This document shows positions 1-53,703 of a stretch of 53,703 bases of DNA, one piece after another (positions within the stretch are counted from its first letter, which is position 1; each line of letters starts with the position of its first letter). Both the position numbers and the translations under genes were made by a program. Location of the stretch: the UHGV virus genome UHGV-0137934, one strand, 5' to 3'. The notes under the pieces were generated by a model. It searched no databases and was not told the DNA's origin. It saw only the letters and a list, made by a program, of their open reading frames with translations. The stretch is from a virus.

Positions 1-652
1 AATTCCTTCTCATCCACCCTTCCTTCAGACTCCCATAAATAACCAAGGATAACCTGTGAGGTTGCCTTTTTCCACCATCCATTCTTATTTAACTCAACAT
101 AATTTATCAGTGATACTAATTCAGTGGTTAACGACTTAGCTACCATACCCTGCTCCTAATTAATATTTATAGATGGATTTTTTTAATATCCTCAAAGGAT
201 ATAATTTATCTATTACCGCTTGTCAAATCTTTACTACAATTTTGGAGTTAAATTGTTTAGACTATTACTCACCTATATCTCATTAGAGCGAAAAACATAT
301 AGTTTTATCTGCTGTGTTTTAACAACGCGCAGAACTATGTATAGAGTTTGAAGGTAAAGGACATATACGCTACCGCTTTCCATCTGAAGACTACGAAATC
401 AATTATACTTGTATCTGATCGATCATGAATTGTCTATACAAACATAATATTTGCTTTCATTACTTATATCTATCCCACATAATCGCTTTCTATTCTGGCG
501 TGTAGTTAATCCGAGTTCGTCGTTTCATGGCAGCGACTCCCTTGATTAAGGATAGGATAGCATTGCAATGAGCCGTTGAACTCACAGCTATAAGCGGACT
601 CTTTCAGTAGGATGACCATTTGAACTGATTAGTAAGGTTAAAGTACGTACGA

Positions 653-1918
653 TCATCTGACCTGAAGCAAATCACTGTATCTAGTGGTATAGCGTGGAGA
701 AAGCATTTCTCGCTGCATTTGCCATGCGGTCTGGATTCCCTGCCCTGCAAAATAGAGCGTCCCCCTGCCATCCTTCGCGTTGAGGTGGTCTAAAACTTCC
801 ATCAGTTTCTCACTGTTCTGCCGCGGTGCGTTGTCATCGAAGAGGTTAAGCTGCGCTACGCCCTGGCTGTAGAAATCACCCAACATTACTCCTGCTTTCT
901 GGTAGCGATGCCCGTCTCGCCATATCATGTCGAGGCATTTCGTCGCTGCGGTGATTATGTCCCTACTGTCCTGTGTTGGAGTCAACAGCTTTACTGATGC
1001 GCTGTTTCCGTAATATGGCTCGTTAAGAGCAAAGGGGCTGGTTTTAACGAACGCTGAGATAAAGCGGCAATACTGGTGCTCACCACGAAGTTTCTCCGCT
1101 GCGCGCGAGGCATAGCTGCATATTGCCTGCCTCATCTCATGATATTCCGTGATACGCCCACCGAAAGAGCGACTGCAGACTATTTCCTGTTTTACGGGCG
1201 CGAACTCCTCCAGACCGAGACAAGGCTCGCCACGCAGTTCCCGCACGGTTCGCTCCAGAACCACATTGAAATGCTTCCGGATAAAACGGATATCCGTATC
1301 TGCAAGTTTTAACACTGTGTCTATCCCCATAGACTCCAGTTTTTTACTGATACGGCGCCCAACGCCCCATACTTCATCAACCGGCAACAGCGCCATTAAC
1401 TTCCTCTGCCGTTCCATATTCGACAAATCAACTACGCCTCCAGTCTGCCGCTGCCACTGTTTCGCTGCGTGATTGGCCAGCTTCGCCAGAGTTTTTGTCT
1501 GGGCTATGCCAACACCAACCGTGAGGTGCGTCCGGCGCAGAACCGTCTCGCGAATTTCCCGGCCAAAGTCGGTAAGGTCGCGACAGTTACGAACTCCTGT
1601 CAGATCGCAAAATGCCTCATCGATACTGTAAATTTCGCATCGTGGAGAGAGCTCTTCAAGCGTAGTCATGACCCGGTTCGACATATCCGCATAGAGCTCA
1701 TAGTTGCTACTAAACGCGATAATGCCGTGCCGGCGGAACATTTCCTTTTGTTTAAAGTACGGCTCCCCCATTTTGACGAACGGCTTTGCCTCTGCGCTAC
1801 GTGCAATCACACAGCCATCGTTATTGGAAAGGACGACCACTGCACGCCCTTTCAAGTCAGGGCGAAATACGGTCTCGCACGATGCGTAAAATGAATTCAC
1901 ATCACACAGGGCGAACAT
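653..1918 (-). CDS. umuC: DNA polymerase V catalytic subunit UmuC (Y-family translesion polymerase)
   Basis: 421 aa ORF; matches remembered E. coli UmuC along full length (MFALCDVN.FYASCETVFRPDL ... SIDEAFCDLTGV ... RYTTR..DLL.V); start 3 nt after umuD stop. Confidence 0.95.
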   Translation of the reverse strand: MFALCDVNSFYASCETVFRPDLKGRAVVVLSNNDGCVIARSAEAKPFVKMGEPYFKQKEMFRRHGIIAFSSNYELYADMSNRVMTTLEELSPRCEIYSIDEAFCDLTGVRNCRDLTDFGREIRETVLRRTHLTVGVGIAQTKTLAKLANHAAKQWQRQTGGVVDLSNMERQRKLMALLPVDEVWGVGRRISKKLESMGIDTVLKLADTDIRFIRKHFNVVLERTVRELRGEPCLGLEEFAPVKQEIVCSRSFGGRITEYHEMRQAICSYASRAAEKLRGEHQYCRFISAFVKTSPFALNEPYYGNSASVKLLTPTQDSRDIITAATKCLDMIWRDGHRYQKAGVMLGDFYSQGVAQLNLFDDNAPRQNSEKLMEVLDHLNAKDGRGTLYFAGQGIQTAWQMQREMLSPRYTTRYSDLLQVR

Positions 1919-1919
1919 C

Positions 1920-2339
1920 TCAGCCAGCCGCTTTGATGATAAATGTCACAACACCGAATACATCCAGCGTGTCCTCGCTTCCCACGACGATTGGTGAATA
2001 TGCGGGATTCATTGGGTTAAGCTGAACGCGTGGATGTAGTTGCAACTTCTTAACGGTGAATTCCCCGTCCACAGCGGCAATCACGATATCACCATGAACT
2101 GCGGTTCTTGAGCTATCCACGACCAGAAGATCCCCCTCTCCGATCCCGGCGTCCTTCATGCTGTCGCCCGCAGCTTTGACAAAATATGTCGCGCTGGGGT
2201 GGTTAACTAGCAACTCGTTCAGGTCGATGCGTTGCTCAACATAATCCTGCGCAGGACTCGGGAAACCACACTGAACAAGGTCGCTGTACAACGGAATCAG
2301 GATGATTTTGCGTAACTCAACGGGCGTGTAGAACTGCAT
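1920..2339 (-). CDS. umuD: UmuD, LexA-like S24 self-cleaving accessory subunit of Pol V
   Basis: Matches remembered UmuD ([26 protein letters not shown] ... GDSM ... [19 protein letters not shown]); ORF track extends to a GTG at 2354 but ATG at 2339 fits UmuD length. Confidence 0.9.
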
Positions 2340-2359
2340 GATAGACTCGCTCACATAAA

Positions 2360-2379
2360 TACTGTTTATATATACAGTA
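2360..2379. promoter_or_regulatory. LexA (SOS) box upstream of umuDC
   Basis: TACTGTTTATATATACAGTA: perfect CTGT-N8-ACAG palindrome about 21 nt upstream of the umuD ATG. Confidence 0.85.
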
Positions 2380-2700
2380 GATTTAACTCAGCGACATATC
2401 AATATAGGTTCTGCCTATCAATTTCCTTCGTTGCCGTAACGTATTGATGTAATAAGTACGGTAAGTCTTAAAATGTTTTCAGTGCTTAACTGTTTGATGA
2501 TTTTGCGAACAGTGCGACGATAAAATTTTGCAGCTATGGCACCGCCTCCATAGCAAATTGCTCATCTGCGGGCTCTTGCATACGGTTACCAGGTAGGGCA
2601 CTGAAGTGCCTGGTAGCAATACTTCATTGTTTTGTAAAGCTCAGCAACTATTTTTATGTAGTGGTGTCTTATATGTAATCAATAAAACACAGGCTCTTAA

Positions 2701-2808
2701 ATGACTACTTTACTCGTTGCCGCAACACTCTTTGCTGTCTCAGGCCTCATGATGTTTGGGCTTTTACAACTGTGGGAAGGCATATCAAATAATCACGAAA
2801 AGTTTTGA
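2701..2808 (+). CDS. possible 35 aa hydrophobic peptide (MTTLLVAATLFAVSGLMMFGLLQLWEGISNNHEKF)
   Basis: Short ORF in umuD-invertase intergenic region; one predicted TM helix; weak RBS. Confidence 0.2.
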   Translation: MTTLLVAATLFAVSGLMMFGLLQLWEGISNNHEKF

Positions 2809-2827
2809 TAGCCATTAGGCTTAAAGC

Positions 2828-3379
2828 TCATCCCGTTACTGGCAGATATTTATAGATAGTCTTCACCCCTACACCTATCACATCGGCTATCTGCTGGCGT
2901 GTAGCTCCGTTCTCCAGCATCCGGCGGCCTCGTTCCACAACTTCTTCGGTCATAACCCGGCGGCGGCCACCGATGCGCCCCTGCTCCCTTGCCGCTGCTA
3001 AACCGGCGCGGGTACGCTCGACGATCAACTCTCTTTCCATTTCCGCCAGTGCACTCATGACGTGGAAGAAAAAACGTCCTGCTGGCGTACTGGTATCGAT
3101 GCTGTCAGTCAGGCTTCGGAAATTCACCCCGCGCGCCTGCAGCTCTGATACCAGAGTGATCAGGTCACGCACGCTTCGCCCCAGCCGATCCAGTTTCCAG
3201 ACCACCAGCACATCACCCGGTCGCAGCCGCCGCAGCGCACGCTTTAGCCCTGGTCTCCGGGCATTCTTTCCGCTGGCCGTATCTTCGAAAACCAGCTCAC
3301 ATTCTGCGCGGATCAGCGCATTTTTCTGTAAATCGAGGTTTTGATCCCCGGTTGACACCCTGGCATAACCAATCAGCAT
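2828..3379 (-). CDS. serine recombinase, Hin/Gin/Pin/Cin-family DNA invertase
   Basis: 183 aa; N-terminal MLIGYARVSTGDQNLDLQ catalytic-serine motif, C-terminal HTH; adjacent to tail-fibre genes as in Mu Gin and P1 Cin. Confidence 0.9.
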   Translation of the reverse strand: MLIGYARVSTGDQNLDLQKNALIRAECELVFEDTASGKNARRPGLKRALRRLRPGDVLVVWKLDRLGRSVRDLITLVSELQARGVNFRSLTDSIDTSTPAGRFFFHVMSALAEMERELIVERTRAGLAAAREQGRIGGRRRVMTEEVVERGRRMLENGATRQQIADVIGVGVKTIYKYLPVTG

Positions 3380-3422
3380 GATGTAACCCTTTGAAATAGC
3401 TGATTGTAAAAAGCTCCGGTCT

Positions 3423-3473
3423 TTCGCTCAAACCCTCGTTTGCGCGAAGCCTCTTTTTGGAGCAAAAAACATG
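3423..3473. repeat. left inverted repeat of invertible segment; contains 26-bp hix/gix-like crossover site (3423-3448, core CT 3435-3436)
   Basis: TTCGCTCAAACC-CT-CGTTTGCGCGAA imperfect palindrome; 49/51 nt identical to reverse complement of 9980-10030; includes RBS and ATG of gene at 3471. Confidence 0.75.
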
Positions 3474-5426
3474 GCTGCAGATCTGAATCCGCCGCTGGGT
3501 ACGACGACGCCTGAAATCTTTTTAGATAACGTTAAGCGGGCCGATCGGTTAGTGAACGGGCCGGAGGAAACGGTAAACGATCGCGGCGGGGAACCGCTGG
3601 ATACCTGGCGTCAGATGATGGCGAAAAATGATGATGTCAGGCAGAACATCATTCCGCTGAGTCGCCAGTACATGACGCTTGATACGGCCCAGGCCGATAT
3701 CGTCAATATCCCGGAGGGCAGCACAACCTATGTGCGCAGTTCTGATGATGCTTATCTGGCTATTGAGTACAAAAACACTGGAGGCGTGCTGCAACCTACA
3801 GGAAGAACCATGATTTCAGGAAAGACTGCCGTAAGACGTACAGATGAATACTCTGACGGAGTTAATTATGCCTGGGGAAAGGTTATGTCCAGCGGGGAAA
3901 TACTTCCGGGTACTCTTCAGGGAATGGACGGATTGCCAGCGCCTGAAAACGTCGCAGCATACGCTGCCAAAGGTGTGGCGGTCTATCAGCTTAATCCCGC
4001 AGATATTCCGGCAGGACATGCGATTATCAAAGACGGCATTGTTTTGCTGGAAGCTGACCAGTCAGGGCGCCTTAATTACCTGCCACCGCTCAATCGTCGC
4101 GCGCGGCAGTCGGTGAATCAACGCCCTGAAATGGTCCTCACGCCGCTACCCGCATCAGTACGCGCGGCAGTCGAACCACTCGCCGAGCGTGCCTGTAAAT
4201 ACATGCTTTCAACGTGGGTGCCGACATGGGTTCCCCTGGCTGGCGGAACCGGGCTTCCAGCCACTGGCTCGACGATGGACAGCATAGAGCAATACCCGCT
4301 GATGCTGGCCGCAGTAGTTCACTGGATAAGCTGGTGTGATGCCGGTTACGCGGCCTGGGATGAAACGTTTATTGGCGTCAGTTATGACACTGCCGTTTCC
4401 TGGATTGTTCAGGGGCTGGATTTAGTGGTAAGTGCGCATCTGGCAAACGGTGGTTGGTGGGGAGGCCCGCCGCCGCCGTGGAGCGAAGCCTCTGAAGAAG
4501 TGGCGGTAACTTTCGGCTCACAGGCGGCAGAGCTGGCGCGTAATGTGGCCAGCCACTGCGACCTGATGGGCGCACACCTGACGGCAGCCCAGAAAACAAA
4601 AGTCACCGCAATGGTGGTGCATGAGGCTAACCGCTTTGTGAAGTACACGCCCAAATACCGCTGGACGCGCCCGGATATCCGGGGGCAGGTGACGGATAAC
4701 TACCCGACAGGCGATTCCAAATCAGAAGAAATCGCCTGGAACCTGGCTATCCTCGCCCGTGCACTGATTTTAGCCCCGGATAATGCCAATGCTGAGCGCT
4801 GGGCCGAGCGGCTGATTACGATGCAGATTGCGGCGCTGGGTGACAGAAACGACCTGTCCGAGACGATGACGATTAACGGGCTGGCTCCCTGCGATGTGAT
4901 GAACGGGACAAACGTTAACCCGACCCGCCTCGTTGAAAACCACGGGGTTGCTGATGGGCAGGATGTGTCCCGCTGGTACACGATGGCGTCATTGTCAGGT
5001 AGCGAGTGGATGTTTCGCACCTTCCTGCTGGCCGGGAAGCCAGTGCCATCGGCAGCCCTCTGGCATATGGCCGACACCATGCGGGCGCTGGCCTACAACC
5101 CGGATGGTTCGGTGTGGAGCATGGACTGGAGGGAGCCTGTCGGCGAACTGTCCTATGCACCGGCGATTGCCTACATGTTTGCCGAGCCGCGTCAGGACTA
5201 TATCGATACGCTGTTGCACCGCCTGGCGATTTTTGCCGGGCAGCAGGACGACACTACCGGGGCGCTGCCCGCCGGGGCGTTTAACTGGCCAGTCTATGGT
5301 TCTTCCCAGCCCGGCGAATTCCTGAGTTACATCCGTATGTCTGACCGCATGCAAAACCCGCTGACCTGTCCGCGTGCCACCAATACACATTACACCAGCC
5401 TTGCCGCTATTTACCGGAGCGTTTAA
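3471..5426 (+). CDS. receptor-binding tail fibre/tailspike protein, cassette A (currently in non-expressed orientation)
   Basis: 651 aa; N-terminal about 50 aa homologous to N-terminus of ORF 6320..9982; divergent C-terminal domain; lies inside invertible segment. Confidence 0.7.
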   Translation: MAADLNPPLGTTTPEIFLDNVKRADRLVNGPEETVNDRGGEPLDTWRQMMAKNDDVRQNIIPLSRQYMTLDTAQADIVNIPEGSTTYVRSSDDAYLAIEYKNTGGVLQPTGRTMISGKTAVRRTDEYSDGVNYAWGKVMSSGEILPGTLQGMDGLPAPENVAAYAAKGVAVYQLNPADIPAGHAIIKDGIVLLEADQSGRLNYLPPLNRRARQSVNQRPEMVLTPLPASVRAAVEPLAERACKYMLSTWVPTWVPLAGGTGLPATGSTMDSIEQYPLMLAAVVHWISWCDAGYAAWDETFIGVSYDTAVSWIVQGLDLVVSAHLANGGWWGGPPPPWSEASEEVAVTFGSQAAELARNVASHCDLMGAHLTAAQKTKVTAMVVHEANRFVKYTPKYRWTRPDIRGQVTDNYPTGDSKSEEIAWNLAILARALILAPDNANAERWAERLITMQIAALGDRNDLSETMTINGLAPCDVMNGTNVNPTRLVENHGVADGQDVSRWYTMASLSGSEWMFRTFLLAGKPVPSAALWHMADTMRALAYNPDGSVWSMDWREPVGELSYAPAIAYMFAEPRQDYIDTLLHRLAIFAGQQDDTTGALPAGAFNWPVYGSSQPGEFLSYIRMSDRMQNPLTCPRATNTHYTSLAAIYRSV

Positions 5427-5428
5427 TC

Positions 5429-6196
5429 ATGACCCTTGAAGTTGTTCCTGGAAGCCTGACCAGTCCCGACCCTTCCATTAAAAACTATGCCCCCTACGCT
5501 CCCGCTATTGGCGTGACCGGTTATACCGACCGCTGGCGTCCGGCGCTGGATTTTTCAGCCAGCATTACGGGAGACGCCGTTATCGCTTATCCGAGTCCCC
5601 TGGTGCCGGATAATGTTTTGTCGGGAAGCACAACGAATCCGCCAGTCATTGTCGATCAGTCTGGTGTTCGCATGGTCGACTGTGCCACAACAGGAGCGCT
5701 GGCAGCGCTGACAGACATTAACCGTAAGTTCGGTGACGTCAGTTTGCTGGCGGTATGGTATGAAGTACACGGCTCCGCATCCCACTCCATTCTGACCATC
5801 GGAGGATTGCGGTTCAGCCGGGCAAGCGCCAGCTGGGGTCTGTCCAAAATGTCCGGCGCTGCAGGGACAACACTGAGCATTTCCAACGATCCGGCTGCCG
5901 GAGGTGTGGCTATTTCCGCACGTCGCTATGCCGCTATTCTGACTATCCCTGCTGACAGCGCAGCCGCCGTAACGTTGCGCCTGATTGGTGCGGGCTCATC
6001 CGCTGTTAGTGTTTCTGGCATTATCACCCGCGGTGGTTCTGCAGATGAACAACGTCGGTTGCGGTTTGGTAAAGATTCGGGAGGCTCATCTAATACCGGA
6101 CCGCAGTTTGCCGAAATGGTTATCTGGGAGCGTCTTTTGACAGCGCAGGAAATCACAACCGTTTCTACCTATACAGCCAACATTTATACCCTATAG
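5429..6196 (+). CDS. hypothetical protein co-transcribed with cassette A fibre (possible fibre chaperone or second fibre subunit)
   Basis: 255 aa ORF starting 3 nt after fibre A stop; Ala/Gly/Ser-rich; no recognised motif. Confidence 0.45.
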   Translation: MTLEVVPGSLTSPDPSIKNYAPYAPAIGVTGYTDRWRPALDFSASITGDAVIAYPSPLVPDNVLSGSTTNPPVIVDQSGVRMVDCATTGALAALTDINRKFGDVSLLAVWYEVHGSASHSILTIGGLRFSRASASWGLSKMSGAAGTTLSISNDPAAGGVAISARRYAAILTIPADSAAAVTLRLIGAGSSAVSVSGIITRGGSADEQRRLRFGKDSGGSSNTGPQFAEMVIWERLLTAQEITTVSTYTANIYTL

Positions 6197-6319
6197 TCCA
6201 TTCAGGAACACATCGCGGCCGCCATGAAAATTGATAGCCGCAACTATTCCACGATCCCCCGGTAACCTTGTAAATAGTTACCGGGGTAGTCAGGCTCCCG
6301 GACCTTGCATATCTCCTGA

Positions 6320-9300
6320 TTAAGAATTGGTGACGTTCTCTAAATCCAGCTCATTTTCCTTAACAATGTTGTCTCTGGTGATGGTGCTGGCCATGTAGTC
6401 AGCGCTCGCCGCGGACATGCCTTTTGCATTGCCTTTAATGATGCTGTCTTTGAGGATAGCATCTGTTAACTGGGCACTGATCCCGATCCCGTTCTGACCA
6501 TTATTCAGAAGCATGGCGCCCCGAATAATGACGTTTTCCGCCGCATTGCCAAGCTGGATACCGCTCCCGCCATTTCTGGAGAAAGAGCCACCATTAACGG
6601 AGACCTCCCGAATCGGAGTTGTGACATTTGTTGCCGCAACAACCCGCAGCCCGTGGCTCTCGTTGTCTTCTGAAATGCAGTTATCGAGGTAATATCCGCG
6701 CGCATTATCACCGATTTCAGCGTTAACATAGTCTGCCGTTTTATACACTGCAAACCCGTTGCCGTTTCCGAAGCCCATCTGACGAGGCGTGAAATAGGGA
6801 TTCTGAATCTTGCTGGTCCCGTTTTCAATCGCCTTGCAGTCAGAGAATACGGCATTTATGCCATACCGGACCTCGCCAACCTGGCTACCATTATCGGCGG
6901 CGAATCCGTTCAGGTTGCGGTATGCCGTGCAGTTAGCATAGGAAAGGCCATTACAGCCAGCGTTACCGAAGCCAACCGCATTGCCTTCGCTATAGCAGTT
7001 CGTAACGTTAACACCCACCGGGAAATCGCCGATGATTGTTTCTCCGCTACTCTCCATGTGGTTGTGCCACTCGAAGAACATGCCGTGACCATAGTTATTC
7101 CGGTTAATGCAGTTCATCACCTGAATCGGCTCCCGTCCTGCGCGAAACGCGCCTACCCCGATCCCCATCCCGGCACAGGACCCATCCTGTTTATTCTGCC
7201 CGCAACCCTCTGTCACGATATGATCCAGCACGCCGGACATAATCATGTCCACTCCGAAGCCGGTTATCGCTGATTTATAAATCCAGATATTTCGGGCTAC
7301 GAAATCCTTAACGTACTCCATATTAATCCCACGACCCGCGCGAGAGCTGAGAATGTCCAGATTAAAGCCCAGGTTTTCGAAAGTGATTTTTTCGTAAACG
7401 TGATCGCTTAACTTCTCATTTTTAAACGGAACGTCGGCGCCGCAAATAATCGTGTTGTACATCCCGTCGCCGTAGATGTGGTTGAAGCTCTTGATGTAAC
7501 AGCCGGAGATTTTATACAGCCCACTTTCCATATAAACCTTGCCGCGTTTCTGGCGCTCCATTTTCAGGCAGAGCTTTTGAAGCAACGGGGTGTAATCATA
7601 AGCGAGGGTTTTATCGGGTCGGCCTGCCAGGTCATATAATTTATAAACCGGCTCCGAGAGTTCCAGAAAGGCTCTTTCACCTCCCCGACCATTTACCAGC
7701 ACGTTGAATGCAGTGGAGTCCCTGCGCCCGTCAGACACATGCGAAATCCCGACGTAAGCCACATCGTCTGATGTGAACAGGTCAAGCAAAGTGGACGTGT
7801 TAATGCCCGTGGTCAGCGTCTCAACGGAGAGAACACCACGGTTACTGTCCAGTCTGGCCATATACATGTAGGTGTTACCTGCGGCATATGACAGCGTGAC
7901 TTCTGCATCTTTGGGGACTGCGGCGCGGTCAAAAAGGTACGTAACCGCCGTAGGAACAGAAACTAACGAACCCGCAGCATCATAGGCCAGTCCGGGGTAG
8001 ATATCGCCGTACGGATTCGACGCCGGGCCTTTAATAAAAAAGGAATCATCTTCTGTGGTACTGAAGATAACGACCTCAGGATCATAAAGTCCGGTTGCTG
8101 AATAGTTGTTAACGGCGATAAACCCGTCTTCTTCAATCAGCGCACAGGCGTATCCGTAGTAATTGTTATTAACATAGGTAAACTGCAGCGTGCTTCCAAG
8201 ATATTTGCCGATTTTGTTATATCTGGCGCCCATAAACAGTGTAGCGCCTGCATTCGTCGAGTTTTGCACTGTCCTGGCTTTCACATAATCGCCAGCCTTC
8301 ACAGGGATAAGCGCCGTGCTCATGTAGTTTACATTCGAATCCACGCGGCCTGAATTACCGTTCGACCGCACAACTCCCACTTCCCACGAATCGGCAGGGT
8401 AAGTGTACTGTTTGACCCTGGAGCCAACAGCATACTTACGCTTACGAATAAAGGCAGGAAGACTGCCGTCGGTCATATATGCGGTGACATATATCGTGCA
8501 GGCCTCAGTGGCGGTATACAGATGCTCGGTGTAGACAGAGCCCGCTTTGAAAGCAAAACTGATCGGCTCAAATACCCCCTCAGAAATATATTTAGAAAGT
8601 ACAGGCAAGCCATATTTAGCGGTTAAGGCATTTGAGTTTAAATTTACCCTGGCAAAAACAGATTCCCCGGCCTCCAGTTCAACGACATACAGCTTCTGGT
8701 ACAGGCTGGAAACCAGCGCGCCCGCCATGGAAATGTACTGATTGGGAATGATTGTCGCCGTTGCTCTGGCGTTAATGTCGGCGTAATAAACATCCGTGAC
8801 TTTATTTTCAACCAGATTCTGTGTGCTGGGGACGGCAACATCAAGAGCAGAATCCACTTCACGGCGTTTAATTAGCCCTGCTGAAATAGAGTAGCTGGAG
8901 TCCCGCGCTGCCGTGGATAAAATCGCAGTGCTTAAAGACAGTACGATGTACCCGTCGGTTGGCACGGAATAGCTATACTCTTTGATGCTTTCAGCGCCGT
9001 TGCCGATCACGCCCTCGACAAAAGACGCAGCCGAATGGCTGGAGAAAAACGCAATGGCATAGCCTGAAGACGGCAGGGCCAGACGGGCTGAAATAATACT
9101 CCCCACCGTAACCTTAATGAATCCCGTATTAAAACTGGTTGCAGATACCGTAGGGTAAGAGGTTGGCGCGCTTACGCTCACGAATCCATTATTCGGGAAT
9201 GCCTCTGCACCGCTGGCGGTCACGGCCTCACCGACAAGGGTATTTATCGCGGTTTCAAACGTCTCGAATGAAGTATAGCCACCGGCTTTATCGCTGTTAT

Positions 9301-9982
9301 CCACCGTCAGCACGTCTTTGATCACCTCACAGGCGAATGTCTGTGACGTTGCGATGCGTGTTGCCAGAATAATAAAACCATCCGCGGGGACAGCAAAAGT
9401 CCGGGTGTAAGCCTCAGGCCCGACCCCGACATTCTCGGCAGAAATAAACGTTTTGTCCTGATCGTAAAACGCAACGTTTGCGTAACTGGCGCTGTTATTC
9501 GCCGCCGTCAGTTTAAGCTGCTGGCCCTTAGTAACCGCAATATACGTTGAGTTCCTCCAGTTAGCCGAAGATACCCGCGAACCATCAGCTTTAACGATGT
9601 AGTTTGAACCGGTCAGGTCACTGAGAACGGCCAGCGGGGTAGAGCCTATAAGGCCATTGATGTAATCGACGATTTGCGCGTTCTGATACCCGGCTTTGGC
9701 CCATGCCGTCCCGTTCCAGAGGTACAGCGTCCCGGTTGCCGTGTCCATCGCCAGTGTGTTGGGTTCTGACGGCGTAAAGGCCAGTAATTCCGCCGCTGAT
9801 GCAAACCCCATCGCACCGCCCGCCGCTTTTAGTCTCGCTATCGCCTGACGCCAGGAATCCAGCGGCTCACCTTCGCGGTCGGGAACATCAGCAGCGGGGC
9901 CATTCACCAGCTTATCCAGGCGCTCGGCGTTATCGAGCAGTACCGCAGGAGAAGTGCTCCCCAGAGGAGGATTAAAGGCCAT
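6320..9982 (-). CDS. tailspike/tail fibre with right-handed beta-helix (depolymerase-like) C-terminal region, cassette B (currently in expressed orientation)
   Basis: 1220 aa; N-terminus MAFNPPLGSTSPAVLLDNAERLDKLVNGP homologous to cassette A; C-terminal Gly/Asn-rich repeats typical of parallel beta-helix polysaccharide-degrading tailspikes. Confidence 0.75.
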   Translation of the reverse strand: MAFNPPLGSTSPAVLLDNAERLDKLVNGPAADVPDREGEPLDSWRQAIARLKAAGGAMGFASAAELLAFTPSEPNTLAMDTATGTLYLWNGTAWAKAGYQNAQIVDYINGLIGSTPLAVLSDLTGSNYIVKADGSRVSSANWRNSTYIAVTKGQQLKLTAANNSASYANVAFYDQDKTFISAENVGVGPEAYTRTFAVPADGFIILATRIATSQTFACEVIKDVLTVDNSDKAGGYTSFETFETAINTLVGEAVTASGAEAFPNNGFVSVSAPTSYPTVSATSFNTGFIKVTVGSIISARLALPSSGYAIAFFSSHSAASFVEGVIGNGAESIKEYSYSVPTDGYIVLSLSTAILSTAARDSSYSISAGLIKRREVDSALDVAVPSTQNLVENKVTDVYYADINARATATIIPNQYISMAGALVSSLYQKLYVVELEAGESVFARVNLNSNALTAKYGLPVLSKYISEGVFEPISFAFKAGSVYTEHLYTATEACTIYVTAYMTDGSLPAFIRKRKYAVGSRVKQYTYPADSWEVGVVRSNGNSGRVDSNVNYMSTALIPVKAGDYVKARTVQNSTNAGATLFMGARYNKIGKYLGSTLQFTYVNNNYYGYACALIEEDGFIAVNNYSATGLYDPEVVIFSTTEDDSFFIKGPASNPYGDIYPGLAYDAAGSLVSVPTAVTYLFDRAAVPKDAEVTLSYAAGNTYMYMARLDSNRGVLSVETLTTGINTSTLLDLFTSDDVAYVGISHVSDGRRDSTAFNVLVNGRGGERAFLELSEPVYKLYDLAGRPDKTLAYDYTPLLQKLCLKMERQKRGKVYMESGLYKISGCYIKSFNHIYGDGMYNTIICGADVPFKNEKLSDHVYEKITFENLGFNLDILSSRAGRGINMEYVKDFVARNIWIYKSAITGFGVDMIMSGVLDHIVTEGCGQNKQDGSCAGMGIGVGAFRAGREPIQVMNCINRNNYGHGMFFEWHNHMESSGETIIGDFPVGVNVTNCYSEGNAVGFGNAGCNGLSYANCTAYRNLNGFAADNGSQVGEVRYGINAVFSDCKAIENGTSKIQNPYFTPRQMGFGNGNGFAVYKTADYVNAEIGDNARGYYLDNCISEDNESHGLRVVAATNVTTPIREVSVNGGSFSRNGGSGIQLGNAAENVIIRGAMLLNNGQNGIGISAQLTDAILKDSIIKGNAKGMSAASADYMASTITRDNIVKENELDLENVTNS

Positions 9983-10030
9983 GTTTTTTGCTCCAAAAAG
10001 AGGCTTCGCCCAAACGAGGGTTTGTGCGAA
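9980..10030. repeat. right inverted repeat of invertible segment; 26-bp hix/gix-like site at 10005-10030 (core AG 10017-10018)
   Basis: Reverse complement matches 3423-3473 at 49/51 positions; lies between stop of 10060..13116 and ATG of 6320..9982. Confidence 0.75.
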
Positions 10031-10059
10031 AAGAGTTAATAAGGGGTTTTTATGGGGTA

Positions 10060-13000
10060 TTAAGCGACGTCGCCGGGGTATGTGGCGTCGTCGTAGGCGT
10101 AGAAATCATCACGGTACTGACGGGCAGTCACCTGGCATGTACCATCGGATTGAGGCGCAATCTCTTCTATAATCGCGTCGTATGTCCTGCGTGAAGATGT
10201 GCAGAAAATCAGACGCGGCGGTTCGATATACGGATCATTTAATATGATCCCGTCAAACTCTGAGTCATATGGAACAGACAGCTGATAGTCACCAACCGCT
10301 GAGGCCACCAGCAAAGCGGAAGCCGAGCCATCCTGATAACGCAGGATTGCCCGTGGATTTTCAAATGACCAGTCGAGCGGCTCCGTAACCGTGAACGTTG
10401 TGACCCCGTCTGCTGTGTTCATTGCTTCAACAAGACAACTAATCGTTTTATTTCCAGGGATATCATCCGTCAGCAAAATACGATCCCCGTAATTATAACA
10501 AAGCGCGTCAAGCTCGGTCGTCGTTGAATAGTTACGCCGCTGCTTTTGATATTTCATCAGCCTGCGCATGCCTATCTGATAGGCGTGATCTCGGTTAAGA
10601 ACGCCGTCAAGTTCATAGTTTTCAACTTTAAAAGGTGTAGGGTTGCCAGGCATACGGCATTGCACCGTCTCTTCTGCCCACGTTGTACCGTTGATATAAG
10701 TGACATCAACGCCATCATAATCATCATCAGATGGCGGGGTGAAGGCTGTTTGCAGCTCTTCGGTCATTTCATGCGGGCTGATAACCCCGGTCCACGGCTT
10801 AACCCCTTCCCGCCCTACAGACGCCAGTCCATCACTCAGCAGGAAATAGGACCTCCCGGCATTAGCAATCTTCTGAAGCATTTCAAGGGCAGAGATACTG
10901 TCACCAGCAGCGAAATCGAAATACTCACCATTGGGTGTCCATACCGTGGTTTCCAGAAGATCAATGGCCTCAGTATCCATATCAAGTCCAAGCGAACCAC
11001 CAACATGATACAACGCACCTGAAATACTTCTTGCCGCACCTTTGTCATAAATTCGCGTTGCGACAACGTTCACTCGCCGATCAGACTGAGCGGCCAGCTT
11101 CCCGCCGGTTTCCACCGTCACCGCCAGAAGCGTAACGCCAGGATAAGATGCAGGCCGTGAAAGTAACCGCCCTCTCAATGCCTGCCAGTACATAGAATCA
11201 CGAGCATTGTTACTCCCTTGCTCGTTCCGGCGGCGACAACGAACTTCGACAAGGCCGGGAGTGCTGAGATCAAACCGTTCAGTAAATCCCAGGCCATTGA
11301 CGTTTTGCAGAGCATAAACGCCTTCGCGGCTGGCCCATCCGGCACCAGAACCATAAACGCGGTACTGAATTTCCCATTCACAATGGCGGATACGCTTTTT
11401 GCCTTTGTTGTCAAAACCGCAAATCCCGGAAGGAAATGAGAAGTTCACCTCGAAGGCGTCCACAACTTCATTTTCAGGACAAACAAGAAACGGCCCCATC
11501 CAGGTATTATTGTCGTTAATACCCGTAGCCTGATAATCGATCATCGTGCGCGGGGCAAACCCCAACCAAGAAGGATCAACAACACCTTCGACCACACGCT
11601 GAACCGTTGCTGTAGTACCGTCAGCATCAGCAATCCGATATTCGTTACCACGATGAGCCAGAGAAAGCCGCTGTGTCCCCTCCGGAATTCCCGAGAATGC
11701 CGCACCAGTTGCGCGACCATAAGCGAGCGTAACATTAGCCGTGATCGCAGGACTTCCACCACTTGAGGGCGTACCAGCAGTAAATTCCGGTGTGTCACCA
11801 AAAACAGAAACGGGGAGTGCTGATGATGTGATATTTCCGCCCCTCCACGGGCTGGATATTTCAACTATCCGCACAACACCGCCATCATCCTGAGCAACCA
11901 GCCCCGACCCCGTCAGCCCTTCATTAATTGCCGCCAGAAGTCCTGACATATTCAGATAATCAGCTACAAGGGAGACGGTGAAGGAAGTTGCATTCCAGGT
12001 TAAATCAAATGTCTGTCCCGATGTGGAAAAATCATAGGTTGTCGGTGCAGCATTTCCACGTACAGCAGCAGCACCTCCCCCGACACCAGGAACCGCATCC
12101 TGTTTTGGGGTATACGTTGCGATCACCAGGTCATATTCTGCACCGTTAATCTCCAGCGTGACTGGCATTCCGGCGGCTGGATTAATTTCCGCCAGCGTAT
12201 CGCTGGTAAGAACGCTATAACCCGATGAGGTTGAAACCAGATAATTGGTTGGCGCAACGATAGTTACAATAGTTCCCGTCACCCACGATTCTGGCAACGC
12301 ATTCCCTTCATCGTCATCATCGTTATCGTCGTCTAATCCGTTAAATGTCACCGATGCACCGGAAACAGTCATACTGTCAGCGGTGATGTCCGTTGAGTCA
12401 GGAGAGGTTTGAGCCATATCAAGGCCCGTCCCGCTTGACGTACCGCCCACTTCAGTCGAGTTGTACCAGTTTTCACTGCGACGATCTGCCGACACATCAG
12501 AGCCTGGTGGGTAAACATCATGGGAGAACGACTCCCCAAGCGCTGTGGTTGGAGTCTCGCCGACACGAATATCACCATTTGTGAACGCGACATTGCCAAC
12601 ACTCACGCAAAGGAGCATTTCCACACGCATGATCGTCGGGTCGTTCGGGTCAAAGCGAGTGACCGGTTGCACAACATAATCAGGGTATACACGATAGCGC
12701 CCGAATAATTCCCGGATGGGGTCACCCAATTTTGCGGTATTGGCTTTTGCCGGATTTAAATCAAGACCAGTGCCGCTCGATGAAGAGTATCCGCCTTTGT
12801 CCATATTGGACATTGTGATCAAAACATAAACAGCTGAGGCAGCAGCAATCGCCAGCGCCGCCCATGCTGCAACGGCAGCAGCCGTTGCGAAGGGGACCGG
12901 ATAAATTCGAACATCACTTTCAGGTTTGATAAAGCAAAGTGGCCACTCATGAGGAGGAACGTTAATGCCCCCCACTTCAACCGCAATCGGATGTTTTTCC

Positions 13001-13116
13001 TGCTCCCGATACTCTTTTACATTCTTTACCATCCATTCATGAAAGGACATCGCGCCATGTTCGTGGGTTTCCAGCGGCTCACCAGGCAGGCGGGACGGGT
13101 AAAATCTGATGGTCAT
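10060..13116 (-). CDS. large tail tip/hub protein (central fibre or host-specificity-type protein)
   Basis: 1018 aa ORF immediately downstream of NlpC/P60 gene in tail module; hydrophobic Ala-rich segment near N-terminus; Asp-rich stretch. Confidence 0.6.
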   Translation of the reverse strand: MTIRFYPSRLPGEPLETHEHGAMSFHEWMVKNVKEYREQEKHPIAVEVGGINVPPHEWPLCFIKPESDVRIYPVPFATAAAVAAWAALAIAAASAVYVLITMSNMDKGGYSSSSGTGLDLNPAKANTAKLGDPIRELFGRYRVYPDYVVQPVTRFDPNDPTIMRVEMLLCVSVGNVAFTNGDIRVGETPTTALGESFSHDVYPPGSDVSADRRSENWYNSTEVGGTSSGTGLDMAQTSPDSTDITADSMTVSGASVTFNGLDDDNDDDDEGNALPESWVTGTIVTIVAPTNYLVSTSSGYSVLTSDTLAEINPAAGMPVTLEINGAEYDLVIATYTPKQDAVPGVGGGAAAVRGNAAPTTYDFSTSGQTFDLTWNATSFTVSLVADYLNMSGLLAAINEGLTGSGLVAQDDGGVVRIVEISSPWRGGNITSSALPVSVFGDTPEFTAGTPSSGGSPAITANVTLAYGRATGAAFSGIPEGTQRLSLAHRGNEYRIADADGTTATVQRVVEGVVDPSWLGFAPRTMIDYQATGINDNNTWMGPFLVCPENEVVDAFEVNFSFPSGICGFDNKGKKRIRHCEWEIQYRVYGSGAGWASREGVYALQNVNGLGFTERFDLSTPGLVEVRCRRRNEQGSNNARDSMYWQALRGRLLSRPASYPGVTLLAVTVETGGKLAAQSDRRVNVVATRIYDKGAARSISGALYHVGGSLGLDMDTEAIDLLETTVWTPNGEYFDFAAGDSISALEMLQKIANAGRSYFLLSDGLASVGREGVKPWTGVISPHEMTEELQTAFTPPSDDDYDGVDVTYINGTTWAEETVQCRMPGNPTPFKVENYELDGVLNRDHAYQIGMRRLMKYQKQRRNYSTTTELDALCYNYGDRILLTDDIPGNKTISCLVEAMNTADGVTTFTVTEPLDWSFENPRAILRYQDGSASALLVASAVGDYQLSVPYDSEFDGIILNDPYIEPPRLIFCTSSRRTYDAIIEEIAPQSDGTCQVTARQYRDDFYAYDDATYPGDVA

Positions 13117-13517
13117 TGCCAGAACTCCACTTTAACGAACCGCCGTTTGAAACGAGACAGAGGAAGAAATGTCACGTTTGTTTGCGGGTTGCACTCTGCA
13201 ACAAGCAACTGATCGCCAATCCGCACGACAACGGCAACATGTGTGACGGTGGACCCGGAATAGCAAACAGCCCCAGCCCCTTCGCTGGGCTCACAACGGG
13301 TCAGCGATATCATCAATTTTTTGGCCTCACGGTTGAGACCACCATCATCTTTCGTCACTCCTGCAAAATCCGGCCAGGCGGGTAGACCGAGGTCCCGCCG
13401 AACTTCATTGATAAGGCCGAAGCAGTCGAGATTTGGATAATCACGACCACCTTTCAGCCAGACAACGGATTCATATTTTTCCTGTTTGAACATCACGCCT
13501 CCGCAAATCACAGGCAT
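13113..13517 (-). CDS. tail-associated NlpC/P60-family peptidase
   Basis: 134 aa; DCFGL (catalytic Cys context) and downstream His (THVAVV) consistent with NlpC/P60; position as in GTA/HK97-like tail tips. Confidence 0.55.
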   Translation of the reverse strand: MPVICGGVMFKQEKYESVVWLKGGRDYPNLDCFGLINEVRRDLGLPAWPDFAGVTKDDGGLNREAKKLMISLTRCEPSEGAGAVCYSGSTVTHVAVVVRIGDQLLVAECNPQTNVTFLPLSRFKRRFVKVEFWQ

Positions 13518-13564
13518 AAAAAAACCTCGTCAATGCGAGGTAGATTTGTTGGTTCGCTTACCTA

Positions 13565-14047
13565 TTAGTTCGTGTAGCGAAGTCCAGGGAAGAATGGCAA
13601 CTTGTAACGATTACGGGGCCAGGCCGTATCAAGTACATTCAGATACCCTGCCGTAAGCTGTGCCTGAAGAGCCGTCCAGTAGCCGGGCTTCAGCTTCAGC
13701 GTATAGGGAGGGGAAGCGGGTGCAGACAGATCATCAGAAGTGTAATTCCGATAGGTCAATGACGATTCACTCAGGTCGTCCAACGCATCCGTAATGATTG
13801 TTGAGACCTCACCATCAATGTTACCGACCACAAATTTTAAATCTTGTGTCCCATCACTGTTCCTGGCTGGTAGAGCAATTTCAATTCCTCCCGCTATAAA
13901 CGTTACTGTTTGCCCTCCTTCTGTGGTGGCGGTGATATCTTCATATCCATTGCAAATATAATGAATCGTATCTCCGACAGTTATTTGCAGTGTTTCAATA
14001 ATGGCTTCAGAACCGCTGCTGGCATAAAGTTGGTTAATCACCGTCAT
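13565..14047 (-). CDS. tail tip assembly protein (hypothetical)
   Basis: 160 aa ORF between tape measure and peptidase genes. Confidence 0.45.
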   Translation of the reverse strand: MTVINQLYASSGSEAIIETLQITVGDTIHYICNGYEDITATTEGGQTVTFIAGGIEIALPARNSDGTQDLKFVVGNIDGEVSTIITDALDDLSESSLTYRNYTSDDLSAPASPPYTLKLKPGYWTALQAQLTAGYLNVLDTAWPRNRYKLPFFPGLRYTN

Positions 14048-14513
14048 GCTTCGGCCACTCCTTGTTCAGCGCAATATCAAGCAGCGAACTACCCGTAATC
14101 CATTCTGGATAATACCCCCACCCAGCAGGAGGCATAGGACGCTCCCATAACTCAATGGGCGCAACATAGCGCCAGAACAAACCACCTTCTGGCGTCGGCC
14201 CCCTATAGATATCTGTAAATCTGCAGACGTAATTCTTATGTCCGACAGGCGTCAGCAAAGGCATATTAAACCAGGCGCTGCCATCAGAAAGCACATCCCG
14301 GTACCACGCCTCAAAAGCTTGCGCCTGGGCATCATCAAAGAGCCATGCAATATCTGTTTCTGTAGGTACGGATGTATAAGCACGCCTTTGACGTCGCCTG
14401 CCAGTAATAATTGGCGTGCTTTTTAGCGGCGAAACTGGCTTAAGACCAAAACTATCTTTAAGAGGTCCTGGCAAATAGTCCGAGGGGTAATTAATCGGTG
14501 TTGTAATAGCCAT
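14034..14513 (-). CDS. distal tail protein (hypothetical)
   Basis: 159 aa ORF directly downstream of tape measure gene. Confidence 0.45.
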   Translation of the reverse strand: MAITTPINYPSDYLPGPLKDSFGLKPVSPLKSTPIITGRRRQRRAYTSVPTETDIAWLFDDAQAQAFEAWYRDVLSDGSAWFNMPLLTPVGHKNYVCRFTDIYRGPTPEGGLFWRYVAPIELWERPMPPAGWGYYPEWITGSSLLDIALNKEWPKHDGD

Positions 14514-17071
14514 CAGCCAATTTTCCTCCCCGAGTTTGTTTTCCCCATTAATACCTTGTGCAAATCACCCTGCCCGCTGGCTATGGAGTTAACAGCTTTC
14601 CGATATCCGCGCTCAGCCCCCTCATCAGCCGCCTTACGTACCAGCGACAATGTGGCATCTGAAGGATTGCCATTGATAGGAATGGTGATATTTGGGGCAT
14701 AGATAGCGCCACCGCCGGTTGACTGGTTCGCTACCCGATCCAACGTAGCATCCAACTTTGCACTGGTTTTAGCTGTGGTAACTCGTTCACCTTCCTGTAG
14801 GAGCCAGGTTCCTGTTTTTGGTACTGAGTCAATGCCATCATGCGCCATACCTGATATTGAAGCGACGGATATAGCAGCAACCATTGGTTGCGTTACAGCA
14901 GCGGCAGCAGCCATGGCTGCTGGAGCCATTGCAGGCCCAACTATTGGTATTGCGGCGGTTGAAGCAAAAGCGGCAAGTTGACCCTGTAATGCAGTAGCCT
15001 GTGCATTAGCAATCATTGCAGGAATAGCAGAGGCCTGTACTGATTTGTTAACCAGCATTTGGACACCCTGGTACACAATCCATTGAGCAGCCATATCGAC
15101 AAGAGCTTGAATCACAGATTCACCAAGATCTGCAAAAATACCTTTTATAGCTTCTCCCATCGACTCGGTACCATCGATAACATTATATAAATGCTCAGAG
15201 ATGGAATCAGTAGCTGAACCCAGTATCGATGTCATCGCATTAGCTGCTTGCTGGTAGTAATCACTAGAAATGTCAGCAAAGTCAGCTAATGAACTTGAGA
15301 TGCCAGATTGCCAATCACTTTGTAAATCATCTGACTCCTGATAATAACTTTCCTGTATTTGCAAGCGTTCTTTAAGTGCATCCTTTAACGCCTCTTTCTT
15401 TTTATCATATAAACTATTATCAATATCACCAGACTGAAGTTGATTTAAAAGTTCCTCTTGTCTCGATTCGAAATCCTGCTGAATGCCATTTAACTCTCGC
15501 ATTCTGCCACGGTCCTTACTTCCCAAAGAAAGACCCATAATTTCGTTATCATATCCCTGTCGGACAAGCTTGTTTTGCCTTGTTAAACCGGAAATATATT
15601 CTGCAACCTTTGCATTCTCTTGGTTAAGTCGCAGTTCTTCTTTTTTAGAGTCAAGTGTTTTTGCAGCAATACGAAGCTGTTCTTTTTGATCCTCAGATAA
15701 TTTTTTCAGGTTCCCACTGGCAATATCAAAATTTATTTTTTCAAGCTCTGTAACTTCAGCTGTTTTTTTACCAGTAGTTTCAATAAGTGCAGCTTGTTTC
15801 TGTAAGTCTAGTAATCTACTTTTGAATGCGTTATCAGTTGGGTTTTTCTTAGCAGTTTGCTTCTGGTTCGATTCATCTTTACCAAGATTATAATTATCAG
15901 TGGTGTTCGGCTCTATGTCCATGTCAGAAAGCAAGGACTGCATCCCCTTCGCGGCCCTTTGTGATTCTTCTGGGGTGAGTATCGATCCTTTGATTGCTTG
16001 CAAAAAATCACGGCGCTTGTTTAAAAAATCTAACTCTTCTTTTTGTTCCTTACTCTGGTTACCTCTCTTGTTCAGGAATTCAATACGCTGTTCTACGTCG
16101 TTTAGATCGGAAGCATCGTAATTCCCTGATACGGCACCAACGCGAGAGCGTGTATAGGATGCGATAGCTCCCAAACCACCAGCTATTCGGCCAACCACTC
16201 CTGCAAGACTGATTGCCTCACCTACAAGGTCCGAAATACCCTGAAGAACAGCAGGATCAGTAAATACGTCTCGAATATCATCCAGCCCATCCTGCAAAGG
16301 TGACAGATCAATTTTTGCTAGACCTGATGCAATTTCCATCCTCATGCCGCGCGCGCTGGTCTCGATATCCTGAAAGAACTGATTAACTTTAACCAGATTA
16401 TCAATATCTTCCTGGGGAGGTGCGACACCAAAATCTTTTGACAACTGGATAAATTGCTTCAATTTCTCGTTATTGTTATCGAACAACGGCAACATTTTTG
16501 ACAGGTCATTACCCAGACTTTCGAGGATATTGGTTTTCCCGGCCTGAGAGGGGATTTTCTGTAATGCTCCACTGATAGCCATCAGTTGCTTGTCAGGGGA
16601 TTGCTGGGCCAACTTCTGAGCTGAAAGCCCGAGAGTATCCAGTGCCTGAGCAGCCTCACCTGATTTGTTCAGAACCGCATCGCCGACTTTATCGTTAATA
16701 TCTTTAAAAATATCTGCAATATTATCGCCAGTTAAACCGGCTTGTTCAGCTGCGTATTGCCAGGATAATAAATCTTGAGTGGACATTTTTAATGATTTTG
16801 CCCACCTGTCAGCCTCAGTTACCTGCTGAGCGGTGTTTTTTACAATCGCCAGACCAGCAATGCCAATTCCAACGGCAGCAGTAGCTGCTGCTACGCCAAT
16901 AGCAGCCAGGGATGCCCCAACCTCTTTAGCGTCTTTTTTTACCTGATCGCGCCATTTTTGGGACGACCTTTCAGCCTTATCCATCCCCTGAACAAATCCG
17001 CCTACTTTTGCTATCAGGTCAATTGTTAATGTACCAAGGGATTTTCCAGCCATTAAGTTTTCTCCAGGCAT
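14513..17071 (-). CDS. tail tape measure protein
   Basis: 852 aa; long coiled-coil/low-complexity protein with N-terminal hydrophobic Ala/Gly segments; canonical position. Confidence 0.85.
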   Translation of the reverse strand: MPGENLMAGKSLGTLTIDLIAKVGGFVQGMDKAERSSQKWRDQVKKDAKEVGASLAAIGVAAATAAVGIGIAGLAIVKNTAQQVTEADRWAKSLKMSTQDLLSWQYAAEQAGLTGDNIADIFKDINDKVGDAVLNKSGEAAQALDTLGLSAQKLAQQSPDKQLMAISGALQKIPSQAGKTNILESLGNDLSKMLPLFDNNNEKLKQFIQLSKDFGVAPPQEDIDNLVKVNQFFQDIETSARGMRMEIASGLAKIDLSPLQDGLDDIRDVFTDPAVLQGISDLVGEAISLAGVVGRIAGGLGAIASYTRSRVGAVSGNYDASDLNDVEQRIEFLNKRGNQSKEQKEELDFLNKRRDFLQAIKGSILTPEESQRAAKGMQSLLSDMDIEPNTTDNYNLGKDESNQKQTAKKNPTDNAFKSRLLDLQKQAALIETTGKKTAEVTELEKINFDIASGNLKKLSEDQKEQLRIAAKTLDSKKEELRLNQENAKVAEYISGLTRQNKLVRQGYDNEIMGLSLGSKDRGRMRELNGIQQDFESRQEELLNQLQSGDIDNSLYDKKKEALKDALKERLQIQESYYQESDDLQSDWQSGISSSLADFADISSDYYQQAANAMTSILGSATDSISEHLYNVIDGTESMGEAIKGIFADLGESVIQALVDMAAQWIVYQGVQMLVNKSVQASAIPAMIANAQATALQGQLAAFASTAAIPIVGPAMAPAAMAAAAAVTQPMVAAISVASISGMAHDGIDSVPKTGTWLLQEGERVTTAKTSAKLDATLDRVANQSTGGGAIYAPNITIPINGNPSDATLSLVRKAADEGAERGYRKAVNSIASGQGDLHKVLMGKTNSGRKIG

Positions 17072-17115
17072 AAAAAAACCCCGCCGAGGCGAGGTTCATA
17101 ATTTAATTTAAGCGA

Positions 17116-17493
17116 CTATTTTTTAAGTGCCTCGGCATAAGCTTGGGCGGTTTTTTGTGATGATTCCATGACATCATCAGCCAATGTTTGTTGGCCCCAC
17201 TTAGCCACTTTCCCGCTTACAAACGTAACAACTAGTCGATCATTAGCTAATTGTTCGTTATCGATAATAGTGTAGCCGTATAGAGACTTATTCCAATAAA
17301 TCCAGCGTTCGCGCTCTGGGTTAACATCAGTCCTTCTAGGCGATCCCATAATCTGCATAACATCGTTTTTGCTCATCCCAAGAGATAGAAGCATAGATTT
17401 CTGGTTGTAGTCGATTTTCTGGACTGTTGGGGCGCAGCCAGTAATTGTTAAAGCGGATGCGCCAAGTACTAAAGCGAAAATTAACTTTTTCAT
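17116..17493 (-). CDS. lipoprotein, BamE/SmpA-OmlA-like domain (moron inside tail operon)
   Basis: 125 aa; signal peptide with lipobox LTITGC; segment SLGMSKNDVMQIMGSP resembles BamE fold signature. Confidence 0.7.
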   Translation of the reverse strand: MKKLIFALVLGASALTITGCAPTVQKIDYNQKSMLLSLGMSKNDVMQIMGSPRRTDVNPERERWIYWNKSLYGYTIIDNEQLANDRLVVTFVSGKVAKWGQQTLADDVMESSQKTAQAYAEALKK

Positions 17494-17556
17494 ATCCCTA
17501 TCCCAGTAGTTATTAGTTTACTGATGATAGTGATCCTGCACTGCATTTAACAGTTA

Positions 17557-17820
17557 TCAGTGCCAATTTTTCATGGCATCTTGAAGCGACAAAGGGGATT
17601 CATTGATATGGGGCGCAAAGTCACTGACCTTATAAGTAGGCGTGTTCTTCGCCTTATTGATGTTCGCCAGAACAGAAGCGACCATCGAGGCCCCCCACTC
17701 GGTTCGCATCATGTTGTTAAGCTGACCATACTTATTGCGGTACTTTACCCATATCTGAAACTCACGGAGGCTCATTCGCTCCTGAGCCTCCTCGATCGTT
17801 CTCCCGCCAATGCCGTTCAT
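17557..17820 (-). CDS. tail assembly protein (gpT-like region, own ATG)
   Basis: 87 aa ORF immediately after chaperone gene, different frame. Confidence 0.4.
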   Translation of the reverse strand: MNGIGGRTIEEAQERMSLREFQIWVKYRNKYGQLNNMMRTEWGASMVASVLANINKAKNTPTYKVSDFAPHINESPLSLQDAMKNWH

Positions 17821-17822
17821 GA

Positions 17823-18206
17823 CTAACTCACACCAGAACTCGTCTTCTCCTGTGAGTTCGTAGTCTTTCCCAGCTCGTTGACTCCCTGAATTACGGTCAG
17901 CAAGGCAATAACAATCGGGCCATCAAGTGCACCACGGTCTTCAGATGCAGTTCCGAGAATGTCCGCCTCGGTGAAGATTTGCTTGCCTTCCTCATCACAG
18001 ATATGGGCGGCAATACGCCCAGCCACCGGATCTGATTTGCCGTTATACGCCAGCAGTTCAGCTTTAGTGGTGTGGTAGCCCATAGGACGTACAAAGACGG
18101 TTGCAATATGTTCTTGCCCGTCACGACCTTTCCATTTGATTTCTTTCTCTACCGGGCGGCCAGTGAATGCCCCGGTTTCTTTTAACGTATCGAGAGTAAG
18201 CTGCAT
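17823..18206 (-). CDS. tail assembly chaperone (gpG-like)
   Basis: 127 aa acidic protein between tube and tape measure genes. Confidence 0.5.
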   Translation of the reverse strand: MQLTLDTLKETGAFTGRPVEKEIKWKGRDGQEHIATVFVRPMGYHTTKAELLAYNGKSDPVAGRIAAHICDEEGKQIFTEADILGTASEDRGALDGPIVIALLTVIQGVNELGKTTNSQEKTSSGVS

Positions 18207-18249
18207 TTCAACTCCTGAATAGTGAAGCCCGGATTTCCGGGCATAATGG

Positions 18250-18741
18250 TTACGCGGCGGCTTTCGGAACCCATACTGAAGAGCCCGAGCGCTGAATGGT
18301 GGCAGAGGTCGTCACAACCGCATTGCCCTGAAAATCGAATGGAAAATCGGAAACATAGCCCTGGAAAATAAACCAGGTGCGATCAGATGGAAGCACCAGA
18401 CCATCAACAGCATCTTCATCGCCGGAAGCGGCAACGGTCGGAACGCTGGTGCCATCTGACCAGCCAACGGCAAAAGTTAATGACGCCTGGTCATTAGCTT
18501 CTGCAAGGCCATGTAGCATGATGTGGCTGGCGTTCGTCGGGTCAGCATTGAGCCCGACAGTTGCAGCCGCTGGCGTTTTCAGACCTTTTTTGTAGGTTCT
18601 GGAATCCCGTTCACTCAGGCAGGTATCTTCAATCTGATCGGCGGGGTTGCCGCCGGGATTGAAGCTAGTGATACATTCAACCTCGCTGACCACGCCAGAT
18701 TTCAGAACAAAGAACTGTGTGCCTTGCGTTAATACAGACAT
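18250..18741 (-). CDS. major tail (tube) protein
   Basis: About 163 aa from ATG at 18741 with GGAGA RBS; Thr/Ser/Gly-rich beta-type protein in canonical position. Confidence 0.6.
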
Positions 18742-18798
18742 TTTTAGTCTCCATAAATAGAAAAACCCGCTCAAAGCGGGTCAGTTTAGGGTTGTTGG

Positions 18799-19164
18799 TT
18801 ACCTGGACGCGATCCAGTCAACATCGAAGGAATAGCGGTATTTCATCGTGGAATCATTACGGCTTTGCTCTCCCCACCGGGTAATATAGGCTTTCCCTTC
18901 GATGGCATCACGCAATGCGTGGGCCACGGCAATTACATCTGCATCGGTATCACCATAAACATCAACCTGAAGAGAGTAGTGATCAGCATCTGGCCGCTGG
19001 TTCAGGTAATTTTCAGGAGAGCCGCCAATGTTTTGCCAGACCGCGTAGGGGTAAACGATATTGTCATCCTGTATCCCGAAGGGATAGAGCCTGACGGGGT
19101 TGGTACCCAATAAATCCTTTACAGCCTGGCTTGCCGCGCAGACAGAGAATATTGGAGCTATCAT
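18799..19164 (-). CDS. tail completion/terminator-type protein (hypothetical)
   Basis: 121 aa ORF between HK97 gp10-like and tube genes. Confidence 0.45.
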   Translation of the reverse strand: MIAPIFSVCAASQAVKDLLGTNPVRLYPFGIQDDNIVYPYAVWQNIGGSPENYLNQRPDADHYSLQVDVYGDTDADVIAVAHALRDAIEGKAYITRWGEQSRNDSTMKYRYSFDVDWIASR

Positions 19165-19703
19165 ACGGACGTTCCTTTTTTGGCTGCGCTACGGACGGCA
19201 CGATCGATAGCCTTTTCCAGTTCCACAGCGAAAATATTAATTACGTCAGTATCCACGCCATTCATTGCCGGGCGTAGTATTGGCCTCGCAGCCATATGCT
19301 CGGTCCCGAATTCCAGAAATCGCCAGTACCAGGTATCACCACCGGGATTGCCTTTATCTCCGGCTGTATTATAACTTTTACCCGCCCTGCCTTTTCGCAC
19401 ATTGGCCTTTGTATTGGCATATTGCCTTGCTCCGCCCATTACCCCTACACGAAAGGTTGGGTCGCCCGTTCTGCGAAAGGCTTTGCTGCTGAAACTGACG
19501 ACAATATTTTTATAGATGGCTTCTTTAGTAAGAAAGTCATCAACACGAGCGGCATTACTGCGGGCCCTGTCCCGGATGACGTTTGCTGCTTTACGCAGCG
19601 CTGCACGCCCGGTTTTATTGCGGGTCACCTGTGAGACAGCATCCATCTTGCCCAGCACCGACTCAAGCCCGGTAAGGTTAACCTCTACACCATCAGCCAT
19701 CAT
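19161..19703 (-). CDS. HK97 gp10-family head-tail joining protein
   Basis: 180 aa; position and general similarity to gp10 family as remembered. Confidence 0.55.
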   Translation of the reverse strand: MMADGVEVNLTGLESVLGKMDAVSQVTRNKTGRAALRKAANVIRDRARSNAARVDDFLTKEAIYKNIVVSFSSKAFRRTGDPTFRVGVMGGARQYANTKANVRKGRAGKSYNTAGDKGNPGGDTWYWRFLEFGTEHMAARPILRPAMNGVDTDVINIFAVELEKAIDRAVRSAAKKGTSV

Positions 19704-20025
19704 TCACCCCTTCTGAGCAGGGCAGCGTCAGATACTCCCTGCCGCTGCGCGGGTCTGGTAAAACGCCTTCAATGTTGTAAATGCCATCGCGATACAGAAT
19801 CCTGTGCTTTCTGGTGACGCCCGCCCGGTAGCGAATCGTTATACGCGTTGTTATCTCGCCCTGTGATGCCTGGGCCGCGATAAACTCCCGCGCAGATAAG
19901 GGGGAGATTTCGGCCCAGATGGTTGCGACATCGCGCCAGGTATTGATTACGGCGCCCGTTGTCGGGCTCTGCTCTTTTACCGGCTCCTGCAGGATAACCC
20001 TGTGACGCAATTTCCCGGCCTGCAT
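19693..20025 (-). CDS. head closure/head-tail adaptor protein
   Basis: About 110 aa from ATG at 20025 (ORF track extends to 20085); canonical position. Confidence 0.55.
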   Translation of the reverse strand: MQAGKLRHRVILQEPVKEQSPTTGAVINTWRDVATIWAEISPLSAREFIAAQASQGEITTRITIRYRAGVTRKHRILYRDGIYNIEGVLPDPRSGREYLTLPCSEGVNDG

Positions 20026-20026
20026 A

Positions 20027-20230
20027 TCACCCCCTGGGTTTTCCGCTGAGATAGGTTTTCGGCTCTGCCTGCACATCCTCTTCACCGGCCAGAGACTGAA
20101 TGATCACATCACACAGAGCCATGTTTGATTCAGCCAGGCGGTTTATCGCTTCCGTCTGCTCTCTCTGTGCTGCTGTTTGTTCGCTCAGCGCTGCTATCAG
20201 CGCGTTTACCTGTTGCTCGTTCATAGGCAA
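20027..20230 (-). CDS. hypothetical small protein
   Basis: 67 aa ORF in gap between connector and adaptor genes; stop abuts next ATG. Confidence 0.4.
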   Translation of the reverse strand: MPMNEQQVNALIAALSEQTAAQREQTEAINRLAESNMALCDVIIQSLAGEEDVQAEPKTYLSGKPRG

Positions 20231-20289
20231 TTTTCGTCCACTTTTTTAACCATTCACGCCGACGGCGGCACCCTTCGCAGGCCATATTT

Positions 20290-20628
20290 TTATACCCCCA
20301 TATCGATGCGATAGGGATTAAGCAACCAACGCGCAGGGCCAGGGATATCATGACCCAGGTCATCCCCACGGTTTTCATATAGCCAGCCCAGTATAAGAAG
20401 AACCGCACTCTGAATAGAGGGCGTGATAATAATTGGGCGATCGCCGGCGCCTTCATTTTCAATTGCGTTATCCAGCGCGGCCTGGTCAGCAAAAAAGCGT
20501 CGGTTAAGAAACTGCATAGCAGCATCCTCCGCAGCGGCAAGATACCCCTCCACCATCGTTTTATCGATTTCATCATCCAGCCTGAGATGTTCCATGGCTG
20601 TTTCAGTGTTGATTACCGTCATAACCAT
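20290..20628 (-). CDS. gp6-like head-tail connector protein
   Basis: 112 aa; position downstream of capsid gene; family resemblance. Confidence 0.6.
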   Translation of the reverse strand: MVMTVINTETAMEHLRLDDEIDKTMVEGYLAAAEDAAMQFLNRRFFADQAALDNAIENEGAGDRPIIITPSIQSAVLLILGWLYENRGDDLGHDIPGPARWLLNPYRIDMGV

Positions 20629-20885
20629 TACCCTTTGGTTTCGGGGGCGCGGTTCATTTTGTTATCAGGGACTTCACCAACTATCGTCACCAGCCCGTTA
20701 CCTTTGAGCTCGGCAGCACGTAAGCGAGAGACATGAAAAGGATCATCGGCAGGCGTCCTGAAAATGTCGCCATCCATAAAACGCCGGACAGGCTGAACCT
20801 GAATAGTCCCGGACTCAGAGGGTTCTGGCGCCACATTTTTACCGTCGGATACAGACGGTTCAGCCACATTTTTTCTGGCCATCAC
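20628..20885 (-). CDS. hypothetical head-associated protein
   Basis: 85 aa ORF directly after capsid gene. Confidence 0.4.
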   Translation of the reverse strand: MMARKNVAEPSVSDGKNVAPEPSESGTIQVQPVRRFMDGDIFRTPADDPFHVSRLRAAELKGNGLVTIVGEVPDNKMNRAPETKG

Positions 20886-20927
20886 AATCTCCTCAGAAAG
20901 AGAGGGCCGCTAAGCGGCCCTGAATTG

Positions 20928-22148
20928 TCAGCCGCCAGAAGCGGTTACATTACCGGTGACAAATGCTTCCGGACGATAAACTGCTAATGCCAGACGCTCT
21001 TCCGCACGAATGGTGACCATGTTTTTAATAAAGTCATCTTCGTTCTCAGTGGAGAGCAGCACTTCGATATCCATGCGATCGAAGATTTGCGCAGCCATGT
21101 TGAAGGCTCCAGTCAGGAAGTTGTTCTGCGCCATAGCCTGAGTTTCCACAACAGGAAGCCCCCAGATACGTGGAACACCACCATTGACCGGCTGCGCAAT
21201 GATGTAGCGGCCTTCGTTATCTTTGGTCAACTCGATGCCTGCCCAGTCAATCGGGTTCAGTACAAAACCAGACGCCGGATATTCTGCAAGAACGGCCTGC
21301 AGAACAGCCAGGCGAAGACGGTCGATCGGCGTGGCGTTGGACAGGGTAAGCGCTGGAGCAAATTCTGTTGCCTGCGGCAGAATACCGAGGATATTCGCGC
21401 CGGTGCCATCGCCGCTCAGCAACTGCTGCTCCTCTTTAAAGCGAAGACCATACTGAGCACGGCCATCGATATAACTGGCCAGACCGGGCGCATCGTCCAG
21501 GATCTGACGGGACGCTTTAAAATAATGCGCAATGGTACGTACCGGCGCACTTTTCAGCTCAAACTTAATGTCTGATTTTGGCTTGAGGGCACCTTCCGCC
21601 ACAGCTGCAGCATTATTGGTAAACCCCGTTTCCTGAACGAATTCAATACCGTTGGATGCAGTATTACCGGGGATCAGCAGGTTACGGATGGTAAGAGTGC
21701 GTTCCGGTGGTGCGATAATGCCCTGAACACGATCGGATACAACCAGACTGTTTGTTGCGCTCACGCCAGTGCCCGTAGTCGCCGGCACGTTCATAATATC
21801 TTTCTGTTCCAGCTTGACGCGGATGCTCTTACGGGCCGAACTGTCCATGCCTTTGAACTCTTCACTTTCGACCACCAGCTCACCGAGCGATTTTCGCTGT
21901 GCAGGTGCATCGTTCGGGCGGCGTGCACCTTTTTGCTCCAGCTCAGTGAGACGTTCTTTCAGCTCGTTCATCTGATTAAGGCTTTCGTCCGTTCTTTGTT
22001 TCAGTTCCAGCGAAACGGTTTCTCCTGCCTCCATTTTTCTCTTCACGTCTTCGCCGAAGTTTTTGACCTGATCAATCACCATGGTGAGCTGGGAGGAGAT
22101 TTCACCAATACTTTGTGGCTGATCGTCAGCCGATTTTTTCTGGTACAT
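20928..22148 (-). CDS. major capsid protein, HK97 family
   Basis: 406 aa; N-terminal coiled-coil delta domain then HK97-fold capsid region. Confidence 0.9.
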   Translation of the reverse strand: MYQKKSADDQPQSIGEISSQLTMVIDQVKNFGEDVKRKMEAGETVSLELKQRTDESLNQMNELKERLTELEQKGARRPNDAPAQRKSLGELVVESEEFKGMDSSARKSIRVKLEQKDIMNVPATTGTGVSATNSLVVSDRVQGIIAPPERTLTIRNLLIPGNTASNGIEFVQETGFTNNAAAVAEGALKPKSDIKFELKSAPVRTIAHYFKASRQILDDAPGLASYIDGRAQYGLRFKEEQQLLSGDGTGANILGILPQATEFAPALTLSNATPIDRLRLAVLQAVLAEYPASGFVLNPIDWAGIELTKDNEGRYIIAQPVNGGVPRIWGLPVVETQAMAQNNFLTGAFNMAAQIFDRMDIEVLLSTENEDDFIKNMVTIRAEERLALAVYRPEAFVTGNVTASGG

Positions 22149-22157
22149 ATAAATCCC

Positions 22158-22865
22158 TTAGAGAATTTTTGGGAGAGAAAACTGGCTCAGTTGCTGGCGC
22201 ATCGCCGCAATAGCCGCTTTGGTTTCGCCGTCTTCGCCCCCGGACTCACTCCGGTCAAGCAGATAGGACAGTCCGCGGGAGGCGACCGCGGCGGACTGAC
22301 TTTTCGAGAAACCTGCCTCTCGCAGGAACTTCTCAAATTCAGGTAAGGAAGGAAGATCACCGTGTGACAGCTTCGACTTAATGACGTCAATACGCGCATC
22401 ATCATTGGCCGGCACGGTAACAATGGAGATTTCAACCAGGTCGAGCTTCGTTAAGGTGCGGATCCGGGTTTTCTCATCGTAATTTGACTCACGGACGTAA
22501 TAGCCAATGGAAAGGCCGGTAATGGCACGGGTTTTCATGCCCCGCCAGGCAGTTTTCGCGTAGGCCGCGTCTTCAAGCCACAGGGCCCCTTCACCAAAAA
22601 GCCCATGTTTATCTTCTTTCAGGGTCGAGATGTCCCAGTTCCCTATGGGTTCGCCGGTGCGATGCTGCCAGAGAACCGGGAACGTTCTCCCCTTCGCCAG
22701 TGTTTCCTCGATGCTTTCGAGGAAAGCACCCGGCGCCACGACTTCGTTGTAGCTATCCACCACATCGAAGACAGAACCGTACCCAGAAAAAAGGCCGTCA
22801 TCGTTGACGGCCTTAATGTCGAAGTCGAATGCCTTTACTTTCATGGCTGCGTTTTTCCGGTACAT
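22158..22865 (-). CDS. prohead protease, HK97 family
   Basis: 235 aa; position between portal and capsid. Confidence 0.85.
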   Translation of the reverse strand: MYRKNAAMKVKAFDFDIKAVNDDGLFSGYGSVFDVVDSYNEVVAPGAFLESIEETLAKGRTFPVLWQHRTGEPIGNWDISTLKEDKHGLFGEGALWLEDAAYAKTAWRGMKTRAITGLSIGYYVRESNYDEKTRIRTLTKLDLVEISIVTVPANDDARIDVIKSKLSHGDLPSLPEFEKFLREAGFSKSQSAAVASRGLSYLLDRSESGGEDGETKAAIAAMRQQLSQFSLPKIL

Positions 22866-24160
22866 TCCGGCGTCTCCTCTGATTTAATGCCAAGCCATTC
22901 CCGCAATGCGTTTTTGGCTGATTCACTGTCGCCGGACTTACCAAGCTGATCAATCGGCAGCAGGTTGGATTGAACGGTTAGTTGGTCAGCGCCAGGTTTT
23001 GGCTGAAGGTTTTCTTTTTGCCGTGCTTCATTGCGGGTCATCAGACCGTTCTGAGTCATCGTTGAGTAAAAAGCGGCACGGGCGGCGCTGTCGGCACGTA
23101 AGAGACCTTCGATGGAAAACTCCGCGAAGTACTTATTTCTTTCTCCCGGCGCCAGGAGACTTTTACGAATCGCCTGCTCAATACGGGTCAACCATGGACG
23201 AAGTGAAAACGTTAAAAAGCCAATCAGCATCTGTTCGACGCCACTTCCCCACATCGTCTGCCCCTGGGCGCTATGTCCAATCAACCCCGGCCATACTCTG
23301 AACCACCGACAAATCTCTTCGATATTGAATGCTCTGGACTGCAGCATCTGGGCGTCTTCCGGGTTGAGGTCAACAGGCTGAAACTTCATTCCGGCTTCAA
23401 GAACCATCATTTTCCCGGTATTCATGGAGCCAGAAAATTGTTCGACCATGCTTTCACGTACTTCATTGCGCTGCTCTTTTTTCAGGATTTGATCCATTGA
23501 GAGAACGCCGCTGGGCCGCATACCGTTTTTAAAAACTTTGGCGCTGGCTTCATCTGTTGCCATTGCCAGACCAAGTGTCTGCCGGGCATAACTGACAGGT
23601 GACAGGCCCATGACACCATTGGTGCTGAACGCACGGATGTGCATGATGTCCCGTTCATCAATGTTTCGGGATGTACCTGAAGGCCAGTCACGGTAGGTAT
23701 AAATAGGATCTCCGCTCTTGCTTAAATCAACCTTCATCCTTTCTGGCCTGAGCGGTACAAGCGAGGTAATACGCTTTCCGGTACGGTCGATTTCTGCGTA
23801 AGCATTCCCCCATAAAAGCAGACTGGCCATGATCATTTCCCAGAACTCCACAGCGGTCATGTCAGCATTTGGTTGATTATGGAGGAGCTCATAAAGCGGG
23901 TGATCATTTGCACTCTGGCGACCATCAGCCGTTTTTTCGTAAAAACCAACAGGTAATGTCGCGATGGTTTCGGATAACAGCCTGACGCATGACCACACTG
24001 CCGATAACTGCAGGGCTTTATCAACCGTAACGGATTTGCCTGCTGCGGACTGCCCACCTGCATAAGCAGCCCAGAATTCACCGTCGGTAAGGGAGATGGG
24101 TACGCCTAGCCACCGGCGAACGGCGCTTTTTATCCGGCCTGGCTTCTTCTCTTTATTCAT
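22841..24160 (-). CDS. portal protein
   Basis: 439 aa; canonical position after terminase. Confidence 0.9.
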   Translation of the reverse strand: MNKEKKPGRIKSAVRRWLGVPISLTDGEFWAAYAGGQSAAGKSVTVDKALQLSAVWSCVRLLSETIATLPVGFYEKTADGRQSANDHPLYELLHNQPNADMTAVEFWEMIMASLLLWGNAYAEIDRTGKRITSLVPLRPERMKVDLSKSGDPIYTYRDWPSGTSRNIDERDIMHIRAFSTNGVMGLSPVSYARQTLGLAMATDEASAKVFKNGMRPSGVLSMDQILKKEQRNEVRESMVEQFSGSMNTGKMMVLEAGMKFQPVDLNPEDAQMLQSRAFNIEEICRWFRVWPGLIGHSAQGQTMWGSGVEQMLIGFLTFSLRPWLTRIEQAIRKSLLAPGERNKYFAEFSIEGLLRADSAARAAFYSTMTQNGLMTRNEARQKENLQPKPGADQLTVQSNLLPIDQLGKSGDSESAKNALREWLGIKSEETPECTGKTQP

Positions 24161-24166
24161 GGTGAC

Positions 24167-25903
24167 TCACACAATGATGGGATTACTGAAAAAGTCGTCG
24201 ATATCGCCAGAATCATCCTCATAGCCTTCGGAGGCACCGATTGCCATAGCGCCCGCTACAATGCCGTCGATACGCCCGGTACTTTTTTTCTTGGCAAAAA
24301 TTCGGTTTTCTTTCTGATCAGCCTCCGTCACTGCTGAAGCCGCATTCCAGCGAAGACAAGGGTTCGTCCTGATGATAATGACGCTGTCATCAAGCAACTC
24401 TTCAAACAATTCGATGGAGTGAGGCATCCACAGCCCGGAATCTTTCGCTTTGTAATACCCTTGCCCATGAGGGATTAAGGGAACAGAAACAGATGCTTCC
24501 TCAAGCTCCGGCTCAAGATATTTAATGCGATACTGGTCGAAGGCGATGGCCTTGATATCAAACTTTTGAGTCAGATCTGCAATGCGCTGGGCAACAAAGC
24601 CGTATTTCACTGCTTTGCCAGGTGTGGTGTGTATGTGACCATCGCGCTCCCAGGCGTCATAAGGTACCCTGTCCGTTTTGGCCCGTTCCAGTAACGTATC
24701 TTTCGGGGTCCAGAACTCCACCAGCAACTTACGTTGTTTTGGAAAAAACAACGCCAGTGCCGTCAAATCACGCGATCCGGACAGGTCCAGACCGCCATAG
24801 CATTCCTCACCTTCCAGTTCATCTGGATCAAAGCTCTCCTCACAACTCATCCAGACATCACTGCTCATCCATGGATTAGCCGCGTCAACCCACTGACAGA
24901 AGTTAAGACGTCTGACGATGCTCTCTTTCGATGGCATCCCGCGGGCCTGAGTCACCTGCTCACGAAGATAGCTTTCTTCAAAGGTGTGACCCAGCGAAGG
25001 GTTAGCTTTCTTCCAGCAGGACTCATCCTTGAAAGGATCGTCTCCTTCATCCAGAGAACAAATGAAGGCGAAAAAGCTGTCATCTTCTATCGAACCGGCA
25101 GAAACCTTTCGGCCGTATTCGTGATAGTCATAGCAGACGCTCGTTTTATCGTGCCCACTGTTGGTGATCATGAAAATCAGCGCCTGCCGACGACCTTTGG
25201 TACCGGCACGCATCATTTCAACAACCTGATTGCTTTTATGCTCGTGAACTTCATCAATAAGAGCGCAATGTGGTCGCGGGCCGGACTGCCCGTCATCTGA
25301 ACTGATTGGACGAAAGAAGGAACCAGACTGAAGAAAAGCCAGGTTCCATTCCTTCCCGGCACCACCTGATTTCTGAATACGTGCGGAAAGAGCTGGAGAT
25401 TGATCAACCATCGCCACCGCATCACGGAAAAGGACCATTGCCTGGTCTTTCTTCGTGGCAGCGGCATAAACTTCAGCGCGTGCCTCTTTATCCGCAGTGA
25501 GACAGTAAAGCCCTATACCCGCAGACAGAGGGGATTTCCCGGATCCCTTCCCGGACTCCACGTAAACCATTCGGAACCGGCGAAAACCTCTGGCGTTTTT
25601 CCAGCCAAAAATAGATCCAACGATGAAGCACTGCCAGGGCAGTAACACGAAAGGCTCGCCTTCGAAATCACCACCATTGAGCTTCAGAACTTTAGCAAAA
25701 TAGTCAATCGAGCGTTGCGCCGCCTCAACATCCCAGTGCAGACCACGGGCATGACATGACTGCAGATCGTTGAGGTGGCGCTGGCATGAGTTACGTATGT
25801 CAGGACCAGCCAGTTCTTTGCCCGAGGTTACATCCATCGCATATTGGGTTGCTGGATCAACCGAAGAACTTGTCGAGCGTGTCCTCTTCGGGGTCTTCGC
25901 CAT
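24167..25903 (-). CDS. terminase large subunit
   Basis: 578 aa; Walker A-like GKGSGKS motif; nuclease C-terminal region. Confidence 0.9.
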   Translation of the reverse strand: MAKTPKRTRSTSSSVDPATQYAMDVTSGKELAGPDIRNSCQRHLNDLQSCHARGLHWDVEAAQRSIDYFAKVLKLNGGDFEGEPFVLLPWQCFIVGSIFGWKNARGFRRFRMVYVESGKGSGKSPLSAGIGLYCLTADKEARAEVYAAATKKDQAMVLFRDAVAMVDQSPALSARIQKSGGAGKEWNLAFLQSGSFFRPISSDDGQSGPRPHCALIDEVHEHKSNQVVEMMRAGTKGRRQALIFMITNSGHDKTSVCYDYHEYGRKVSAGSIEDDSFFAFICSLDEGDDPFKDESCWKKANPSLGHTFEESYLREQVTQARGMPSKESIVRRLNFCQWVDAANPWMSSDVWMSCEESFDPDELEGEECYGGLDLSGSRDLTALALFFPKQRKLLVEFWTPKDTLLERAKTDRVPYDAWERDGHIHTTPGKAVKYGFVAQRIADLTQKFDIKAIAFDQYRIKYLEPELEEASVSVPLIPHGQGYYKAKDSGLWMPHSIELFEELLDDSVIIIRTNPCLRWNAASAVTEADQKENRIFAKKKSTGRIDGIVAGAMAIGASEGYEDDSGDIDDFFSNPIIV

Positions 25904-26321
25904 TCACTTTCACCTTCGTCCTTGCCGCTGGCGTCAGACCGAATTCAACCAGGTAACTTTTAAAACGGCGGTCGGCATCGGCCAGCATCGAAACGGCCGG
26001 GTTAGCTTTGATAAGAAAACCACCCTCGGTCTGGACGGTATAGGTTCTTCCCTCTACTGCGATGGTGTCGCGCAACTGAAGGATATCAGCGTAAATATCA
26101 CATAGCCGTTCAAGGGCTAAGGTATCGGCAACCGTCAACACCCCCATCCCGTCAAGGAGAACAGTCAACCTTCCCCAGGCAACCTTTCCCCAGTCGGTCA
26201 GGTGCGCCGGCGGGCTTGGAATTTCTCGCGCCGGAGTCGGTTCTTTATCGTTGAGTTTACGTTTGCCCGGGTTGCCGGAGACCACTTTGAGGTGGGTCGG
26301 TTTCGGGCGTCTTCCTGCCAT
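25857..26321 (-). CDS. terminase small subunit
   Basis: 154 aa basic N-terminus; overlaps large subunit start. Confidence 0.75.
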   Translation of the reverse strand: MAGRRPKPTHLKVVSGNPGKRKLNDKEPTPAREIPSPPAHLTDWGKVAWGRLTVLLDGMGVLTVADTLALERLCDIYADILQLRDTIAVEGRTYTVQTEGGFLIKANPAVSMLADADRRFKSYLVEFGLTPAARTKVKVNGEDPEEDTLDKFFG

Positions 26322-26438
26322 CGGAACCTCCCGGAAAAAAACTTTTCATTTCGCGGTTGTGCACAAAAAGGATGGGCGGCGGTCATTTGGGTTCGAGGTT
26401 CTGAACTTTTGACCCGCCCCTCCCCTATGGAATTGACG

Positions 26439-26780
26439 TCATCTGAACCAGTGAGAATTTGGATCAAGCGGAATACCATTTTCATCGCAGCCGATAACGG
26501 TGCCGCGCTTCTCCATTCGCTGTTTCGTTGAGTCATGGTGCTGCTTACACAGCGCTTGCCAGTTCTTCCGGCTCCAGAAAAGCTTTTGCGCCTTCGCTAT
26601 TGCCTGGCTGTCACCAGAGCGTAGAGCCTCTTTCAGTTTGTGAGGGGTGATGTGGTCAACCACCGTTGCAGCTGTCACCCTGCCTTGCTCCTGGCACATG
26701 ACGCACAAGGGGTGCGCACGAAGGAAGATAAGACGCTCACGGTCCCATTTGCTGCCATAGATGCGGGGCTCTTTGTTCAT
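26439..26780 (-). CDS. HNH endonuclease (terminase-associated)
   Basis: 113 aa; Cys-rich HNH motifs (CVMCQ ... HHD); directly upstream of terminase genes. Confidence 0.8.
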   Translation of the reverse strand: MNKEPRIYGSKWDRERLIFLRAHPLCVMCQEQGRVTAATVVDHITPHKLKEALRSGDSQAIAKAQKLFWSRKNWQALCKQHHDSTKQRMEKRGTVIGCDENGIPLDPNSHWFR

Positions 26781-26896
26781 GCTCTCGTCCTAATGCTTGG
26801 ATGGGCGTACGATCCTCACCTGACCGAACAGCGCCGGGCGCTTAACCTCGCCGTTTTCGGCAGTGAGGTAACCACGGCTATCAAGCACAGCGGCAA

Positions 26897-27025
26897 TCAC
26901 CTCGCCTCTTTCATCGTCAGCAGAAAAGCGTGCTTTACATCAACGCCATTGAGATAAAACGTGTTATGTTCGCGACTGGATGCGATGCGTCCGCCCGGAT
27001 CGTCGTCGAGAACTATCAGGCGCAT
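26897..27025 (-). CDS. small ORF, 42 aa, possibly 5' part of a frameshifted gene
   Basis: ATG with strong GGAGG RBS; in-frame stop after 42 codons; a second frame continues to about 26786. Confidence 0.3.
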   Translation of the reverse strand: MRLIVLDDDPGGRIASSREHNTFYLNGVDVKHAFLLTMKEAR

Positions 27026-27080
27026 ATTTCCTCCAATAAAAAGCCCCGCTTGTGCGAGGCTATATCAATTATCGAAAAAA

Positions 27081-27314
27081 CTACCAGCCAACCTGTTTGA
27101 TTCCTTTGATAATCTCTTCATCACTTAGGTCGTATTGAAAACGAGCGATAAAATACTCACTACCCTGATAAGAAAATGTTTCAATCGGAATATCTATTTG
27201 GCCGTGGTTGCCTTTAGGGTCAACGCCATAACATTGGTAAACATTTAAGTTTTGTTCCAGTTTTATAATTTTAGGCTCAAGCCCAGGTAGCAATACTAAT
27301 ACTAATTTATACAT
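27081..27314 (-). CDS. hypothetical protein
   Basis: 77 aa ORF in AT-rich segment. Confidence 0.4.
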   Translation of the reverse strand: MYKLVLVLLPGLEPKIIKLEQNLNVYQCYGVDPKGNHGQIDIPIETFSYQGSEYFIARFQYDLSDEEIIKGIKQVGW

Positions 27315-27381
27315 TTTTATCTCCTCAGCTAACTCGAAGAGACATTATCACAGGCACTCAGTGAATGCCTGCTGTAATGCC

Positions 27382-27627
27382 TTAACTGGATTGTTCGGCG
27401 CTGGTATCGAAGAGCGGCAGCGCTTCAGTTGCTTCCTGTACTGCTTTCATCGTCTTTGCTACCACTTCGGTTTCTGTCGTGACGCGGCTGTATTGCTGGA
27501 TGAAAAGCTGATACTTAAGCGGGCTGTCCTGAACAAACTCTACAGCGACTTTTGCGGCGGCAGTGTCATAGTTCAGGGTTGAAAGCAGGTTCAGGCGAAT
27601 CTGCTGGGCGTCGGTGATTTCGGTCAT
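27382..27627 (-). CDS. hypothetical protein
   Basis: 81 aa ORF. Confidence 0.45.
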   Translation of the reverse strand: MTEITDAQQIRLNLLSTLNYDTAAAKVAVEFVQDSPLKYQLFIQQYSRVTTETEVVAKTMKAVQEATEALPLFDTSAEQSS

Positions 27628-27839
27628 GTCTTACCTCTAAGCGATGTGGGGAGCATTATCGAAGCCACTCGGCAGAATGGCTCCTGTAATGCCCGATCAG
27701 GCCTCGCTGGCCCGCTCAACCAAATCTTTGAAGTCCTGGCACATATGCAGTAGATGACCATGATCGTCGACAAAGTTGTAGCTTTTGAATAGTTCTACGA
27801 TTTCCTCGGGACTCTTCCCACTCAAACGAGGAAACCGTT

Positions 27840-28055
27840 TTGAATCGTCAACCTGTTTCATCTTCAAATCTCCATTCAGTTGGTTACGACCACGCCACTT
27901 CAACACTGGAAATTGCATTCCATAGCGGTGGCATTTATCAATACTCTCGGGTTCCATCTACCGTATACACAGCACTAATGAATGCGTCGTCAAAAGGCCA
28001 GTATTTTGATGCCCACATCAAAAAAGCTGGCTACGCTTACCGCAAAGTTGGGTGA
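27840..28055 (+). CDS. KTSC-domain protein
   Basis: 71 aa with TTG start and GAGGA RBS; VSSSNL.SVGYD ... TLEI.FHSGG.YQY..VP..VY..L motif. Confidence 0.55.
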   Translation: MNRQPVSSSNLHSVGYDHATSTLEIAFHSGGIYQYSRVPSTVYTALMNASSKGQYFDAHIKKAGYAYRKVG

Positions 28056-28134
28056 GAAATCTAAGCGAGGCTTGGCCTCGCTTTTTTATCTGAGGCTCTG
28101 TATGCGGATATAGCCCTGCATGCATCTAGACTGT

Positions 28135-28311
28135 TTACTTCTTAACGCTGTCCGGCATTACCGCACCAACCACGCCAGCCAGCGCCACACCGCCAGCGAT
28201 GACGGTTTCCTGAATGCCCGGAGGCATCTGGTAGCCAAATACGCCAGCAATGACCAAGATGATGCCGCGCCAGGTTGACGGCTCTTTCAGTCGATTAATG
28301 AGATAGTTCAT
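28135..28311 (-). CDS. small membrane protein translationally coupled to endolysin (lysis accessory?)
   Basis: 58 aa from ATG overlapping endolysin stop (ATGA); two hydrophobic segments. Confidence 0.45.
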   Translation of the reverse strand: MNYLINRLKEPSTWRGIILVIAGVFGYQMPPGIQETVIAGGVALAGVVGAVMPDSVKK

Positions 28312-28850
28312 AGTTCCACTCTTTCCTTTACCCAACCATAGAGAAAATCTTCATTTGCCGCCCGAGCTTCAGCAAGCTCAAGATAGCGAGCGCCCTGGCT
28401 ACAATTCAGCCCCTTCAGCAGCGTGGTTTCACCATCTTTGCCACGAACAGCGAGATAACTTTTCAGGGCGGCGATGGTGATGTTGCCGATTGCACCGTCC
28501 GGATTCAGATCCGGATATAGCTTGCCCTGCATATTCAGAGCTGATAACCAGCGCTGTAGGAATGTACTGGCGACACGTGGCCCCATGTTCACGCCGGTAT
28601 CACACAATTCCTGTGCAATGGCTGGCGACAACTCGGCGATGCGGTCGAACTTCGGTTCAGTCCAGTATTGCGACAGATAAATGGCTTTGGCTGTATCCCG
28701 TGGTAACGCCTTCATATCGCCGCTATAGCCATACGCGCGGGCAGTAGTCTGAGTGATACCCCAGCGCGTAGGGCCGCCTTTATCATTCGGGTTATTTACG
28801 TAACCCCCTTCTTTACCGAGAATGCCCTCGATAATCTGATCTGCTGTCAT
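28308..28850 (-). CDS. endolysin, GH108-type with peptidoglycan-binding C-terminal region
   Basis: 180 aa; N-terminal ILGKEGGYVNNPNDKGGPTRWGITQ motif. Confidence 0.8.
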   Translation of the reverse strand: MTADQIIEGILGKEGGYVNNPNDKGGPTRWGITQTTARAYGYSGDMKALPRDTAKAIYLSQYWTEPKFDRIAELSPAIAQELCDTGVNMGPRVASTFLQRWLSALNMQGKLYPDLNPDGAIGNITIAALKSYLAVRGKDGETTLLKGLNCSQGARYLELAEARAANEDFLYGWVKERVEL

Positions 28851-29158
28851 GGCGCCTTAACTCCGGTAATGCGCTCCCAGAAATAGGTCAAAGCAACAGA
28901 ACCCATTGCCCCGCTAATTCCGGAAGTCGCCAGTATCATGTAAATGCTCAGTCCGCTTTCAATGCTCACCAGGCCAGCAATAACGCCGGTAAACCCTGAA
29001 ACCACCATTTGGGCAAGAGCATTGAACAAGCTCCATGTTGCCTTGCTCTGCTTCACATCTATCAGGTAGCGGACAAGTCCACCCCAGCAAGCAATGATCA
29101 GCAGAACCAGCCAGGACATCCCGGCAATGCTCTCTTTGTCTTGCATACGTTTAGCCAT
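28847..29158 (-). CDS. holin
   Basis: 103 aa with about three hydrophobic helices; overlaps endolysin start; GGAGG RBS. Confidence 0.65.
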   Translation of the reverse strand: MAKRMQDKESIAGMSWLVLLIIACWGGLVRYLIDVKQSKATWSLFNALAQMVVSGFTGVIAGLVSIESGLSIYMILATSGISGAMGSVALTYFWERITGVKAP

Positions 29159-29639
29159 AGTTACCGCCTCCGATGAAAGATCGGGAAGCTGTGTGAATAA
29201 ATGGGTGGGCTCTGCGCAAGCGCCCTGCGATTGGGTTATGAACCGTCGCAGGTGAGCCCTGTATGGGGAAAGGCCGCCAGATTGATTTACGACAAAGCAC
29301 TGTGTGACTAACGTTCTGGCCGCGCATTGAGGGCTTAAGCTTCAGAAAATAAACAGATAAAAAAAATTCAAGCCACCAAAATTAAGGATCACAAAATCAA
29401 AGCATTGATTTTATTAAATAAAAATAAATCAAAGCAAAAAATAGGAATGCAGACAAGCATATTTTACTTATTAATAAGTAATTTACGGAATTAGACACCA
29501 TAAAAATCAATAAAATCAATAAACCATAAATTCAGATTAATTAGTTAAAATTAACAAGTTTTAAGGGTTAGGATTTTTCTCACTACAACTATAAATTCCT
29601 GCCAATCAATGAAAGAAAGTACTTTGGGGTAGAAATTAC

Positions 29640-29762
29640 ATGTCAAATTTACTGATGCTAGCCTTAGCTATAGCTCTTCTTCTTATTGGTATTGGTTTTC
29701 TTGTCTCTTATATAAGAGACAGGAAAAGATATAAAAATACTTTTAAAAATAGGCGTAGATAA
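29640..29762 (+). CDS. small membrane peptide A (40 aa, TM helix plus basic tail RDRKRYKNTFKNRRR)
   Basis: Paralogue of peptide at 31509-31628; shared upstream motif GTTAGGATTTTTC. Confidence 0.4.
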   Translation: MSNLLMLALAIALLLIGIGFLVSYIRDRKRYKNTFKNRRR

Positions 29763-30060
29763 CCACTTACCAGAAATAGAAAGATGTTAGACACATCTTC
29801 TGACCAATAAAATTATAAACCTAAGGGATTTCGACCAAATCATTTTCATAACTTCGCGTTAGCTAACAATTTCTTTGTCTGAACACGCTGCAAATTAAAA
29901 GGCTTAACTAGTTTGCATAGGCTGGAGTGTCGCGATTATTTACAGTGCTTTAGTAAATCGCTATGATTTACGGACTGGGGAGGCCTGAGACTCACCCCAG
30001 TGCCCTTAAAATCTGATTGATGCTTTTGAGGTCCGCTTCCCGAAGTGGACCTTTTTTTGC

Positions 30061-30088
30061 CCAAAGAAAAGGCCCGCCGAAGCGAGCC
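30061..30088 (-). terminator. intrinsic terminator (minus strand)
   Basis: Minus-strand hairpin GGCTCGC-TTCG-GCGGGCC followed by TTTTCTTT. Confidence 0.5.
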
Positions 30089-30119
30089 TGCCACTGCTGT
30101 TTCTTTGTTTGTATTGGTT

Positions 30120-30253
30120 GTGGTGCCGGGTGCCTCCCGGTGAGCTTTTGGGTGACCGACCATAGCTCGCGTTCATTAGCTTCTAACTCTGCTGACGTTA
30201 CCGTGCCACATTGTCTGGTCAGTTCCGCCCCGCCGCACAGGGGGATTCACCAC
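30120..30253. repeat. structured element A (134 nt) with conserved termini GTGGTGCCGGGTGCCTCCCGGTGAGC ... GGGGGATTCACCAC
   Basis: Paralogue of 31142-31253; termini can pair (GTGGTG/CACCAC); internal CCGGG...CCCGG hairpin; ERIC-like end motif. Confidence 0.35.
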
Positions 30254-30324
30254 GCACTTTAATTAACCAACCATTTAGACTCATGTCAATTATTTGTGTT
30301 CTATGCATCAACGTAGATAATCCG

Positions 30325-30522
30325 CTAACCAATAACTCTTCTGGCTGTTGTGTAAATTTTCGTCAAATACAGATCTTTTGTCTGATCATTATGAATTTGA
30401 AGCATCAAATGCAAAGTCTGATCTGTAATAGGTTGGCCGGTTTCTTTTAGCATTATGATAGCTCTACCCAGCACTCGACAGACATCATCGTACATAGCCT
30501 GGTGTTCTTCTTTTGGCGACAT
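30325..30522 (-). CDS. small regulatory-type protein (possibly AriR/YmgB-like connector family)
   Basis: 65 aa from ATG at 30522 with GGGAG RBS; weak family resemblance only. Confidence 0.35.
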   Translation of the reverse strand: MSPKEEHQAMYDDVCRVLGRAIIMLKETGQPITDQTLHLMLQIHNDQTKDLYLTKIYTTARRVIG

Positions 30523-30538
30523 TCTACGGGCTCCCTGA

Positions 30539-30757
30539 TCACATCGGCTTCGCTTCAAATTGACTCATTGCAAGAAGATTTTCCCACAAATTATTGGCTG
30601 GGCTCAAGGCAAATAAGCAGCTTACAGGATGATCGGGGAGCAGGTCAAAGAAGTGTCTGAAAACATGTGACTGAATCTCCAGCTTTGGGCGGAGCTGGCA
30701 GGTTGCTTTGGTTGCTGGATTTTTAAACTCGCAACCATGAAATGCTTCTCTCAGCAT
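30539..30757 (-). CDS. hypothetical ORF
   Basis: 72 aa, poor RBS. Confidence 0.2.
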   Translation of the reverse strand: MLREAFHGCEFKNPATKATCQLRPKLEIQSHVFRHFFDLLPDHPVSCLFALSPANNLWENLLAMSQFEAKPM

Positions 30758-30940
30758 TGCATTAAGGAAAGGCTCGATAATTGATTTGCTTATACCTGGA
30801 ACCGACTCAACGAGGGTTTTAAAGTGAGCCGCAGTATTTGCTGCGACACTGGTTGCAATAGCTATATGGCTGGATACTTCAACCCCCCTCAGTGCCAGAA
30901 AGCCCCCCTCTTATTGCTGTGAGTCCTCTCATGAACGAGG

Positions 30941-30971
30941 GGAAAAAAAAAGCCCGCTTTGAGAGCGGGCT
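30941..30971 (-). terminator. intrinsic terminator (minus strand)
   Basis: Hairpin AGCCCGC-TTTGAGA-GCGGGCT with 8-nt U-run on minus strand. Confidence 0.6.
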
Positions 30972-31141
30972 GAAAAAGTTGGCTTTCGAGGAGTAACGAT
31001 AAAGAAAGGTTCCTGATAGTCCGAGCTACCGATTTACCAGAAAAGCATTCCCTTTAATGTCGTTACTGTAATTAACCATAGTCTGCCAAAGAGGATGAGT
31101 AAACCTAACAGGATGTTCAGTTTACTTACTTGCGATTAGAT

Positions 31142-31253
31142 GTGGTGCCGGGTGCCTCCCGGTGAGCATGCCCCAACAGACATCACTCGCGTGGTATTCA
31201 CAGGGCTTTCGCTCTATTAGTTGGACGCCCCTCCGCATAGGGGGATTCACCAC
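31142..31253. repeat. structured element B (112 nt), paralogue of element A
   Basis: Identical 26-nt 5' end and near-identical 3' end to element A; variable middle. Confidence 0.35.
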
Positions 31254-31508
31254 AACAATAGATTAGCCATGCAGCATTCACATAGTCAATACCCTGTAGT
31301 TATAGGGTATATACGCATGCCGACAACTCTTAAATAAGTCAGAACACGATTAATTAATGCATATGAAATCATTACGGTATTAATGATAAAAACTCATACA
31401 AAACAATAAATTTAAAAGGAATTATCCGTTAGGATTTTTCCTACGCCAATCGCAAACTACGTTTTATAAAAACAAGAATGTCCATACTCTTTCCAGAGGT
31501 TAACTCAC

Positions 31509-31628
31509 ATGACAGCCATACTGATGATAGCGTTAGCTGTAGTTCTTCTTTTAGTTGCTGTGGGATTCCTGATTTCTTACATCAAAGAAAGGCGTAGATA
31601 TAAAAACACCTTTAAAAAATGGCACTAG
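31509..31628 (+). CDS. small membrane peptide B (39 aa)
   Basis: MTAILMIALAVVLLLVAVGFLISYIKERRRYKNTFKKWH; AGAGG RBS; paralogue of peptide A. Confidence 0.4.
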   Translation: MTAILMIALAVVLLLVAVGFLISYIKERRRYKNTFKKWH

Positions 31629-31657
31629 CCGATTGTTTGGGCAATCTTCAGGAGGGG

Positions 31658-31807
31658 TTATCCCCTCCGCTTCCATGCTGATAAACGGTTCAAGAAGAAC
31701 GCCAGTATCACGATAATCACCACCATATCCATCAGCATACCAGCCAGTCGCCAGCCTACGAACAGTAGAACACCAAACGGCACCCAGAAACACAGCCTGC
31801 GCAGCAT
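31658..31807 (-). CDS. small two-helix membrane protein (49 aa), coupled to upstream binding-protein gene
   Basis: MLRRLCFWVPFGVLLFVGWRLAGMLMDMVVIIVILAFFLNRLSAWKRRG; ATG 3 nt after stop of 31810..32655; not in ORF track (under 60 aa). Confidence 0.4.
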   Translation of the reverse strand: MLRRLCFWVPFGVLLFVGWRLAGMLMDMVVIIVILAFFLNRLSAWKRRG

Positions 31808-31809
31808 GA

Positions 31810-32655
31810 TTATTTGCCGTTAGTGCCGAGTACACGGCTCAGGTTTTTCAGCAGGACAGTCGATGCCGTTTCCAGCATATCATCACCGGCATCGGTATTT
31901 GCGACCACCAGCGTTTTAGTGCAAGGAACCTTCACCTTTGAATCGCTCAGCCAGCCGGACTCGGTCACCGCCTTTTTCAGCTCGTACACCGGTTTCCCGT
32001 TTGGCAGTTTATCGTCGACGTGCCAGCCGTTCATGTCGATCATCGTCAGGCCGCTGCCTTCCTGATTAACCGCCTCCAGAAACTTATTCGACCGGTCCGG
32101 TGCTGATACCCAGAGGAAGGCGTCATACTCGCCAGTGGTGACTTTCGCCAGAGAGCGCACACCGCCTTTGGCATAGGTCTCGACTTTGGCGTAATCCTTT
32201 TCCAGCCCCTGAAGATATTGCCAGGATGCATACGATCCGCTGGTTGGATCTCCGACTGCGATTTTCACACCAGCCTTTAAATCTCCTTCATCGCTGACCT
32301 TGCCCCCCTTCTTCACTGCAACAAAAACGCATTCATCTGCCAGTTCGCCGATTATGTCCACCTTCTGCGCTTCGTTGCTATGCCGACTGCGCCAGAACTG
32401 GAAAGCATCAGCCTGGGTGAAACCGATCTGGGCAGTACCGCTGGCAACCTTGTCGAGATTGTCCAGAGAGCCTTTACTGGGGATCACCATCGAGCTATAG
32501 CCATACTCACTTAGTGCGCTGGCGAGATTAACGCCATACACCGCGTTATAAGTCAGGCCCTGCTGGCCAGTAGTGATGACGACATCCGCAGCTGCCGCAA
32601 CATTACTCAGGCACAGCGAAGCGACCGCGATGGCGGCCATGATTAACTTTTTCAT
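31810..32655 (-). CDS. secreted periplasmic solute-binding-protein-like protein (TAXI/PhnD-like superfamily)
   Basis: 281 aa from ATG at 32655 with AAGGAAAG RBS; signal peptide MKKLIMAAIAVASLCLSNVAAA; ORF track N-terminal extension is unlikely. Confidence 0.5.
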   Translation of the reverse strand: MKKLIMAAIAVASLCLSNVAAAADVVITTGQQGLTYNAVYGVNLASALSEYGYSSMVIPSKGSLDNLDKVASGTAQIGFTQADAFQFWRSRHSNEAQKVDIIGELADECVFVAVKKGGKVSDEGDLKAGVKIAVGDPTSGSYASWQYLQGLEKDYAKVETYAKGGVRSLAKVTTGEYDAFLWVSAPDRSNKFLEAVNQEGSGLTMIDMNGWHVDDKLPNGKPVYELKKAVTESGWLSDSKVKVPCTKTLVVANTDAGDDMLETASTVLLKNLSRVLGTNGK

Positions 32656-32890
32656 GTGACTTTCCTTTACAGGGGTGAGCCAGTGCCCAGAGGTGATCGC
32701 CCTCAGAGAAGTCACGCGACCATTCTGTGGCTCACCCCTGTTAAGGCTCTGAGGATGATATGCACCGGCACCGGTGCAGAAATGAAAAAGCGCGCGTATG
32801 CGAGCCTTTAATTGTTGCCGCCACGTGGCGACTTTTTCACCAGTCTGATATCGTTGATTTGCCAATAACCATACAGACAAGGGGATTAAT

Positions 32891-33349
32891 GTGTCTGACT
32901 ACCACAACCTGTTACATGTGATTAAATCGCGCGTGTGTGAAAACAGGAGCATGTCGCACTCCGCTTATTATCCGGGCAGCATGCAGGACAATCAGATCAG
33001 AAACAGAACGGCGCTGATTTATGTCCTCGAAATGCTTCTCCATCTGCACAGACTAAAGTATGCCACTATTTTCAATCCGCTTGAGGGGAAAGCTGCGCTG
33101 CACCATCTCATCTTTATGAAAACAAATTGGCGGCCGTCAGTAATCAGAGATCTGAAATTGGAAGATGCTCTTTTTGTTATCCAGGATGAACTGAGGATAG
33201 AGAACATAAGCGACGAAGCTCAGGAGGCTTTAAGCTCATTCAACCTCCCTTCAGTTGCTTTCCTGTTTGAGGATTTTCCAGAAGAGGACTGGAACTATAG
33301 GGAAAACTCAACGTTCCTTCGAAACCTGATGATGAAAGCAACTCAATAG
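32891..33349 (+). CDS. hypothetical protein
   Basis: 152 aa; GTG start with AAGGGGA RBS; 3' end overlaps convergent ORF. Confidence 0.35.
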   Translation: MSDYHNLLHVIKSRVCENRSMSHSAYYPGSMQDNQIRNRTALIYVLEMLLHLHRLKYATIFNPLEGKAALHHLIFMKTNWRPSVIRDLKLEDALFVIQDELRIENISDEAQEALSSFNLPSVAFLFEDFPEEDWNYRENSTFLRNLMMKATQ

Positions 33350-33497
33350 ACTTGTCGATTTCTTTCAGCCGTTCTTCAAGAGCGGCTTTTTCTGCCACCA
33401 GACGATTGAATTGTGCAAGATGGATTTTCTGTTGCCCAAGCCAATCTTCCAGCTGTTGAGTGGTCATACCCGGGTTAAAAAAATATGGTTGCTGCAT
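33240..33497 (-). CDS. hypothetical coiled-coil protein
   Basis: 85 aa from ATG at 33497 with GGGGGA RBS. Confidence 0.4.
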   Translation of the reverse strand: MQQPYFFNPGMTTQQLEDWLGQQKIHLAQFNRLVAEKAALEERLKEIDKSIELLSSSGFEGTLSFPYSSSPLLENPQTGKQLKGG

Positions 33498-33791
33498 ACA
33501 GTCCCCCAAGATATAGATAAGGCCCGCGGATGCGAGCCTTCCAGCACAAAAACATTCACCTATTGGCTTTTACCAAAACCAGCCCCAGTTATCGACGAAC
33601 ACCTGAAGACAGGTAAACGCTATGTTATCAAATAGATACAACCTAATTTCCATGATAAGCCCCTTAAGTTTCGTTCATTGTCTAACCCATAGTAAGAATC
33701 TCATATTCAGTGAGCTCATTCTGGAACTATGGAACTAAAAAGAGCCAATATAGACATTTATTTTAAAAGTTACTTTTTTGAATCTTAGAAA

Positions 33792-34841
33792 CTAACTCAG
33801 CAAACTGCGCATTTCACTGACCGTCTGTTCAAACCGCTCGGTTTCCAGTTCAACGCCGATTCCACTCCGCCCAAGCAGAGCCGCTTGCTTTAGTGTGGAA
33901 CCCGAACCAGCAAAGAAATCAGCTACGACATCCCCTGGCCGACTGCTTGCAGTAATGATCTGCTGGAGCATATCGGCAGGTTTTTCGCATGGGTGCTTAC
34001 CTGGATAAAACTGAACCGGCTTATGTGTCCAGACGTCGGTATATGGCACCGTGACCGACACGCTAAATGGGCGCCGTAACCGGTAAAGCTCCTGCTGAAG
34101 TTCAGAATACTTCCGGTTAAGTGATTGCCAGGTAGCGACAAGCTGGTGGTGAGGTTTTCCCAGTTCGTTGCGTGAGTGCTTATCCATGGCGATTTTTTGA
34201 AACAGAGCCTGCAACTTCAAATAATCGGCTTCATTCGGCAGTTGCCACTGGCTAAGGCCAAACCAGTGGGAAACCATATTTTTTTTACCCGTGGCTTCTG
34301 CAATCTGGGCCGACGTCACGCCAAGAGATTCCCGGGCATCCCGGAAGTAAGAAATTAAAGGCGTCATGATGTGTTGCTTTAACTCATTACACTTTGCGGC
34401 ATATCCATCGTCTTTGGGCCTGTATGGCCCCTGATAATGGTCGGCAAAAATGATACGCTCAGTGGCCGGGAAATAAGCGCGTAAGCTCTCCTTATTGCAG
34501 CCGTTCCATCGCCCTGATGGCTTAGCCCAGATGATATGGTTGAGCAGGTTAAACCGCTCTCTCACCAACAGCTCAATATCCGCTGCCAGGCGGTGCCCAC
34601 AGAACAGATACATGCTGCCGGCAGGTTTTAACACTCGCCAGAACTGTGCCAGACAGCTATCCAGCCAACGTAAATAGTCCTCGTCCCCCTGCCATTGGTT
34701 ATCCCAGCCGTTTGGCTTCACCTTAAAATAAGGCGGATCGGTAACAATAAGATCAATGGAGTTATCGGGTAGTGATGGGAGGTATTGCAGGCAATCAGCA
34801 TTGATTAATTCAACACTGGATATTTTTACAGTATTTTTCAT
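33792..34841 (-). CDS. DNA methyltransferase, N6-adenine/N4-cytosine type (DPPY motif)
   Basis: 349 aa; IVTDPPYF motif; C-terminal SAM-binding FFAGSGST. Confidence 0.8.
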   Translation of the reverse strand: MKNTVKISSVELINADCLQYLPSLPDNSIDLIVTDPPYFKVKPNGWDNQWQGDEDYLRWLDSCLAQFWRVLKPAGSMYLFCGHRLAADIELLVRERFNLLNHIIWAKPSGRWNGCNKESLRAYFPATERIIFADHYQGPYRPKDDGYAAKCNELKQHIMTPLISYFRDARESLGVTSAQIAEATGKKNMVSHWFGLSQWQLPNEADYLKLQALFQKIAMDKHSRNELGKPHHQLVATWQSLNRKYSELQQELYRLRRPFSVSVTVPYTDVWTHKPVQFYPGKHPCEKPADMLQQIITASSRPGDVVADFFAGSGSTLKQAALLGRSGIGVELETERFEQTVSEMRSLLS

Positions 34842-34990
34842 AGATCAGTAAGCGTAACTCTGATAGGCTCACTTTGCTTTTGCGCTAAAGCAGTGGGCCG
34901 TGGTTAGCTTGTGACCTGAAAGCATGAGCTGATGGCTGGTCGGGTGCTACAACACCCACCAGCCGCCCATTTTCACAGCAAAAGCCCCCA

Positions 34991-35182
34991 TTACTGGAGG
35001 CGCTTATAACATCCGAACTGATAATCAGATAACCCCGCCATTACCAGCTGCGTAAGTATGAGCTGGCAGCGTTCGCGGCTCAGGTGAGTATTCTGAGCAA
35101 TCTCCCCAGCCGTAGCCGGTTTGTCACTTAATTCATCAAAAACAGCCTTGGCTGTTTCCGTTATATCTTGCTGATTTAGCAT
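34991..35182 (-). CDS. small winged-helix-like protein, first ORF after candidate late terminator
   Basis: 63 aa from ATG at 35182 with GAGGT RBS. Confidence 0.4.
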   Translation of the reverse strand: MLNQQDITETAKAVFDELSDKPATAGEIAQNTHLSRERCQLILTQLVMAGLSDYQFGCYKRLQ

Positions 35183-35283
35183 GTCTTTTACCTCAAATAA
35201 GTGGTGTGACATACAGATAACTCTGGTGACGGTATCCAGCAAGAACTAATTGAAAGAGAAGAAGATTTTATCGATTTTAGCCC

Positions 35284-35308
35284 ATAAAAAAACCCGCTCG
35301 CTGGCGGG
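35284..35308 (-). terminator. candidate tR'-type intrinsic terminator downstream of Q-like gene
   Basis: Minus-strand hairpin CCCGCC-AGCGA-GCGGG followed by U7. Confidence 0.5.
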
Positions 35309-35348
35309 TTAATCAACGTTGAACATACAAAGCCCATCGTTATAGATA

Positions 35349-35376
35349 AAATTACACAAAAGCGGCAACTTTGCAA
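35349..35376 (-). promoter_or_regulatory. candidate late promoter (P_R'-like): TTGCAA-N16-TAATTT
   Basis: Sigma70-like hexamers on minus strand between Q-like stop and terminator. Confidence 0.3.
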
Positions 35377-35392
35377 GTAACGTGTCGCTAAA

Positions 35393-36223
35393 TTATGCGA
35401 TATTTATGAAATCAGACACCTTTGTCACACGTTTAAGTTGTGAGTCGGTATAACTCTCTTCCTCAAAGCATTTTGTAACCAGACTTTCATAGAAAGGTTT
35501 CCAGCTGTATCGCCAGGTACGTTCTGGCAGACCAGGCAGCTCAGAGAGTATACCTCTGTAAGCATTTGAAGACTTAGGACGACTATAACCGCGACCTTCA
35601 CAACGTTTACATACTTTGTAGACAGGCACTCCCTGCAGCTCTGACTCTTTACGGTCCAGGGTTTTTCCCGTACCGCCACACTGGCATCGCTTGCTGATTT
35701 TCCCGGTGCCGCCGCATTTAAAGCAGAGAACATGGTCAATCTCTTCCACCTGACGTTTTACTTCAAAATCCGAAGGTGACTGCCCGAGGTCTTTTGCCCA
35801 TTGCGGTAATCTCATTTTGTAGTGGCTTTTTTCCACCATTGAGGTTTTTTTTATGAAGCCTGAACCAGAACACTTCCTGCAATCTACGCTGTCAGCTGCA
35901 GACGAGGCATAGTCGTTATAAGCGAACCGAGCTATTATCAGCATACACAGCGGGAACTTCTTCCCTGCTGCTTTTCTTATCGATCGAGGCGCTTTTGATT
36001 TTGCATATTCAGCCAACCAACTGACGGATGCCTTTCTGTCGTGTTCGCTGATTCCAGCTTTACCCAAAAACATTGACAGGCCTATTCCCGCCTCTGCCTG
36101 TGTCATCCCCAGTGCGGCCATTACATCTGTCACAGTGAGTTGCTCGCTGGCGGTTGCACGACCGCTATCGGAAATATGCATTCCTTTGGGCGCGAAAAAT
36201 TTGGGAATTGATTCAATATTCAT
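35393..36223 (-). CDS. Q-like late antiterminator (zinc-finger type)
   Basis: About 276 aa; CxxC...CxxC motifs; position upstream of late promoter/terminator. Confidence 0.5.
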   Translation of the reverse strand: MNIESIPKFFAPKGMHISDSGRATASEQLTVTDVMAALGMTQAEAGIGLSMFLGKAGISEHDRKASVSWLAEYAKSKAPRSIRKAAGKKFPLCMLIIARFAYNDYASSAADSVDCRKCSGSGFIKKTSMVEKSHYKMRLPQWAKDLGQSPSDFEVKRQVEEIDHVLCFKCGGTGKISKRCQCGGTGKTLDRKESELQGVPVYKVCKRCEGRGYSRPKSSNAYRGILSELPGLPERTWRYSWKPFYESLVTKCFEEESYTDSQLKRVTKVSDFINIA

Positions 36224-36241
36224 GCTCAGTACTCCATACAC

Positions 36242-37297
36242 TCAAGCTTTTACAATGACGCCGATACCCATTACCCGATCCAGAAAACGAGCCCACAGCT
36301 CTAACTGAGTGCCATATTTCTTTTCGAACTCTGATGTATTGGCGTGTAATTCATCGTGATGCACTCTGCACAGTGGTATCACGAAGAGATCATGGGCCTT
36401 GGTGCCAGTTCCCCCCAGACCATTCCCTATTATATGGTGTGGATCGTCTGATGGTTGCCTGCAGCATTCACATGGCTGAGTTTTAACCCAACGTGTGTAA
36501 ACTTCGCAGGTCCAGCGCCGGCGCTTTGGGCGGCGCATAAATGATTCGGGGCTGTTCGGATCGACACTAAGCCTCAGAGTGGGTTTACTTTCAATCTGAG
36601 GTTGCTCAATGAGTACGCTGGCGTCCGCCAGGTCTATGCCCTCAACAAGATCCTGAAGGATTTCACCTGCAGCAAATGACGGGACAATATCGCTATCCTT
36701 ATAAACGGACAGGAAAGGTTCCTCAGGCAGTCTTAAGGCCTGTTGCGCCATCGTCTCGGTTATTGCGTCAGCAATGCCGGATTTCACAGCCCACCAGCAG
36801 AGCTCCGCCATCGATAATTCGCGCTCCTTATTGTATCCAAGGCTGATCAGCACCCTTTCAATCACCCACTGAACCAGATTCTGATAAGCCAGCTCTGACA
36901 ACATTTCGGTGGTCTGCTCACGTAATTCATTATCACAATGCCAGCAGACAACCATGGCGCCAGGCGGATGCCGCATAGTCACTAATTCATGGTGGTGATA
37001 GTGGGAATGCGGGTACTGGCACTCTCTGACATTTCGTAGAAGCCAGGCCTCAAGAGCGTTAATTCCACCAGCTGCGTTAATAACCCTCTCATCCCTCATG
37101 AAAAAACGCAGAATGTCCATTTCGGCAAGCGGCTGACGTGCATCGGCGATCCGCCCAGTGGGCAGTGTTTTCATCTTCTCTGGCTGACGCTCTATCAGGA
37201 CACGGCCGCCGGTAAAGAGAGGCATCAATTCACGACCGGGTTTGAAAAGAACAACACCGAGACGAGACACGACTTCAGGGGTCAGTAATGCTCTCAC
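36242..37297 (-). CDS. DUF968-type phage protein with HNH-like C-terminal motif
   Basis: 351 aa; C-terminal PCECC ... HHIIGNG ... CRVHHDELH. Confidence 0.5.
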   Translation of the reverse strand: MRALLTPEVVSRLGVVLFKPGRELMPLFTGGRVLIERQPEKMKTLPTGRIADARQPLAEMDILRFFMRDERVINAAGGINALEAWLLRNVRECQYPHSHYHHHELVTMRHPPGAMVVCWHCDNELREQTTEMLSELAYQNLVQWVIERVLISLGYNKERELSMAELCWWAVKSGIADAITETMAQQALRLPEEPFLSVYKDSDIVPSFAAGEILQDLVEGIDLADASVLIEQPQIESKPTLRLSVDPNSPESFMRRPKRRRWTCEVYTRWVKTQPCECCRQPSDDPHHIIGNGLGGTGTKAHDLFVIPLCRVHHDELHANTSEFEKKYGTQLELWARFLDRVMGIGVIVKA

Positions 37298-38148
37298 TGA
37301 ATGCCCCCAGAAAGCTCTTTATCGTGGGTATATTCCCCATTCCAGGATTGCTTCATAGGCAGTTGTCCCTTCAGATACTTGCGATAAAGCCAAACAGCCC
37401 CATCGCGTAGGAGGACGGGCTGGTATGTTGTGAAACTGGCGGCGGCGCTCGGTGAAACTTTTGTGCTCTTCTCGGTGAGATACTTATCCCTGACCTGAGA
37501 TCTGACACGCCATTGAGCGTGATTGCCGTTAGGATTGTCATCGTAAAGCCAGTTAGCGCTCTGTAGGAAGGCGCTGACTTTACTGACGTTGACTCCATTC
37601 AGACGTTTGCAGAACTGCACTGGGGATAAGCCGTCGGTAAACAGGTTTTCAAGATGATCGATATATTGAGCCAGCCGGTGACTTAAAGCCTCAATCCTCT
37701 GCCTGGCTTCATACTCATCAGCCCACGCCCTGGCAGCTAGCGCCGGGTTGGAAAATTCAGGATGCGTATGGCTTATCGCTGATTTTGCCTGCTGCTCGCA
37801 ACTAATGAAATAACGCCTTACCTGACGACCTTTTTCATTGCGCTCTACCATCGCTAACTCTTTACCCATATCGATGGTGACCATGTAATCCACTGCCGGG
37901 CGCCCGCCGAGTGGGTTTTCGCCAGAACTGGCGATAACTGTATAATCGATGTTTTCAGCAAAACCGTACTGGCTAATACGAGACTTTATCCAGTTGCTGA
38001 AGTCACGACCGACCCCAAGAAAATTATGCAGTCGCCTGGCGCTTACCAACGAAGCTCTCTGATCGCCGATTGTGCCCTGCATTACCGGAATTACCTGATG
38101 CAATTGATTATCGACAGGCGTAGCTACGCCCATAACATGGTTAGCCAT
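37294..38148 (-). CDS. antirepressor (AntA/KilAC-type)
   Basis: About 284 aa from ATG 38148 with GGAGA RBS; N-terminal Bro/AntA-like region. Confidence 0.6.
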   Translation of the reverse strand: MANHVMGVATPVDNQLHQVIPVMQGTIGDQRASLVSARRLHNFLGVGRDFSNWIKSRISQYGFAENIDYTVIASSGENPLGGRPAVDYMVTIDMGKELAMVERNEKGRQVRRYFISCEQQAKSAISHTHPEFSNPALAARAWADEYEARQRIEALSHRLAQYIDHLENLFTDGLSPVQFCKRLNGVNVSKVSAFLQSANWLYDDNPNGNHAQWRVRSQVRDKYLTEKSTKVSPSAAASFTTYQPVLLRDGAVWLYRKYLKGQLPMKQSWNGEYTHDKELSGGIQ

Positions 38149-38237
38149 ATTTATCTCCATACACTCTGAAGTGACGAAAGGGCCTGCACGCCCGTTTCGT
38201 TTGCACCATTCGACATTACTGCCAACTAGCAAATCTT

Positions 38238-38636
38238 TCAACCCACAGCTGTACATACATCCACCACTTTTTGATAGCAGACTATGGTGATTTCTACCCT
38301 GCCTCCTTTGACGATTTCACCCCATTCAATAGCCATACGCTTAACCTGGTTGTCGTCCTCCCAGATACCGGCATAAGTCAAAGCATCAAGAAGTGCCTTG
38401 TTGTAATTGTCCAGGTCACGCCGGCGATAGTCTGGCGGATAGAGAATAATTTCTACAGCTGCTGGCGCGGTAGATGGTTTTGGTATTGCACGCAGTTGCT
38501 CAATGATCGCTGAACGTACTGCATGTTTGAATTTACGGCCGGCTGCGCTGACAAGGTGTTTACCTTTTGCGGGCCCCTTATTTGGGGACCGCCAGTAGAT
38601 GTTCACGCTGGGTGGGAATGGAAGAATAAATTTCAT
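38238..38636 (-). CDS. rusA: RusA Holliday-junction resolvase
   Basis: 132 aa; LPFPPSVN ... DLDNYNKALLDALT motif. Confidence 0.85.
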   Translation of the reverse strand: MKFILPFPPSVNIYWRSPNKGPAKGKHLVSAAGRKFKHAVRSAIIEQLRAIPKPSTAPAAVEIILYPPDYRRRDLDNYNKALLDALTYAGIWEDDNQVKRMAIEWGEIVKGGRVEITIVCYQKVVDVCTAVG

Positions 38637-39109
38637 TCTGCCTCCAGCACTATCTTCAACTCAAACGGAACATCTCCTCCGCAATAGCAGAGCGGGCCAA
38701 GGTCAGACATAAGGCTCCACAGGGTCATTGACGTATAGCCATTTTCGTCTGTTACCGGGGGCGAAAAGTCCCCGAAGATCCCCGGGTGCTGGATTCGATT
38801 CTGCTCGTGTTGTTTTTCCAAATGTCTGAGGGAGACTTCATTGAGTTTCACTTTTACGATGCTGTTGAGATTGACCGATATTTCTCTGGCCAGCAGCGCA
38901 GGGGTGATACTGATACCGCGAGAAACCCCGCGGCTGATTGTGATAACACCCTTTTTCTCTAACGCCTTGAGGTGCGTTGCTGCTGCATTGGGGGACCGGC
39001 ACCCCAGCATGCCGGTCAGTTCGTAAGTTGTAGGCGGAAAACCATGTTTACGCTGATATTCGATCAGGAGGTCAAGGACCTCCTGCTGCCTTAAGGTCAA
39101 GGAAGTCAT
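38633..39109 (-). CDS. LexA-type winged-HTH DNA-binding domain protein lacking S24 peptidase domain
   Basis: About 158 aa; N-terminus LTLRQQEVLDLL ... GFPPTTYEL ... NAAATHLKALEKKGVI matches LexA DNA-binding domain; C-terminus unrelated to LexA. Confidence 0.6.
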   Translation of the reverse strand: MTSLTLRQQEVLDLLIEYQRKHGFPPTTYELTGMLGCRSPNAAATHLKALEKKGVITISRGVSRGISITPALLAREISVNLNSIVKVKLNEVSLRHLEKQHEQNRIQHPGIFGDFSPPVTDENGYTSMTLWSLMSDLGPLCYCGGDVPFELKIVLEAE

Positions 39110-41193
39110 GCTGCCTGCTCCTCTCTGTTCACGCACATTTCGGGTAAGTTAGCGCGTACCAGCGCTTCGGCGAACGGCGGCGGGACGGCATTGCCACAGC
39201 GCGCGACCTGCTTATCTTTCGCGTATTTCACGCCGCGGTAATCCTGGTCAATGATGTACCACTCGGGGAAGCCCTGCGCCCGGTAAAGTTCGTGTGGCTG
39301 CAGCATGCGCATGCCGATATCAACGATGCGGTAAGTCACTCCGTCGATTTCCACCAGCCCGGTGCATTCCTCTCCGCAGTATTCCTGCAGGAACGACAGT
39401 ACCTGCTGCGCTCGCTCTTCATCATAGTCCTCTGCCGCCAGAGTCGTTTTAACCTCCCCTACGTGCTGGCCACCGGCAGTGATAGTCGGCATCGGCTCGT
39501 CAGTAGGCTGGCCGTCACGGCAAGTACCGCGGAGCTTGACCAGATGAGACGTAACCATTGCGGCATCAGCCTTTGTCGTCATGGTTTGCAGTGGCTCGCT
39601 AACGTCACGTGGCCTGCTCTGCCCAGCGCGACCGCCGACACCAACAACCTGAGCAGTAACCAGCGCATGATGATCGACAGTAGTAACTGAGTGAGTAGGT
39701 TCGTCCAGGTCAATACCGGCGCCCTGGTAGTTCCCTCCGTAGTGTTTTGCCAGAAACGCACCAACTACGGCATGTTTCCCGCCACCAGCCACAACGGTGC
39801 CCAGCGGCTTATCCATACCTGGCACGCGAGGTGCCTGTCCTGGCCGTTCCCCGTATCCCGTTTGAATGAGCGTCGGCACAACCAGCTGCGATTTACCGCC
39901 ACCGCCCGCGGTGATTGTTGCGCTAGGCTCATCCGCACGGTGTCCGATGCTGGCGCCGAACTGCCGGGCGATAACCGGAGCGACGACACAGGCGCGCGAT
40001 TCTTTCAGGATGGTGTGAGCGGGTTTATCGAGCGGGCGTGGTTTAGCCTGGTACTCGCTGCCGCCATTGCCATCCAGGAACGGAGCCAGCTCTGCTTCAA
40101 CAATACCCATAGCGTGACCATTCCCGCCCGGGCGTTTTGCGGTACCGGCCGTCACCGTCGGCAACGGATCGGTGACTTCCTGACCGGTAGCTCCGGTTCG
40201 GAATTTTGTCAGATGAGGTACCGCAATTGCGTAGCCGTGGGTTTTCGTAATCGTCTGTAGCGGATCGTCCAGCGCCTGTCCCCGGAAACAGTCGTATTTA
40301 CCGCGTGTCGTTGTGTGATTGCACTTCACGATGAACGGCGAAGCGCTTTCGATAACAAAGCGCTGAATGCCGCGGGCAATCCGTTTTAGCGTATTCTCTG
40401 CCAGTGACTTTTTGCGACCGAAGATGCTCGGCGCGGGGATTGACCAGTCTATGCATTCCGCTGCTGTACGCCACGGCTCCAGCTGGCCCGCCAGCACGGC
40501 GGCAGACTTCGGATCCCCGTGCGTGGCTTCCGGCCAGACTATCGGTTTCCCGTCCCGGCGCATCACCATGAAGAACCGCTTACGGATGGTCGGCGCACCA
40601 TAATCGCAGGCGCGCAGCTCGCGAAAATCGACGACATAACCCAGCCCGGCAATTAAGCGCTTGGCCTGCTCGCTATCCGGTGAAAACTCCAGAAACTCGC
40701 AACACTCCACCAGTGCAGGATGATCTGCTGGAATACCGGTGGTAAGCATCCCGACAAATGCATTGAAAGTTTCACCGATGCGTGCCGGATCCGGTCGCAT
40801 TTCTGCCGCGAGTAACGGGCCCCACGTTTTAAACTCTTCGACGTTTTCCAGCATCATGACTCGCGGGCCAACATCCAGCGCCCAACGAATGACGATCCAT
40901 GCCAGCCCTCGAATAGTTTTCTCTACTGGTTTAGCACCTTTCGCTTTAGAAAAGTGACGACAGTCAGGCGAGAACCATGCCAGGCCGACAGGCTTGCCAC
41001 TGGTAGCGGCTAATGGGGATACATCAAACACACTTTCGCAATAGTGAAGCGTGTCGGGATGGTTAGTGCGGTGCATAGCAACGGCGTTAACATCGTGGTT
41101 AATCGCGATATCAACGCTACGCCCTATCGCCAGCTCAATACCTGTACTGGCACCACCGCCACCAGCAAAATTATCGACAATAATCTCACGCAT
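39106..41193 (-). CDS. DNA (cytosine-5) methyltransferase, long form with repeated target-recognition-like segments (probably multispecific)
   Basis: 695 aa; motif I FAGGGG, motif IV SPDCRHFSKAKG, motif VI ENV, C-terminal CGNAVPPP; central region with repeated P.xTITAGG-type segments. Confidence 0.8.
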   Translation of the reverse strand: MREIIVDNFAGGGGASTGIELAIGRSVDIAINHDVNAVAMHRTNHPDTLHYCESVFDVSPLAATSGKPVGLAWFSPDCRHFSKAKGAKPVEKTIRGLAWIVIRWALDVGPRVMMLENVEEFKTWGPLLAAEMRPDPARIGETFNAFVGMLTTGIPADHPALVECCEFLEFSPDSEQAKRLIAGLGYVVDFRELRACDYGAPTIRKRFFMVMRRDGKPIVWPEATHGDPKSAAVLAGQLEPWRTAAECIDWSIPAPSIFGRKKSLAENTLKRIARGIQRFVIESASPFIVKCNHTTTRGKYDCFRGQALDDPLQTITKTHGYAIAVPHLTKFRTGATGQEVTDPLPTVTAGTAKRPGGNGHAMGIVEAELAPFLDGNGGSEYQAKPRPLDKPAHTILKESRACVVAPVIARQFGASIGHRADEPSATITAGGGGKSQLVVPTLIQTGYGERPGQAPRVPGMDKPLGTVVAGGGKHAVVGAFLAKHYGGNYQGAGIDLDEPTHSVTTVDHHALVTAQVVGVGGRAGQSRPRDVSEPLQTMTTKADAAMVTSHLVKLRGTCRDGQPTDEPMPTITAGGQHVGEVKTTLAAEDYDEERAQQVLSFLQEYCGEECTGLVEIDGVTYRIVDIGMRMLQPHELYRAQGFPEWYIIDQDYRGVKYAKDKQVARCGNAVPPPFAEALVRANLPEMCVNREEQAA

Positions 41194-42139
41194 GAGCGGT
41201 CCCCCTCATGCTGCCGACCAGCCCACCAGCAACGGTGATGATTTCGCTGGTGGGCACGCGCTCCAGCCACAACTGGTTAATGTGGGCCTTCAGCTTGTTC
41301 TGCTGGGAGAACTCCAGATCCTCTGCGCCTTGTACCTGTCCAAAGACGAGTCCAACTTCCAGTGGCCAGATCCGGGATTCAGGCTCAGCCAATGATGCAA
41401 CAGCATCGGGGATGATCACTTCAGGAGACTGAACTGGCGAAACTGGTGACAGGAATTTTCCTGCAGCAAACTCAGCCAGCGCCATACTTGCGCGCCCTTT
41501 TGCTTCCAGCTCAACGCGATCGATATAGCTAAAATGTTCACCGCGCCAGGTCTTATCAAATACCGCAATGGCCCCGGCAAAGAAGGCGCTGGTGGGCTTC
41601 TGCTTTTCGTCGGCCGGCACAAACCACGTTGGGAGATCGAATCCAATACGACCACGAATAAACATGATGTGATCGGCATATTCCGGCCACCATGTTTCAC
41701 TTGTTGCTGACTTCACGAGGTAAATGTAACGACCACCCTTTTCACGCTGCTCGGCGGTATAGTTCATAATATGAGTCATGCCAGTGATGGCTTGTTTTTC
41801 ATGGTACTGCGAACGGCTGTACGGCGGATTAGCAAAGGCCGCTCCTCCGAGTTCTACCAAACGACCAGACCAGTCCTGCGTCAGCGCATTATCTTCAGCG
41901 GTATACCATGCCGGACATTTTGTATTGCTGTCGTCTGCAAACAGGTCCAGTACCAGCGGGCCAAACATAGCGTTAACGCCCCAGAATAGCAGATCAGGGG
42001 TACGCCATTGATCCCCGACTTCTTTTAAATAATGCGCACTACGCTGGCGCTGTTCCTCAAGTGCCAGGCAATAAGGGCTGACTGTTTTTGTTAAAGTTTG
42101 CTCTTCTGCGGTCATAGCTTCTTGTACTTCCTGACTCAT
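41186..42139 (-). CDS. phage Dam-type N6-adenine DNA methyltransferase with C-terminal extension
   Basis: 317 aa; DLFADDSNTKCPAWYT and FANPPYS motifs. Confidence 0.7.
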   Translation of the reverse strand: MSQEVQEAMTAEEQTLTKTVSPYCLALEEQRQRSAHYLKEVGDQWRTPDLLFWGVNAMFGPLVLDLFADDSNTKCPAWYTAEDNALTQDWSGRLVELGGAAFANPPYSRSQYHEKQAITGMTHIMNYTAEQREKGGRYIYLVKSATSETWWPEYADHIMFIRGRIGFDLPTWFVPADEKQKPTSAFFAGAIAVFDKTWRGEHFSYIDRVELEAKGRASMALAEFAAGKFLSPVSPVQSPEVIIPDAVASLAEPESRIWPLEVGLVFGQVQGAEDLEFSQQNKLKAHINQLWLERVPTSEIITVAGGLVGSMRGTAHA

Positions 42140-42317
42140 AGTTTTCCCCTGCGCTGATCAGCATCAACAAGTGCTCTCAATAACCAGTAACGGCGATCAA
42201 AGCTGAAAAGGTCATTTCTGAGGAGTGCATATTTTCTGCGAAAAATAACGTCGTGCTGCCACCAGTAACGCCAGTGATGCAAACGCACAAGGCGCCGGAG
42301 ACTTATCAAAATCTTCT

Positions 42318-42776
42318 TCAATCGGAGCACAAGTCACCTCCGCAGTAATTTCCGGCCAGATAGCATGACCCGGCGGAATCATTCATGTTTCTGGCGTTTC
42401 GAACAGAAGCATTCTTAAGACGCAGGTACCGCTCTCTTGCTTTAGCCGTACAGTTGCTGTCACAAAGTTGCTGCCATACCGTCGCCGCACGGCGGTAATA
42501 GCGTTTCTCTTCCAGCTTTTTGGCTGTCGCTTCAAGGGCAAGAATCTCCCCCGAAAGCCCACCAGGCAGGTACTCTTCAATATCGATGGATCCCGCTACG
42601 AAGTAGATAAACCCACCAGTAACTTCAACGCTGGCAAGTTTCCCGTCGTAGTACAGGCGATGAACAGCGCTCTTCACTGTTACCGGTTTGGTTTCAGGAA
42701 ATGCCGCAGTGATATCGCGCAGCATTTTGCCTGGATTCTTCTCAATAAATTCAAAGATCGACTTGGCTATGTTCAT
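42318..42776 (-). CDS. hypothetical protein
   Basis: 152 aa; overlaps O-like stop. Confidence 0.4.
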   Translation of the reverse strand: MNIAKSIFEFIEKNPGKMLRDITAAFPETKPVTVKSAVHRLYYDGKLASVEVTGGFIYFVAGSIDIEEYLPGGLSGEILALEATAKKLEEKRYYRRAATVWQQLCDSNCTAKARERYLRLKNASVRNARNMNDSAGSCYLAGNYCGGDLCSD

Positions 42777-43684
42777 CCCCGGAACCCCCGTGGAATCGTG
42801 GTTTGTACTGGACTAATTGAATTAACATCCCGCGGTCTGGTTTTGTCCCACGACTCCCTTGGCGGGCGGCCTTTAGCATCCCAACGGATAGCGCTTTGCA
42901 GATATCCCTCGAATTTTTTAGGGCCGAAAAGTGTCTCGGGTCGCATGTACTGGTATTGCTCGTCGTTGCCATGCCAGTGCTCATGCTTGACGTCAATTAC
43001 CAGTTTCAAGTCGCTAACGGTATGACCTTCGCGGAGGCGGGCGCGAATGTTCTCCAGCGAGGTCTTAGATTTCTGGTAACGGGAACCGCTGACCAGATTC
43101 AGGTGTGCCAGAACTTCGATCGCGTTATCGGTAATAACAACTTCAGGATCCGGCTTATCGTCGGGTTCCGCAGGAGCCCGACAAGAAGGTTTTTTAGATG
43201 ACGGATCTAATGACGGATCTAATGACGGATCGCCTTCAACCATTGAGGGGTCCTCCCGCAATATTTGAGGGGGTACAGACCCATTATTTGAGGCATCAGA
43301 ATTTGACCCCTCAAATTTTGAACCCTCAAATTCTGAGGCATCAAATTTTGATTGTTCACGTGGCGTTGCGTAGAAAATTTTTGCTTCAGCTGCTGCACGT
43401 TCCAGCATGTCAACATTGAGTTTATAAACGTTCGAATTATTCTTTCCGCCCACGCGCCGTTCCTGCTTCTTCAGCCAGCCTTTAGCCTGAAGCTTTTTGA
43501 TAGCGCTGCGGACAGTATTCTCGCTCTTGGCGCCGATCTGTCGCTGAATAGTGGTTACCGCTGGCCATGACACACCTTCGTCATTACTGAAATCTGCCAG
43601 GCGAGCCATGACCGCTATTTCTGAGATTATCAGCCCTTTGAAAGCGCATGCTTCCCATACGAGGCCGTGTAATTTACTGCTCAT
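42773..43684 (-). CDS. replication initiation protein, O-like (HTH N-terminus), with internal origin iterons
   Basis: 303 aa; N-terminal winged-helix region; acidic repeat-encoding middle (FEGSKFEGS, DPSLDPSLDPS) coincides with DNA iterons. Confidence 0.65.
   Translation of the reverse strand: MSSKLHGLVWEACAFKGLIISEIAVMARLADFSNDEGVSWPAVTTIQRQIGAKSENTVRSAIKKLQAKGWLKKQERRVGGKNNSNVYKLNVDMLERAAAEAKIFYATPREQSKFDASEFEGSKFEGSNSDASNNGSVPPQILREDPSMVEGDPSLDPSLDPSSKKPSCRAPAEPDDKPDPEVVITDNAIEVLAHLNLVSGSRYQKSKTSLENIRARLREGHTVSDLKLVIDVKHEHWHGNDEQYQYMRPETLFGPKKFEGYLQSAIRWDAKGRPPRESWDKTRPRDVNSISPVQTTIPRGFRG
43195..43350. repeat. origin-like iterons inside O-like gene
   Basis: Tandem 12-bp ATGACGGATCTA x2.5 (43198-43232) and at least four copies of CCTCAAAT(T/A)/TTTGAGG motif. 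Confidence 0.55.
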
Positions 43685-43853
43685 GGCTGCCCTCTACTTC
43701 CCTGAACTTGCGTTGAAACTGATCGAGTGGGCTAAAGCACTCGTGGGAATAGCCTTCCCGCAGGTAGATGACGCGACGTGTCTCAGGCTCCCAGCGGATA
43801 ACTCTGACTGGATTGCCATAGTGGTCTTTGAACTTCCGGTTAACTTCTCGCAT
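43674..43853 (-). CDS. hypothetical 59 aa protein between cII-like and O-like genes
   Basis: ATG with GGAGGG RBS; stop overlaps O-like start; not in ORF track. Confidence 0.4.
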   Translation of the reverse strand: MREVNRKFKDHYGNPVRVIRWEPETRRVIYLREGYSHECFSPLDQFQRKFREVEGSHEQ

Positions 43854-44025
43854 AACGCTTTAGCCCTCCGGTTAAAGACCCCCACAACTCCGCGTGCCCG
43901 ACTGTGGTTACACTCGACCCATTTACCGCATACCATGCGCTCATACCGAAACGACGAAACGCCCGGGATCGGGTACATCCGTAGTTGCGGTAATTGAAGA
44001 TTTACGATTAAATTGCTCATGCGGA

Positions 44026-44577
44026 TTATTTCTCCATACACAAAGATTTATTCGCCACGACGCCCGGAGCTGCACACTCGCGGGCGTCACTCTTTTCTGA
44101 CTGGCAAAAGACACGGAAAAGCAATGTCAAATGCTCCTGCCATTTCGCCATCACCTGATAACTGTTCTCCTCGATCTGCTCTCGTTCTGCCTGGTCAATA
44201 ACACCGTCAGCTGTAGCTTTACGGAGATACTGTGAGTGCTTTCCGATCCACTCGATAGACTCCATCAGGCGCTGGTTGATATCGGCGTTATCAACGTCCT
44301 CAATATCTGCCAGCGGCACAAAAACCCCGTTCGAATGGCGGGCTATCGCATTGGCTATATGATTCGAACCACCAGCGCGCTGCAGAACCATTGCCCAGCC
44401 TAGAGGGAAAATCTGATCTCCATCGGCACGTAAGCGGTTAAACAATGCGTTTTCAGTAACACCCAGCCATTCAGCTGCTTCTGCATACCCACCGTCCAAA
44501 TCAGTGATCGTTTTTTTGATCGCAGCCACCAGCCAAGCCGGCTGCTTATCAATTTTCCATTCAGGTTCTATACCCAC
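44026..44577 (-). CDS. cII-like/YdaT-like regulatory protein
   Basis: 183 aa; follows cro-like gene as ydaS-ydaT pairs do. Confidence 0.45.
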   Translation of the reverse strand: MGIEPEWKIDKQPAWLVAAIKKTITDLDGGYAEAAEWLGVTENALFNRLRADGDQIFPLGWAMVLQRAGGSNHIANAIARHSNGVFVPLADIEDVDNADINQRLMESIEWIGKHSQYLRKATADGVIDQAEREQIEENSYQVMAKWQEHLTLLFRVFCQSEKSDARECAAPGVVANKSLCMEK

Positions 44578-44621
44578 TGTTTGCCCCTTATCTCTGTGGT
44601 TAACGCTGCTAAAACCAAATG

Positions 44622-44822
44622 TTATTGTTTGGAATAGATATCTGGTCGGAGATCAAACTTCGTGATCGCGCCGGATGTGCTTTTTTCCAGTTTTTTTGCC
44701 AGATCAAATCCGGCTTTTTTGTAGCCGTTAAAAACTAAACGCAGATAACCGGGTGTAGAGCCAACGTTTGCAGCTAAATTGCTTTGTTGCTCTTTAGTTA
44801 ATGAATCCCAGAACTCTTTCAT
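44622..44822 (-). CDS. Cro/YdaS-type HTH regulator
   Basis: 66 aa from second ATG (AGGAGG RBS 8 nt upstream); divergent from cI. Confidence 0.6.
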   Translation of the reverse strand: MKEFWDSLTKEQQSNLAANVGSTPGYLRLVFNGYKKAGFDLAKKLEKSTSGAITKFDLRPDIYSKQ

Positions 44823-44892
44823 ATATGTACCTCCTGTGTACATATTACACGAAAGAAATGAACCTTCAAGGTACTTGTACCACGAAGGTACA
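44823..44892. promoter_or_regulatory. cI/cro divergent operator-promoter region with GTAC-type palindromes
   Basis: ATATGTAC-N7-GTACATAT (44823-44845), GGTACTTGTACC (44870-44881), GGTACA (44887-44892). Confidence 0.5.
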
Positions 44893-44909
44893 CACGGTTT
44901 AATTTCAAT

Positions 44910-45584
44910 ATGAAAACAATCCAGGAAATCAGGCGGTTAAACGCCAGAAAATTGCGTGATGGTGTTGGCGGTAATATTTACTTCGCCAATATGATTGATC
45001 GCGAGCCGACTCAAACCAGCCGGTTCATGGGAGATGGCGCCACTAAAAACATCGGCGATGCAATGGCAAGGCACATTGAAAAGTGTTTTGACTTACCTAC
45101 TGGGTGGTTAGATCAGGAACATCAAACCACTAATGTTGCTAAAACTCCCGATGTCTCTGATACAAATAGAAATATCACCATGGTTCCGGTTATATCCTGG
45201 GTACAAGCAGGAGCATGGACCGAAGTTGGCTATGCTGAGGTTGATTTGAATAGCACTGAAAACTATCCATGCCCTGTTCCTTGTGGGCCGATGACTTATA
45301 TTCTTCGTGTTATTGGCGACTCAATGATCGACGAATATAGGCCCGGTGATATGATTTTTGTTGATCCCGAAGTTCCAGCAGTACATGGAGATGATGTGAT
45401 CGCCTTAATGCACGATTCTGGTGAGACTACATTTAAACGGTTGATTGAAGATGCAGGACAACGCTATCTAAAAGCACTTAACTCAAACTGGCCAGAACCT
45501 TACATCAAAATCAATGGTAATTGCTCTATCATTGGTACCATAATTTTTTCCGGTAAACCAAGACGATACCGAACGAAAACATAA
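44910..45584 (+). CDS. CI-type repressor (HTH plus S24 LexA-like peptidase)
   Basis: 224 aa; C-terminal VIGDSM ... ETTFKRL motif of S24 autoproteases. Confidence 0.85.
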   Translation: MKTIQEIRRLNARKLRDGVGGNIYFANMIDREPTQTSRFMGDGATKNIGDAMARHIEKCFDLPTGWLDQEHQTTNVAKTPDVSDTNRNITMVPVISWVQAGAWTEVGYAEVDLNSTENYPCPVPCGPMTYILRVIGDSMIDEYRPGDMIFVDPEVPAVHGDDVIALMHDSGETTFKRLIEDAGQRYLKALNSNWPEPYIKINGNCSIIGTIIFSGKPRRYRTKT

Positions 45585-45595
45585 CAAAGACTATT

Positions 45596-45619
45596 AAACC
45601 TGCTTCGGCGGGTTTTTTT
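45596..45619 (+). terminator. intrinsic terminator after cI
   Basis: AAACCTGC-TTCG-GCGGGTTT hairpin plus T7. Confidence 0.6.
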
Positions 45620-45623
45620 ACAC

Positions 45624-45656
45624 TTGACAATGTACCTCAACGGTACATAATGTACC
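45624..45656 (+). promoter_or_regulatory. P_L-like promoter overlapped by two operator palindromes
   Basis: TTGACA-N16-CATAAT; TGTACC-N5-GGTACA (45631-45647) and GGTACA-TAA-TGTACC (45642-45656). Confidence 0.6.
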
Positions 45657-45757
45657 TAAAAGAAACAGCGAACAGGCAGGACGCCCACGAAGTAGCCGCC
45701 CGGGGCATATGAAGACCGGGATGATTCGCTGACAGATAAACCAAATAGGAACAGATC

Positions 45758-45991
45758 ATGGCAAGCAAAGGCATTGAAAACCTTATCAAGGACGCATTAG
45801 CAAACGGCTGTCATGTAGTCCGTAAAGCGCATCGCTTCGAGGTAAGCAAGAAAGGCCAAAAATCAATCACTCTTATTATTTGTGAAGATGGCACAGCTTA
45901 CCGGGGAGATATTGACCTAACGATCGCCATAGCCATTCGCACTCAAAAAGAAATGCGCAGCATCCTCGGCCTGCCGGCCAAGGCAAGTTAA
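45758..45991 (+). CDS. hypothetical 77 aa protein, first ORF of P_L-like operon
   Basis: ORF with AGGA RBS; not arginine-rich like N; weak HicA-like resemblance only. Confidence 0.45.
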   Translation: MASKGIENLIKDALANGCHVVRKAHRFEVSKKGQKSITLIICEDGTAYRGDIDLTIAIAIRTQKEMRSILGLPAKAS

Positions 45992-45999
45992 TTACCACA

Positions 46000-47109
46000 G
46001 GTATCTTCGGGAGGGGTTGCGGAGCTGGATTGACCACCAGCAACAGAAACTCACCCGACATACAGCAGCCGTTTAGCCCACGGCGTCGGGGGTCCAGTAG
46101 ACCTGGATTAATACTGTAGGGGTTATGCCGGTTGGTCGCCGGCGCCCCGCCCGAAGATACCTGATCGAACATGGCGAAAGCCGACAGCGTTGAAGGCGAT
46201 TTTCTCGGTTTGCGCGCTAAACAATAGCGGGGGTGAAATCGGGGCGGAGAAGCAGAATCCGCGATGTCGGGACTTGATACTTCCGGCCAGACCAATAAGC
46301 CGAATGATCGCGTAACGGTCCTTTGCATCTGCCCCGGCGAGGTGGCGCCGCCGGACCGGGGTAGATGAATCGTACACAACATGAAAGCGCATTCCATCTT
46401 CATCCGTCGTGGGGACTGGTTTGTAACTGAAGGAGTGCGCTTCCAGTTGTGAACGGCAATATTCACGACCGTTGTATGGCACATGCAGCGTTAGCAGCCC
46501 GGATGGTTCCCTTGAAGTTCCATGCGCTATCCGGACAACTGGAATGTGCAAGCCAAGTGTTTCAGGCACGACGTGCGCCCCACCAGCGCGGCGAAAAGGT
46601 GTGACGCCCGGGAAGAGTCCGGGACACAACGATGAGGGCATTGACGAGCAAGGCACAGAGTCTGGTTCGATTCCAGACGCCAGGATAGTTCTATATCTGG
46701 TGATGGGCAGGGAAAAGGTCCGTTCGATTCGGACACCGGCAGTGCTCTCTTCGTTGTGGTAATTGCGGCTATGCGCACGTGACGAGCCAAACCCGTTCAA
46801 TGAATGCGTTTCCGGGCAGTGTACGTCGCCGGTTATGGCTTAACCCGGCAGGTGGAGGCACCACCGCCACAACCTAGTTAACTGTGCTGTGTGTAGTCTT
46901 GGCGGTTATCCAGTTTTCCACTATCCAAAGGAGGAAGAGGATAACGTTCTGATGGATAACCGCCCTTTTTACACAATACACAAGAGCATCACCGGGTGAC
47001 GGGCTCATTACCCAATCCACCCGGGCGGCGTCCTAACCGCAGGTGCTCTTCTGTGTTGTGTACGGAGAAATTCCCGGCGGTGGCAGCCGCCTTTCGAGAG
47101 GGTAAAACC
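46000..47109 (+). other. GC-rich structured non-coding region (candidate large ncRNA or cis-regulatory RNA)
   Basis: No credible ORF; multiple long inverted repeats and twin T-loop-like hairpins (see findings). Confidence 0.35.
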
Positions 47110-47481
47110 ATGAGTAATGATCGCATGACAGTAGTGCCCGATTTCCTGGGTGAACTGGACGCCGGCGTGTTCATGAACAAGATTGCGGCGGCTCTTAATA
47201 CCACCGCGCTCGGCGTTCTGAACAACGGCAACAAAGGCAAGGTTGTCCTCACCTTTGATTTTGAGCGTATGGGCAACTCTGTTGAAGAGAAGCGCGTCAA
47301 GATTAAGCACAAGCTGAACTACAGCACCCCAACTCCCCGCGGCAAAGCGTCGGAAGAGGACACCACCGAAACACCAATGTGGGTTAACAAAGGCGGCAAG
47401 CTCACTATCCTGCAGGAGGATCAGGGGCAACTCTTCGGTATCACCGGCACGGTGGACGGAAAGCTTAAAGCGGCTCAGTGA
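47110..47481 (+). CDS. YfdP-like hypothetical protein
   Basis: About 124 aa from ATG 47110 (GAGGG RBS); ORF track start at 46996 is unlikely. Confidence 0.5.
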   Translation: MSNDRMTVVPDFLGELDAGVFMNKIAAALNTTALGVLNNGNKGKVVLTFDFERMGNSVEEKRVKIKHKLNYSTPTPRGKASEEDTTETPMWVNKGGKLTILQEDQGQLFGITGTVDGKLKAAQ

Positions 47482-47537
47482 TCCGCACGCACAAATTCAC
47501 TGATACCACTTCGCTAATCAGTTAATAAGGAATTTTT

Positions 47538-48365
47538 ATGTCTCAGTTAGACAGCGGTACTTTTCAGCAGGTTAAAGACCTGGTGCTTTCGGGTTATCAC
47601 CTGGAAGATATTAACGGTCTGGCCTGCCCGACAGTCCTGCGCCCAGAAAATACCAGCGTTGAAAGCCTGGAGCGTTTTTCTCTTGAGCGCTTCCGTTTCC
47701 GCGGCGCCATGGACACAACCAGCATTGATGATTTCGTTCGCTATTCTGTTAGTTATGCCCAAGAAGAAGAAAAGGCACGTTGCTTTATTGATGCCGATAA
47801 CATGCTGGCCCGTTCTATCTTCAATATCGGCACGCTGGATAACCCAGGCCACGCTGATAACGTCGCCTCGATCAAGCTTAAGAAGACAGCGCCCTTCCGC
47901 GCGTTACTGGCGATCAACGGCGATCACCTTAATCAGAAGCAAATCGCTGAGTGGCTCGAAGACTGGAGCGATTATCTGCTGGCATTTGATGCTGGCGGCA
48001 ACACGATGACGATCGCCCAAGCTGCGCAAGCTGTCCGCCGCGTCACTATCCAACAGGCGACTCAAGCCGACCATGAAGATAGTGACTTTAGCGGAAAGAA
48101 ATCGTTGATGCAAAGTATTGAAGCCAGCAGTAAAGAGGTTATGCCAGTAGCGTTTGAGTTTAAGTGTGTACCCTATGAGGGCCTGGGCGAACGTCGTTTC
48201 AGTCTGCGCAATAGCCTGCTCAAAAGTAGCGAGCCGGTATTCGTTCTGCGTATTGTCCAGCTGGAAGCCCAGGAAGAAGCGATCGCCAATGAGTTCCGCG
48301 ATCTGCTGATTGGCAAGTTCGACGGCAAGCCGGTAGAAACCTTTATCGGCAACTTCAAAGCCTGA
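47538..48365 (+). CDS. DUF2303/YfdQ-like protein
   Basis: 275 aa; size and synteny match CPS-53 yfdQ as remembered. Confidence 0.5.
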   Translation: MSQLDSGTFQQVKDLVLSGYHLEDINGLACPTVLRPENTSVESLERFSLERFRFRGAMDTTSIDDFVRYSVSYAQEEEKARCFIDADNMLARSIFNIGTLDNPGHADNVASIKLKKTAPFRALLAINGDHLNQKQIAEWLEDWSDYLLAFDAGGNTMTIAQAAQAVRRVTIQQATQADHEDSDFSGKKSLMQSIEASSKEVMPVAFEFKCVPYEGLGERRFSLRNSLLKSSEPVFVLRIVQLEAQEEAIANEFRDLLIGKFDGKPVETFIGNFKA

Positions 48366-48494
48366 TTGCTCTCCATTAAATCCCCGGCGCCGCGGGGATT
48401 TATTAAAGCGTAATCCTGCAAATAATCGCCACCTGGCGAGGGATTCCTACACCCAAAAAACAGCGCTGTGCAGGCGTAAAGTATGGAGAAAAAA

Positions 48495-49022
48495 ATGAGC
48501 TTTATTCAAACCTTTTCAGGCAAACATTTTAACTATCTCGACATCCAGCAAGACGCCATCGAGATCGAAGATATTGCTAATGCACTCTCGAACATCTGCC
48601 GCTTTGCCGGTCACCTGCCTGAGTTCTATAGCGTCGGCCAGCACAGCGTTTTAACAAGCCAACTGGTACCTCAGGAATTTGCGCTTGAAGCGCTGCTGCA
48701 TGACGCCGCCGAGGCATATTTGCAGGATATCCCTGCCCCATTGAAACGCCTTCTTCCTGACTACCGAGCCATTGAAGATCAGGTTGATGCAGCTATTCGC
48801 CAAAAATTCGGCCTGCCGGCTGAGCAGCACCCGACCGTTAAATATGCCGACCTGGTGATGCTGGCCAGCGAACGTCGCGACTTTGAGATCGACGACGGCA
48901 CCCATTGGACGATGCTCGACGGCGTCATTCCTACCGACCAATTTGTGATTAATCCCGTCCGCCCTGGTCAATCTTACGGCATGTTCATGAACCGCTTTAA
49001 CCAACTGATGGAGCGGCGCTAA
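48495..49022 (+). CDS. HD-domain 5'-deoxynucleotidase, YfdR-like
   Basis: About 175 aa; H...HD metal-binding pattern (GQHSVL ... LLHDAAEAY ... D). Confidence 0.6.
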   Translation: MSFIQTFSGKHFNYLDIQQDAIEIEDIANALSNICRFAGHLPEFYSVGQHSVLTSQLVPQEFALEALLHDAAEAYLQDIPAPLKRLLPDYRAIEDQVDAAIRQKFGLPAEQHPTVKYADLVMLASERRDFEIDDGTHWTMLDGVIPTDQFVINPVRPGQSYGMFMNRFNQLMERR

Positions 49023-49225
49023 TGGCACACGTGAAAGTGAAAGAATTGGTTGCTGCAGCGTACGCTGCGGCACCTGACCTACCACCAGCAGCAGCAGCCC
49101 AATTAATGCAAGACATAGCGTCAAGGCTGGATGTGACCTTTGTCGCCCTTACAGAGGCAATGGACCAGAACACCGCTATGGCCGCGATGATAGCGAACCT
49201 GAGCGAGGAAAACAGAAATGGCTAA
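49022..49225 (+). CDS. hypothetical small protein
   Basis: 67 aa Ala-rich ORF overlapping neighbours. Confidence 0.35.
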   Translation: MAHVKVKELVAAAYAAAPDLPPAAAAQLMQDIASRLDVTFVALTEAMDQNTAMAAMIANLSEENRNG

Positions 49226-50006
49226 AAACTCGATCGATGCTTATGGCGCCAGCGGCAAGACAAACGTTCTGATGTTCGAGCCGGAAAATCTGCATATTGT
49301 CACTGACAAGGCTCACCCGCTTTACGATGAACGTATTCACTTACCTCTCAGTGAAGCCATGGTGCTGAACATCATAGACCAGGGTGTTCTGGAGCCGATT
49401 ATTGTCTGGAAAGACCCGGAAACTGGGTACTCCTGCGTGGTTGATGGCCGTCAGCGTGTCCGTCATACCCTGGAGGCTAACAGACGCCTGGCCAAAGAGG
49501 GTAAAACTCCGCTACTGGTTCCGGCTGTCACTAAACGCGGTTCTGCTGTTCGCATGGCTCAGGCAATGGTCAGCGCAAACGAAATCCGCCAGGCCGACAC
49601 ACCGCTGGGCAGGGCCAAAAAGATGGCTGATGCGCTGGAGCGCGGGCATGACGAGGAAGACCTAGCGCTGATGTTCGGCGTCAGTGTCCCCACTGTACGC
49701 GCTACGCTATCCCTTCTGGATGCCACTCAGGCAGTCAAAGACGCGGTAGAGTCCGGCGCAGTGACCGTTACCCAGGCACGGCAACTGGCATCACTGAAAC
49801 CCGAAGAACAGCGGGAAAAGGTAGCCGAAATCGAAGCGGCGACCGCTGGCACTACCGGTCATGAAAAAGCGCGTCGTCAGCGCCAGGTCCTCGGCGATAA
49901 GAAACCGCGCCTTAAAACTCGCAAAGAAATCACAAAAGCCCTCGAAGCTGCCAACGGTGAATACGCTGATGCTCTGCGCTGGGTACTTGGGGAGGTAACA
50001 TTATGA
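49218..50006 (+). CDS. ParB/Srx-fold (ParB N-terminal domain-like) protein
   Basis: 262 aa; VLEPIIVWKDPETGYSCVVDGRQRVRH matches ParB-N/sulfiredoxin arginine finger region. Confidence 0.6.
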   Translation: MAKNSIDAYGASGKTNVLMFEPENLHIVTDKAHPLYDERIHLPLSEAMVLNIIDQGVLEPIIVWKDPETGYSCVVDGRQRVRHTLEANRRLAKEGKTPLLVPAVTKRGSAVRMAQAMVSANEIRQADTPLGRAKKMADALERGHDEEDLALMFGVSVPTVRATLSLLDATQAVKDAVESGAVTVTQARQLASLKPEEQREKVAEIEAATAGTTGHEKARRQRQVLGDKKPRLKTRKEITKALEAANGEYADALRWVLGEVTL

Positions 50007-51082
50007 GTAAAGTAGGAGATCATTTCTTTGAGTTTCCTGCATCACGTGGAACTCAGGGCGGTTCAATTGTCCTGATGCTAACTGTTCCTGCACGGACCCT
50101 TACGCGAGTTCTCGCCAGCGATAATTACGGGGACACTCTTGAACGCTCGCAGCGAGAACTGAACCCAGCCAGGGCGAAAAAGTTTTATCAGTATCTTGTT
50201 GAAGCATACGAAAACAAAGAGCCATTTATCATTCCACCGCTGGTAGGTAACTGCGATTCGTATGTTGAATTCGAAGAGTTCGGAAACACTAATGTCGGGG
50301 TGGCCCGATTCCCGATGGACGCAGAGATTAAATTGTTTGATGGTCAGCATCGCGCAGCAGGTATTGCGGAATATTGTCGCACCATTGATGAACCGATCCA
50401 TGTCCCGATGATGCTTACTCTCCAGTTGCCACTGAAGACACGGCAGCAGTTTTTCTCCGACATTAACAACAATGTTTCGAAACCTTCTGCGGCTATCAAT
50501 ATGGCCTATAACGGTCGTGATAAGAACGCGCAGGAGATGGTTAGTTTTATCAGTTCACACAGCGTATTTTCTGAAGTCACCGATTTTGAGCATAACGTCG
50601 TTCCCGCGAAAAGTGATAAGTGGGTGAGCTTCAAAGCCCTTAGTGATGCTACTGCAAAATTTTCCGGTTCATGTTCACAAGATGACCTTGAGGGGTTGTG
50701 GAATGCCTGGCTGATGCTGACTGGTTTAGATGATATTCGCCGAGGTACGAACCAGGTCGAGTACAAACGCGAGTATATCCAGTTCCATGCTGTGATGATT
50801 AACGCCTTTGGCTACGCCGTGCAGAGGTTAAGCGAAGGTCGGGGAGTTCGCGGGGTCACGCTGATGATTGAGGACTTGGTAATGAATACCGGCATTGCCG
50901 AACGTGAAGATTTCTTCCTCCTTTCATCATGGGATGGTATTTGCGCCAGCTGCGAGAAAACAAGGCCAACGGTCATTGCGAATGTCTCATCTCAGAAAGC
51001 TGCAGCATCACGCCTGATGGATGCCATCGCGAATAAAAACTTGTCTGTCAGTAGCGGTAAGGAATCAGCCAATGACCAATAA
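50003..51082 (+). CDS. DGQHR-domain protein (DndB-like)
   Basis: 359 aa; exact DGQHR motif at residues 113-117 (nt 50339-50353); ATGA overlap with upstream ParB-like gene. Confidence 0.65.
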   Translation: MSKVGDHFFEFPASRGTQGGSIVLMLTVPARTLTRVLASDNYGDTLERSQRELNPARAKKFYQYLVEAYENKEPFIIPPLVGNCDSYVEFEEFGNTNVGVARFPMDAEIKLFDGQHRAAGIAEYCRTIDEPIHVPMMLTLQLPLKTRQQFFSDINNNVSKPSAAINMAYNGRDKNAQEMVSFISSHSVFSEVTDFEHNVVPAKSDKWVSFKALSDATAKFSGSCSQDDLEGLWNAWLMLTGLDDIRRGTNQVEYKREYIQFHAVMINAFGYAVQRLSEGRGVRGVTLMIEDLVMNTGIAEREDFFLLSSWDGICASCEKTRPTVIANVSSQKAAASRLMDAIANKNLSVSSGKESANDQ

Positions 51083-51740
51083 CCAGTTAACCAGAGAACG
51101 TCTGGAAAAAATTAAATCATGGCGTGACACCTACGGTGCCGGAAGCAACGTAATGCTGCCAGCTGAAGAGGCTGAGGAGCTGGCTCGCATCGCGCTGGCC
51201 GTAATAGACAGCGAGCCGGTCCGCAACCCTGTGCTGGCGTATGCCGACAGTTATCGTGATATGGCGAAACAAGGCGTCAAGTCAGTCCCAATATGGAGCG
51301 TCATTACCGACCTAGAGCGAAACATAGCGCCGCTCTATATCCACGCGCAGCAGCCGGTAGTGCCGGAGGAAAAGCCAATGCCTAATCCGCTGAGCATGTA
51401 CGCCGTTGATGCTGTAGCGGCTATAGCAGAGGTGAAAGGCTGGAACGCCTGCCGCGCCGCCATGCTCCAGGCTGGCAACTCTCCGGTAATTCCGGATGGT
51501 TACATGATGGTGCCGATGAGGCTAACCGCTGAGAACGGTGCAAAAGCAGCGCTTCTCGGGGAATTCAATCTTGAATATACGCTGACATGCCATGAGTGTT
51601 TTGGTGAAGGGTGCGACGACTGCTGCGGCGAGGGAACCTGGACGAGCACCATGCCGATTGACTGGACTACCATCAAAGAAATCTGGGATAAGGCCATTAA
51701 TCACTTCGCAGCCGCCCAGCGGGAGGTGAAAAGTGAGTAA
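51072..51740 (+). CDS. hypothetical protein with C-terminal Cys cluster (CHECFGEGCDDCCGEG)
   Basis: About 222 aa from ATG 51072 with AAGGA RBS. Confidence 0.45.
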   Translation: MTNNQLTRERLEKIKSWRDTYGAGSNVMLPAEEAEELARIALAVIDSEPVRNPVLAYADSYRDMAKQGVKSVPIWSVITDLERNIAPLYIHAQQPVVPEEKPMPNPLSMYAVDAVAAIAEVKGWNACRAAMLQAGNSPVIPDGYMMVPMRLTAENGAKAALLGEFNLEYTLTCHECFGEGCDDCCGEGTWTSTMPIDWTTIKEIWDKAINHFAAAQREVKSE

Positions 51741-51966
51741 AGCCGAATTATTTCAAAGGCTTAAGGCTCTTACTACAGATTTTCATACTCTGGCATGTGA
51801 GCTTGATATCGGTGACAAGCGCACAGAAGTTTTCGAAATTTACGAAGTTCTGCGCCGGGCTCAGCGTCGCGGTGCAGCTGGTGAAATGTTGGCTGCAACT
51901 AATCCGCTGCTTAGTCCTGGCATTCCTGATGATATGGAATGGACGAATTTCGAAAACGAGGATTAA
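51733..51966 (+). CDS. hypothetical protein
   Basis: 77 aa ORF. Confidence 0.4.
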   Translation: MSKAELFQRLKALTTDFHTLACELDIGDKRTEVFEIYEVLRRAQRRGAAGEMLAATNPLLSPGIPDDMEWTNFENED

Positions 51967-51971
51967 GACTG

Positions 51972-52250
51972 ATGCCCAGCAAACTTAAACGCCGGCGTTG
52001 GCGCAGTATGCGTGAGGATCTAGCCTGGTATAAAGCAGAGGCAGATGACTGGAAAGCCATAGCCCTTGAACATGCAAACGAACTGTCAGTTCTTCGCAGA
52101 CATTCGCTTCATGTTCCGTTACCAGTGCTTATTCCTGTGGAAATTGTCCACCAACTAAATGCAAGTAAACATAAAGATCACCCGTTATGTAAAACCTGTA
52201 TTGACGGGCTACGCAGTGGTTGTTCGTCATGTGCTTATAATATTCGATAA
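51972..52250 (+). CDS. hypothetical basic protein with C-terminal Cys motifs
   Basis: 92 aa from ATG 51972. Confidence 0.4.
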   Translation: MPSKLKRRRWRSMREDLAWYKAEADDWKAIALEHANELSVLRRHSLHVPLPVLIPVEIVHQLNASKHKDHPLCKTCIDGLRSGCSSCAYNIR

Positions 52251-52278
52251 CCGGGTGCAGCCGGTGTATGGAGAAAAA

Positions 52279-52515
52279 ATGTCACGTATGGTCTCTTTAC
52301 TCGAATGGGCGAAAGATGAATTCGGTAGTGAAGCCCCTAGCGAGCGTGTATTAAAAAAATACGCTAAAGGTCAAATGATAGCGCCGCCACCGATGCGAGT
52401 TGGACGGCGCTGGATGGTTGACAGAGAAGCTCGTTTTATAGGTGTCGTTGCTGAACCTCAACTTCCAATAAATGTAAACCCAAAATTGAGACGGATAATT
52501 AACGATGGCAGCTAG
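52279..52515 (+). CDS. xis: excisionase (Xis-like)
   Basis: 78 aa from ATG 52279 (GGAGA RBS); overlaps int start; lambda Xis-like pattern. Confidence 0.65.
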   Translation: MSRMVSLLEWAKDEFGSEAPSERVLKKYAKGQMIAPPPMRVGRRWMVDREARFIGVVAEPQLPINVNPKLRRIINDGS

Positions 52516-53653
52516 ACCGCGCACTCATAAAATCTCTATCCCAAACCTGTATTGCAAGCTTGATAAACGCACCGGTAAGGTTTACTGGCAATACAAACAC
52601 CCTATTTCTGGGCGTTTTCATAGCCTCGGCACAGATGAAGCTGAGGCAAAGCAGGTGGCAAGTGAAGCAAACACGATCATTGCAGAGCAGCGAACCAGGC
52701 AGATCCTTAGTATTAACGAGCGTCTGTCGCGTATGAAAGGAAACCGCGCGGACATTACAGTGACAGCATGGCTTGATAAATATGAATCCGTGCAGGAGGA
52801 AAGGTTGAAACACAACGAACTTCGACCAAATTCTTTTAGGCAAAAAGCTAAACCTATCCGGCTTTTTCGTGAGCATTGCGGCATGCAATATCTGAAAGAC
52901 ATTTCAGCACTAGATATTTCTGAAATAACAGATGCGGTTAAGGCTGAGGGTCATAATAGAATGGCTCAAATTGTTCGCATGGTATTAATTGATGTATTTA
53001 AAGAGGCACAGCATGCTGGACATGTTCCGCCAGGTTATAACCCTGCCCAGGCTACTAAGCAACCTCGAAACAAAATTACTAGACAACGTTTATCACTGGA
53101 GGAATGGAAGACTATTTATGAATGCGCTGAGCATCAACAGCCATATTTGCAGTGCGGAATGCTACTCGCAATAGTAACCGGCCAGCGCATAGGTGATATT
53201 TGTAATATGAAATTCACAGATATTTGGGATGATATGTTACATATTGTGCAGGAAAAAACAGGTTCTCGCCTTGCCATTCCGCTCTCACTAAGAAATGAAG
53301 TACTAGATATTTCGCTACGAGATGTTGTTTCAAAATGTAGAGATGCGGTGGTTAGTAAATATCTGGTCCACTTCAGACATACCACCTCTCAGGCTAACCG
53401 TGGTGATCAAGTATCCACGAAAACTCTGACTTCTACATTTAAAAAAGCTCGGGACAAAAGTTGTCTTGCATGGGATGAAGGAAGCGCCCCAACCTTCCAC
53501 GAACAGAGATCTCTTTCAGAACGGTTATACCGCGAGCAGGGCCTAGATACTCAGAAGTTACTGGGCCACAAATCGAAAAAAATGACGGATAAATACAACG
53601 ATGACCGGGGTAAAGACTGGCTCGTTGTAGGTCAGAAAGCAATACGATTTTAA
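52505..53653 (+). CDS. int: tyrosine integrase, lambda Int family
   Basis: 382 aa; closely resembles remembered lambda Int (LAIVTGQRIGD, PTFHE.RSLS.RLY, LLGHKS..M...Y). Confidence 0.9.
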   Translation: MAARPRTHKISIPNLYCKLDKRTGKVYWQYKHPISGRFHSLGTDEAEAKQVASEANTIIAEQRTRQILSINERLSRMKGNRADITVTAWLDKYESVQEERLKHNELRPNSFRQKAKPIRLFREHCGMQYLKDISALDISEITDAVKAEGHNRMAQIVRMVLIDVFKEAQHAGHVPPGYNPAQATKQPRNKITRQRLSLEEWKTIYECAEHQQPYLQCGMLLAIVTGQRIGDICNMKFTDIWDDMLHIVQEKTGSRLAIPLSLRNEVLDISLRDVVSKCRDAVVSKYLVHFRHTTSQANRGDQVSTKTLTSTFKKARDKSCLAWDEGSAPTFHEQRSLSERLYREQGLDTQKLLGHKSKKMTDKYNDDRGKDWLVVGQKAIRF

Positions 53654-53658
53654 GCCAG

Positions 53659-53703
53659 TTTTGGGGAGGAATTTTGGGGAAAGTTTTGGGGAAAGATTTT
53701 GAA
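53659..53703. repeat. direct repeats TTTTGGGGA x3 plus partial copy just downstream of int (candidate arm-type Int sites/att region)
   Basis: Copies at 53659-53667, 53672-53680, 53684-53692; window ends inside array. Confidence 0.35.

Follow-up and report, generated by a model that had tools for sequence, protein, structure and literature searches.

The closest structural counterparts of the RNA described here are the tRNA T-arm and elbow, together with minimal tRNA mimics such as the tRNA-like domain of tmRNA, mascRNA and the bacterial Y-RNA-like YrlA RNAs; the T-arm signature is a stem of 5 bp, its closing G-C pair and a TTCRATT loop of 7 nt. Among phages, tRNA-like small stable RNAs include RNAs C and D (species 1 and 2) from the tRNA gene cluster of T4 and the RNase P-processed immunity RNAs c4 of P1/P7 and CI of P4, which are co-transcribed with tRNAs or leaders and freed by tRNA-processing enzymes; c4 and CI act through antisense pairing. 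GOLLD and ROOL are likewise encoded by phages and prophages, highly structured, and often situated beside tRNAs. The dicBF system of the Qin prophage places non-coding RNAs inside an immunity-adjoining operon, from which they are released by processing. There, an RNase III cut makes a 190-nt DicF species, and in cells lacking RNase III the upstream portion of the transcript loses stability (PMC10448788).

The locus considered here lies in a stretch of 53,703 nucleotides of the viral genome UHGV-0137934 (the window), in which positions 46625-46758 of the + strand specify a four-helix RNA of about 135 nt, termed the twin-T-arm RNA. A closing stem of 20 pairs (P1) encloses T-arm 1 (P2), a variable hairpin (P3) and T-arm 2 (P4) in a four-way junction. 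Both T-arms have the tRNA-type stem and loop, each GGCA-bearing single strand is comparable to G18-G19-N20-A21 of the D-loop, and only 2 nt separate T-arm 2 from the closing stem, an arrangement like the stacking of a tRNA T-arm on its acceptor stem. Unlike tRNA, however, the element has two T-arms per four-way junction, lacks an anticodon arm and a D-stem, is closed by 20 pairs instead of 7, and carries neither CCA nor discriminator. It shares no sequence or model similarity with the T4, c4 and CI RNAs, and no complementary target for its conserved junctions was found in the window. GOLLD and ROOL are 4-6 times larger and come from other bacterial lineages, and DicF is a 53-nt base-pairing sRNA without T-loops; Qin lacks the twin-T-arm cargo, and its similarity to this region of the window is short and mosaic. 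The parts of the RNA are as follows.

46625..46646, + strand: 5' strand of P1, CACAACGATGAGGGCATTGACG (inverted repeat I5; RNAalifold and pair counts).
46647..46660, + strand: junction J1/2, AGCAAGGCACAGAG (invariant columns in alignment A2, of which GAGCAAGGC was fixed by the homologue search pattern, so that its invariance is not independent evidence).
46661..46677, + strand: P2, or T-arm 1 (covariation, invariant G-C pairs, loop conservation).
46678..46702, + strand: P3, variable hairpin CGCCAG...CTGGTG (pairing kept across subtypes).
46703..46717, + strand: junction J3/4, ATGGGCAGGGAAAAG (invariant columns in alignment A2).
46718..46734, + strand: P4, or T-arm 2 (covariation; outside the search pattern).
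46735..46758, + strand: junction J4/1 (AC) and 3' strand of P1, CGGCAGTGCTCTCTTCGTTGTG (inverted repeat, pair counts).

A first-pass annotation had drawn attention to two hairpins with the same 7-nt loop, and both were recovered on the + strand: TCTGG-TTCGATT-CCAGA at 46661-46677, which a sixth pair, G46660-C46678, could extend to GTCTGG-TTCGATT-CCAGAC (46660-46678), and GTCCG-TTCGATT-CGGAC at 46718-46734, with 57 nt from start to start. The window by itself gives a weak statistical signal: the exact word GTTCGATTC is seen 3 times where 0.53 would be expected, a count that none of 100 shuffles reached, and the degenerate T-loop pattern GTTCRANYC occurs 7 times against 6.9 expected, which is chance level. 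The hairpins are held to be more than chance because they are conserved across homologues.

Key evidence comes from 68 distinct copies recovered from 125 viral contigs. In these, the closing G-C pair of each T-arm stem is invariant and the loop reads TTCRATT in 65 of 68 copies for arm 2 (three minor variants) and in all 68 for arm 1, the latter partly by construction since the search pattern fixed J1/2 and T-loop 1; for the same reason the taxonomic range may be underestimated. The stems beneath these loops vary while staying paired. T-arm 2 occurs as GTCCG/CGGAC, GTTCG/CGAAC, CTCCG/CGGAG, GTCTG/CAGAC, GCTCG/CGAGC and ATTCG/CGAAT, four of its five pairs show compensatory changes, and 99.1% of its cells are paired; T-arm 1 occurs as CTGG/CCAG, GCAGG/CCTGC and GTCGG/CCGA, with pairs 42-56 and 43-55 (alignment positions) covarying and the G-C pairs 44-54 and 45-53 invariant. 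P1 has 98.3% of the cells of its 20 pairs paired and compensatory changes at 5 of them (RNAalifold, pair counts). P3 differs wholly in sequence and length among subtypes with its pairing preserved, and pairs 61-82, 62-81 and 63-80 each show 24-34 double changes. Over the whole fold, 94.9% of cells are paired across the 68 copies, whereas slid controls reach 37-53%; double changes are seen at 15 pairs, as opposed to 1-6 in these controls; none of 500 shuffles matches the observed covariation, and RNAalifold reports 16 compensatory pairs. The core has a minimum free energy z-score of -4.8. The single-sequence minimum free energy fold, which swaps T-arm 1 for another pairing, was rejected, as that alternative pairing is not conserved.

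Selection acts on the RNA of the + strand, as concluded from the excess of G·U cells (98) over A·C cells (21) in the 68 copies, and under the covariance model the + strand reaches 151.7 bits versus 25.2 for the - strand. Protein coding was rejected: the covariation is helix-like, and the element ranges from 131 to 141 nt, with differences that are not a multiple of three in 16 of the 68 copies. Model scores are bimodal, at 128-160 bits for the full element, present once per locus, and 28-38 bits for cassettes consisting of P1 only; by these scores no one-armed or intermediate form occurs among 100 loci.

The junctions would supply the other half of each putative elbow. J1/2 holds the word A-G-C-A-A-G-G-C-A, which may correspond to A14..G18 G19 Y20 A21 of a D-loop, and in J3/4, outside the search pattern, TGGGCA and AAA are invariant and supply a second GGCA word. 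Docking of the T-loops on GGCA gives no covariation signal, because the positions involved are all invariant, and a mutual-information search for tertiary contacts was uninformative, its signal being dominated by two or three lineages. Since each unit comprises a full T-arm (5-bp stem, G53-C61-type pair, 7-nt TTCRATT) and a GGCA strand, tRNA-elbow mimicry describes the element better than the generic T-loop tertiary modules proposed initially.

That neither hairpin belongs to a tRNA, as had also been proposed, is borne out. ARAGORN called no tRNA or tmRNA gene in the whole window; the Rfam tRNA model (RF00005) gave no match at its gathering score, nor at E<=10 within 45500-47700; and among the 4227 models of Rfam 15, YrlA/Y RNA, C4, GOLLD and ROOL included, nothing overlapped 46600-46760 at E<=10. 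There is no rsr/Ro60 gene near the element. The T-arm of tRNA (5-bp stem, G53-C61 pair, 7-nt T-Psi-C-R-A loop) is found twice; the closing stem has 20 pairs, CCA is absent, J1/2 is unpaired, and the loops of P3, which differ from copy to copy in both length and sequence, do not match the anticodon loop (with its U33) of a tRNA. On these negative searches, and with a 57-nt spacing that is too short, tRNA, pseudo-tRNA and tmRNA were rejected. The first-pass annotation, which saw no acceptor-stem partner upstream and no D-arm, overlooked a closing helix, P1, formed from sequences up- and downstream, though this is not a 7-bp acceptor stem; the D-stem is absent, and a D-loop-like GGCA strand is available to each T-arm.

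Other identities were considered and set aside. A likeness to the hammerhead ribozyme (CUGAYGAG...GAAA) lacks stem II, has mostly U at C3 and has no Rfam match. A base-pairing sRNA seed was rejected, complements of the junctions in the window being no longer than chance 10-mers. Separately, a 10-mer repeated three times in the window sits within unrelated open reading frames. A literature search by sequence words and topic found no description of the twin-T-arm RNA, which is a new, previously uncatalogued family built from known modules.

At least 125 viral contigs carry the element, as do nine Enterobacterales species, with Stx2-converting phages of O157:H7 and Klebsiella and Salmonella prophages among the hosts; 116 of 5426 complete E. 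coli genomes (~2%) match some part of a 551-nt query, mostly the core-containing part. Six pattern matches outside the Enterobacterales in the genome scan were dismissed as chance, there being no full-length model match and a sole match of 9.4 bits (E=5, L133). Characteristically, it occupies the early-left leader of lambdoid phages, between cI (Peptidase_S24) and operons of the yfdP/yfdQ-like/DUF2303 or rdgC type. In all 125 loci (125 of 125) it points the same way relative to the transcription around it, sharing a strand with the early genes downstream. The order in the window is cI(S24), promoter-like site, array, early-left genes and integrase, and the same layout is seen in Stx2, Salmonella, Edwardsiella and E. 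coli prophages. The surrounding features in the window are these.

45624..45651, + strand: promoter-like site TTGACA-16-CATAAT (11 of 12 matches), the only one on the + strand in 45500-47300.
46372..46452, + strand: module A, a P1-type cassette around another cargo, of 36 nt (model R1, 24.8 bits, filters off).
46607..46623, + strand: accessory hairpin CCCGG-GAAGAGT-CCGGG, 1 nt before the start of P1.
46901..46970, + strand: DicF-like long hairpin with a 12-bp stem, GGCGGTTATCCA/TGGATAACCGCC, and a U-run (inverted repeat I1).
46969..47061, + strand: module E, a P1-type cassette around a 41-nt cargo, forming the leader of a yfdP-like gene whose ATG is at 47110 (R1, 16.6 bits).
52505-53653: integrase, about 6 kb from the element.

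The promoter-like site directly follows a terminator-like hairpin 3' of cI and is probably the early-left (PL-type) promoter of the array. A hairpin is found at the accessory position, with widely different stems, in nearly all of 77 distinct upstream flanks. No partner protein is encoded consistently beside the element across loci. The T-loops had been taken to support an RNA function for the block around them; the RNA is a compact unit of ~135 nt. A giant RNA spanning the 1.1-kb block was rejected since the flanking modules are optional and independently shuffled, and the block is a mosaic of separate optional modules around a self-contained core. With this amendment the earlier reading, of T-loop modules in a structured RNA that are neither tRNAs nor tRNA fragments, is supported by the near-invariant loops within a covarying four-helix fold.

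A different context is found in ε15-like phages, in which the element is fused to the 5' end of tRNA-Arg(UCU) in the structural-gene region, and the last three bases of P1 are also bases 1-3 of that tRNA. This departure from the early-left setting suggests that the RNA gene is portable and not a signal tied to one operon. Adjacency to tRNA was rejected as a defining feature, since a tRNA is nearby in only 5 of 125 loci.

The P1 stem is not confined to this cargo; its sequence is a reusable cassette that closes at least 10 others. Module E accompanies the core in 81 of 125 loci, a linkage to the early-left operon that would also fit a cis-acting role. The 3' strand of P1 in module A is 94% identical over 17 nt to the stem of a cassette in K-12 Qin, and upstream of E. 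coli K-12 dicF a P1-type relative was detected at 2171-2258 of locus L144, matching at P1 positions only (23.9 bits, E~3e-5, R1). RNase III generates the 190-nt DicF with a 5' end at about 2246-2250, which is within the 3' strand of this cassette, a position derived from the stated 190-nt length and the sequence extent of Fig. S1B, not from a printed coordinate (PMC10448788). The P1-type stem of Qin, a weakly scoring relative, coincides with this RNase III site, and by analogy RNase III would cleave P1 of the window. The Rfam DicF model (RF00039) scores 16.5 bits at 46888-46965, under its gathering score of 48 bits and on the neighbouring hairpin, not on the twin-T-arm element, and 29.1 bits at the equivalent site of a second locus (L019). 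The window's DicF-like hairpin, whose terminator end is common to Qin dicF, is probably an intrinsic terminator downstream of the core. In a proposed grouping of Qin dicBF-type cassettes, which is not a curated family, the element shares the operon position and strand and a closing stem of ~20 bp homologous to the Qin RNase III-site stem.

Taken with the fold, these relationships are best read as pointing to a small RNA that RNase III excises, that mimics two tRNA elbows and that acts in trans, a reading for which the chances seem about even. After induction or infection, a repressor-controlled early-left promoter would transcribe the array, as suggested by where the array lies, by its strand and by the fact that no other promoter-like site is present. 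RNase III would then cut P1, in keeping with the published site at the P1-type stem upstream of K-12 dicF, and free a small RNA of ~110-120 nt with a stub of ~10 bp; in ε15-like phages the 3' end would come instead from RNase P acting at the adjoining tRNA-Arg. Each T-loop is predicted, from its sequence and the established geometry of T-loop/D-loop contacts in tRNA, to dock on the GG of a junction strand, which would yield two tRNA-like elbows in one compact fold. Most speculatively, the folded RNA might act in trans as an elbow decoy that binds or titrates a factor recognising the shape of tRNA; candidates are a tRNA-directed nuclease or defence protein, RNase P, T-arm-modifying enzymes and the ribosome. 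The bolder proposal, which we regard as rather improbable, is that a dedicated double-elbow decoy cut from the earliest leftward transcript binds, through its two T-arm/D-loop mimics, a tRNA-shape-recognising host factor (a tRNA-cleaving defence nuclease, RNase P and the elbow-binding sites of the ribosome are candidates), and that the P1 stem defines a wider system of RNase III-released cargo RNAs that includes the cassette upstream of DicF.

The alternative that survives best, possible although on balance doubtful, is that the element is cis-acting punctuation: it would direct cuts by RNase III (at P1) and/or by RNase P, which the elbow mimics would recruit, in the early-left leader or a tRNA precursor, separating and stabilising the flanking RNAs, and the excised piece would be functionless. 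Its constant place and strand within the early-left operon leader would suit such a role, as would the head-to-tail arrangement of P1 cassettes with tRNA-like units whose ends overlap the ends of P1, and its direct abutment on tRNA-Arg in ε15-like phages. The upstream part of the Qin transcript is unstable without RNase III (PMC10448788), and the hairpin just 5' of P1 could shield the new 3' end of the upstream RNA. A stem would suffice for RNase III, however, yet the 91-nt cargo and its two junction strands are almost invariant across otherwise divergent phages. The same stem carries unrelated cargos in other cassettes, so the cargo is unnecessary for cutting, and the element also occurs in unrelated genomic contexts.

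Considerably less probable is an RNA-based signal for processive antitermination, or a similar co-transcriptional signal of the HK022 put or nut type, by which the leader would let polymerase read through 46901-46970 into the early-left genes. nutL and putL lie just downstream of PL in lambda and HK022, and the element occupies the equivalent position just 3' of the probable PL promoter; no N-like open reading frame is present between cI and the yfdP-like gene, and the terminator-like DicF-type hairpin follows the core. Against this, there is no copy on the PR side, an unfiltered model search of the whole window finding cassettes only at 46372-47061; the ε15-like copies precede a tRNA in the structural-gene region; and put RNAs, which are two simple stem-loops, do not resemble the twin-T-arm fold.

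That the T-arms are functionless relics of decayed genes from a former phage tRNA cluster is hardly credible: they match the tRNA consensus perfectly, and tRNA-Arg(UCU) or tRNA-like units adjoin the element in a few loci, but their spacing would not accommodate two tRNAs, the junctions are invariant, single-armed remnants are missing from the 100 loci, purifying selection is strong, and compensatory change occurs in all four helices, the non-tRNA parts included. Equally remote is an element acting as DNA, whether an integron attC-like or MITE-like inverted repeat, an integrase/attP core mimicking a tRNA gene (phage integrases frequently target the T-arm in such genes) or a protein-binding palindrome. 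The 22-bp inverted repeat of P1 does have conserved ends, CACAAC...GTTGTG, and recurs around various cargos, mosaic among phages, but these ends depart from RYYYAAC/GTTRRRY, the asymmetry between G·U and A·C and the six-fold gap in score between strands indicate selection on one RNA strand, orientation is the same in every locus, and the integrase is distant.

The twin-T-arm RNA would add a widespread and well-supported structured RNA family to phage biology, and two elbows in one junction would constitute a new mode of reusing parts of tRNA. Its P1 cassette ties the documented RNase III site of dicBF to a broader stem that carries diverse cargos. Even if it acts in cis, the element would account for the unannotated gaps of 0.8-1.1 kb that follow cI in many prophages. 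It is also a testable candidate for an RNA through which phages engage the tRNA machinery of the host or its tRNA-directed defences. If the decoy reading is true, phages would have an RNA-based means of host takeover or anti-defence of a new kind, and the P1 stem common to these cassettes would then mark out a larger, hitherto overlooked system of cargo RNAs that RNase III frees from the early operons of prophages.

The two hairpins, TCTGG-TTCGATT-CCAGA at 46661-46677 and GTCCG-TTCGATT-CGGAC at 46718-46734, lie on the plus strand with starts 57 nt apart, as the first-pass annotation had it, and the first may be extended by a sixth pair, G46660-C46678. That annotation had been unable to fold either hairpin into a tRNA, and across the whole window ARAGORN likewise calls neither a tRNA nor a tmRNA. 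At gathering scores, Rfam 15 matches in the window consist of two STnc100 copies distant from the hairpins, and at E<=10 nothing relevant overlaps 45500-47700. The STnc100 copies (30059-30282 and 31099-31282, minus strand, 97 and 70 bits) both sit in the late-gene regulatory region. Within the window, GTTCGATTC occurs three times against 0.53 expected, and a degenerate T-loop pattern is found at chance frequency. The window by itself offers thin evidence against a chance origin; comparison with other phages carries the case.

A pattern scan of a viral collection listed at least 120 matches, and 125 oriented loci among the matches listed provided 68 distinct copies of 131-141 nt for alignment. 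RNAalifold and explicit pair counting over these copies support four helices, which place both hairpins in an RNA of ~135 nt, the twin-T-arm RNA:

46625-46646 with 46737-46758, plus strand: P1, closing stem of 20 pairs (RNAalifold, pair counts)
46661-46677, plus strand: P2, T-arm 1
between the T-arms, plus strand: P3, a hairpin that differs fully in sequence and length among subtypes and keeps its pairing
46718-46734, plus strand: P4, T-arm 2

Across the 68 copies, 94.9% of cells are paired, as opposed to 37-53% once the 3' partners are shifted by 1-3 columns; both-sided changes occur in 15 pairs versus 1-6 in the shifted controls, and none of 500 shuffles reached the observed covariation. Stems of both hairpins covary and their loops are kept as TTCRATT, which bears out the RNA function proposed in the first-pass annotation. 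Because the search pattern included neither T-arm 2 nor the J3/4 junction, their behavior constitutes independent evidence: four of the five T-arm 2 pairs covary, and TGGGCA...AAA of J3/4 is invariant. There are 98 G·U cells against 21 A·C cells, and R1, the covariance model of the element, scores 151.7 bits on the plus strand versus 25.2 on the minus strand. The selected object is therefore the plus-strand RNA and not a DNA inverted repeat, and the element is a conserved, structured RNA. Folding of the single core sequence (z = -4.8) recovers P1, P3 and P4, with T-arm 1 replaced by a non-conserved pairing. One nucleotide ahead of P1 ends a further hairpin, CCCGG-GAAGAGT-CCGGG (46607-46623); nearly all family members have a hairpin at this position, with a different and covarying stem, and it may shield the upstream RNA's new 3' end after cleavage.

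Both hairpins are complete tRNA-type T-arms, with a 5-bp stem, an invariant closing G-C pair and the TTCRATT loop, except that T-arm 1 of one subtype has a stem of 4 bp plus G·A. The elbow of a tRNA is made by docking of the D-loop bases G18-G19, which precede N20 and A21, onto the T-loop. A GGCA word is present in both junctions of the twin-T-arm RNA, as A-G-C-A-A-G-G-C-A in J1/2 and U-G-G-G-C-A in J3/4. The simplest reading would be two elbow mimics within one four-way junction, and the RNA probably folds as a double elbow. The positions of the T-loop/GGCA docking are all invariant and so lie beyond the reach of covariation, and mutual information for tertiary contacts is dominated by lineage.

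The window is a lambdoid prophage, with the following features around the RNA:

44026-44577, minus strand: cII-like gene (Pfam)
44622-44843, minus strand: cro-like gene (Pfam)
44910-45584, rightward: Peptidase_S24 cI-type repressor gene (Pfam)
45758-45991: 77-aa ORF, after the probable early-left promoter and ahead of the RNA array
rightward of cI in reading order: DUF2303 (YfdQ-like) protein (Pfam)
rightward of cI in reading order: YfbR-like HD protein (Pfam)
52505-53653, rightward in reading order: lambda-type integrase gene (Pfam)

A terminator-like hairpin follows cI, ahead of TTGACA-16-CATAAT (45624-45651, 11 of 12 matches), the sole promoter-like plus-strand site in 45500-47300; the twin-T-arm RNA is probably transcribed from this probable early-left promoter. 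The 77-aa ORF is without a Pfam family and is kept in only 6 of the 125 loci among the matches listed. Some 1.1 kb without a credible ORF (45992-47109) then leads up to the yfdP-like gene (ATG at 47110). The same layout, repressor followed by 0.8-1.1 kb of unannotated sequence and then yfdP/Q/R or rdgC, recurs in a Stx2a phage, phage 1720a-02, Salmonella phage 118970_sal3, Edwardsiella phage EPP-1 and two E. coli chromosomes. The non-coding block opens with an inverted repeat of a different stem sequence (45998-46016 with 46145-46163; 19 nt, 95% complementary, 128 nt enclosed), kept in ~20 loci among the matches listed and possibly a further structured module.

BLAST searches of phage and E. 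coli genomes revealed modular homology in this gap, different phages sharing different sub-blocks, and the query had at least a partial match in ~2% of complete E. coli genomes. The block with both hairpins (~46576-46776) is ~80% identical in Stx2 phages and many E. coli prophages, and 75% identical in the ε15-like Salmonella phages SPN1S, SPN9TCW and SPC32, where it sits elsewhere, between the terminase and portal genes, and continues directly into a genuine tRNA-Arg(UCU). The final three P1 bases there are also bases 1-3 of the tRNA; this fusion to the tRNA 5' end is seen at L001 3281-3357 and in loci L009, L126 and L060. Among the matches listed, four of five tRNAs near the element are tRNA-Arg(UCU), the fifth being in locus L063. 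The orientation of the RNA relative to early transcription is fixed, and the element is portable between contexts. Scanning one genome per species gave 15 pattern matches, of which nine, all in Enterobacterales species, are confirmed by R1 with 132-160 bits (Izhakiella, Edwardsiella, Buttiauxella, Citrobacter, Brenneria, Rouxiella, Ewingella and two Yersinia species); the six from other phyla lack a full-length R1 match, the sole match being L133 (9.4 bits, E=5). The true range may be underestimated, since homologues were gathered by exact patterns. The RNA fails tRNA, tmRNA and all Rfam model tests, and the literature, searched by sequence and by topic, yielded no description of it. It is a member of no described family, and we rate it as a new RNA family that combines known modules (T-arms, RNase III stem) in a novel arrangement.

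R1 also picks up other units closed by a helix, matching them through P1 alone; their interiors are unrelated, and they are here called P1-type cassettes. Scores over 100 viral loci are bimodal, with full elements at 128-160 bits, one per locus, P1-only cassettes at 28-38 bits, and no intermediate forms. One such cassette lies in the Qin region of E. coli K-12 (NC_000913.3; L144 2171-2258, 23.9 bits, E~3e-5), ~125 nt upstream of dicF (2383-2435). DicF is processed out of a DicA-repressed polycistronic transcript, the 5' end of a 190-nt species being made by RNase III and that of a 53-nt species by RNase E; the sequence in Fig. S1B of the same study begins within the Qin cassette interior and extends to dicF (J Bacteriol 2023, PMC10448788). 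Counting 190 nt back from the dicF terminator puts the 5' end at ~2246-2250, within the P1-type 3' strand (2238-2258); this position derives from the stated length and not from a printed coordinate. What sequence Qin and the window share is a mosaic of short stretches.

The twin-T-arm RNA sits in a comparable DicF-type context. A DicF-like hairpin with a U-run follows the core at 46901-46970 (16.5 bits with the Rfam model; 29.1 bits at the equivalent site of L019). Located between the core and module E, it has a 12-bp stem, a ~40-nt loop and then TTTTT, and probably serves as an intrinsic terminator or as the 3' end of an sRNA; within the loop are an AAGGAGG word and a 15-codon ORF. RNase III processing of P1-type stems, shown for the Qin relative, would by analogy excise the twin-T-arm RNA; the product predicted from a cut in P1 is ~110-120 nt long and keeps a stem stub of ~10 bp. 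Where the tRNA directly follows, in ε15-like phages, the 3' end would instead be made by RNase P.

In its working the RNA would resemble a tRNA mimic, and we speculate that it acts in trans by binding a factor that recognizes tRNA shape. A purely cis-acting processing signal is less favored, because cutting should need no more than the stem, unrelated cargos are enclosed by the same stem, and this cargo hardly varies while moving among unrelated genomic settings. Put/nut-like antitermination is not favored, an unfiltered R1 search of the whole window having found no second copy on the rightward side, and for a base-pairing role no target was found in the window. Relic tRNAs and a DNA-level element are both contradicted by the covariation and G·U asymmetry, and protein coding is disfavored by copy length differences that include non-multiples of three.

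Two P1-type cassettes accompany the twin-T-arm RNA on the same strand, with stem sequences nearly those of its P1 and unrelated interiors:

46372-46452, plus strand: module A, 36-nt interior (R1)
46969-47061, plus strand: module E, 41-nt interior, forms the leader of the yfdP-like gene (R1)

In L019 and L021, whose phages are closely related to that of the window, the core is immediately preceded by two insertions, an extra cassette and a 126-nt tRNA-like unit. This unit (L019 1800-1925; L021 ~2130-2200, minus strand), between the P1 cassette and the core, scores 40 bits with the Rfam tRNA model and receives no ARAGORN call; its acceptor stem, D-arm and T-arm are normal, its anticodon-like hairpin is odd, ~58 nt are inserted ahead of the T-arm, and its ends overlap the adjacent P1 ends. 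The arrangement of cassettes and tRNA-like unit therefore makes the non-coding block an array of separately closed RNA modules on one transcript. In locus L069, a 90-nt cassette (from ~2080 in the element-oriented copy) holds a single T-arm, GCGG-TTCGATT-CCGC, directly abutting the P1 3' strand; T-arms thus recur as building blocks in P1 cassettes. Further cassettes occur in Ewingella and Klebsiella phage SopranoGao, and the census reaches at least 10 cargo types, with up to three cassettes per locus. Together, these observations suggest that stem-enclosed RNAs in prophage early operons form an unrecognized superfamily.

Follow-up and report, generated by a model that had tools for sequence, protein, structure and literature searches.

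The window, by which we mean the whole 53,703-nt stretch of DNA that was analysed (UHGV virus genome UHGV-0137934), is a lambdoid prophage of the Klebsiella type with a standard immunity region, and its closest relative is Klebsiella phage Kp4866-6, with 98.6% identity over the shared parts. The genes and signals of the immunity region and early-left operon that frame the stretch discussed here are the following.

44026-44577, minus strand: CII-like gene
44622-44843, minus strand: Cro/YdaS-like gene
44910-45584, plus strand: S24 LexA-type repressor gene (Peptidase_S24 match)
About 45597-45620: the repressor gene's own terminator, just before the PL-like promoter
45624-45651, plus strand: PL-like, near-consensus sigma-70 promoter, TTGACA-16-CATAAT (scan score 11/12)
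45758-45991: 77-codon ORF of unknown function, downstream of the PL-like promoter
47110-47481, plus strand: yfdP-like gene, the first of the early-left operon (PHROG 204 match; named YfdP in homologous records)

An inverted-repeat operator, ATGTACC..GGTACAT, overlaps the PL-like promoter, and the same type of promoter and operator precedes the same leader in many loci. Between the 77-codon ORF and the ATG of the yfdP-like gene lie about 1.1 kb without credible genes, and the yfdP-like gene is followed by DUF2303/YfdQ, YfbR/YfdR-like and ParB-HTH genes (Pfam matches). Given this order of repressor, promoter, leader and yfdP, the stretch at 46901-46999, to which an earlier note made from the letters of the DNA had drawn attention, belongs to the 3′-terminal part of the untranslated early-left (PL-type) leader. 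The arrangement of S24 repressor, its terminator, promoter and operator, leader and yfdP also exists in e14, mEp460, ST64B, LLS and an O104:H4 prophage. Homologues of positions 46959-47070 are present in 2874 of the 5426 complete Escherichia coli genomes and in many phages (SfV-, ST64B-, e14-, mEp460-, phiNP- and LLS-like), always between the prophage repressor and the first early-left gene and always on the repressor strand. For comparative analysis, a pattern scan of viral contigs yielded at least 120 loci, which were reduced to 37 representatives at 93% identity.

The region from 46880 to 47115 folds with a z score of -4.6 against dinucleotide shuffles, and its minimum free energy fold consists of a first hairpin (A), a Y-shaped second one (B) and a small third one (C). 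Together with a further structured RNA near the promoter, the elements of the leader are listed below.

45658-45737, plus strand: element P, a conserved structured RNA, about 62-80 nt long, at the start of the PL transcript, directly after the -10 box
46880-46971, plus strand: candidate DicF-family small-RNA module (covariance model R2)
46901-46964, plus strand: hairpin A, a predicted terminator, followed by C and a U-tract at 46966-46970
46912-46953, plus strand: inner part of hairpin A, with a helix and an enlarged loop, which includes the start of an ATG
46952-46999, plus strand: 15-codon ORF MDNRPFYTIHKSITG, overlapping hairpin A (3′ arm) and hairpin B (5′ strand)
46970-47062, plus strand: hairpin B, a Y-shaped RNA (fold, covariation and covariance model R1)
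47063-47075, plus strand: single-stranded linker (alignment)
47076-47091, plus strand: hairpin C, GGCGG-UGGCAG-CCGCC, 18 nt before the yfdP-like ATG

The earlier note had observed that GGCGGTTATCC at 46901-46911 is able to pair with GGATAACCGCC at 46954-46964, followed by CTTTTT; these arms are present, and the stem that they form, hairpin A, proved to be both conserved and covarying. Its base in the window is a GC-rich helix of 11-12 bp, after which come C and UUUUU. Directly before hairpin B, 34 of the 37 non-redundant representatives have a GC-rich hairpin that ends in a run of 5-7 U and is built from at least six different stem sequences, with double changes at 5 of the 11 pairs and a covariation score that was reached by none of 500 shuffles. 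The recurrence of hairpin and U-tract and the covariation of the stem mark hairpin A as a conserved intrinsic terminator of the plus strand, at which transcription is predicted to end. Since AAGACUAC takes the place of a U-tract after the hairpin on the minus strand, the terminator is not bidirectional. Three representatives have no intact hairpin A immediately before B: L076, a compact prophage in which hairpin B comes directly after the promoter and hairpin A is absent, L052, whose copy lies about 270 nt further upstream, and L072, which retains only the 3′ arm and the U-tract. These exceptions indicate that A and B are separable modules.

At about 40 nt, the loop of hairpin A is unusually large for an efficient terminator, and the hairpin was not listed by a simple terminator scan because that scan has a loop limit of 8 nt. 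Within the loop, the pyrimidine-rich strand CCAGUUUUCCACUAUCC pairs in the minimum free energy fold with a purine-rich, ribosome-binding-site-like strand, AAGGAGGAAGAGGAUAACG (46928-46946). This pairing is a trait of the subfamily formed by L008, L012, L035/ST64B and 118970_sal3, in which a loop insertion of about 30 nt brings a purine run whose partner is the pyrimidine-rich 5′ side of the loop; e14, mEp460 and most other relatives do not have the insertion. A promoter inside or just before hairpin A was also considered, and alignments read by eye contain no conserved -35 or -10 box there.

Hairpin B is made up of a 20-bp outer stem, an arm B1 and a variable arm B2. Across 27 sequences, 98.7% of the alignment cells in the outer stem are paired, with double changes at five pairs. 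On the opposite strand, many of its G.U pairs would turn into A-C mismatches, and the covariance model R1, by which each locus has a single copy, gives the plus strand 136.8 bits and the minus strand 29.5; hairpin B is therefore an RNA read from the plus strand. It occurs in at least 120 viral contigs and in 2874 of the 5426 E. coli genomes, and in a species-representative genome set it was found at 21 of the 63 pattern-selected loci, 19 of them in records titled as Enterobacterales, while the titles of the other two (a Chryseobacterium and a Geobacteraceae metagenome-assembled genome) may reflect contamination or misbinning. No second copy that might serve as a nutR or putR analogue was found in the 53.7-kb window. 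Pairing between an upstream UGUGUGU motif and the ACACA of hairpin B was rejected, being uncompensated in e14 and mEp460.

The tip of arm B1, GGGCUCAUUACCC at 47001-47013 in the window, resembles the anticodon stem-loop of tRNA-fMet. In the pattern-found loci the tip is invariant (CGACGGGCUCAUAACCCAAUCC), and it has 14 nt in common with the initiator tRNA anticodon stem-loop, for which metY was compared, namely three G-C pairs and the loop CUCAUAA with its anticodon CAU. The match to metY is limited to these 14 nt (CGGGCUCAUAACCC in relatives), and homologues found by BLAST and not by the pattern keep GGGCUCAU and vary at loop positions 37-38. A tRNA gene was rejected as an explanation: ARAGORN found none in the window, relaxed thresholds produced only implausible intron-containing calls, and there was no Rfam tRNA match. 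T-loop-like strings were seen at 46664 and 46721. Judged from its sequence and covariation, hairpin B is a widespread, undescribed structured RNA that appears to copy the initiator-tRNA anticodon loop.

Downstream of B, the linker reads CGGAGAAAUUCCC in the window and GGAGAAAC(U/C)AAC in most relatives; as a side observation, it bears some resemblance to the ftsZ translation start region GGAGAGAAACUAUG. Hairpin C, which the earlier note had rightly described and placed at 47068-47083, 8 nt upstream of where it lies, is conserved, with a hexaloop (U/G)(U/G)GCAG (KKGCAG) carried by at least seven different stems. It stands just upstream of the ribosome binding site of the first gene, whether this encodes YfdP, an RdgC-like protein or another product, and some relatives have a KKGCAG-type loop again in arm B2, as does L076 before its first gene.

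At the other end of the leader, element P has a closing stem GCGAACA/UGAUUCGC that encloses a hairpin I, GGC-AGGAC-GCC, and a hairpin II, CCGG/CCGG (columns 45-48 paired to columns 61-64, which makes up four of the five CCCGG/CCGGG pairs), with the loop GGCAUAUGAAGA. In 60 unique loci, the different promoter/operator types upstream of it number at least 10; compensatory changes affect four of its pairs, and its covariance model (R3) matches the window once, with 103.6 bits. Element P is also found in SfV, SfII, SfIV, ST64B, phiNP, ZF40 and Yersinia phages, and model R3 found none in L076, mEp460 or Qin. Most records have nothing annotated under the match (three have no annotation at all), and a few carry a hypothetical-protein CDS or, under weak partial matches, a repeat_region. 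For P, B and C alike, no Rfam family scored above its gathering threshold, and the examined records hold no RNA-feature annotation.

The identity of the segment that ends in hairpin A emerged from covariance model comparison. The module at 46880-46971 consists of a conserved single-stranded 5′ motif, GCUGUGUGUAGUCUU (46886-46900), hairpin A and the U-tract. Model R2, built from 18 homologues with both the window and DicF left out, matches the window at 46880-46971 with 43.5 bits (E 4e-9), and its single match in the Qin locus (L126) is the annotated K-12 dicF gene (L126:2877-2941, 31.5 bits, E 6.5e-6). Conversely, the Rfam DicF model (RF00039) aligns to the e14 copy over the full model length with 28.5 bits (E 0.017), below the gathering score of 48 bits, a score that was not reached on any copy; an Rfam scan of 43000-49000 at E<=1 returned no match, DicF included. 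The module thus has sequence and structure homology to dicF by model R2, lies in a repressor-controlled early-left (dicB-type) lambdoid operon, and ends in a Rho-independent terminator hairpin with a U-tail, as in 34 of the 37 representatives.

For the target of DicF, the results were less telling. Duplex prediction (RNAduplex) between the window and the E. coli ftsZ start region gave -19.2 kcal/mol, worse than the shuffle mean, by a method that is weakly discriminating, since DicF itself reaches only z = -1.6. The loop of the window's own module, AGUUUUCC, pairs with the E. coli ftsZ start region no better than chance as judged by shuffles, and a DicF-like function is therefore unproven. In one relative, L022, the hairpin loop includes GUUUCUCUCC, an exact 10-nt complement of the ftsZ start region GGAGAGAAAC. 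The comparison of sequences and predicted structures thus makes homology of the module to dicF well supported, and identity of function not.

Overall, we conclude, with a probability of about 0.72, that the DicF family has a divergent member at 46880-46971, situated inside the untranslated early-left (PL) leader, about 1.45 kb long, of a lambdoid Klebsiella-type prophage. Once the S24 repressor is inactivated, PL (45624-45651) would fire and its transcript would pass through several long stem domains in succession. At hairpin A and its U-tract (46901-46970) a fraction of the polymerases would stop, giving a small RNA its 3′ end there; a terminator hairpin that carries a U-tail is the module usually bound by Hfq. 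The likely pairing regions of such a small RNA, through which it would reach its targets, are the single-stranded 5′ motif and the pyrimidine-rich loop. The remaining polymerase would read through into hairpin B, hairpin C and yfdP, and the 20-bp outer stem of B would probably be an RNase III processing site that parts the small RNA from the mRNA; that B is an RNase III processing stem is likely by analogy with Qin. In the best-supported reading, then, hairpin A would also be a partial barrier in the PL leader. Read-through at this barrier may be simply leaky, as at dicF, or may be actively promoted by P, B or C.

The last of these options leads to a broader proposal, which we offer tentatively and consider unlikely in its entirety: P, B and C would form an undescribed RNA control system of N-less Enterobacterales lambdoid prophages. 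P, or B with C, or both, would antiterminate, and the tip of B, a look-alike of the initiator tRNA in its three G-C pairs and CUCAU, would engage the 30S P site/IF3, MetRS or a VapC-type initiator-tRNA nuclease, and so control or protect early-left expression.

Taken without a role for the tip, RNA-based processive antitermination in N-less lambdoid phages would mean that the region is the 3′ portion of such a system, that P, or B together with C, modifies RNA polymerase in the manner of HK022 put, that transcription from PL then passes hairpin A and later terminators, and that hairpin A stops unmodified polymerase only. No recognisable N is present in these phages, and for phage LLS, which carries both A and B, the authors noted no N homologue and guessed at put-like RNA antitermination (PMC12315714). 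With at least 10 unrelated types of promoter, element P is placed at +1 to +10; it is similar to put in size and contains two covarying hairpins; in L076 it is hairpin B that takes up the place directly after the promoter; and an untranslated leader of more than 1.1 kb with an internal terminator would presumably need some means of polymerase delivery. However, neither P nor B has a PR-side partner in the 53.7-kb window, where each is single-copy, and no similarity to HK022 putL or putR was detected by BLAST at word size 7 or by running model R3 on the HK022 immunity region. In addition, L076, mEp460 and Qin have no P, and the terminator that B would have to suppress lies upstream of B. On balance we doubt that this mechanism operates here.

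Improbable, in our assessment, is a role for hairpin C, and possibly B, as a nut-like site, with KKGCAG as the boxB analogue for an RNA-binding phage antiterminator or translational regulator, or as a control element for translation of the first gene. The conservation of the hexaloop on so many stems, its position upstream of the ribosome binding site of a varying first gene and its recurrence in arm B2 and in L076 are what such a site would lead one to expect. Against it, there is no conserved boxA (the GCUCUU in the 3′ strand of B varies and is base-paired), no arginine-rich N-like gene adjoins, the first gene itself varies, and no second, nutR-like copy was found in the window.

The least probable explanation, to which we give next to no credence, is the one that the earlier note had favoured: an attenuator in which translation of the 15-codon ORF, or competition of a second GGAUAAC copy for the 5′ arm of hairpin A, gates read-through into yfdP. 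Its elements can be drawn. ATG 46952 does open the ORF MDNRPFYTIHKSITG, with its stop at 46997-46999; an AAGGAGG-type run is there, although at 46928-46934 and not at 46927-46933; and so is the nearer arm, GGATAACG, one position upstream (46939-46946) of where it had been put (46940-46947). The nearer helix, 7 bp between GUUAUCC (46905-46911) and GGAUAAC (46939-46945), forms in a truncated, co-transcriptional fold, before the distal arm has been transcribed, and only there. In the full sequence, enforcing the alternative gives -20.2 kcal/mol versus -28.8 kcal/mol for the terminator fold (8.6 weaker), with a pair probability of about 1e-5.

Similarly, the signals for translation do not bear out a leader peptide. 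GGAGG (46930-46934) is 17 nt from the ATG, and only the weaker GAGGA (46937-46941), 10 nt before it, is well spaced; both of these runs, as well as the ATG, are base-paired within hairpin A. The ATG forms part of the terminator's 3′ arm and lies 14-18 nt away from the release site, where it would be in or near RNA polymerase at the moment of decision, and, going by the polymerase footprint, a ribosome could therefore not be expected to initiate before termination is decided. The ORF contains no run of regulatory codons. As for its conservation in homologues, the insertion that holds the Shine-Dalgarno-like runs, the second arm copy and the ATG is missing from most relatives, and among the 34 terminator-bearing representatives only the window has an ATG and a Shine-Dalgarno-like motif inside the hairpin; 15 of the 34 have no ATG ORF at the site, and in the remainder the ORF starts elsewhere, mostly in other frames. 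Peptides that share the C-terminal end ‘SITG’ do so because the 5′ strand of hairpin B is conserved at the nucleotide level, with substitutions that are RNA-compensatory. These alignments thus contain neither a conserved translatable leader ORF nor a conserved, energetically competitive antiterminator helix. We judge from the sequences that the 15-codon ORF is not a gene. The ribosome-binding-site-like run, the second GGAUAAC copy and the ORF are by-products of the lineage-specific loop insertion and not a sensing device. The earlier observation is thus partly confirmed, and its interpretation partly supported: the sensing mechanism falls away, and what stands is that the leader holds a conserved intrinsic terminator shortly before the yfdP operon, because of which read-through at this point must matter for expression of the operon, and that the second hairpin (C) is a conserved element.

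Several elements described in the literature were compared and set aside. The positions of svsR/co293 are different ones, namely the cI 3′ end and the vicinity of icd (PMC12803456); PasB is found amid structural genes and STnc100 close to Q, with STnc100 matches here that are sub-threshold and partial (both bioRxiv 2026.05.13.724894); and the N-like Gp17 of mEpimmI with its nut sites belongs to a different phage group (PMC11893012). A published list of RNase III targets has no entry for e14 or ymfH (PMC5371410).

With the divergent DicF-family module as the preferred reading, the DicF family, which blocks cell division and rewires sugar metabolism, would extend to a Klebsiella-type prophage, and the Rfam DicF model would be missing a large set of divergent relatives in SfV-, ST64B-, e14-, mEp460- and LLS-like phages. 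P, B and C are conserved, covarying RNAs in the early-left leader of prophages carried by about half of the complete E. coli genomes. For N-less phages with long untranslated leaders that contain a terminator, P, B and C are the obvious candidates for the delivery of polymerase.

Among known systems, the leader-peptide attenuators of trp, his and pheA resemble the window in having a terminator hairpin and U-tract within an operon leader; unlike them, the window has no conserved leader ORF, regulatory codons or conserved antiterminator, and its ORF begins in the 3′ arm of the terminator. The putL and putR sites of HK022 make RNA polymerase terminator-resistant through the beta-prime zinc-binding domain. 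Like put, element P (and hairpin B in L076) is a structured RNA right after an early promoter in N-less lambdoid phages, about 70 nt long with two hairpins; P lies at the start of PL in 60 loci, and B is promoter-proximal in L076. Unlike put, P and B are single-copy and not a left-right pair, and P is a closed three-way junction.

Two further operon leaders for comparison are the lambda PL leader, which comprises nutL, an RNase III-sensitive hairpin and the N ribosome binding site, and the metY-nusA-infB leader, with tRNA-fMet, leaky terminators and an RNase III stem. Each places a long RNase III-type stem between a small stable RNA, or a protein-binding site, and the first ORF, and the window's leader would do likewise. 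The window differs from them in having no boxA/boxB and no N, and in that hairpin B is an anticodon-arm look-alike only and not a tRNA.

The closest parallel is DicF from Qin, a prophage of E. coli K-12. There are differences: DicF does not have the loop insertion of about 30 nt, its 5′ motif is UUUCUGGUGACGUU where the window has GCUGUGUGUAGUCUU, and the domain downstream of the window module, hairpin B, is unrelated in sequence to that of Qin, where model R1 found no hairpin B, so the RNase III analogy is positional only. DicF derives from the polycistronic dicBp transcript through termination and processing by RNases III and E, and the 72-nt form made by RNase III has its 3′ end about 19 nt past the terminator (PMC5069750; bioRxiv 10.1101/2023.04.14.536235). 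That end falls within a long-range stem of about 21 bp in Qin, which opens immediately downstream of the DicF terminator and is closed just ahead of the dicB ribosome binding site, the same layout as that of A, B and yfdP. Like the window module, DicF lies in the early-left operon downstream of the repressor gene (dicA), and the two are alike in their short single-stranded 5′ part, their GGCGG...CCGCC hairpin with a pyrimidine-rich loop, and the CUUUUU that follows it.

Upstream of hairpin A, the terminator hairpin of a probable DicF-family small-RNA module, the leader of the early-left (PL) transcript contains several further structured domains, and others accompany hairpin B, the Y-shaped RNA that follows. 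The features discussed here are as follows.

45658-45737: element P, a conserved, covarying structured RNA forming the first part of the PL transcript
45758-45991: 77-codon ORF, PHROG 12911, unknown function
46000-46165: long-range stem, GGUAUCUUCGGGAGGGG ... CCCCGCCCGAAGAUACC, closing a domain of about 165 nt
46369-46490: weak paralogue of hairpin B, 21.1 bits with CM R1, the covariance model of hairpin B
46625-46758: weak paralogue of hairpin B, 12.9 bits with CM R1
47001-47013: tip of arm B1, inside hairpin B (46970-47062), pattern GGG-CUCAU(A/U)(A/C)-CCC
47063-47075: linker 3′ of hairpin B, conserved as GGAGAAAC(U/C)AAC in most relatives

Both weak paralogues are long-range stems beginning with ACAAC and ending with GUUGU. 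Inside the second are two T-arm-like hairpins, each with a UUCGAUU loop (at 46664 and at 46721). CACAAC occurs 3′ of several upstream hairpins (46373, 46627 and 46869), which suggests an array that is modular and recombines, its units being tRNA-like stem domains. The 77-codon ORF is an insertion separating element P from the leader domain that comes next, and of about 125 related loci only 2 carry it; the 46000-46165 domain is present in ST64B without the ORF that lies just upstream of it in the window.

For element P, at least 10 different promoter/operator types precede the RNA across 60 loci, and it is, judged by position, a candidate antiterminator or stability element. No Rfam family matched it, and no similarity to HK022 put, an antiterminator RNA, was found. 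The AGGAC loop of its hairpin I, which contains GGA, and a GGGAUGA 3′ of hairpin II resemble CsrA-binding motifs. GCAG is invariant within the element (AGGCAGGA) and at the 3′ junction of hairpin B (CGCAGGUG). Hairpins with (U/G)(U/G)GCAG hexaloops on unrelated stems were repeatedly found upstream of the first gene, at 47076-47091 in the window and in relatives, as well as in arm B2 of hairpin B in some relatives; one compact prophage, with hairpin B right after its promoter, has two.

Scanning with Rfam also identified an antisense RNA in two relatives:

mEp460, locus positions 586-787: C4 antisense RNA and isrK, above gathering score
ST64B, locus positions 175-376: C4 antisense RNA and isrK, above gathering score

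Their c4-a1b1 targets were matched below threshold only (about 23 bits versus a gathering score of 46.7). All of these matches fall within the annotated Rha gene of mEp460 and sb41 of ST64B, on the opposite side of the immunity region, and they mark a P1/P7-type RNA immunity module in these relatives, which the Rfam scan did not detect within positions 43000-49000 of the window.

The tip of arm B1 copies the anticodon stem-loop of initiator tRNA-fMet. Sequence comparison revealed a 14-nt identity to the tRNA-fMet gene metY (CGGGCUCAUAACCC) in the B1 tip of most relatives; CAU and the stem are invariant, and variation occurs at loop positions 37-38. The conserved linker resembles the ftsZ start region (GGAGAGAAACUAUG), the pairing partner of DicF-type loops; it may serve the small RNA as a target in cis or as a decoy, or may be just an SD-like string.

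Follow-up and report, generated by a model that had tools for sequence, protein, structure and literature searches.

Separate single-gene cassettes as the best explanation for adjacent genes encoding a stand-alone DGQHR-domain protein and an orphan ParB-like protein in an early-left prophage operon

Two adjacent genes, encoding an orphan ParB-like protein (gene 1) and a stand-alone DGQHR-domain protein (gene 2), are best explained as separate, swappable single-gene accessory cassettes that lie next to each other by chance in a lambdoid prophage of Klebsiella type, in its early-left (pL) operon. The second of them is best placed in a clade of the DGQHR/DndB superfamily that is orphan and borne by mobile elements, and its product would be an NTP-gated DNA binder that works alone and acts early after entry or induction of the element. 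To this reading as a whole, independent cassettes together with such a role for gene 2, we give a probability of about one half.

Both open reading frames were found where a preliminary description of this DNA had placed them in the window, by which we mean the whole stretch of 53,703 nucleotides that was analysed (Table 1). Its account of the setting also held, in that the early-left genes and xis/int bound the accessory region in which the genes lie, with the YfdR-like gene upstream, and the scanned ORFs of the window yielded no dnd, ssp or dpd gene and none of the DpdA/TGT type. A near-consensus site just past the repressor gene probably serves, judging by its sequence, as pL-type promoter for the operon with both genes; from there to gene 1 the + strand has only one further promoter-like site, a weak one (47384–47411, 9/12). 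Genes in the interval 49022–51966 overlap at six consecutive junctions, by 1, 8, 4, 11, 8 and 28 nt. The ATGA overlap of genes 1 and 2, which had been taken as a sign of pairing, is therefore nothing special, being one of these six. The GC content of the DGQHR gene is 0.478, as against 0.556 and 0.547 in the flanking genes. The gene that follows it encodes a protein without a Pfam match, and the positional homologue of this gene in E. coli L37 is annotated as DUF550. Genes in this downstream position fall into at least 18 clusters among relatives, and the gene present here, being variable, is not counted as a partner of the DGQHR gene.

Table 1. Positions of genes, motifs and the candidate promoter in the window
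Feature	Position	Strand	Basis or remark
CI-like repressor gene	44910–45584		
pL-type promoter candidate	45624–45651	+	TTGACA-16-CATAAT, near-consensus; just past repressor gene
YfdR-like HD-type gene, upstream	48483–49022		PHROG 318, E 7.5e-98
Gene 1, orphan ParB-like, 262 aa	49218–50006	+	HTH_ParB, PHROG 1033, PDB sequence matches
Box II (GxxRxxA-like) motif VVDGRQRVRH, residues 74–83 of gene 1	49437–49466	+	Aligned to Spo0J GERRYRAAL
ATGA start/stop overlap, gene 1/gene 2	50003–50006	+	Sequence
Gene 2, stand-alone DGQHR-domain (DndB-like) protein, 359 aa	50003–51082	+	TIGR03187, PF14072
DGQHR motif, D113–R117 of gene 2	50339–50353	+	D113, Q115 and R117 invariant in 21-sequence alignment (down to 29% identity)
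Downstream gene	51072–51740	+	PHROG 60; start overlaps DGQHR stop by 11 nt
Integrase gene	52505–53653		PHROG 7244, E 2e-111

The exact DGQHR motif reported earlier for gene 2 is accompanied by the corresponding domain, with scores of 194 bits against TIGR03187 (DGQHR; cutoff 58.85, E 4e-57) and 149.5 bits against the Pfam DndB family PF14072 (cutoff 29.1, E 1.7e-43). The protein also matches the DndB model of PADLOC (E 1.9e-35), with no restriction component matched, and PHROG 7901, a family of unknown function (E 2.7e-194). The residues invariant in a diverse alignment (R48, Q50, R51, D113, Q115, R117, R147, F151, D153, N155, Y169 and K211) all fall within the N-terminal domain, and gene 2 retains all conserved residues of the ParB/sulfiredoxin-type NTPase core. 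The N-terminal ~280 residues form a ParB/sulfiredoxin-type NTPase-like domain and the C-terminal part is helical; the structural model is of moderate confidence (pLDDT 72). The C-terminal half gave no convincing structural match and has no invariant catalytic residue in the diverse alignment. A HEPN-like R-x5-H motif in this half (YKREYIQFH) was dismissed as catalytic because R256 is replaced by K or A and H262 is missing in distant members. Searches with Pfam and PADLOC detected neither a second domain nor a nuclease domain of the HNH/DUF1524, PD-(D/E)xK or any other type, and a PDB sequence search with the DGQHR family profile returned nothing significant (FliG at E 0.23). The earlier remark that the function of stand-alone DGQHR proteins is uncharacterised agrees with a full-text literature search, which found no functional study of such a protein; eight papers use the term, and none of them deals with function outside DndB.

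In gene 1 a ParB/sulfiredoxin-type domain at the N-terminus is followed by a ParB HTH domain and, at the C-terminus, a short tail. Its assignment to the ParB type in the preliminary description was borne out by matches to Pfam HTH_ParB (44.9 bits, cutoff 22.6), to PHROG 1033 "ParB-like partition protein" (E 3e-74) and, in the PDB, to the sequences of Spo0J (1vz0), Noc (7ng0) and ParB (7bnk). In the PDB alignments the segment DGRQRVRH pairs with GERRxRA of these three proteins, so that Box II of gene 1 reads GRQRVRH; G77 and R80 are kept, and are invariant across three divergent ParB types that precede DGQHR genes, while the glutamate of GERR is replaced. A partition ParB of a ParABS system was considered and rejected: the score against the partition-ParB model TIGR00180 is 31.8 bits, under the cutoff of 58.45, all NCBIfam partition-ParB models remain sub-cutoff, and no ParA ATPase was seen beside gene 1, which is flanked by the YfdR-like HD protein, a 67-aa ORF and the DGQHR gene. 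On these sequence features gene 1 is best explained as an independent orphan ParB-type protein with a predicted NTP-binding domain and an HTH, and by analogy with KorB, Noc and HerB it most probably serves as a DNA-binding switch, not in partition. This ParB type occurs in seven plasmid records and is otherwise essentially confined to prophages.

The preliminary description had suggested that the two genes form one unit. A nuclease-like module for defence or anti-defence, with two obligate components whose translation is joint, can be weighed against the neighbourhoods of relatives. Up- and downstream neighbours of DGQHR genes were clustered in 83 viral and 27 proteobacterial genome loci, and 77 non-redundant neighbours were compared with Pfam. 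A universal partner gene did not emerge from these loci, and none of the 25 commonest families listed from the 77 immediate neighbours is a ParB family; a 154-aa HTH-type neighbour was rejected as a partner, as it is length-conserved in Xenorhabdus but not homologous there. On viral contigs a ParB-like gene lies upstream of the DGQHR gene in 49 of 83 loci and is absent within ~6 kb in the other 34, and reciprocally the DGQHR gene is absent at 57 of 80 loci of the closest ParB relatives. The slot upstream of DGQHR genes that are ~90% identical is filled by three ParB types which share only 20–25% identity with one another, and in loci with the second of these types (C3) a small ORF lies between the ParB and DGQHR genes. 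Homology to the window is confined to 50005–51080 in one relative (L024) and to 49216–49994 in another (L093), and in a third (L086) other DNA takes the place of the DGQHR ORF with both flanks retained. Homology with relatives thus ends exactly at gene borders, which argues that each ORF acts as a single-gene cassette. The spread on plasmids is discordant as well, with a DGQHR homologue in 1,068 records as against the seven of the gene 1 type, and cultured Salmonella phages carry the DGQHR gene without this ParB.

In favour of a module one may cite the ATGA overlap, the upstream ParB-like gene in 49 loci with its slot open to three divergent types, a relative (L007) whose homology to the window is exactly the two-gene block 49218–51091, and the ParB/sulfiredoxin fold of both proteins, a fold that in ParB dimerises via its NTP-binding domains. 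Against it stand the missing partners on both sides, the single-ORF borders, the intervening small ORF, the discordant plasmid spread, the general occurrence of overlaps in this operon, and the fact that Pfam and PADLOC detected no nuclease domain in either protein. We consider an obligate module quite unlikely; the folds, domains, genomic context and absence of modification genes given in the preliminary description stand, and its two-component module is not supported. Independent cassettes are the better explanation, although gene 1 and gene 2 may interact facultatively, given the ParB gene upstream in 49 of 83 loci, the three types in the slot and the L007 block. In mosaic phage operons a start/stop overlap and adjacent related folds are weak evidence for a functional pair, and here reciprocal neighbourhood counts and homology breakpoints settle the question: the pair as a unit is no new system, and that claim can be dropped.

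The DGQHR gene is noteworthy on its own, as a compact family found out of dnd context and solo on mobile elements. The family comprises 799 clusters at 50% identity with E ≤ 0.001, of which 72 have E ≤ 1e-30, and the clade of gene 2 is carried by prophages across Enterobacterales, by cultured Salmonella phages and by more than 1,000 plasmid records. In the Salmonella phages SPN1S, SPN9TCW and SPC32H the order is RecT ... DUF1317–DGQHR–DNA methyltransferase–int, without ParB. Among the 1,068 plasmid records, whose homologue is ~42% identical to gene 2, 883 are conjugative. In the IncL/M plasmid pCTXM360 ~7.5 kb separate the DGQHR gene from mobA/traI, and its strand also carries ssb, an antirestriction gene and the genes for Hha, DUF1380, DUF4942 and a JAB protein. 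With oriT placed from the position of mobA/traI, the gene is on the leading side in IncL/M plasmids, the group for which this placement was checked in detail. Elsewhere ArdA, PsiA, Gam/Bet/Exo and orphan methyltransferases are among its neighbours. An IS1 splits the gene in the 63.6-kb IncL/M plasmids, where it is therefore dispensable. IncL/M backbones are associated with the dissemination of carbapenemase and ESBL genes. The literature on pCTX-M3 does not mention the DGQHR ORF, and the supplementary tables of Samuel & Burstein hold a DGQHR family with only seven members, as well as a ParB family that is fifth in size. A further orphan plasmid protein of this kind, 539 aa long and annotated "DndB", was seen on an IncC plasmid.

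For gene 2 we propose a dimeric ParB/sulfiredoxin-fold protein with a molecular mode like that of DndB and DpdB. Its DGQHR site would bind and hydrolyse a purine NTP, and the NTP state would gate DNA binding via the helical C-terminal half; NTP binding, DNA binding and dimerisation are here carried over from relatives at most 27% identical. The protein would act without ParB, without dnd genes and without a modification enzyme of its own. Since the DGQHR gene lies in an operon with a pL-type promoter in phages and on the leading side of oriT in IncL/M plasmids, an early role in establishment is suggested, either regulatory reprogramming or protection of incoming DNA. In the window the operon is downstream of the pL-type promoter candidate and in pCTXM360 the gene is on the early-gene strand, both of which are consistent with early expression.

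Other functions for gene 2 were weighed against this one. The suggestion in the preliminary description of an anti-phosphorothioate activity, by which gene 2 would mimic DndB and counter Dnd/Ssp restriction, for example via the host dnd operon or phosphorothioate-sensing nucleases, draws on DndB being its nearest characterised relative and on the early accessory region, which is typical of anti-restriction genes and in relatives adjoins ArdA and orphan methyltransferases. The match to DndB, only 27% identical, stops at residue 270, however, and repression of dnd modification genes alone would leave incoming unmodified DNA open to DndFGH. The supposed target is also scarce, with dndC/dndD DNA matches in only 207 of 5,426 complete E. 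coli genomes and dndBCD in 568 of 31,478 genomes (PMC11662687), whereas the gene 2 clade is found widely across Enterobacterales, on prophages and broad-host plasmids. None of the nine DGQHR-carrying genomes is among the 60 listed of the 207 matching genomes, the other 147 being unlisted. The idea found no specific support and we regard it as very improbable. A role like that of DpdB towards DpdA, in which gene 2 would be the NTPase that helps a DNA-modifying enzyme, here by loading or stimulating the orphan DNA methyltransferases of the element, is unlikely as well. A DNA methyltransferase gene does follow DGQHR directly in 10 of 83 viral loci, with a 4-nt overlap in the SPN1S-type phages, about ten methyltransferase family matches occur among the 77 neighbours, and ParB-fold–methyltransferase fusions are common in phages (PMC12704722). 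A similar rate is nevertheless found after ParB-only loci (6 of 59), so that the adjacency looks like a regional trait not specific to DGQHR; most DGQHR loci have no adjacent methyltransferase, and the three encoded by the window prophage are in the right operon, 8–16 kb away on the opposite strand. It is improbable, too, that gene 2 is an exclusion or defence factor attacking competing DNA, in the manner of the plasmid ParB/sulfiredoxin-fold ATPase/DNase Osa or the NTPase half of GmrSD, SspE and DndI. Neither the nuclease domains sought in gene 2 nor a conserved HEPN-like motif was found, the only PADLOC match is DndB, and no promoter of its own was detected for gene 2, which for this reason is not expected to be expressed in the lysogen.

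Among known proteins, gene 2 resembles the orphan plasmid DGQHR proteins, represented by WP_011091054 of pCTXM360. The identity of ~42% extends over 94% of the protein, and WP_011091054 likewise matches the Pfam DndB family end to end and stands alone in a same-strand run of small early-type genes. It differs in its length of 427 aa, with a C-terminal extension of ~80 aa, and in the small HTH gene that takes the place of ParB upstream. DndB (TIGR03233) is of similar length (361 aa), matches PF14072 as gene 2 does, and aligns with it from residue 6 over 284 columns that include the SQR, DGQHR and QQxFxDxN motifs. Gene 2 was rejected as DndB proper, however, as its score of 100.8 bits is far below the equivalog cutoff of 328, its C-terminal ~90 residues do not align, dndC, dndD and dndE are missing alongside it among the window ORFs scanned, and its clade travels on phages and plasmids, not on dnd islands. 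A genuine dndBCDE locus was examined as a contrast to this setting. DndB is a DNA-binding repressor modulated by ATP (PMC4507180; Xia 2019 as cited in PMC10164549), and a DndB-like protein binds ATP and GTP (PMC12704722). DpdB, the ATPase needed for DpdA-catalysed insertion of 7-deazaguanine into DNA, is stimulated by DNA and has the motif DGQQR (PMC10164549). Gene 2 was not assigned to it, having DGQHR instead, no DpdB-type model among its NCBIfam matches and no TGT-like gene among the window ORFs scanned. The GmrSD/SspE/DndI type (DUF262 + DUF1524) was set aside too, as no C-terminal HNH (DUF1524) nuclease domain was detected in gene 2 and Pfam gives the DndB domain only.

Gene 1 resembles HerB (YfjB), KorB and Noc in its N-terminal ParB domain, predicted to bind NTP, and its HTH, in being borne by a mobile element in an early-type region, and in having no ParA seen nearby, but has GRQR in Box II instead of GERR. 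The HerB family is defined by four domains with at least 80% coverage of D1–D4 and a length of ~650 aa (bioRxiv 10.64898/2026.07.07.736705). Gene 1 has D1/D2-like domains without D3 and D4 and is not a member. HerB itself, encoded in the leading region, is ParB-like, binds CTP and reprograms transcription in the host (bioRxiv 10.64898/2026.07.07.736705), and a parallel to it is offered, tentatively, for gene 2. Orphan DGQHR proteins could be an unrecognised class of establishment factors common to the early-left operon of temperate phages and the leading region of conjugative plasmids, acting as NTP-gated DNA clamps or binders that either cause a transient reprogramming of host transcription or shield new DNA from host nucleases and translocating restriction complexes. 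An early establishment or anti-defence factor of this kind would be a testable target against plasmid or phage establishment and, next to HerB with its classical ParB fold, a second branch of the ParB superfamily among the early proteins of mobile elements.

The ParB-like gene 1 and the DGQHR-domain (DndB-like) gene 2 are present as the preliminary description placed them, with an ATGA at 50003-50006 common to the end of gene 1 and the start of gene 2 and the motifs VVDGRQRVRH (gene 1 residues 74-83) and DGQHR (gene 2 residues 113-117), and HMM searches (Pfam, NCBIfam, PADLOC, PHROG) bear out its ParB-type and DGQHR/DndB-type assignments. Gene 1 scores 44.9 bits against Pfam HTH_ParB (cutoff 22.6), falls in PHROG 1033 ('ParB-like partition protein') and matches solved Spo0J, Noc and ParB chains (E 1e-6 to 1e-4), whose GERRxRA box aligns with DGRQRVRH. 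Gene 2 reaches 194 bits against the NCBIfam DGQHR domain TIGR03187 (cutoff 58.85), 149.5 bits against Pfam DndB PF14072, E 1.9e-35 against PADLOC DndB and E 2.7e-194 against PHROG 7901 (unknown function).

Coordinates of genes and other features in the window
Feature	Position	Strand	Remarks
421-aa protein	653-1918	-	PHROG 1268 ('DNA polymerase')
DNA invertase	2828-3379	-	
Tail-fibre gene	3471-5426	+	
STnc100 (RF02076), two copies	30059-30282; 31099-31282	-	sRNA family; ~1 kb apart
N6_N4 DNA methyltransferase	33792-34841	-	orphan
C5-cytosine DNA methyltransferase	39106-41193	-	orphan; 695 aa
Dam-like DNA methyltransferase	41186-42139	-	orphan
CII-like gene	44026-44577	-	
CI-like repressor	44910-45584		
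Promoter	45624-45651		near-consensus TTGACA-16-CATAAT; after repressor gene
77-aa ORF	45758-45991		PHROG 12911
GC-rich stretch	45995-46990	+	~1 kb; no convincing ORF
Weak promoter-like site	47384-47411	+	9/12 matches
Gene 1	49218-50006	+	262 aa, ParB-like
Gene 2	50003-51082	+	359 aa, DGQHR-domain
Integrase	52505-53653		

The two genes had been described as a translationally coupled pair, possibly a two-component module. Five independent lines (neighbourhoods, a reverse test, breakpoints, GC content, and distribution with overlaps) indicate that they are not a pair, and the apparent coupling is a chance product of the operon's mosaic structure. Among 83 DGQHR neighbourhoods (80 viral-contig loci and three annotated E. 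coli or Klebsiella-phage records), an HMM based on the upstream ParB types detected ParB in 49 and none within ~6 kb in 34. In the DGQHR branch 70-74% identical to gene 2, the gene comes after a recombination module (either RecT with YqaJ exonuclease, or Erf; in some cases a small HTH protein is present too). When 77 non-redundant genes immediately beside DGQHR in loci lacking ParB were scanned against Pfam, the 25 commonest families included no ParB family. Conversely, a DGQHR gene occurs in 21 of the best 80 relatives of gene 1 (at least 89% identity), while 57 have none despite room. Among homologous loci from viral contigs, genomes or plasmids (L numbers), L024 matches the window over the DGQHR ORF alone (50005-51080), there situated after a lambda-P-type replication gene, and L093 over the ParB ORF alone (49216-49994); L086 matches 47000-49995 and then 51059-53277, the DGQHR ORF being exactly replaced by 2.7 kb of different sequence that contains small ORFs and a transposase of the IS256 family. 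Both genes occur together, between different flanks, in L007 (49218-51091), and L099 matches ParB plus a 56-nt DGQHR stub (49216-50059). GC content is 0.478 in the DGQHR gene, 0.556 in the ParB gene and 0.547 in the next gene, and tblastn of plasmids found the DGQHR protein in 1,068 records versus seven for the gene 1 ParB type. The ATGA overlap is not diagnostic because all six junctions in 49022-51966 overlap (by 1, 8, 4, 11, 8 and 28 nt).

On this evidence an obligate ParB-DGQHR module is improbable, although in the clade with 89% or more identity to gene 2 a ParB-like gene lies upstream nearly always, and three ParB types, mutually 20-25% identical, fill that slot. The simplest reading is that ParB is a regular resident of the operon in this phage group and DGQHR an optional cassette after it; the two proteins may interact facultatively. 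At L099 5783-5983, a 66-aa stub directly after ParB has a DGQHR-protein-like start (MSIVGDYFFEFPASRGVQGWW...) and looks like a deletion scar left by loss of the DGQHR gene in one lineage. At two ParB-only loci (L097 6169-7077 and L144 4312-5412), ParB is followed by a gene whose PP-loop-like motifs (SFSGGQTS, SGGKDS) hint at a PAPS-reductase/DndC-like enzyme, an arrangement reminiscent of IbrA/IbrB-type ParB-PAPS reductase pairs.

Gene 2 then remains as a DGQHR/DndB-like protein that stands alone and belongs to a mobile-element clade; its domain is already named in databases, and no functional study of the clade was found in the literature. Gene 2 is a DGQHR-domain protein and not DndB, scoring 100.8 bits against an equivalog cutoff of 328, with 27% identity to a genuine Salmonella DndB, which adjoins dndCDE and whose alignment with gene 2 ends at residue 270. 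The family is compact: searching 1.84 billion representative proteins with its profile gave 799 clusters at E <= 0.001, of which 72 reached E <= 1e-30. In an alignment of 21 sequences, down to 29% identity, all invariant residues (R48, Q50, R51, D113, Q115, R117, R147, F151, D153, N155, Y169 and K211) fall within the N-terminal domain; no polar residue is invariant in the C-terminal half, where an R-x5-H string is not conserved. The AlphaFold2 model (mean pLDDT 72) agrees, as a predicted structure, with this assignment, and its structural match list is largely that published for DpdB (PMC10164549).

Full-length homologues, 57-97% identical to gene 2 and all named just 'DGQHR domain-containing protein', are spread over Enterobacterales prophages and phages, the closest being from K. 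oxytoca (97%). The Salmonella phages SPN1S, SPN9TCW and SPC32H (Uetakevirus) have the order RecT ... DUF1317-DGQHR-DNA methyltransferase-int, and gam-bet-exo-DUF1317-DGQHR is found in one record deposited as a plasmid, which is non-mobilizable and contains an integrase and flanking chromosomal genes. The plasmid homologue (427 aa, ~42% identity to gene 2) comes from the 1,068 plasmid records, of which 883 are typed conjugative and 565 are from Klebsiella. In IncL/M pCTXM360 the DGQHR gene lies ~7.5 kb from mobA/traI, away from the transfer genes, with ssb, an antirestriction gene, Hha, DUF1380, DUF4942 and a JAB-domain gene as same-strand companions, and its position and orientation match a leading region read towards an oriT placed by the position of the relaxase gene. 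Elsewhere, immediate neighbours include ArdA, PsiA and several orphan methyltransferase families (Pfam scan). The placement shared by phage early operons and plasmid leading regions is the most useful lead.

The gene, intact in pCTXM360, is split by IS1B in 63.6-kb IncL/M plasmids, e.g. L216 (NZ_CP077782.1) 2989-5048, a pattern seen in at least 10 plasmids among the matches listed; this is a natural knockout usable for testing function. Stand-alone DGQHR proteins have another plasmid lineage in IncC plasmid L214 (NZ_MW540821.1), where a 539-aa orphan annotated 'DndB' (7509-9128), with a ~160-aa N-terminal extension, lies without dndCDE in a long series of small hypothetical genes on the same strand. 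In distant phyla (Chloroflexota, Dehalococcoidia, Latescibacterota, Nitrospinota and Truepera MAGs; L193, L194, L196, L197, L199, L201, L202, L206-L208), DGQHR proteins form tandem paralogue pairs, e.g. 534 + 426 aa, in contrast to the single gene of proteobacterial mobile elements.

The window is a lambdoid prophage of Klebsiella type; a 24.7-kb query (29000-53703) best matches Klebsiella phage Kp4866-6, with 95% identity over about half of the query. Genes 1 and 2 are probably both in the pL-type early-left operon, since the near-consensus promoter is followed on the plus strand upstream of gene 1 by only one further, weak site. The right operon (minus strand) carries the N6/N4, C5 and Dam-type methyltransferases, the Q antiterminator and further early genes, and no restriction partner for the three enzymes was seen among the window ORFs scanned. 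The reported absence of dnd and ssp genes near the pair holds among those ORFs, where dpd genes were likewise not found.

The GC-rich stretch, 3' of the pL-type promoter and the 77-aa ORF, folds better than shuffles on the plus strand (z -3.7; minus strand z -1.65). Pieces of ~80-250 nt recur separately in intergenic gaps of early-left operons at dozens of prophage loci and match 116 E. coli genomes; the records listed carry no annotated feature there. RNAalifold on nine homologues of 46360-46650 gave an invariant long hairpin and two stems with compensatory changes; an Rfam search of the stretch returned no match even at E <= 1. The stretch may hold RNA modules that serve as leaders or in antitermination, or an sRNA that has escaped annotation. 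The STnc100 copies within the prophage score 97 and 70 bits (gathering score 47). At the left end of the window, the DNA invertase beside the tail-fibre gene suggests an invertible tail-fibre segment; we take the adjacent 421-aa protein to be UmuC-like.

Gene 2 has a ParB/sulfiredoxin-type fold with an intact NTPase-type core, and is independent of ParB and dnd; in both phages and plasmids, genes of this type lie among the early genes. It is unlikely to be a helper of methyltransferases, which come after ParB-only genes about as often. An exclusion nuclease is a doubtful proposition, as neither a nuclease domain (Pfam, PADLOC) nor a promoter of its own was detected. Least probable is a DndB mimic directed against phosphorothioate restriction, for which there is no specific support, dnd being uncommon in hosts (dnd search and PMC11662687).

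DndB is an ATP-modulated DNA-binding repressor (PMC4507180; likewise Xia 2019, as cited in PMC10164549), DpdB is a dimeric DNA-stimulated ATPase with a helical C-terminal domain (PMC10164549), and a DndB-like protein binds ATP and GTP (PMC12704722). By these properties the gene 2 protein is probably a dimer that binds DNA under NTP gating; judging from its context it would act early, during establishment or induction, in gene regulation or DNA protection. A recent precedent for gene 1 and other orphan ParB-type proteins is HerB/YfjB (bioRxiv 10.64898/2026.07.07.736705), an HTH protein encoded in a leading region, which binds CTP and reprograms transcription in the host; two of its four domains are missing from gene 1, which is therefore not a member of that family.
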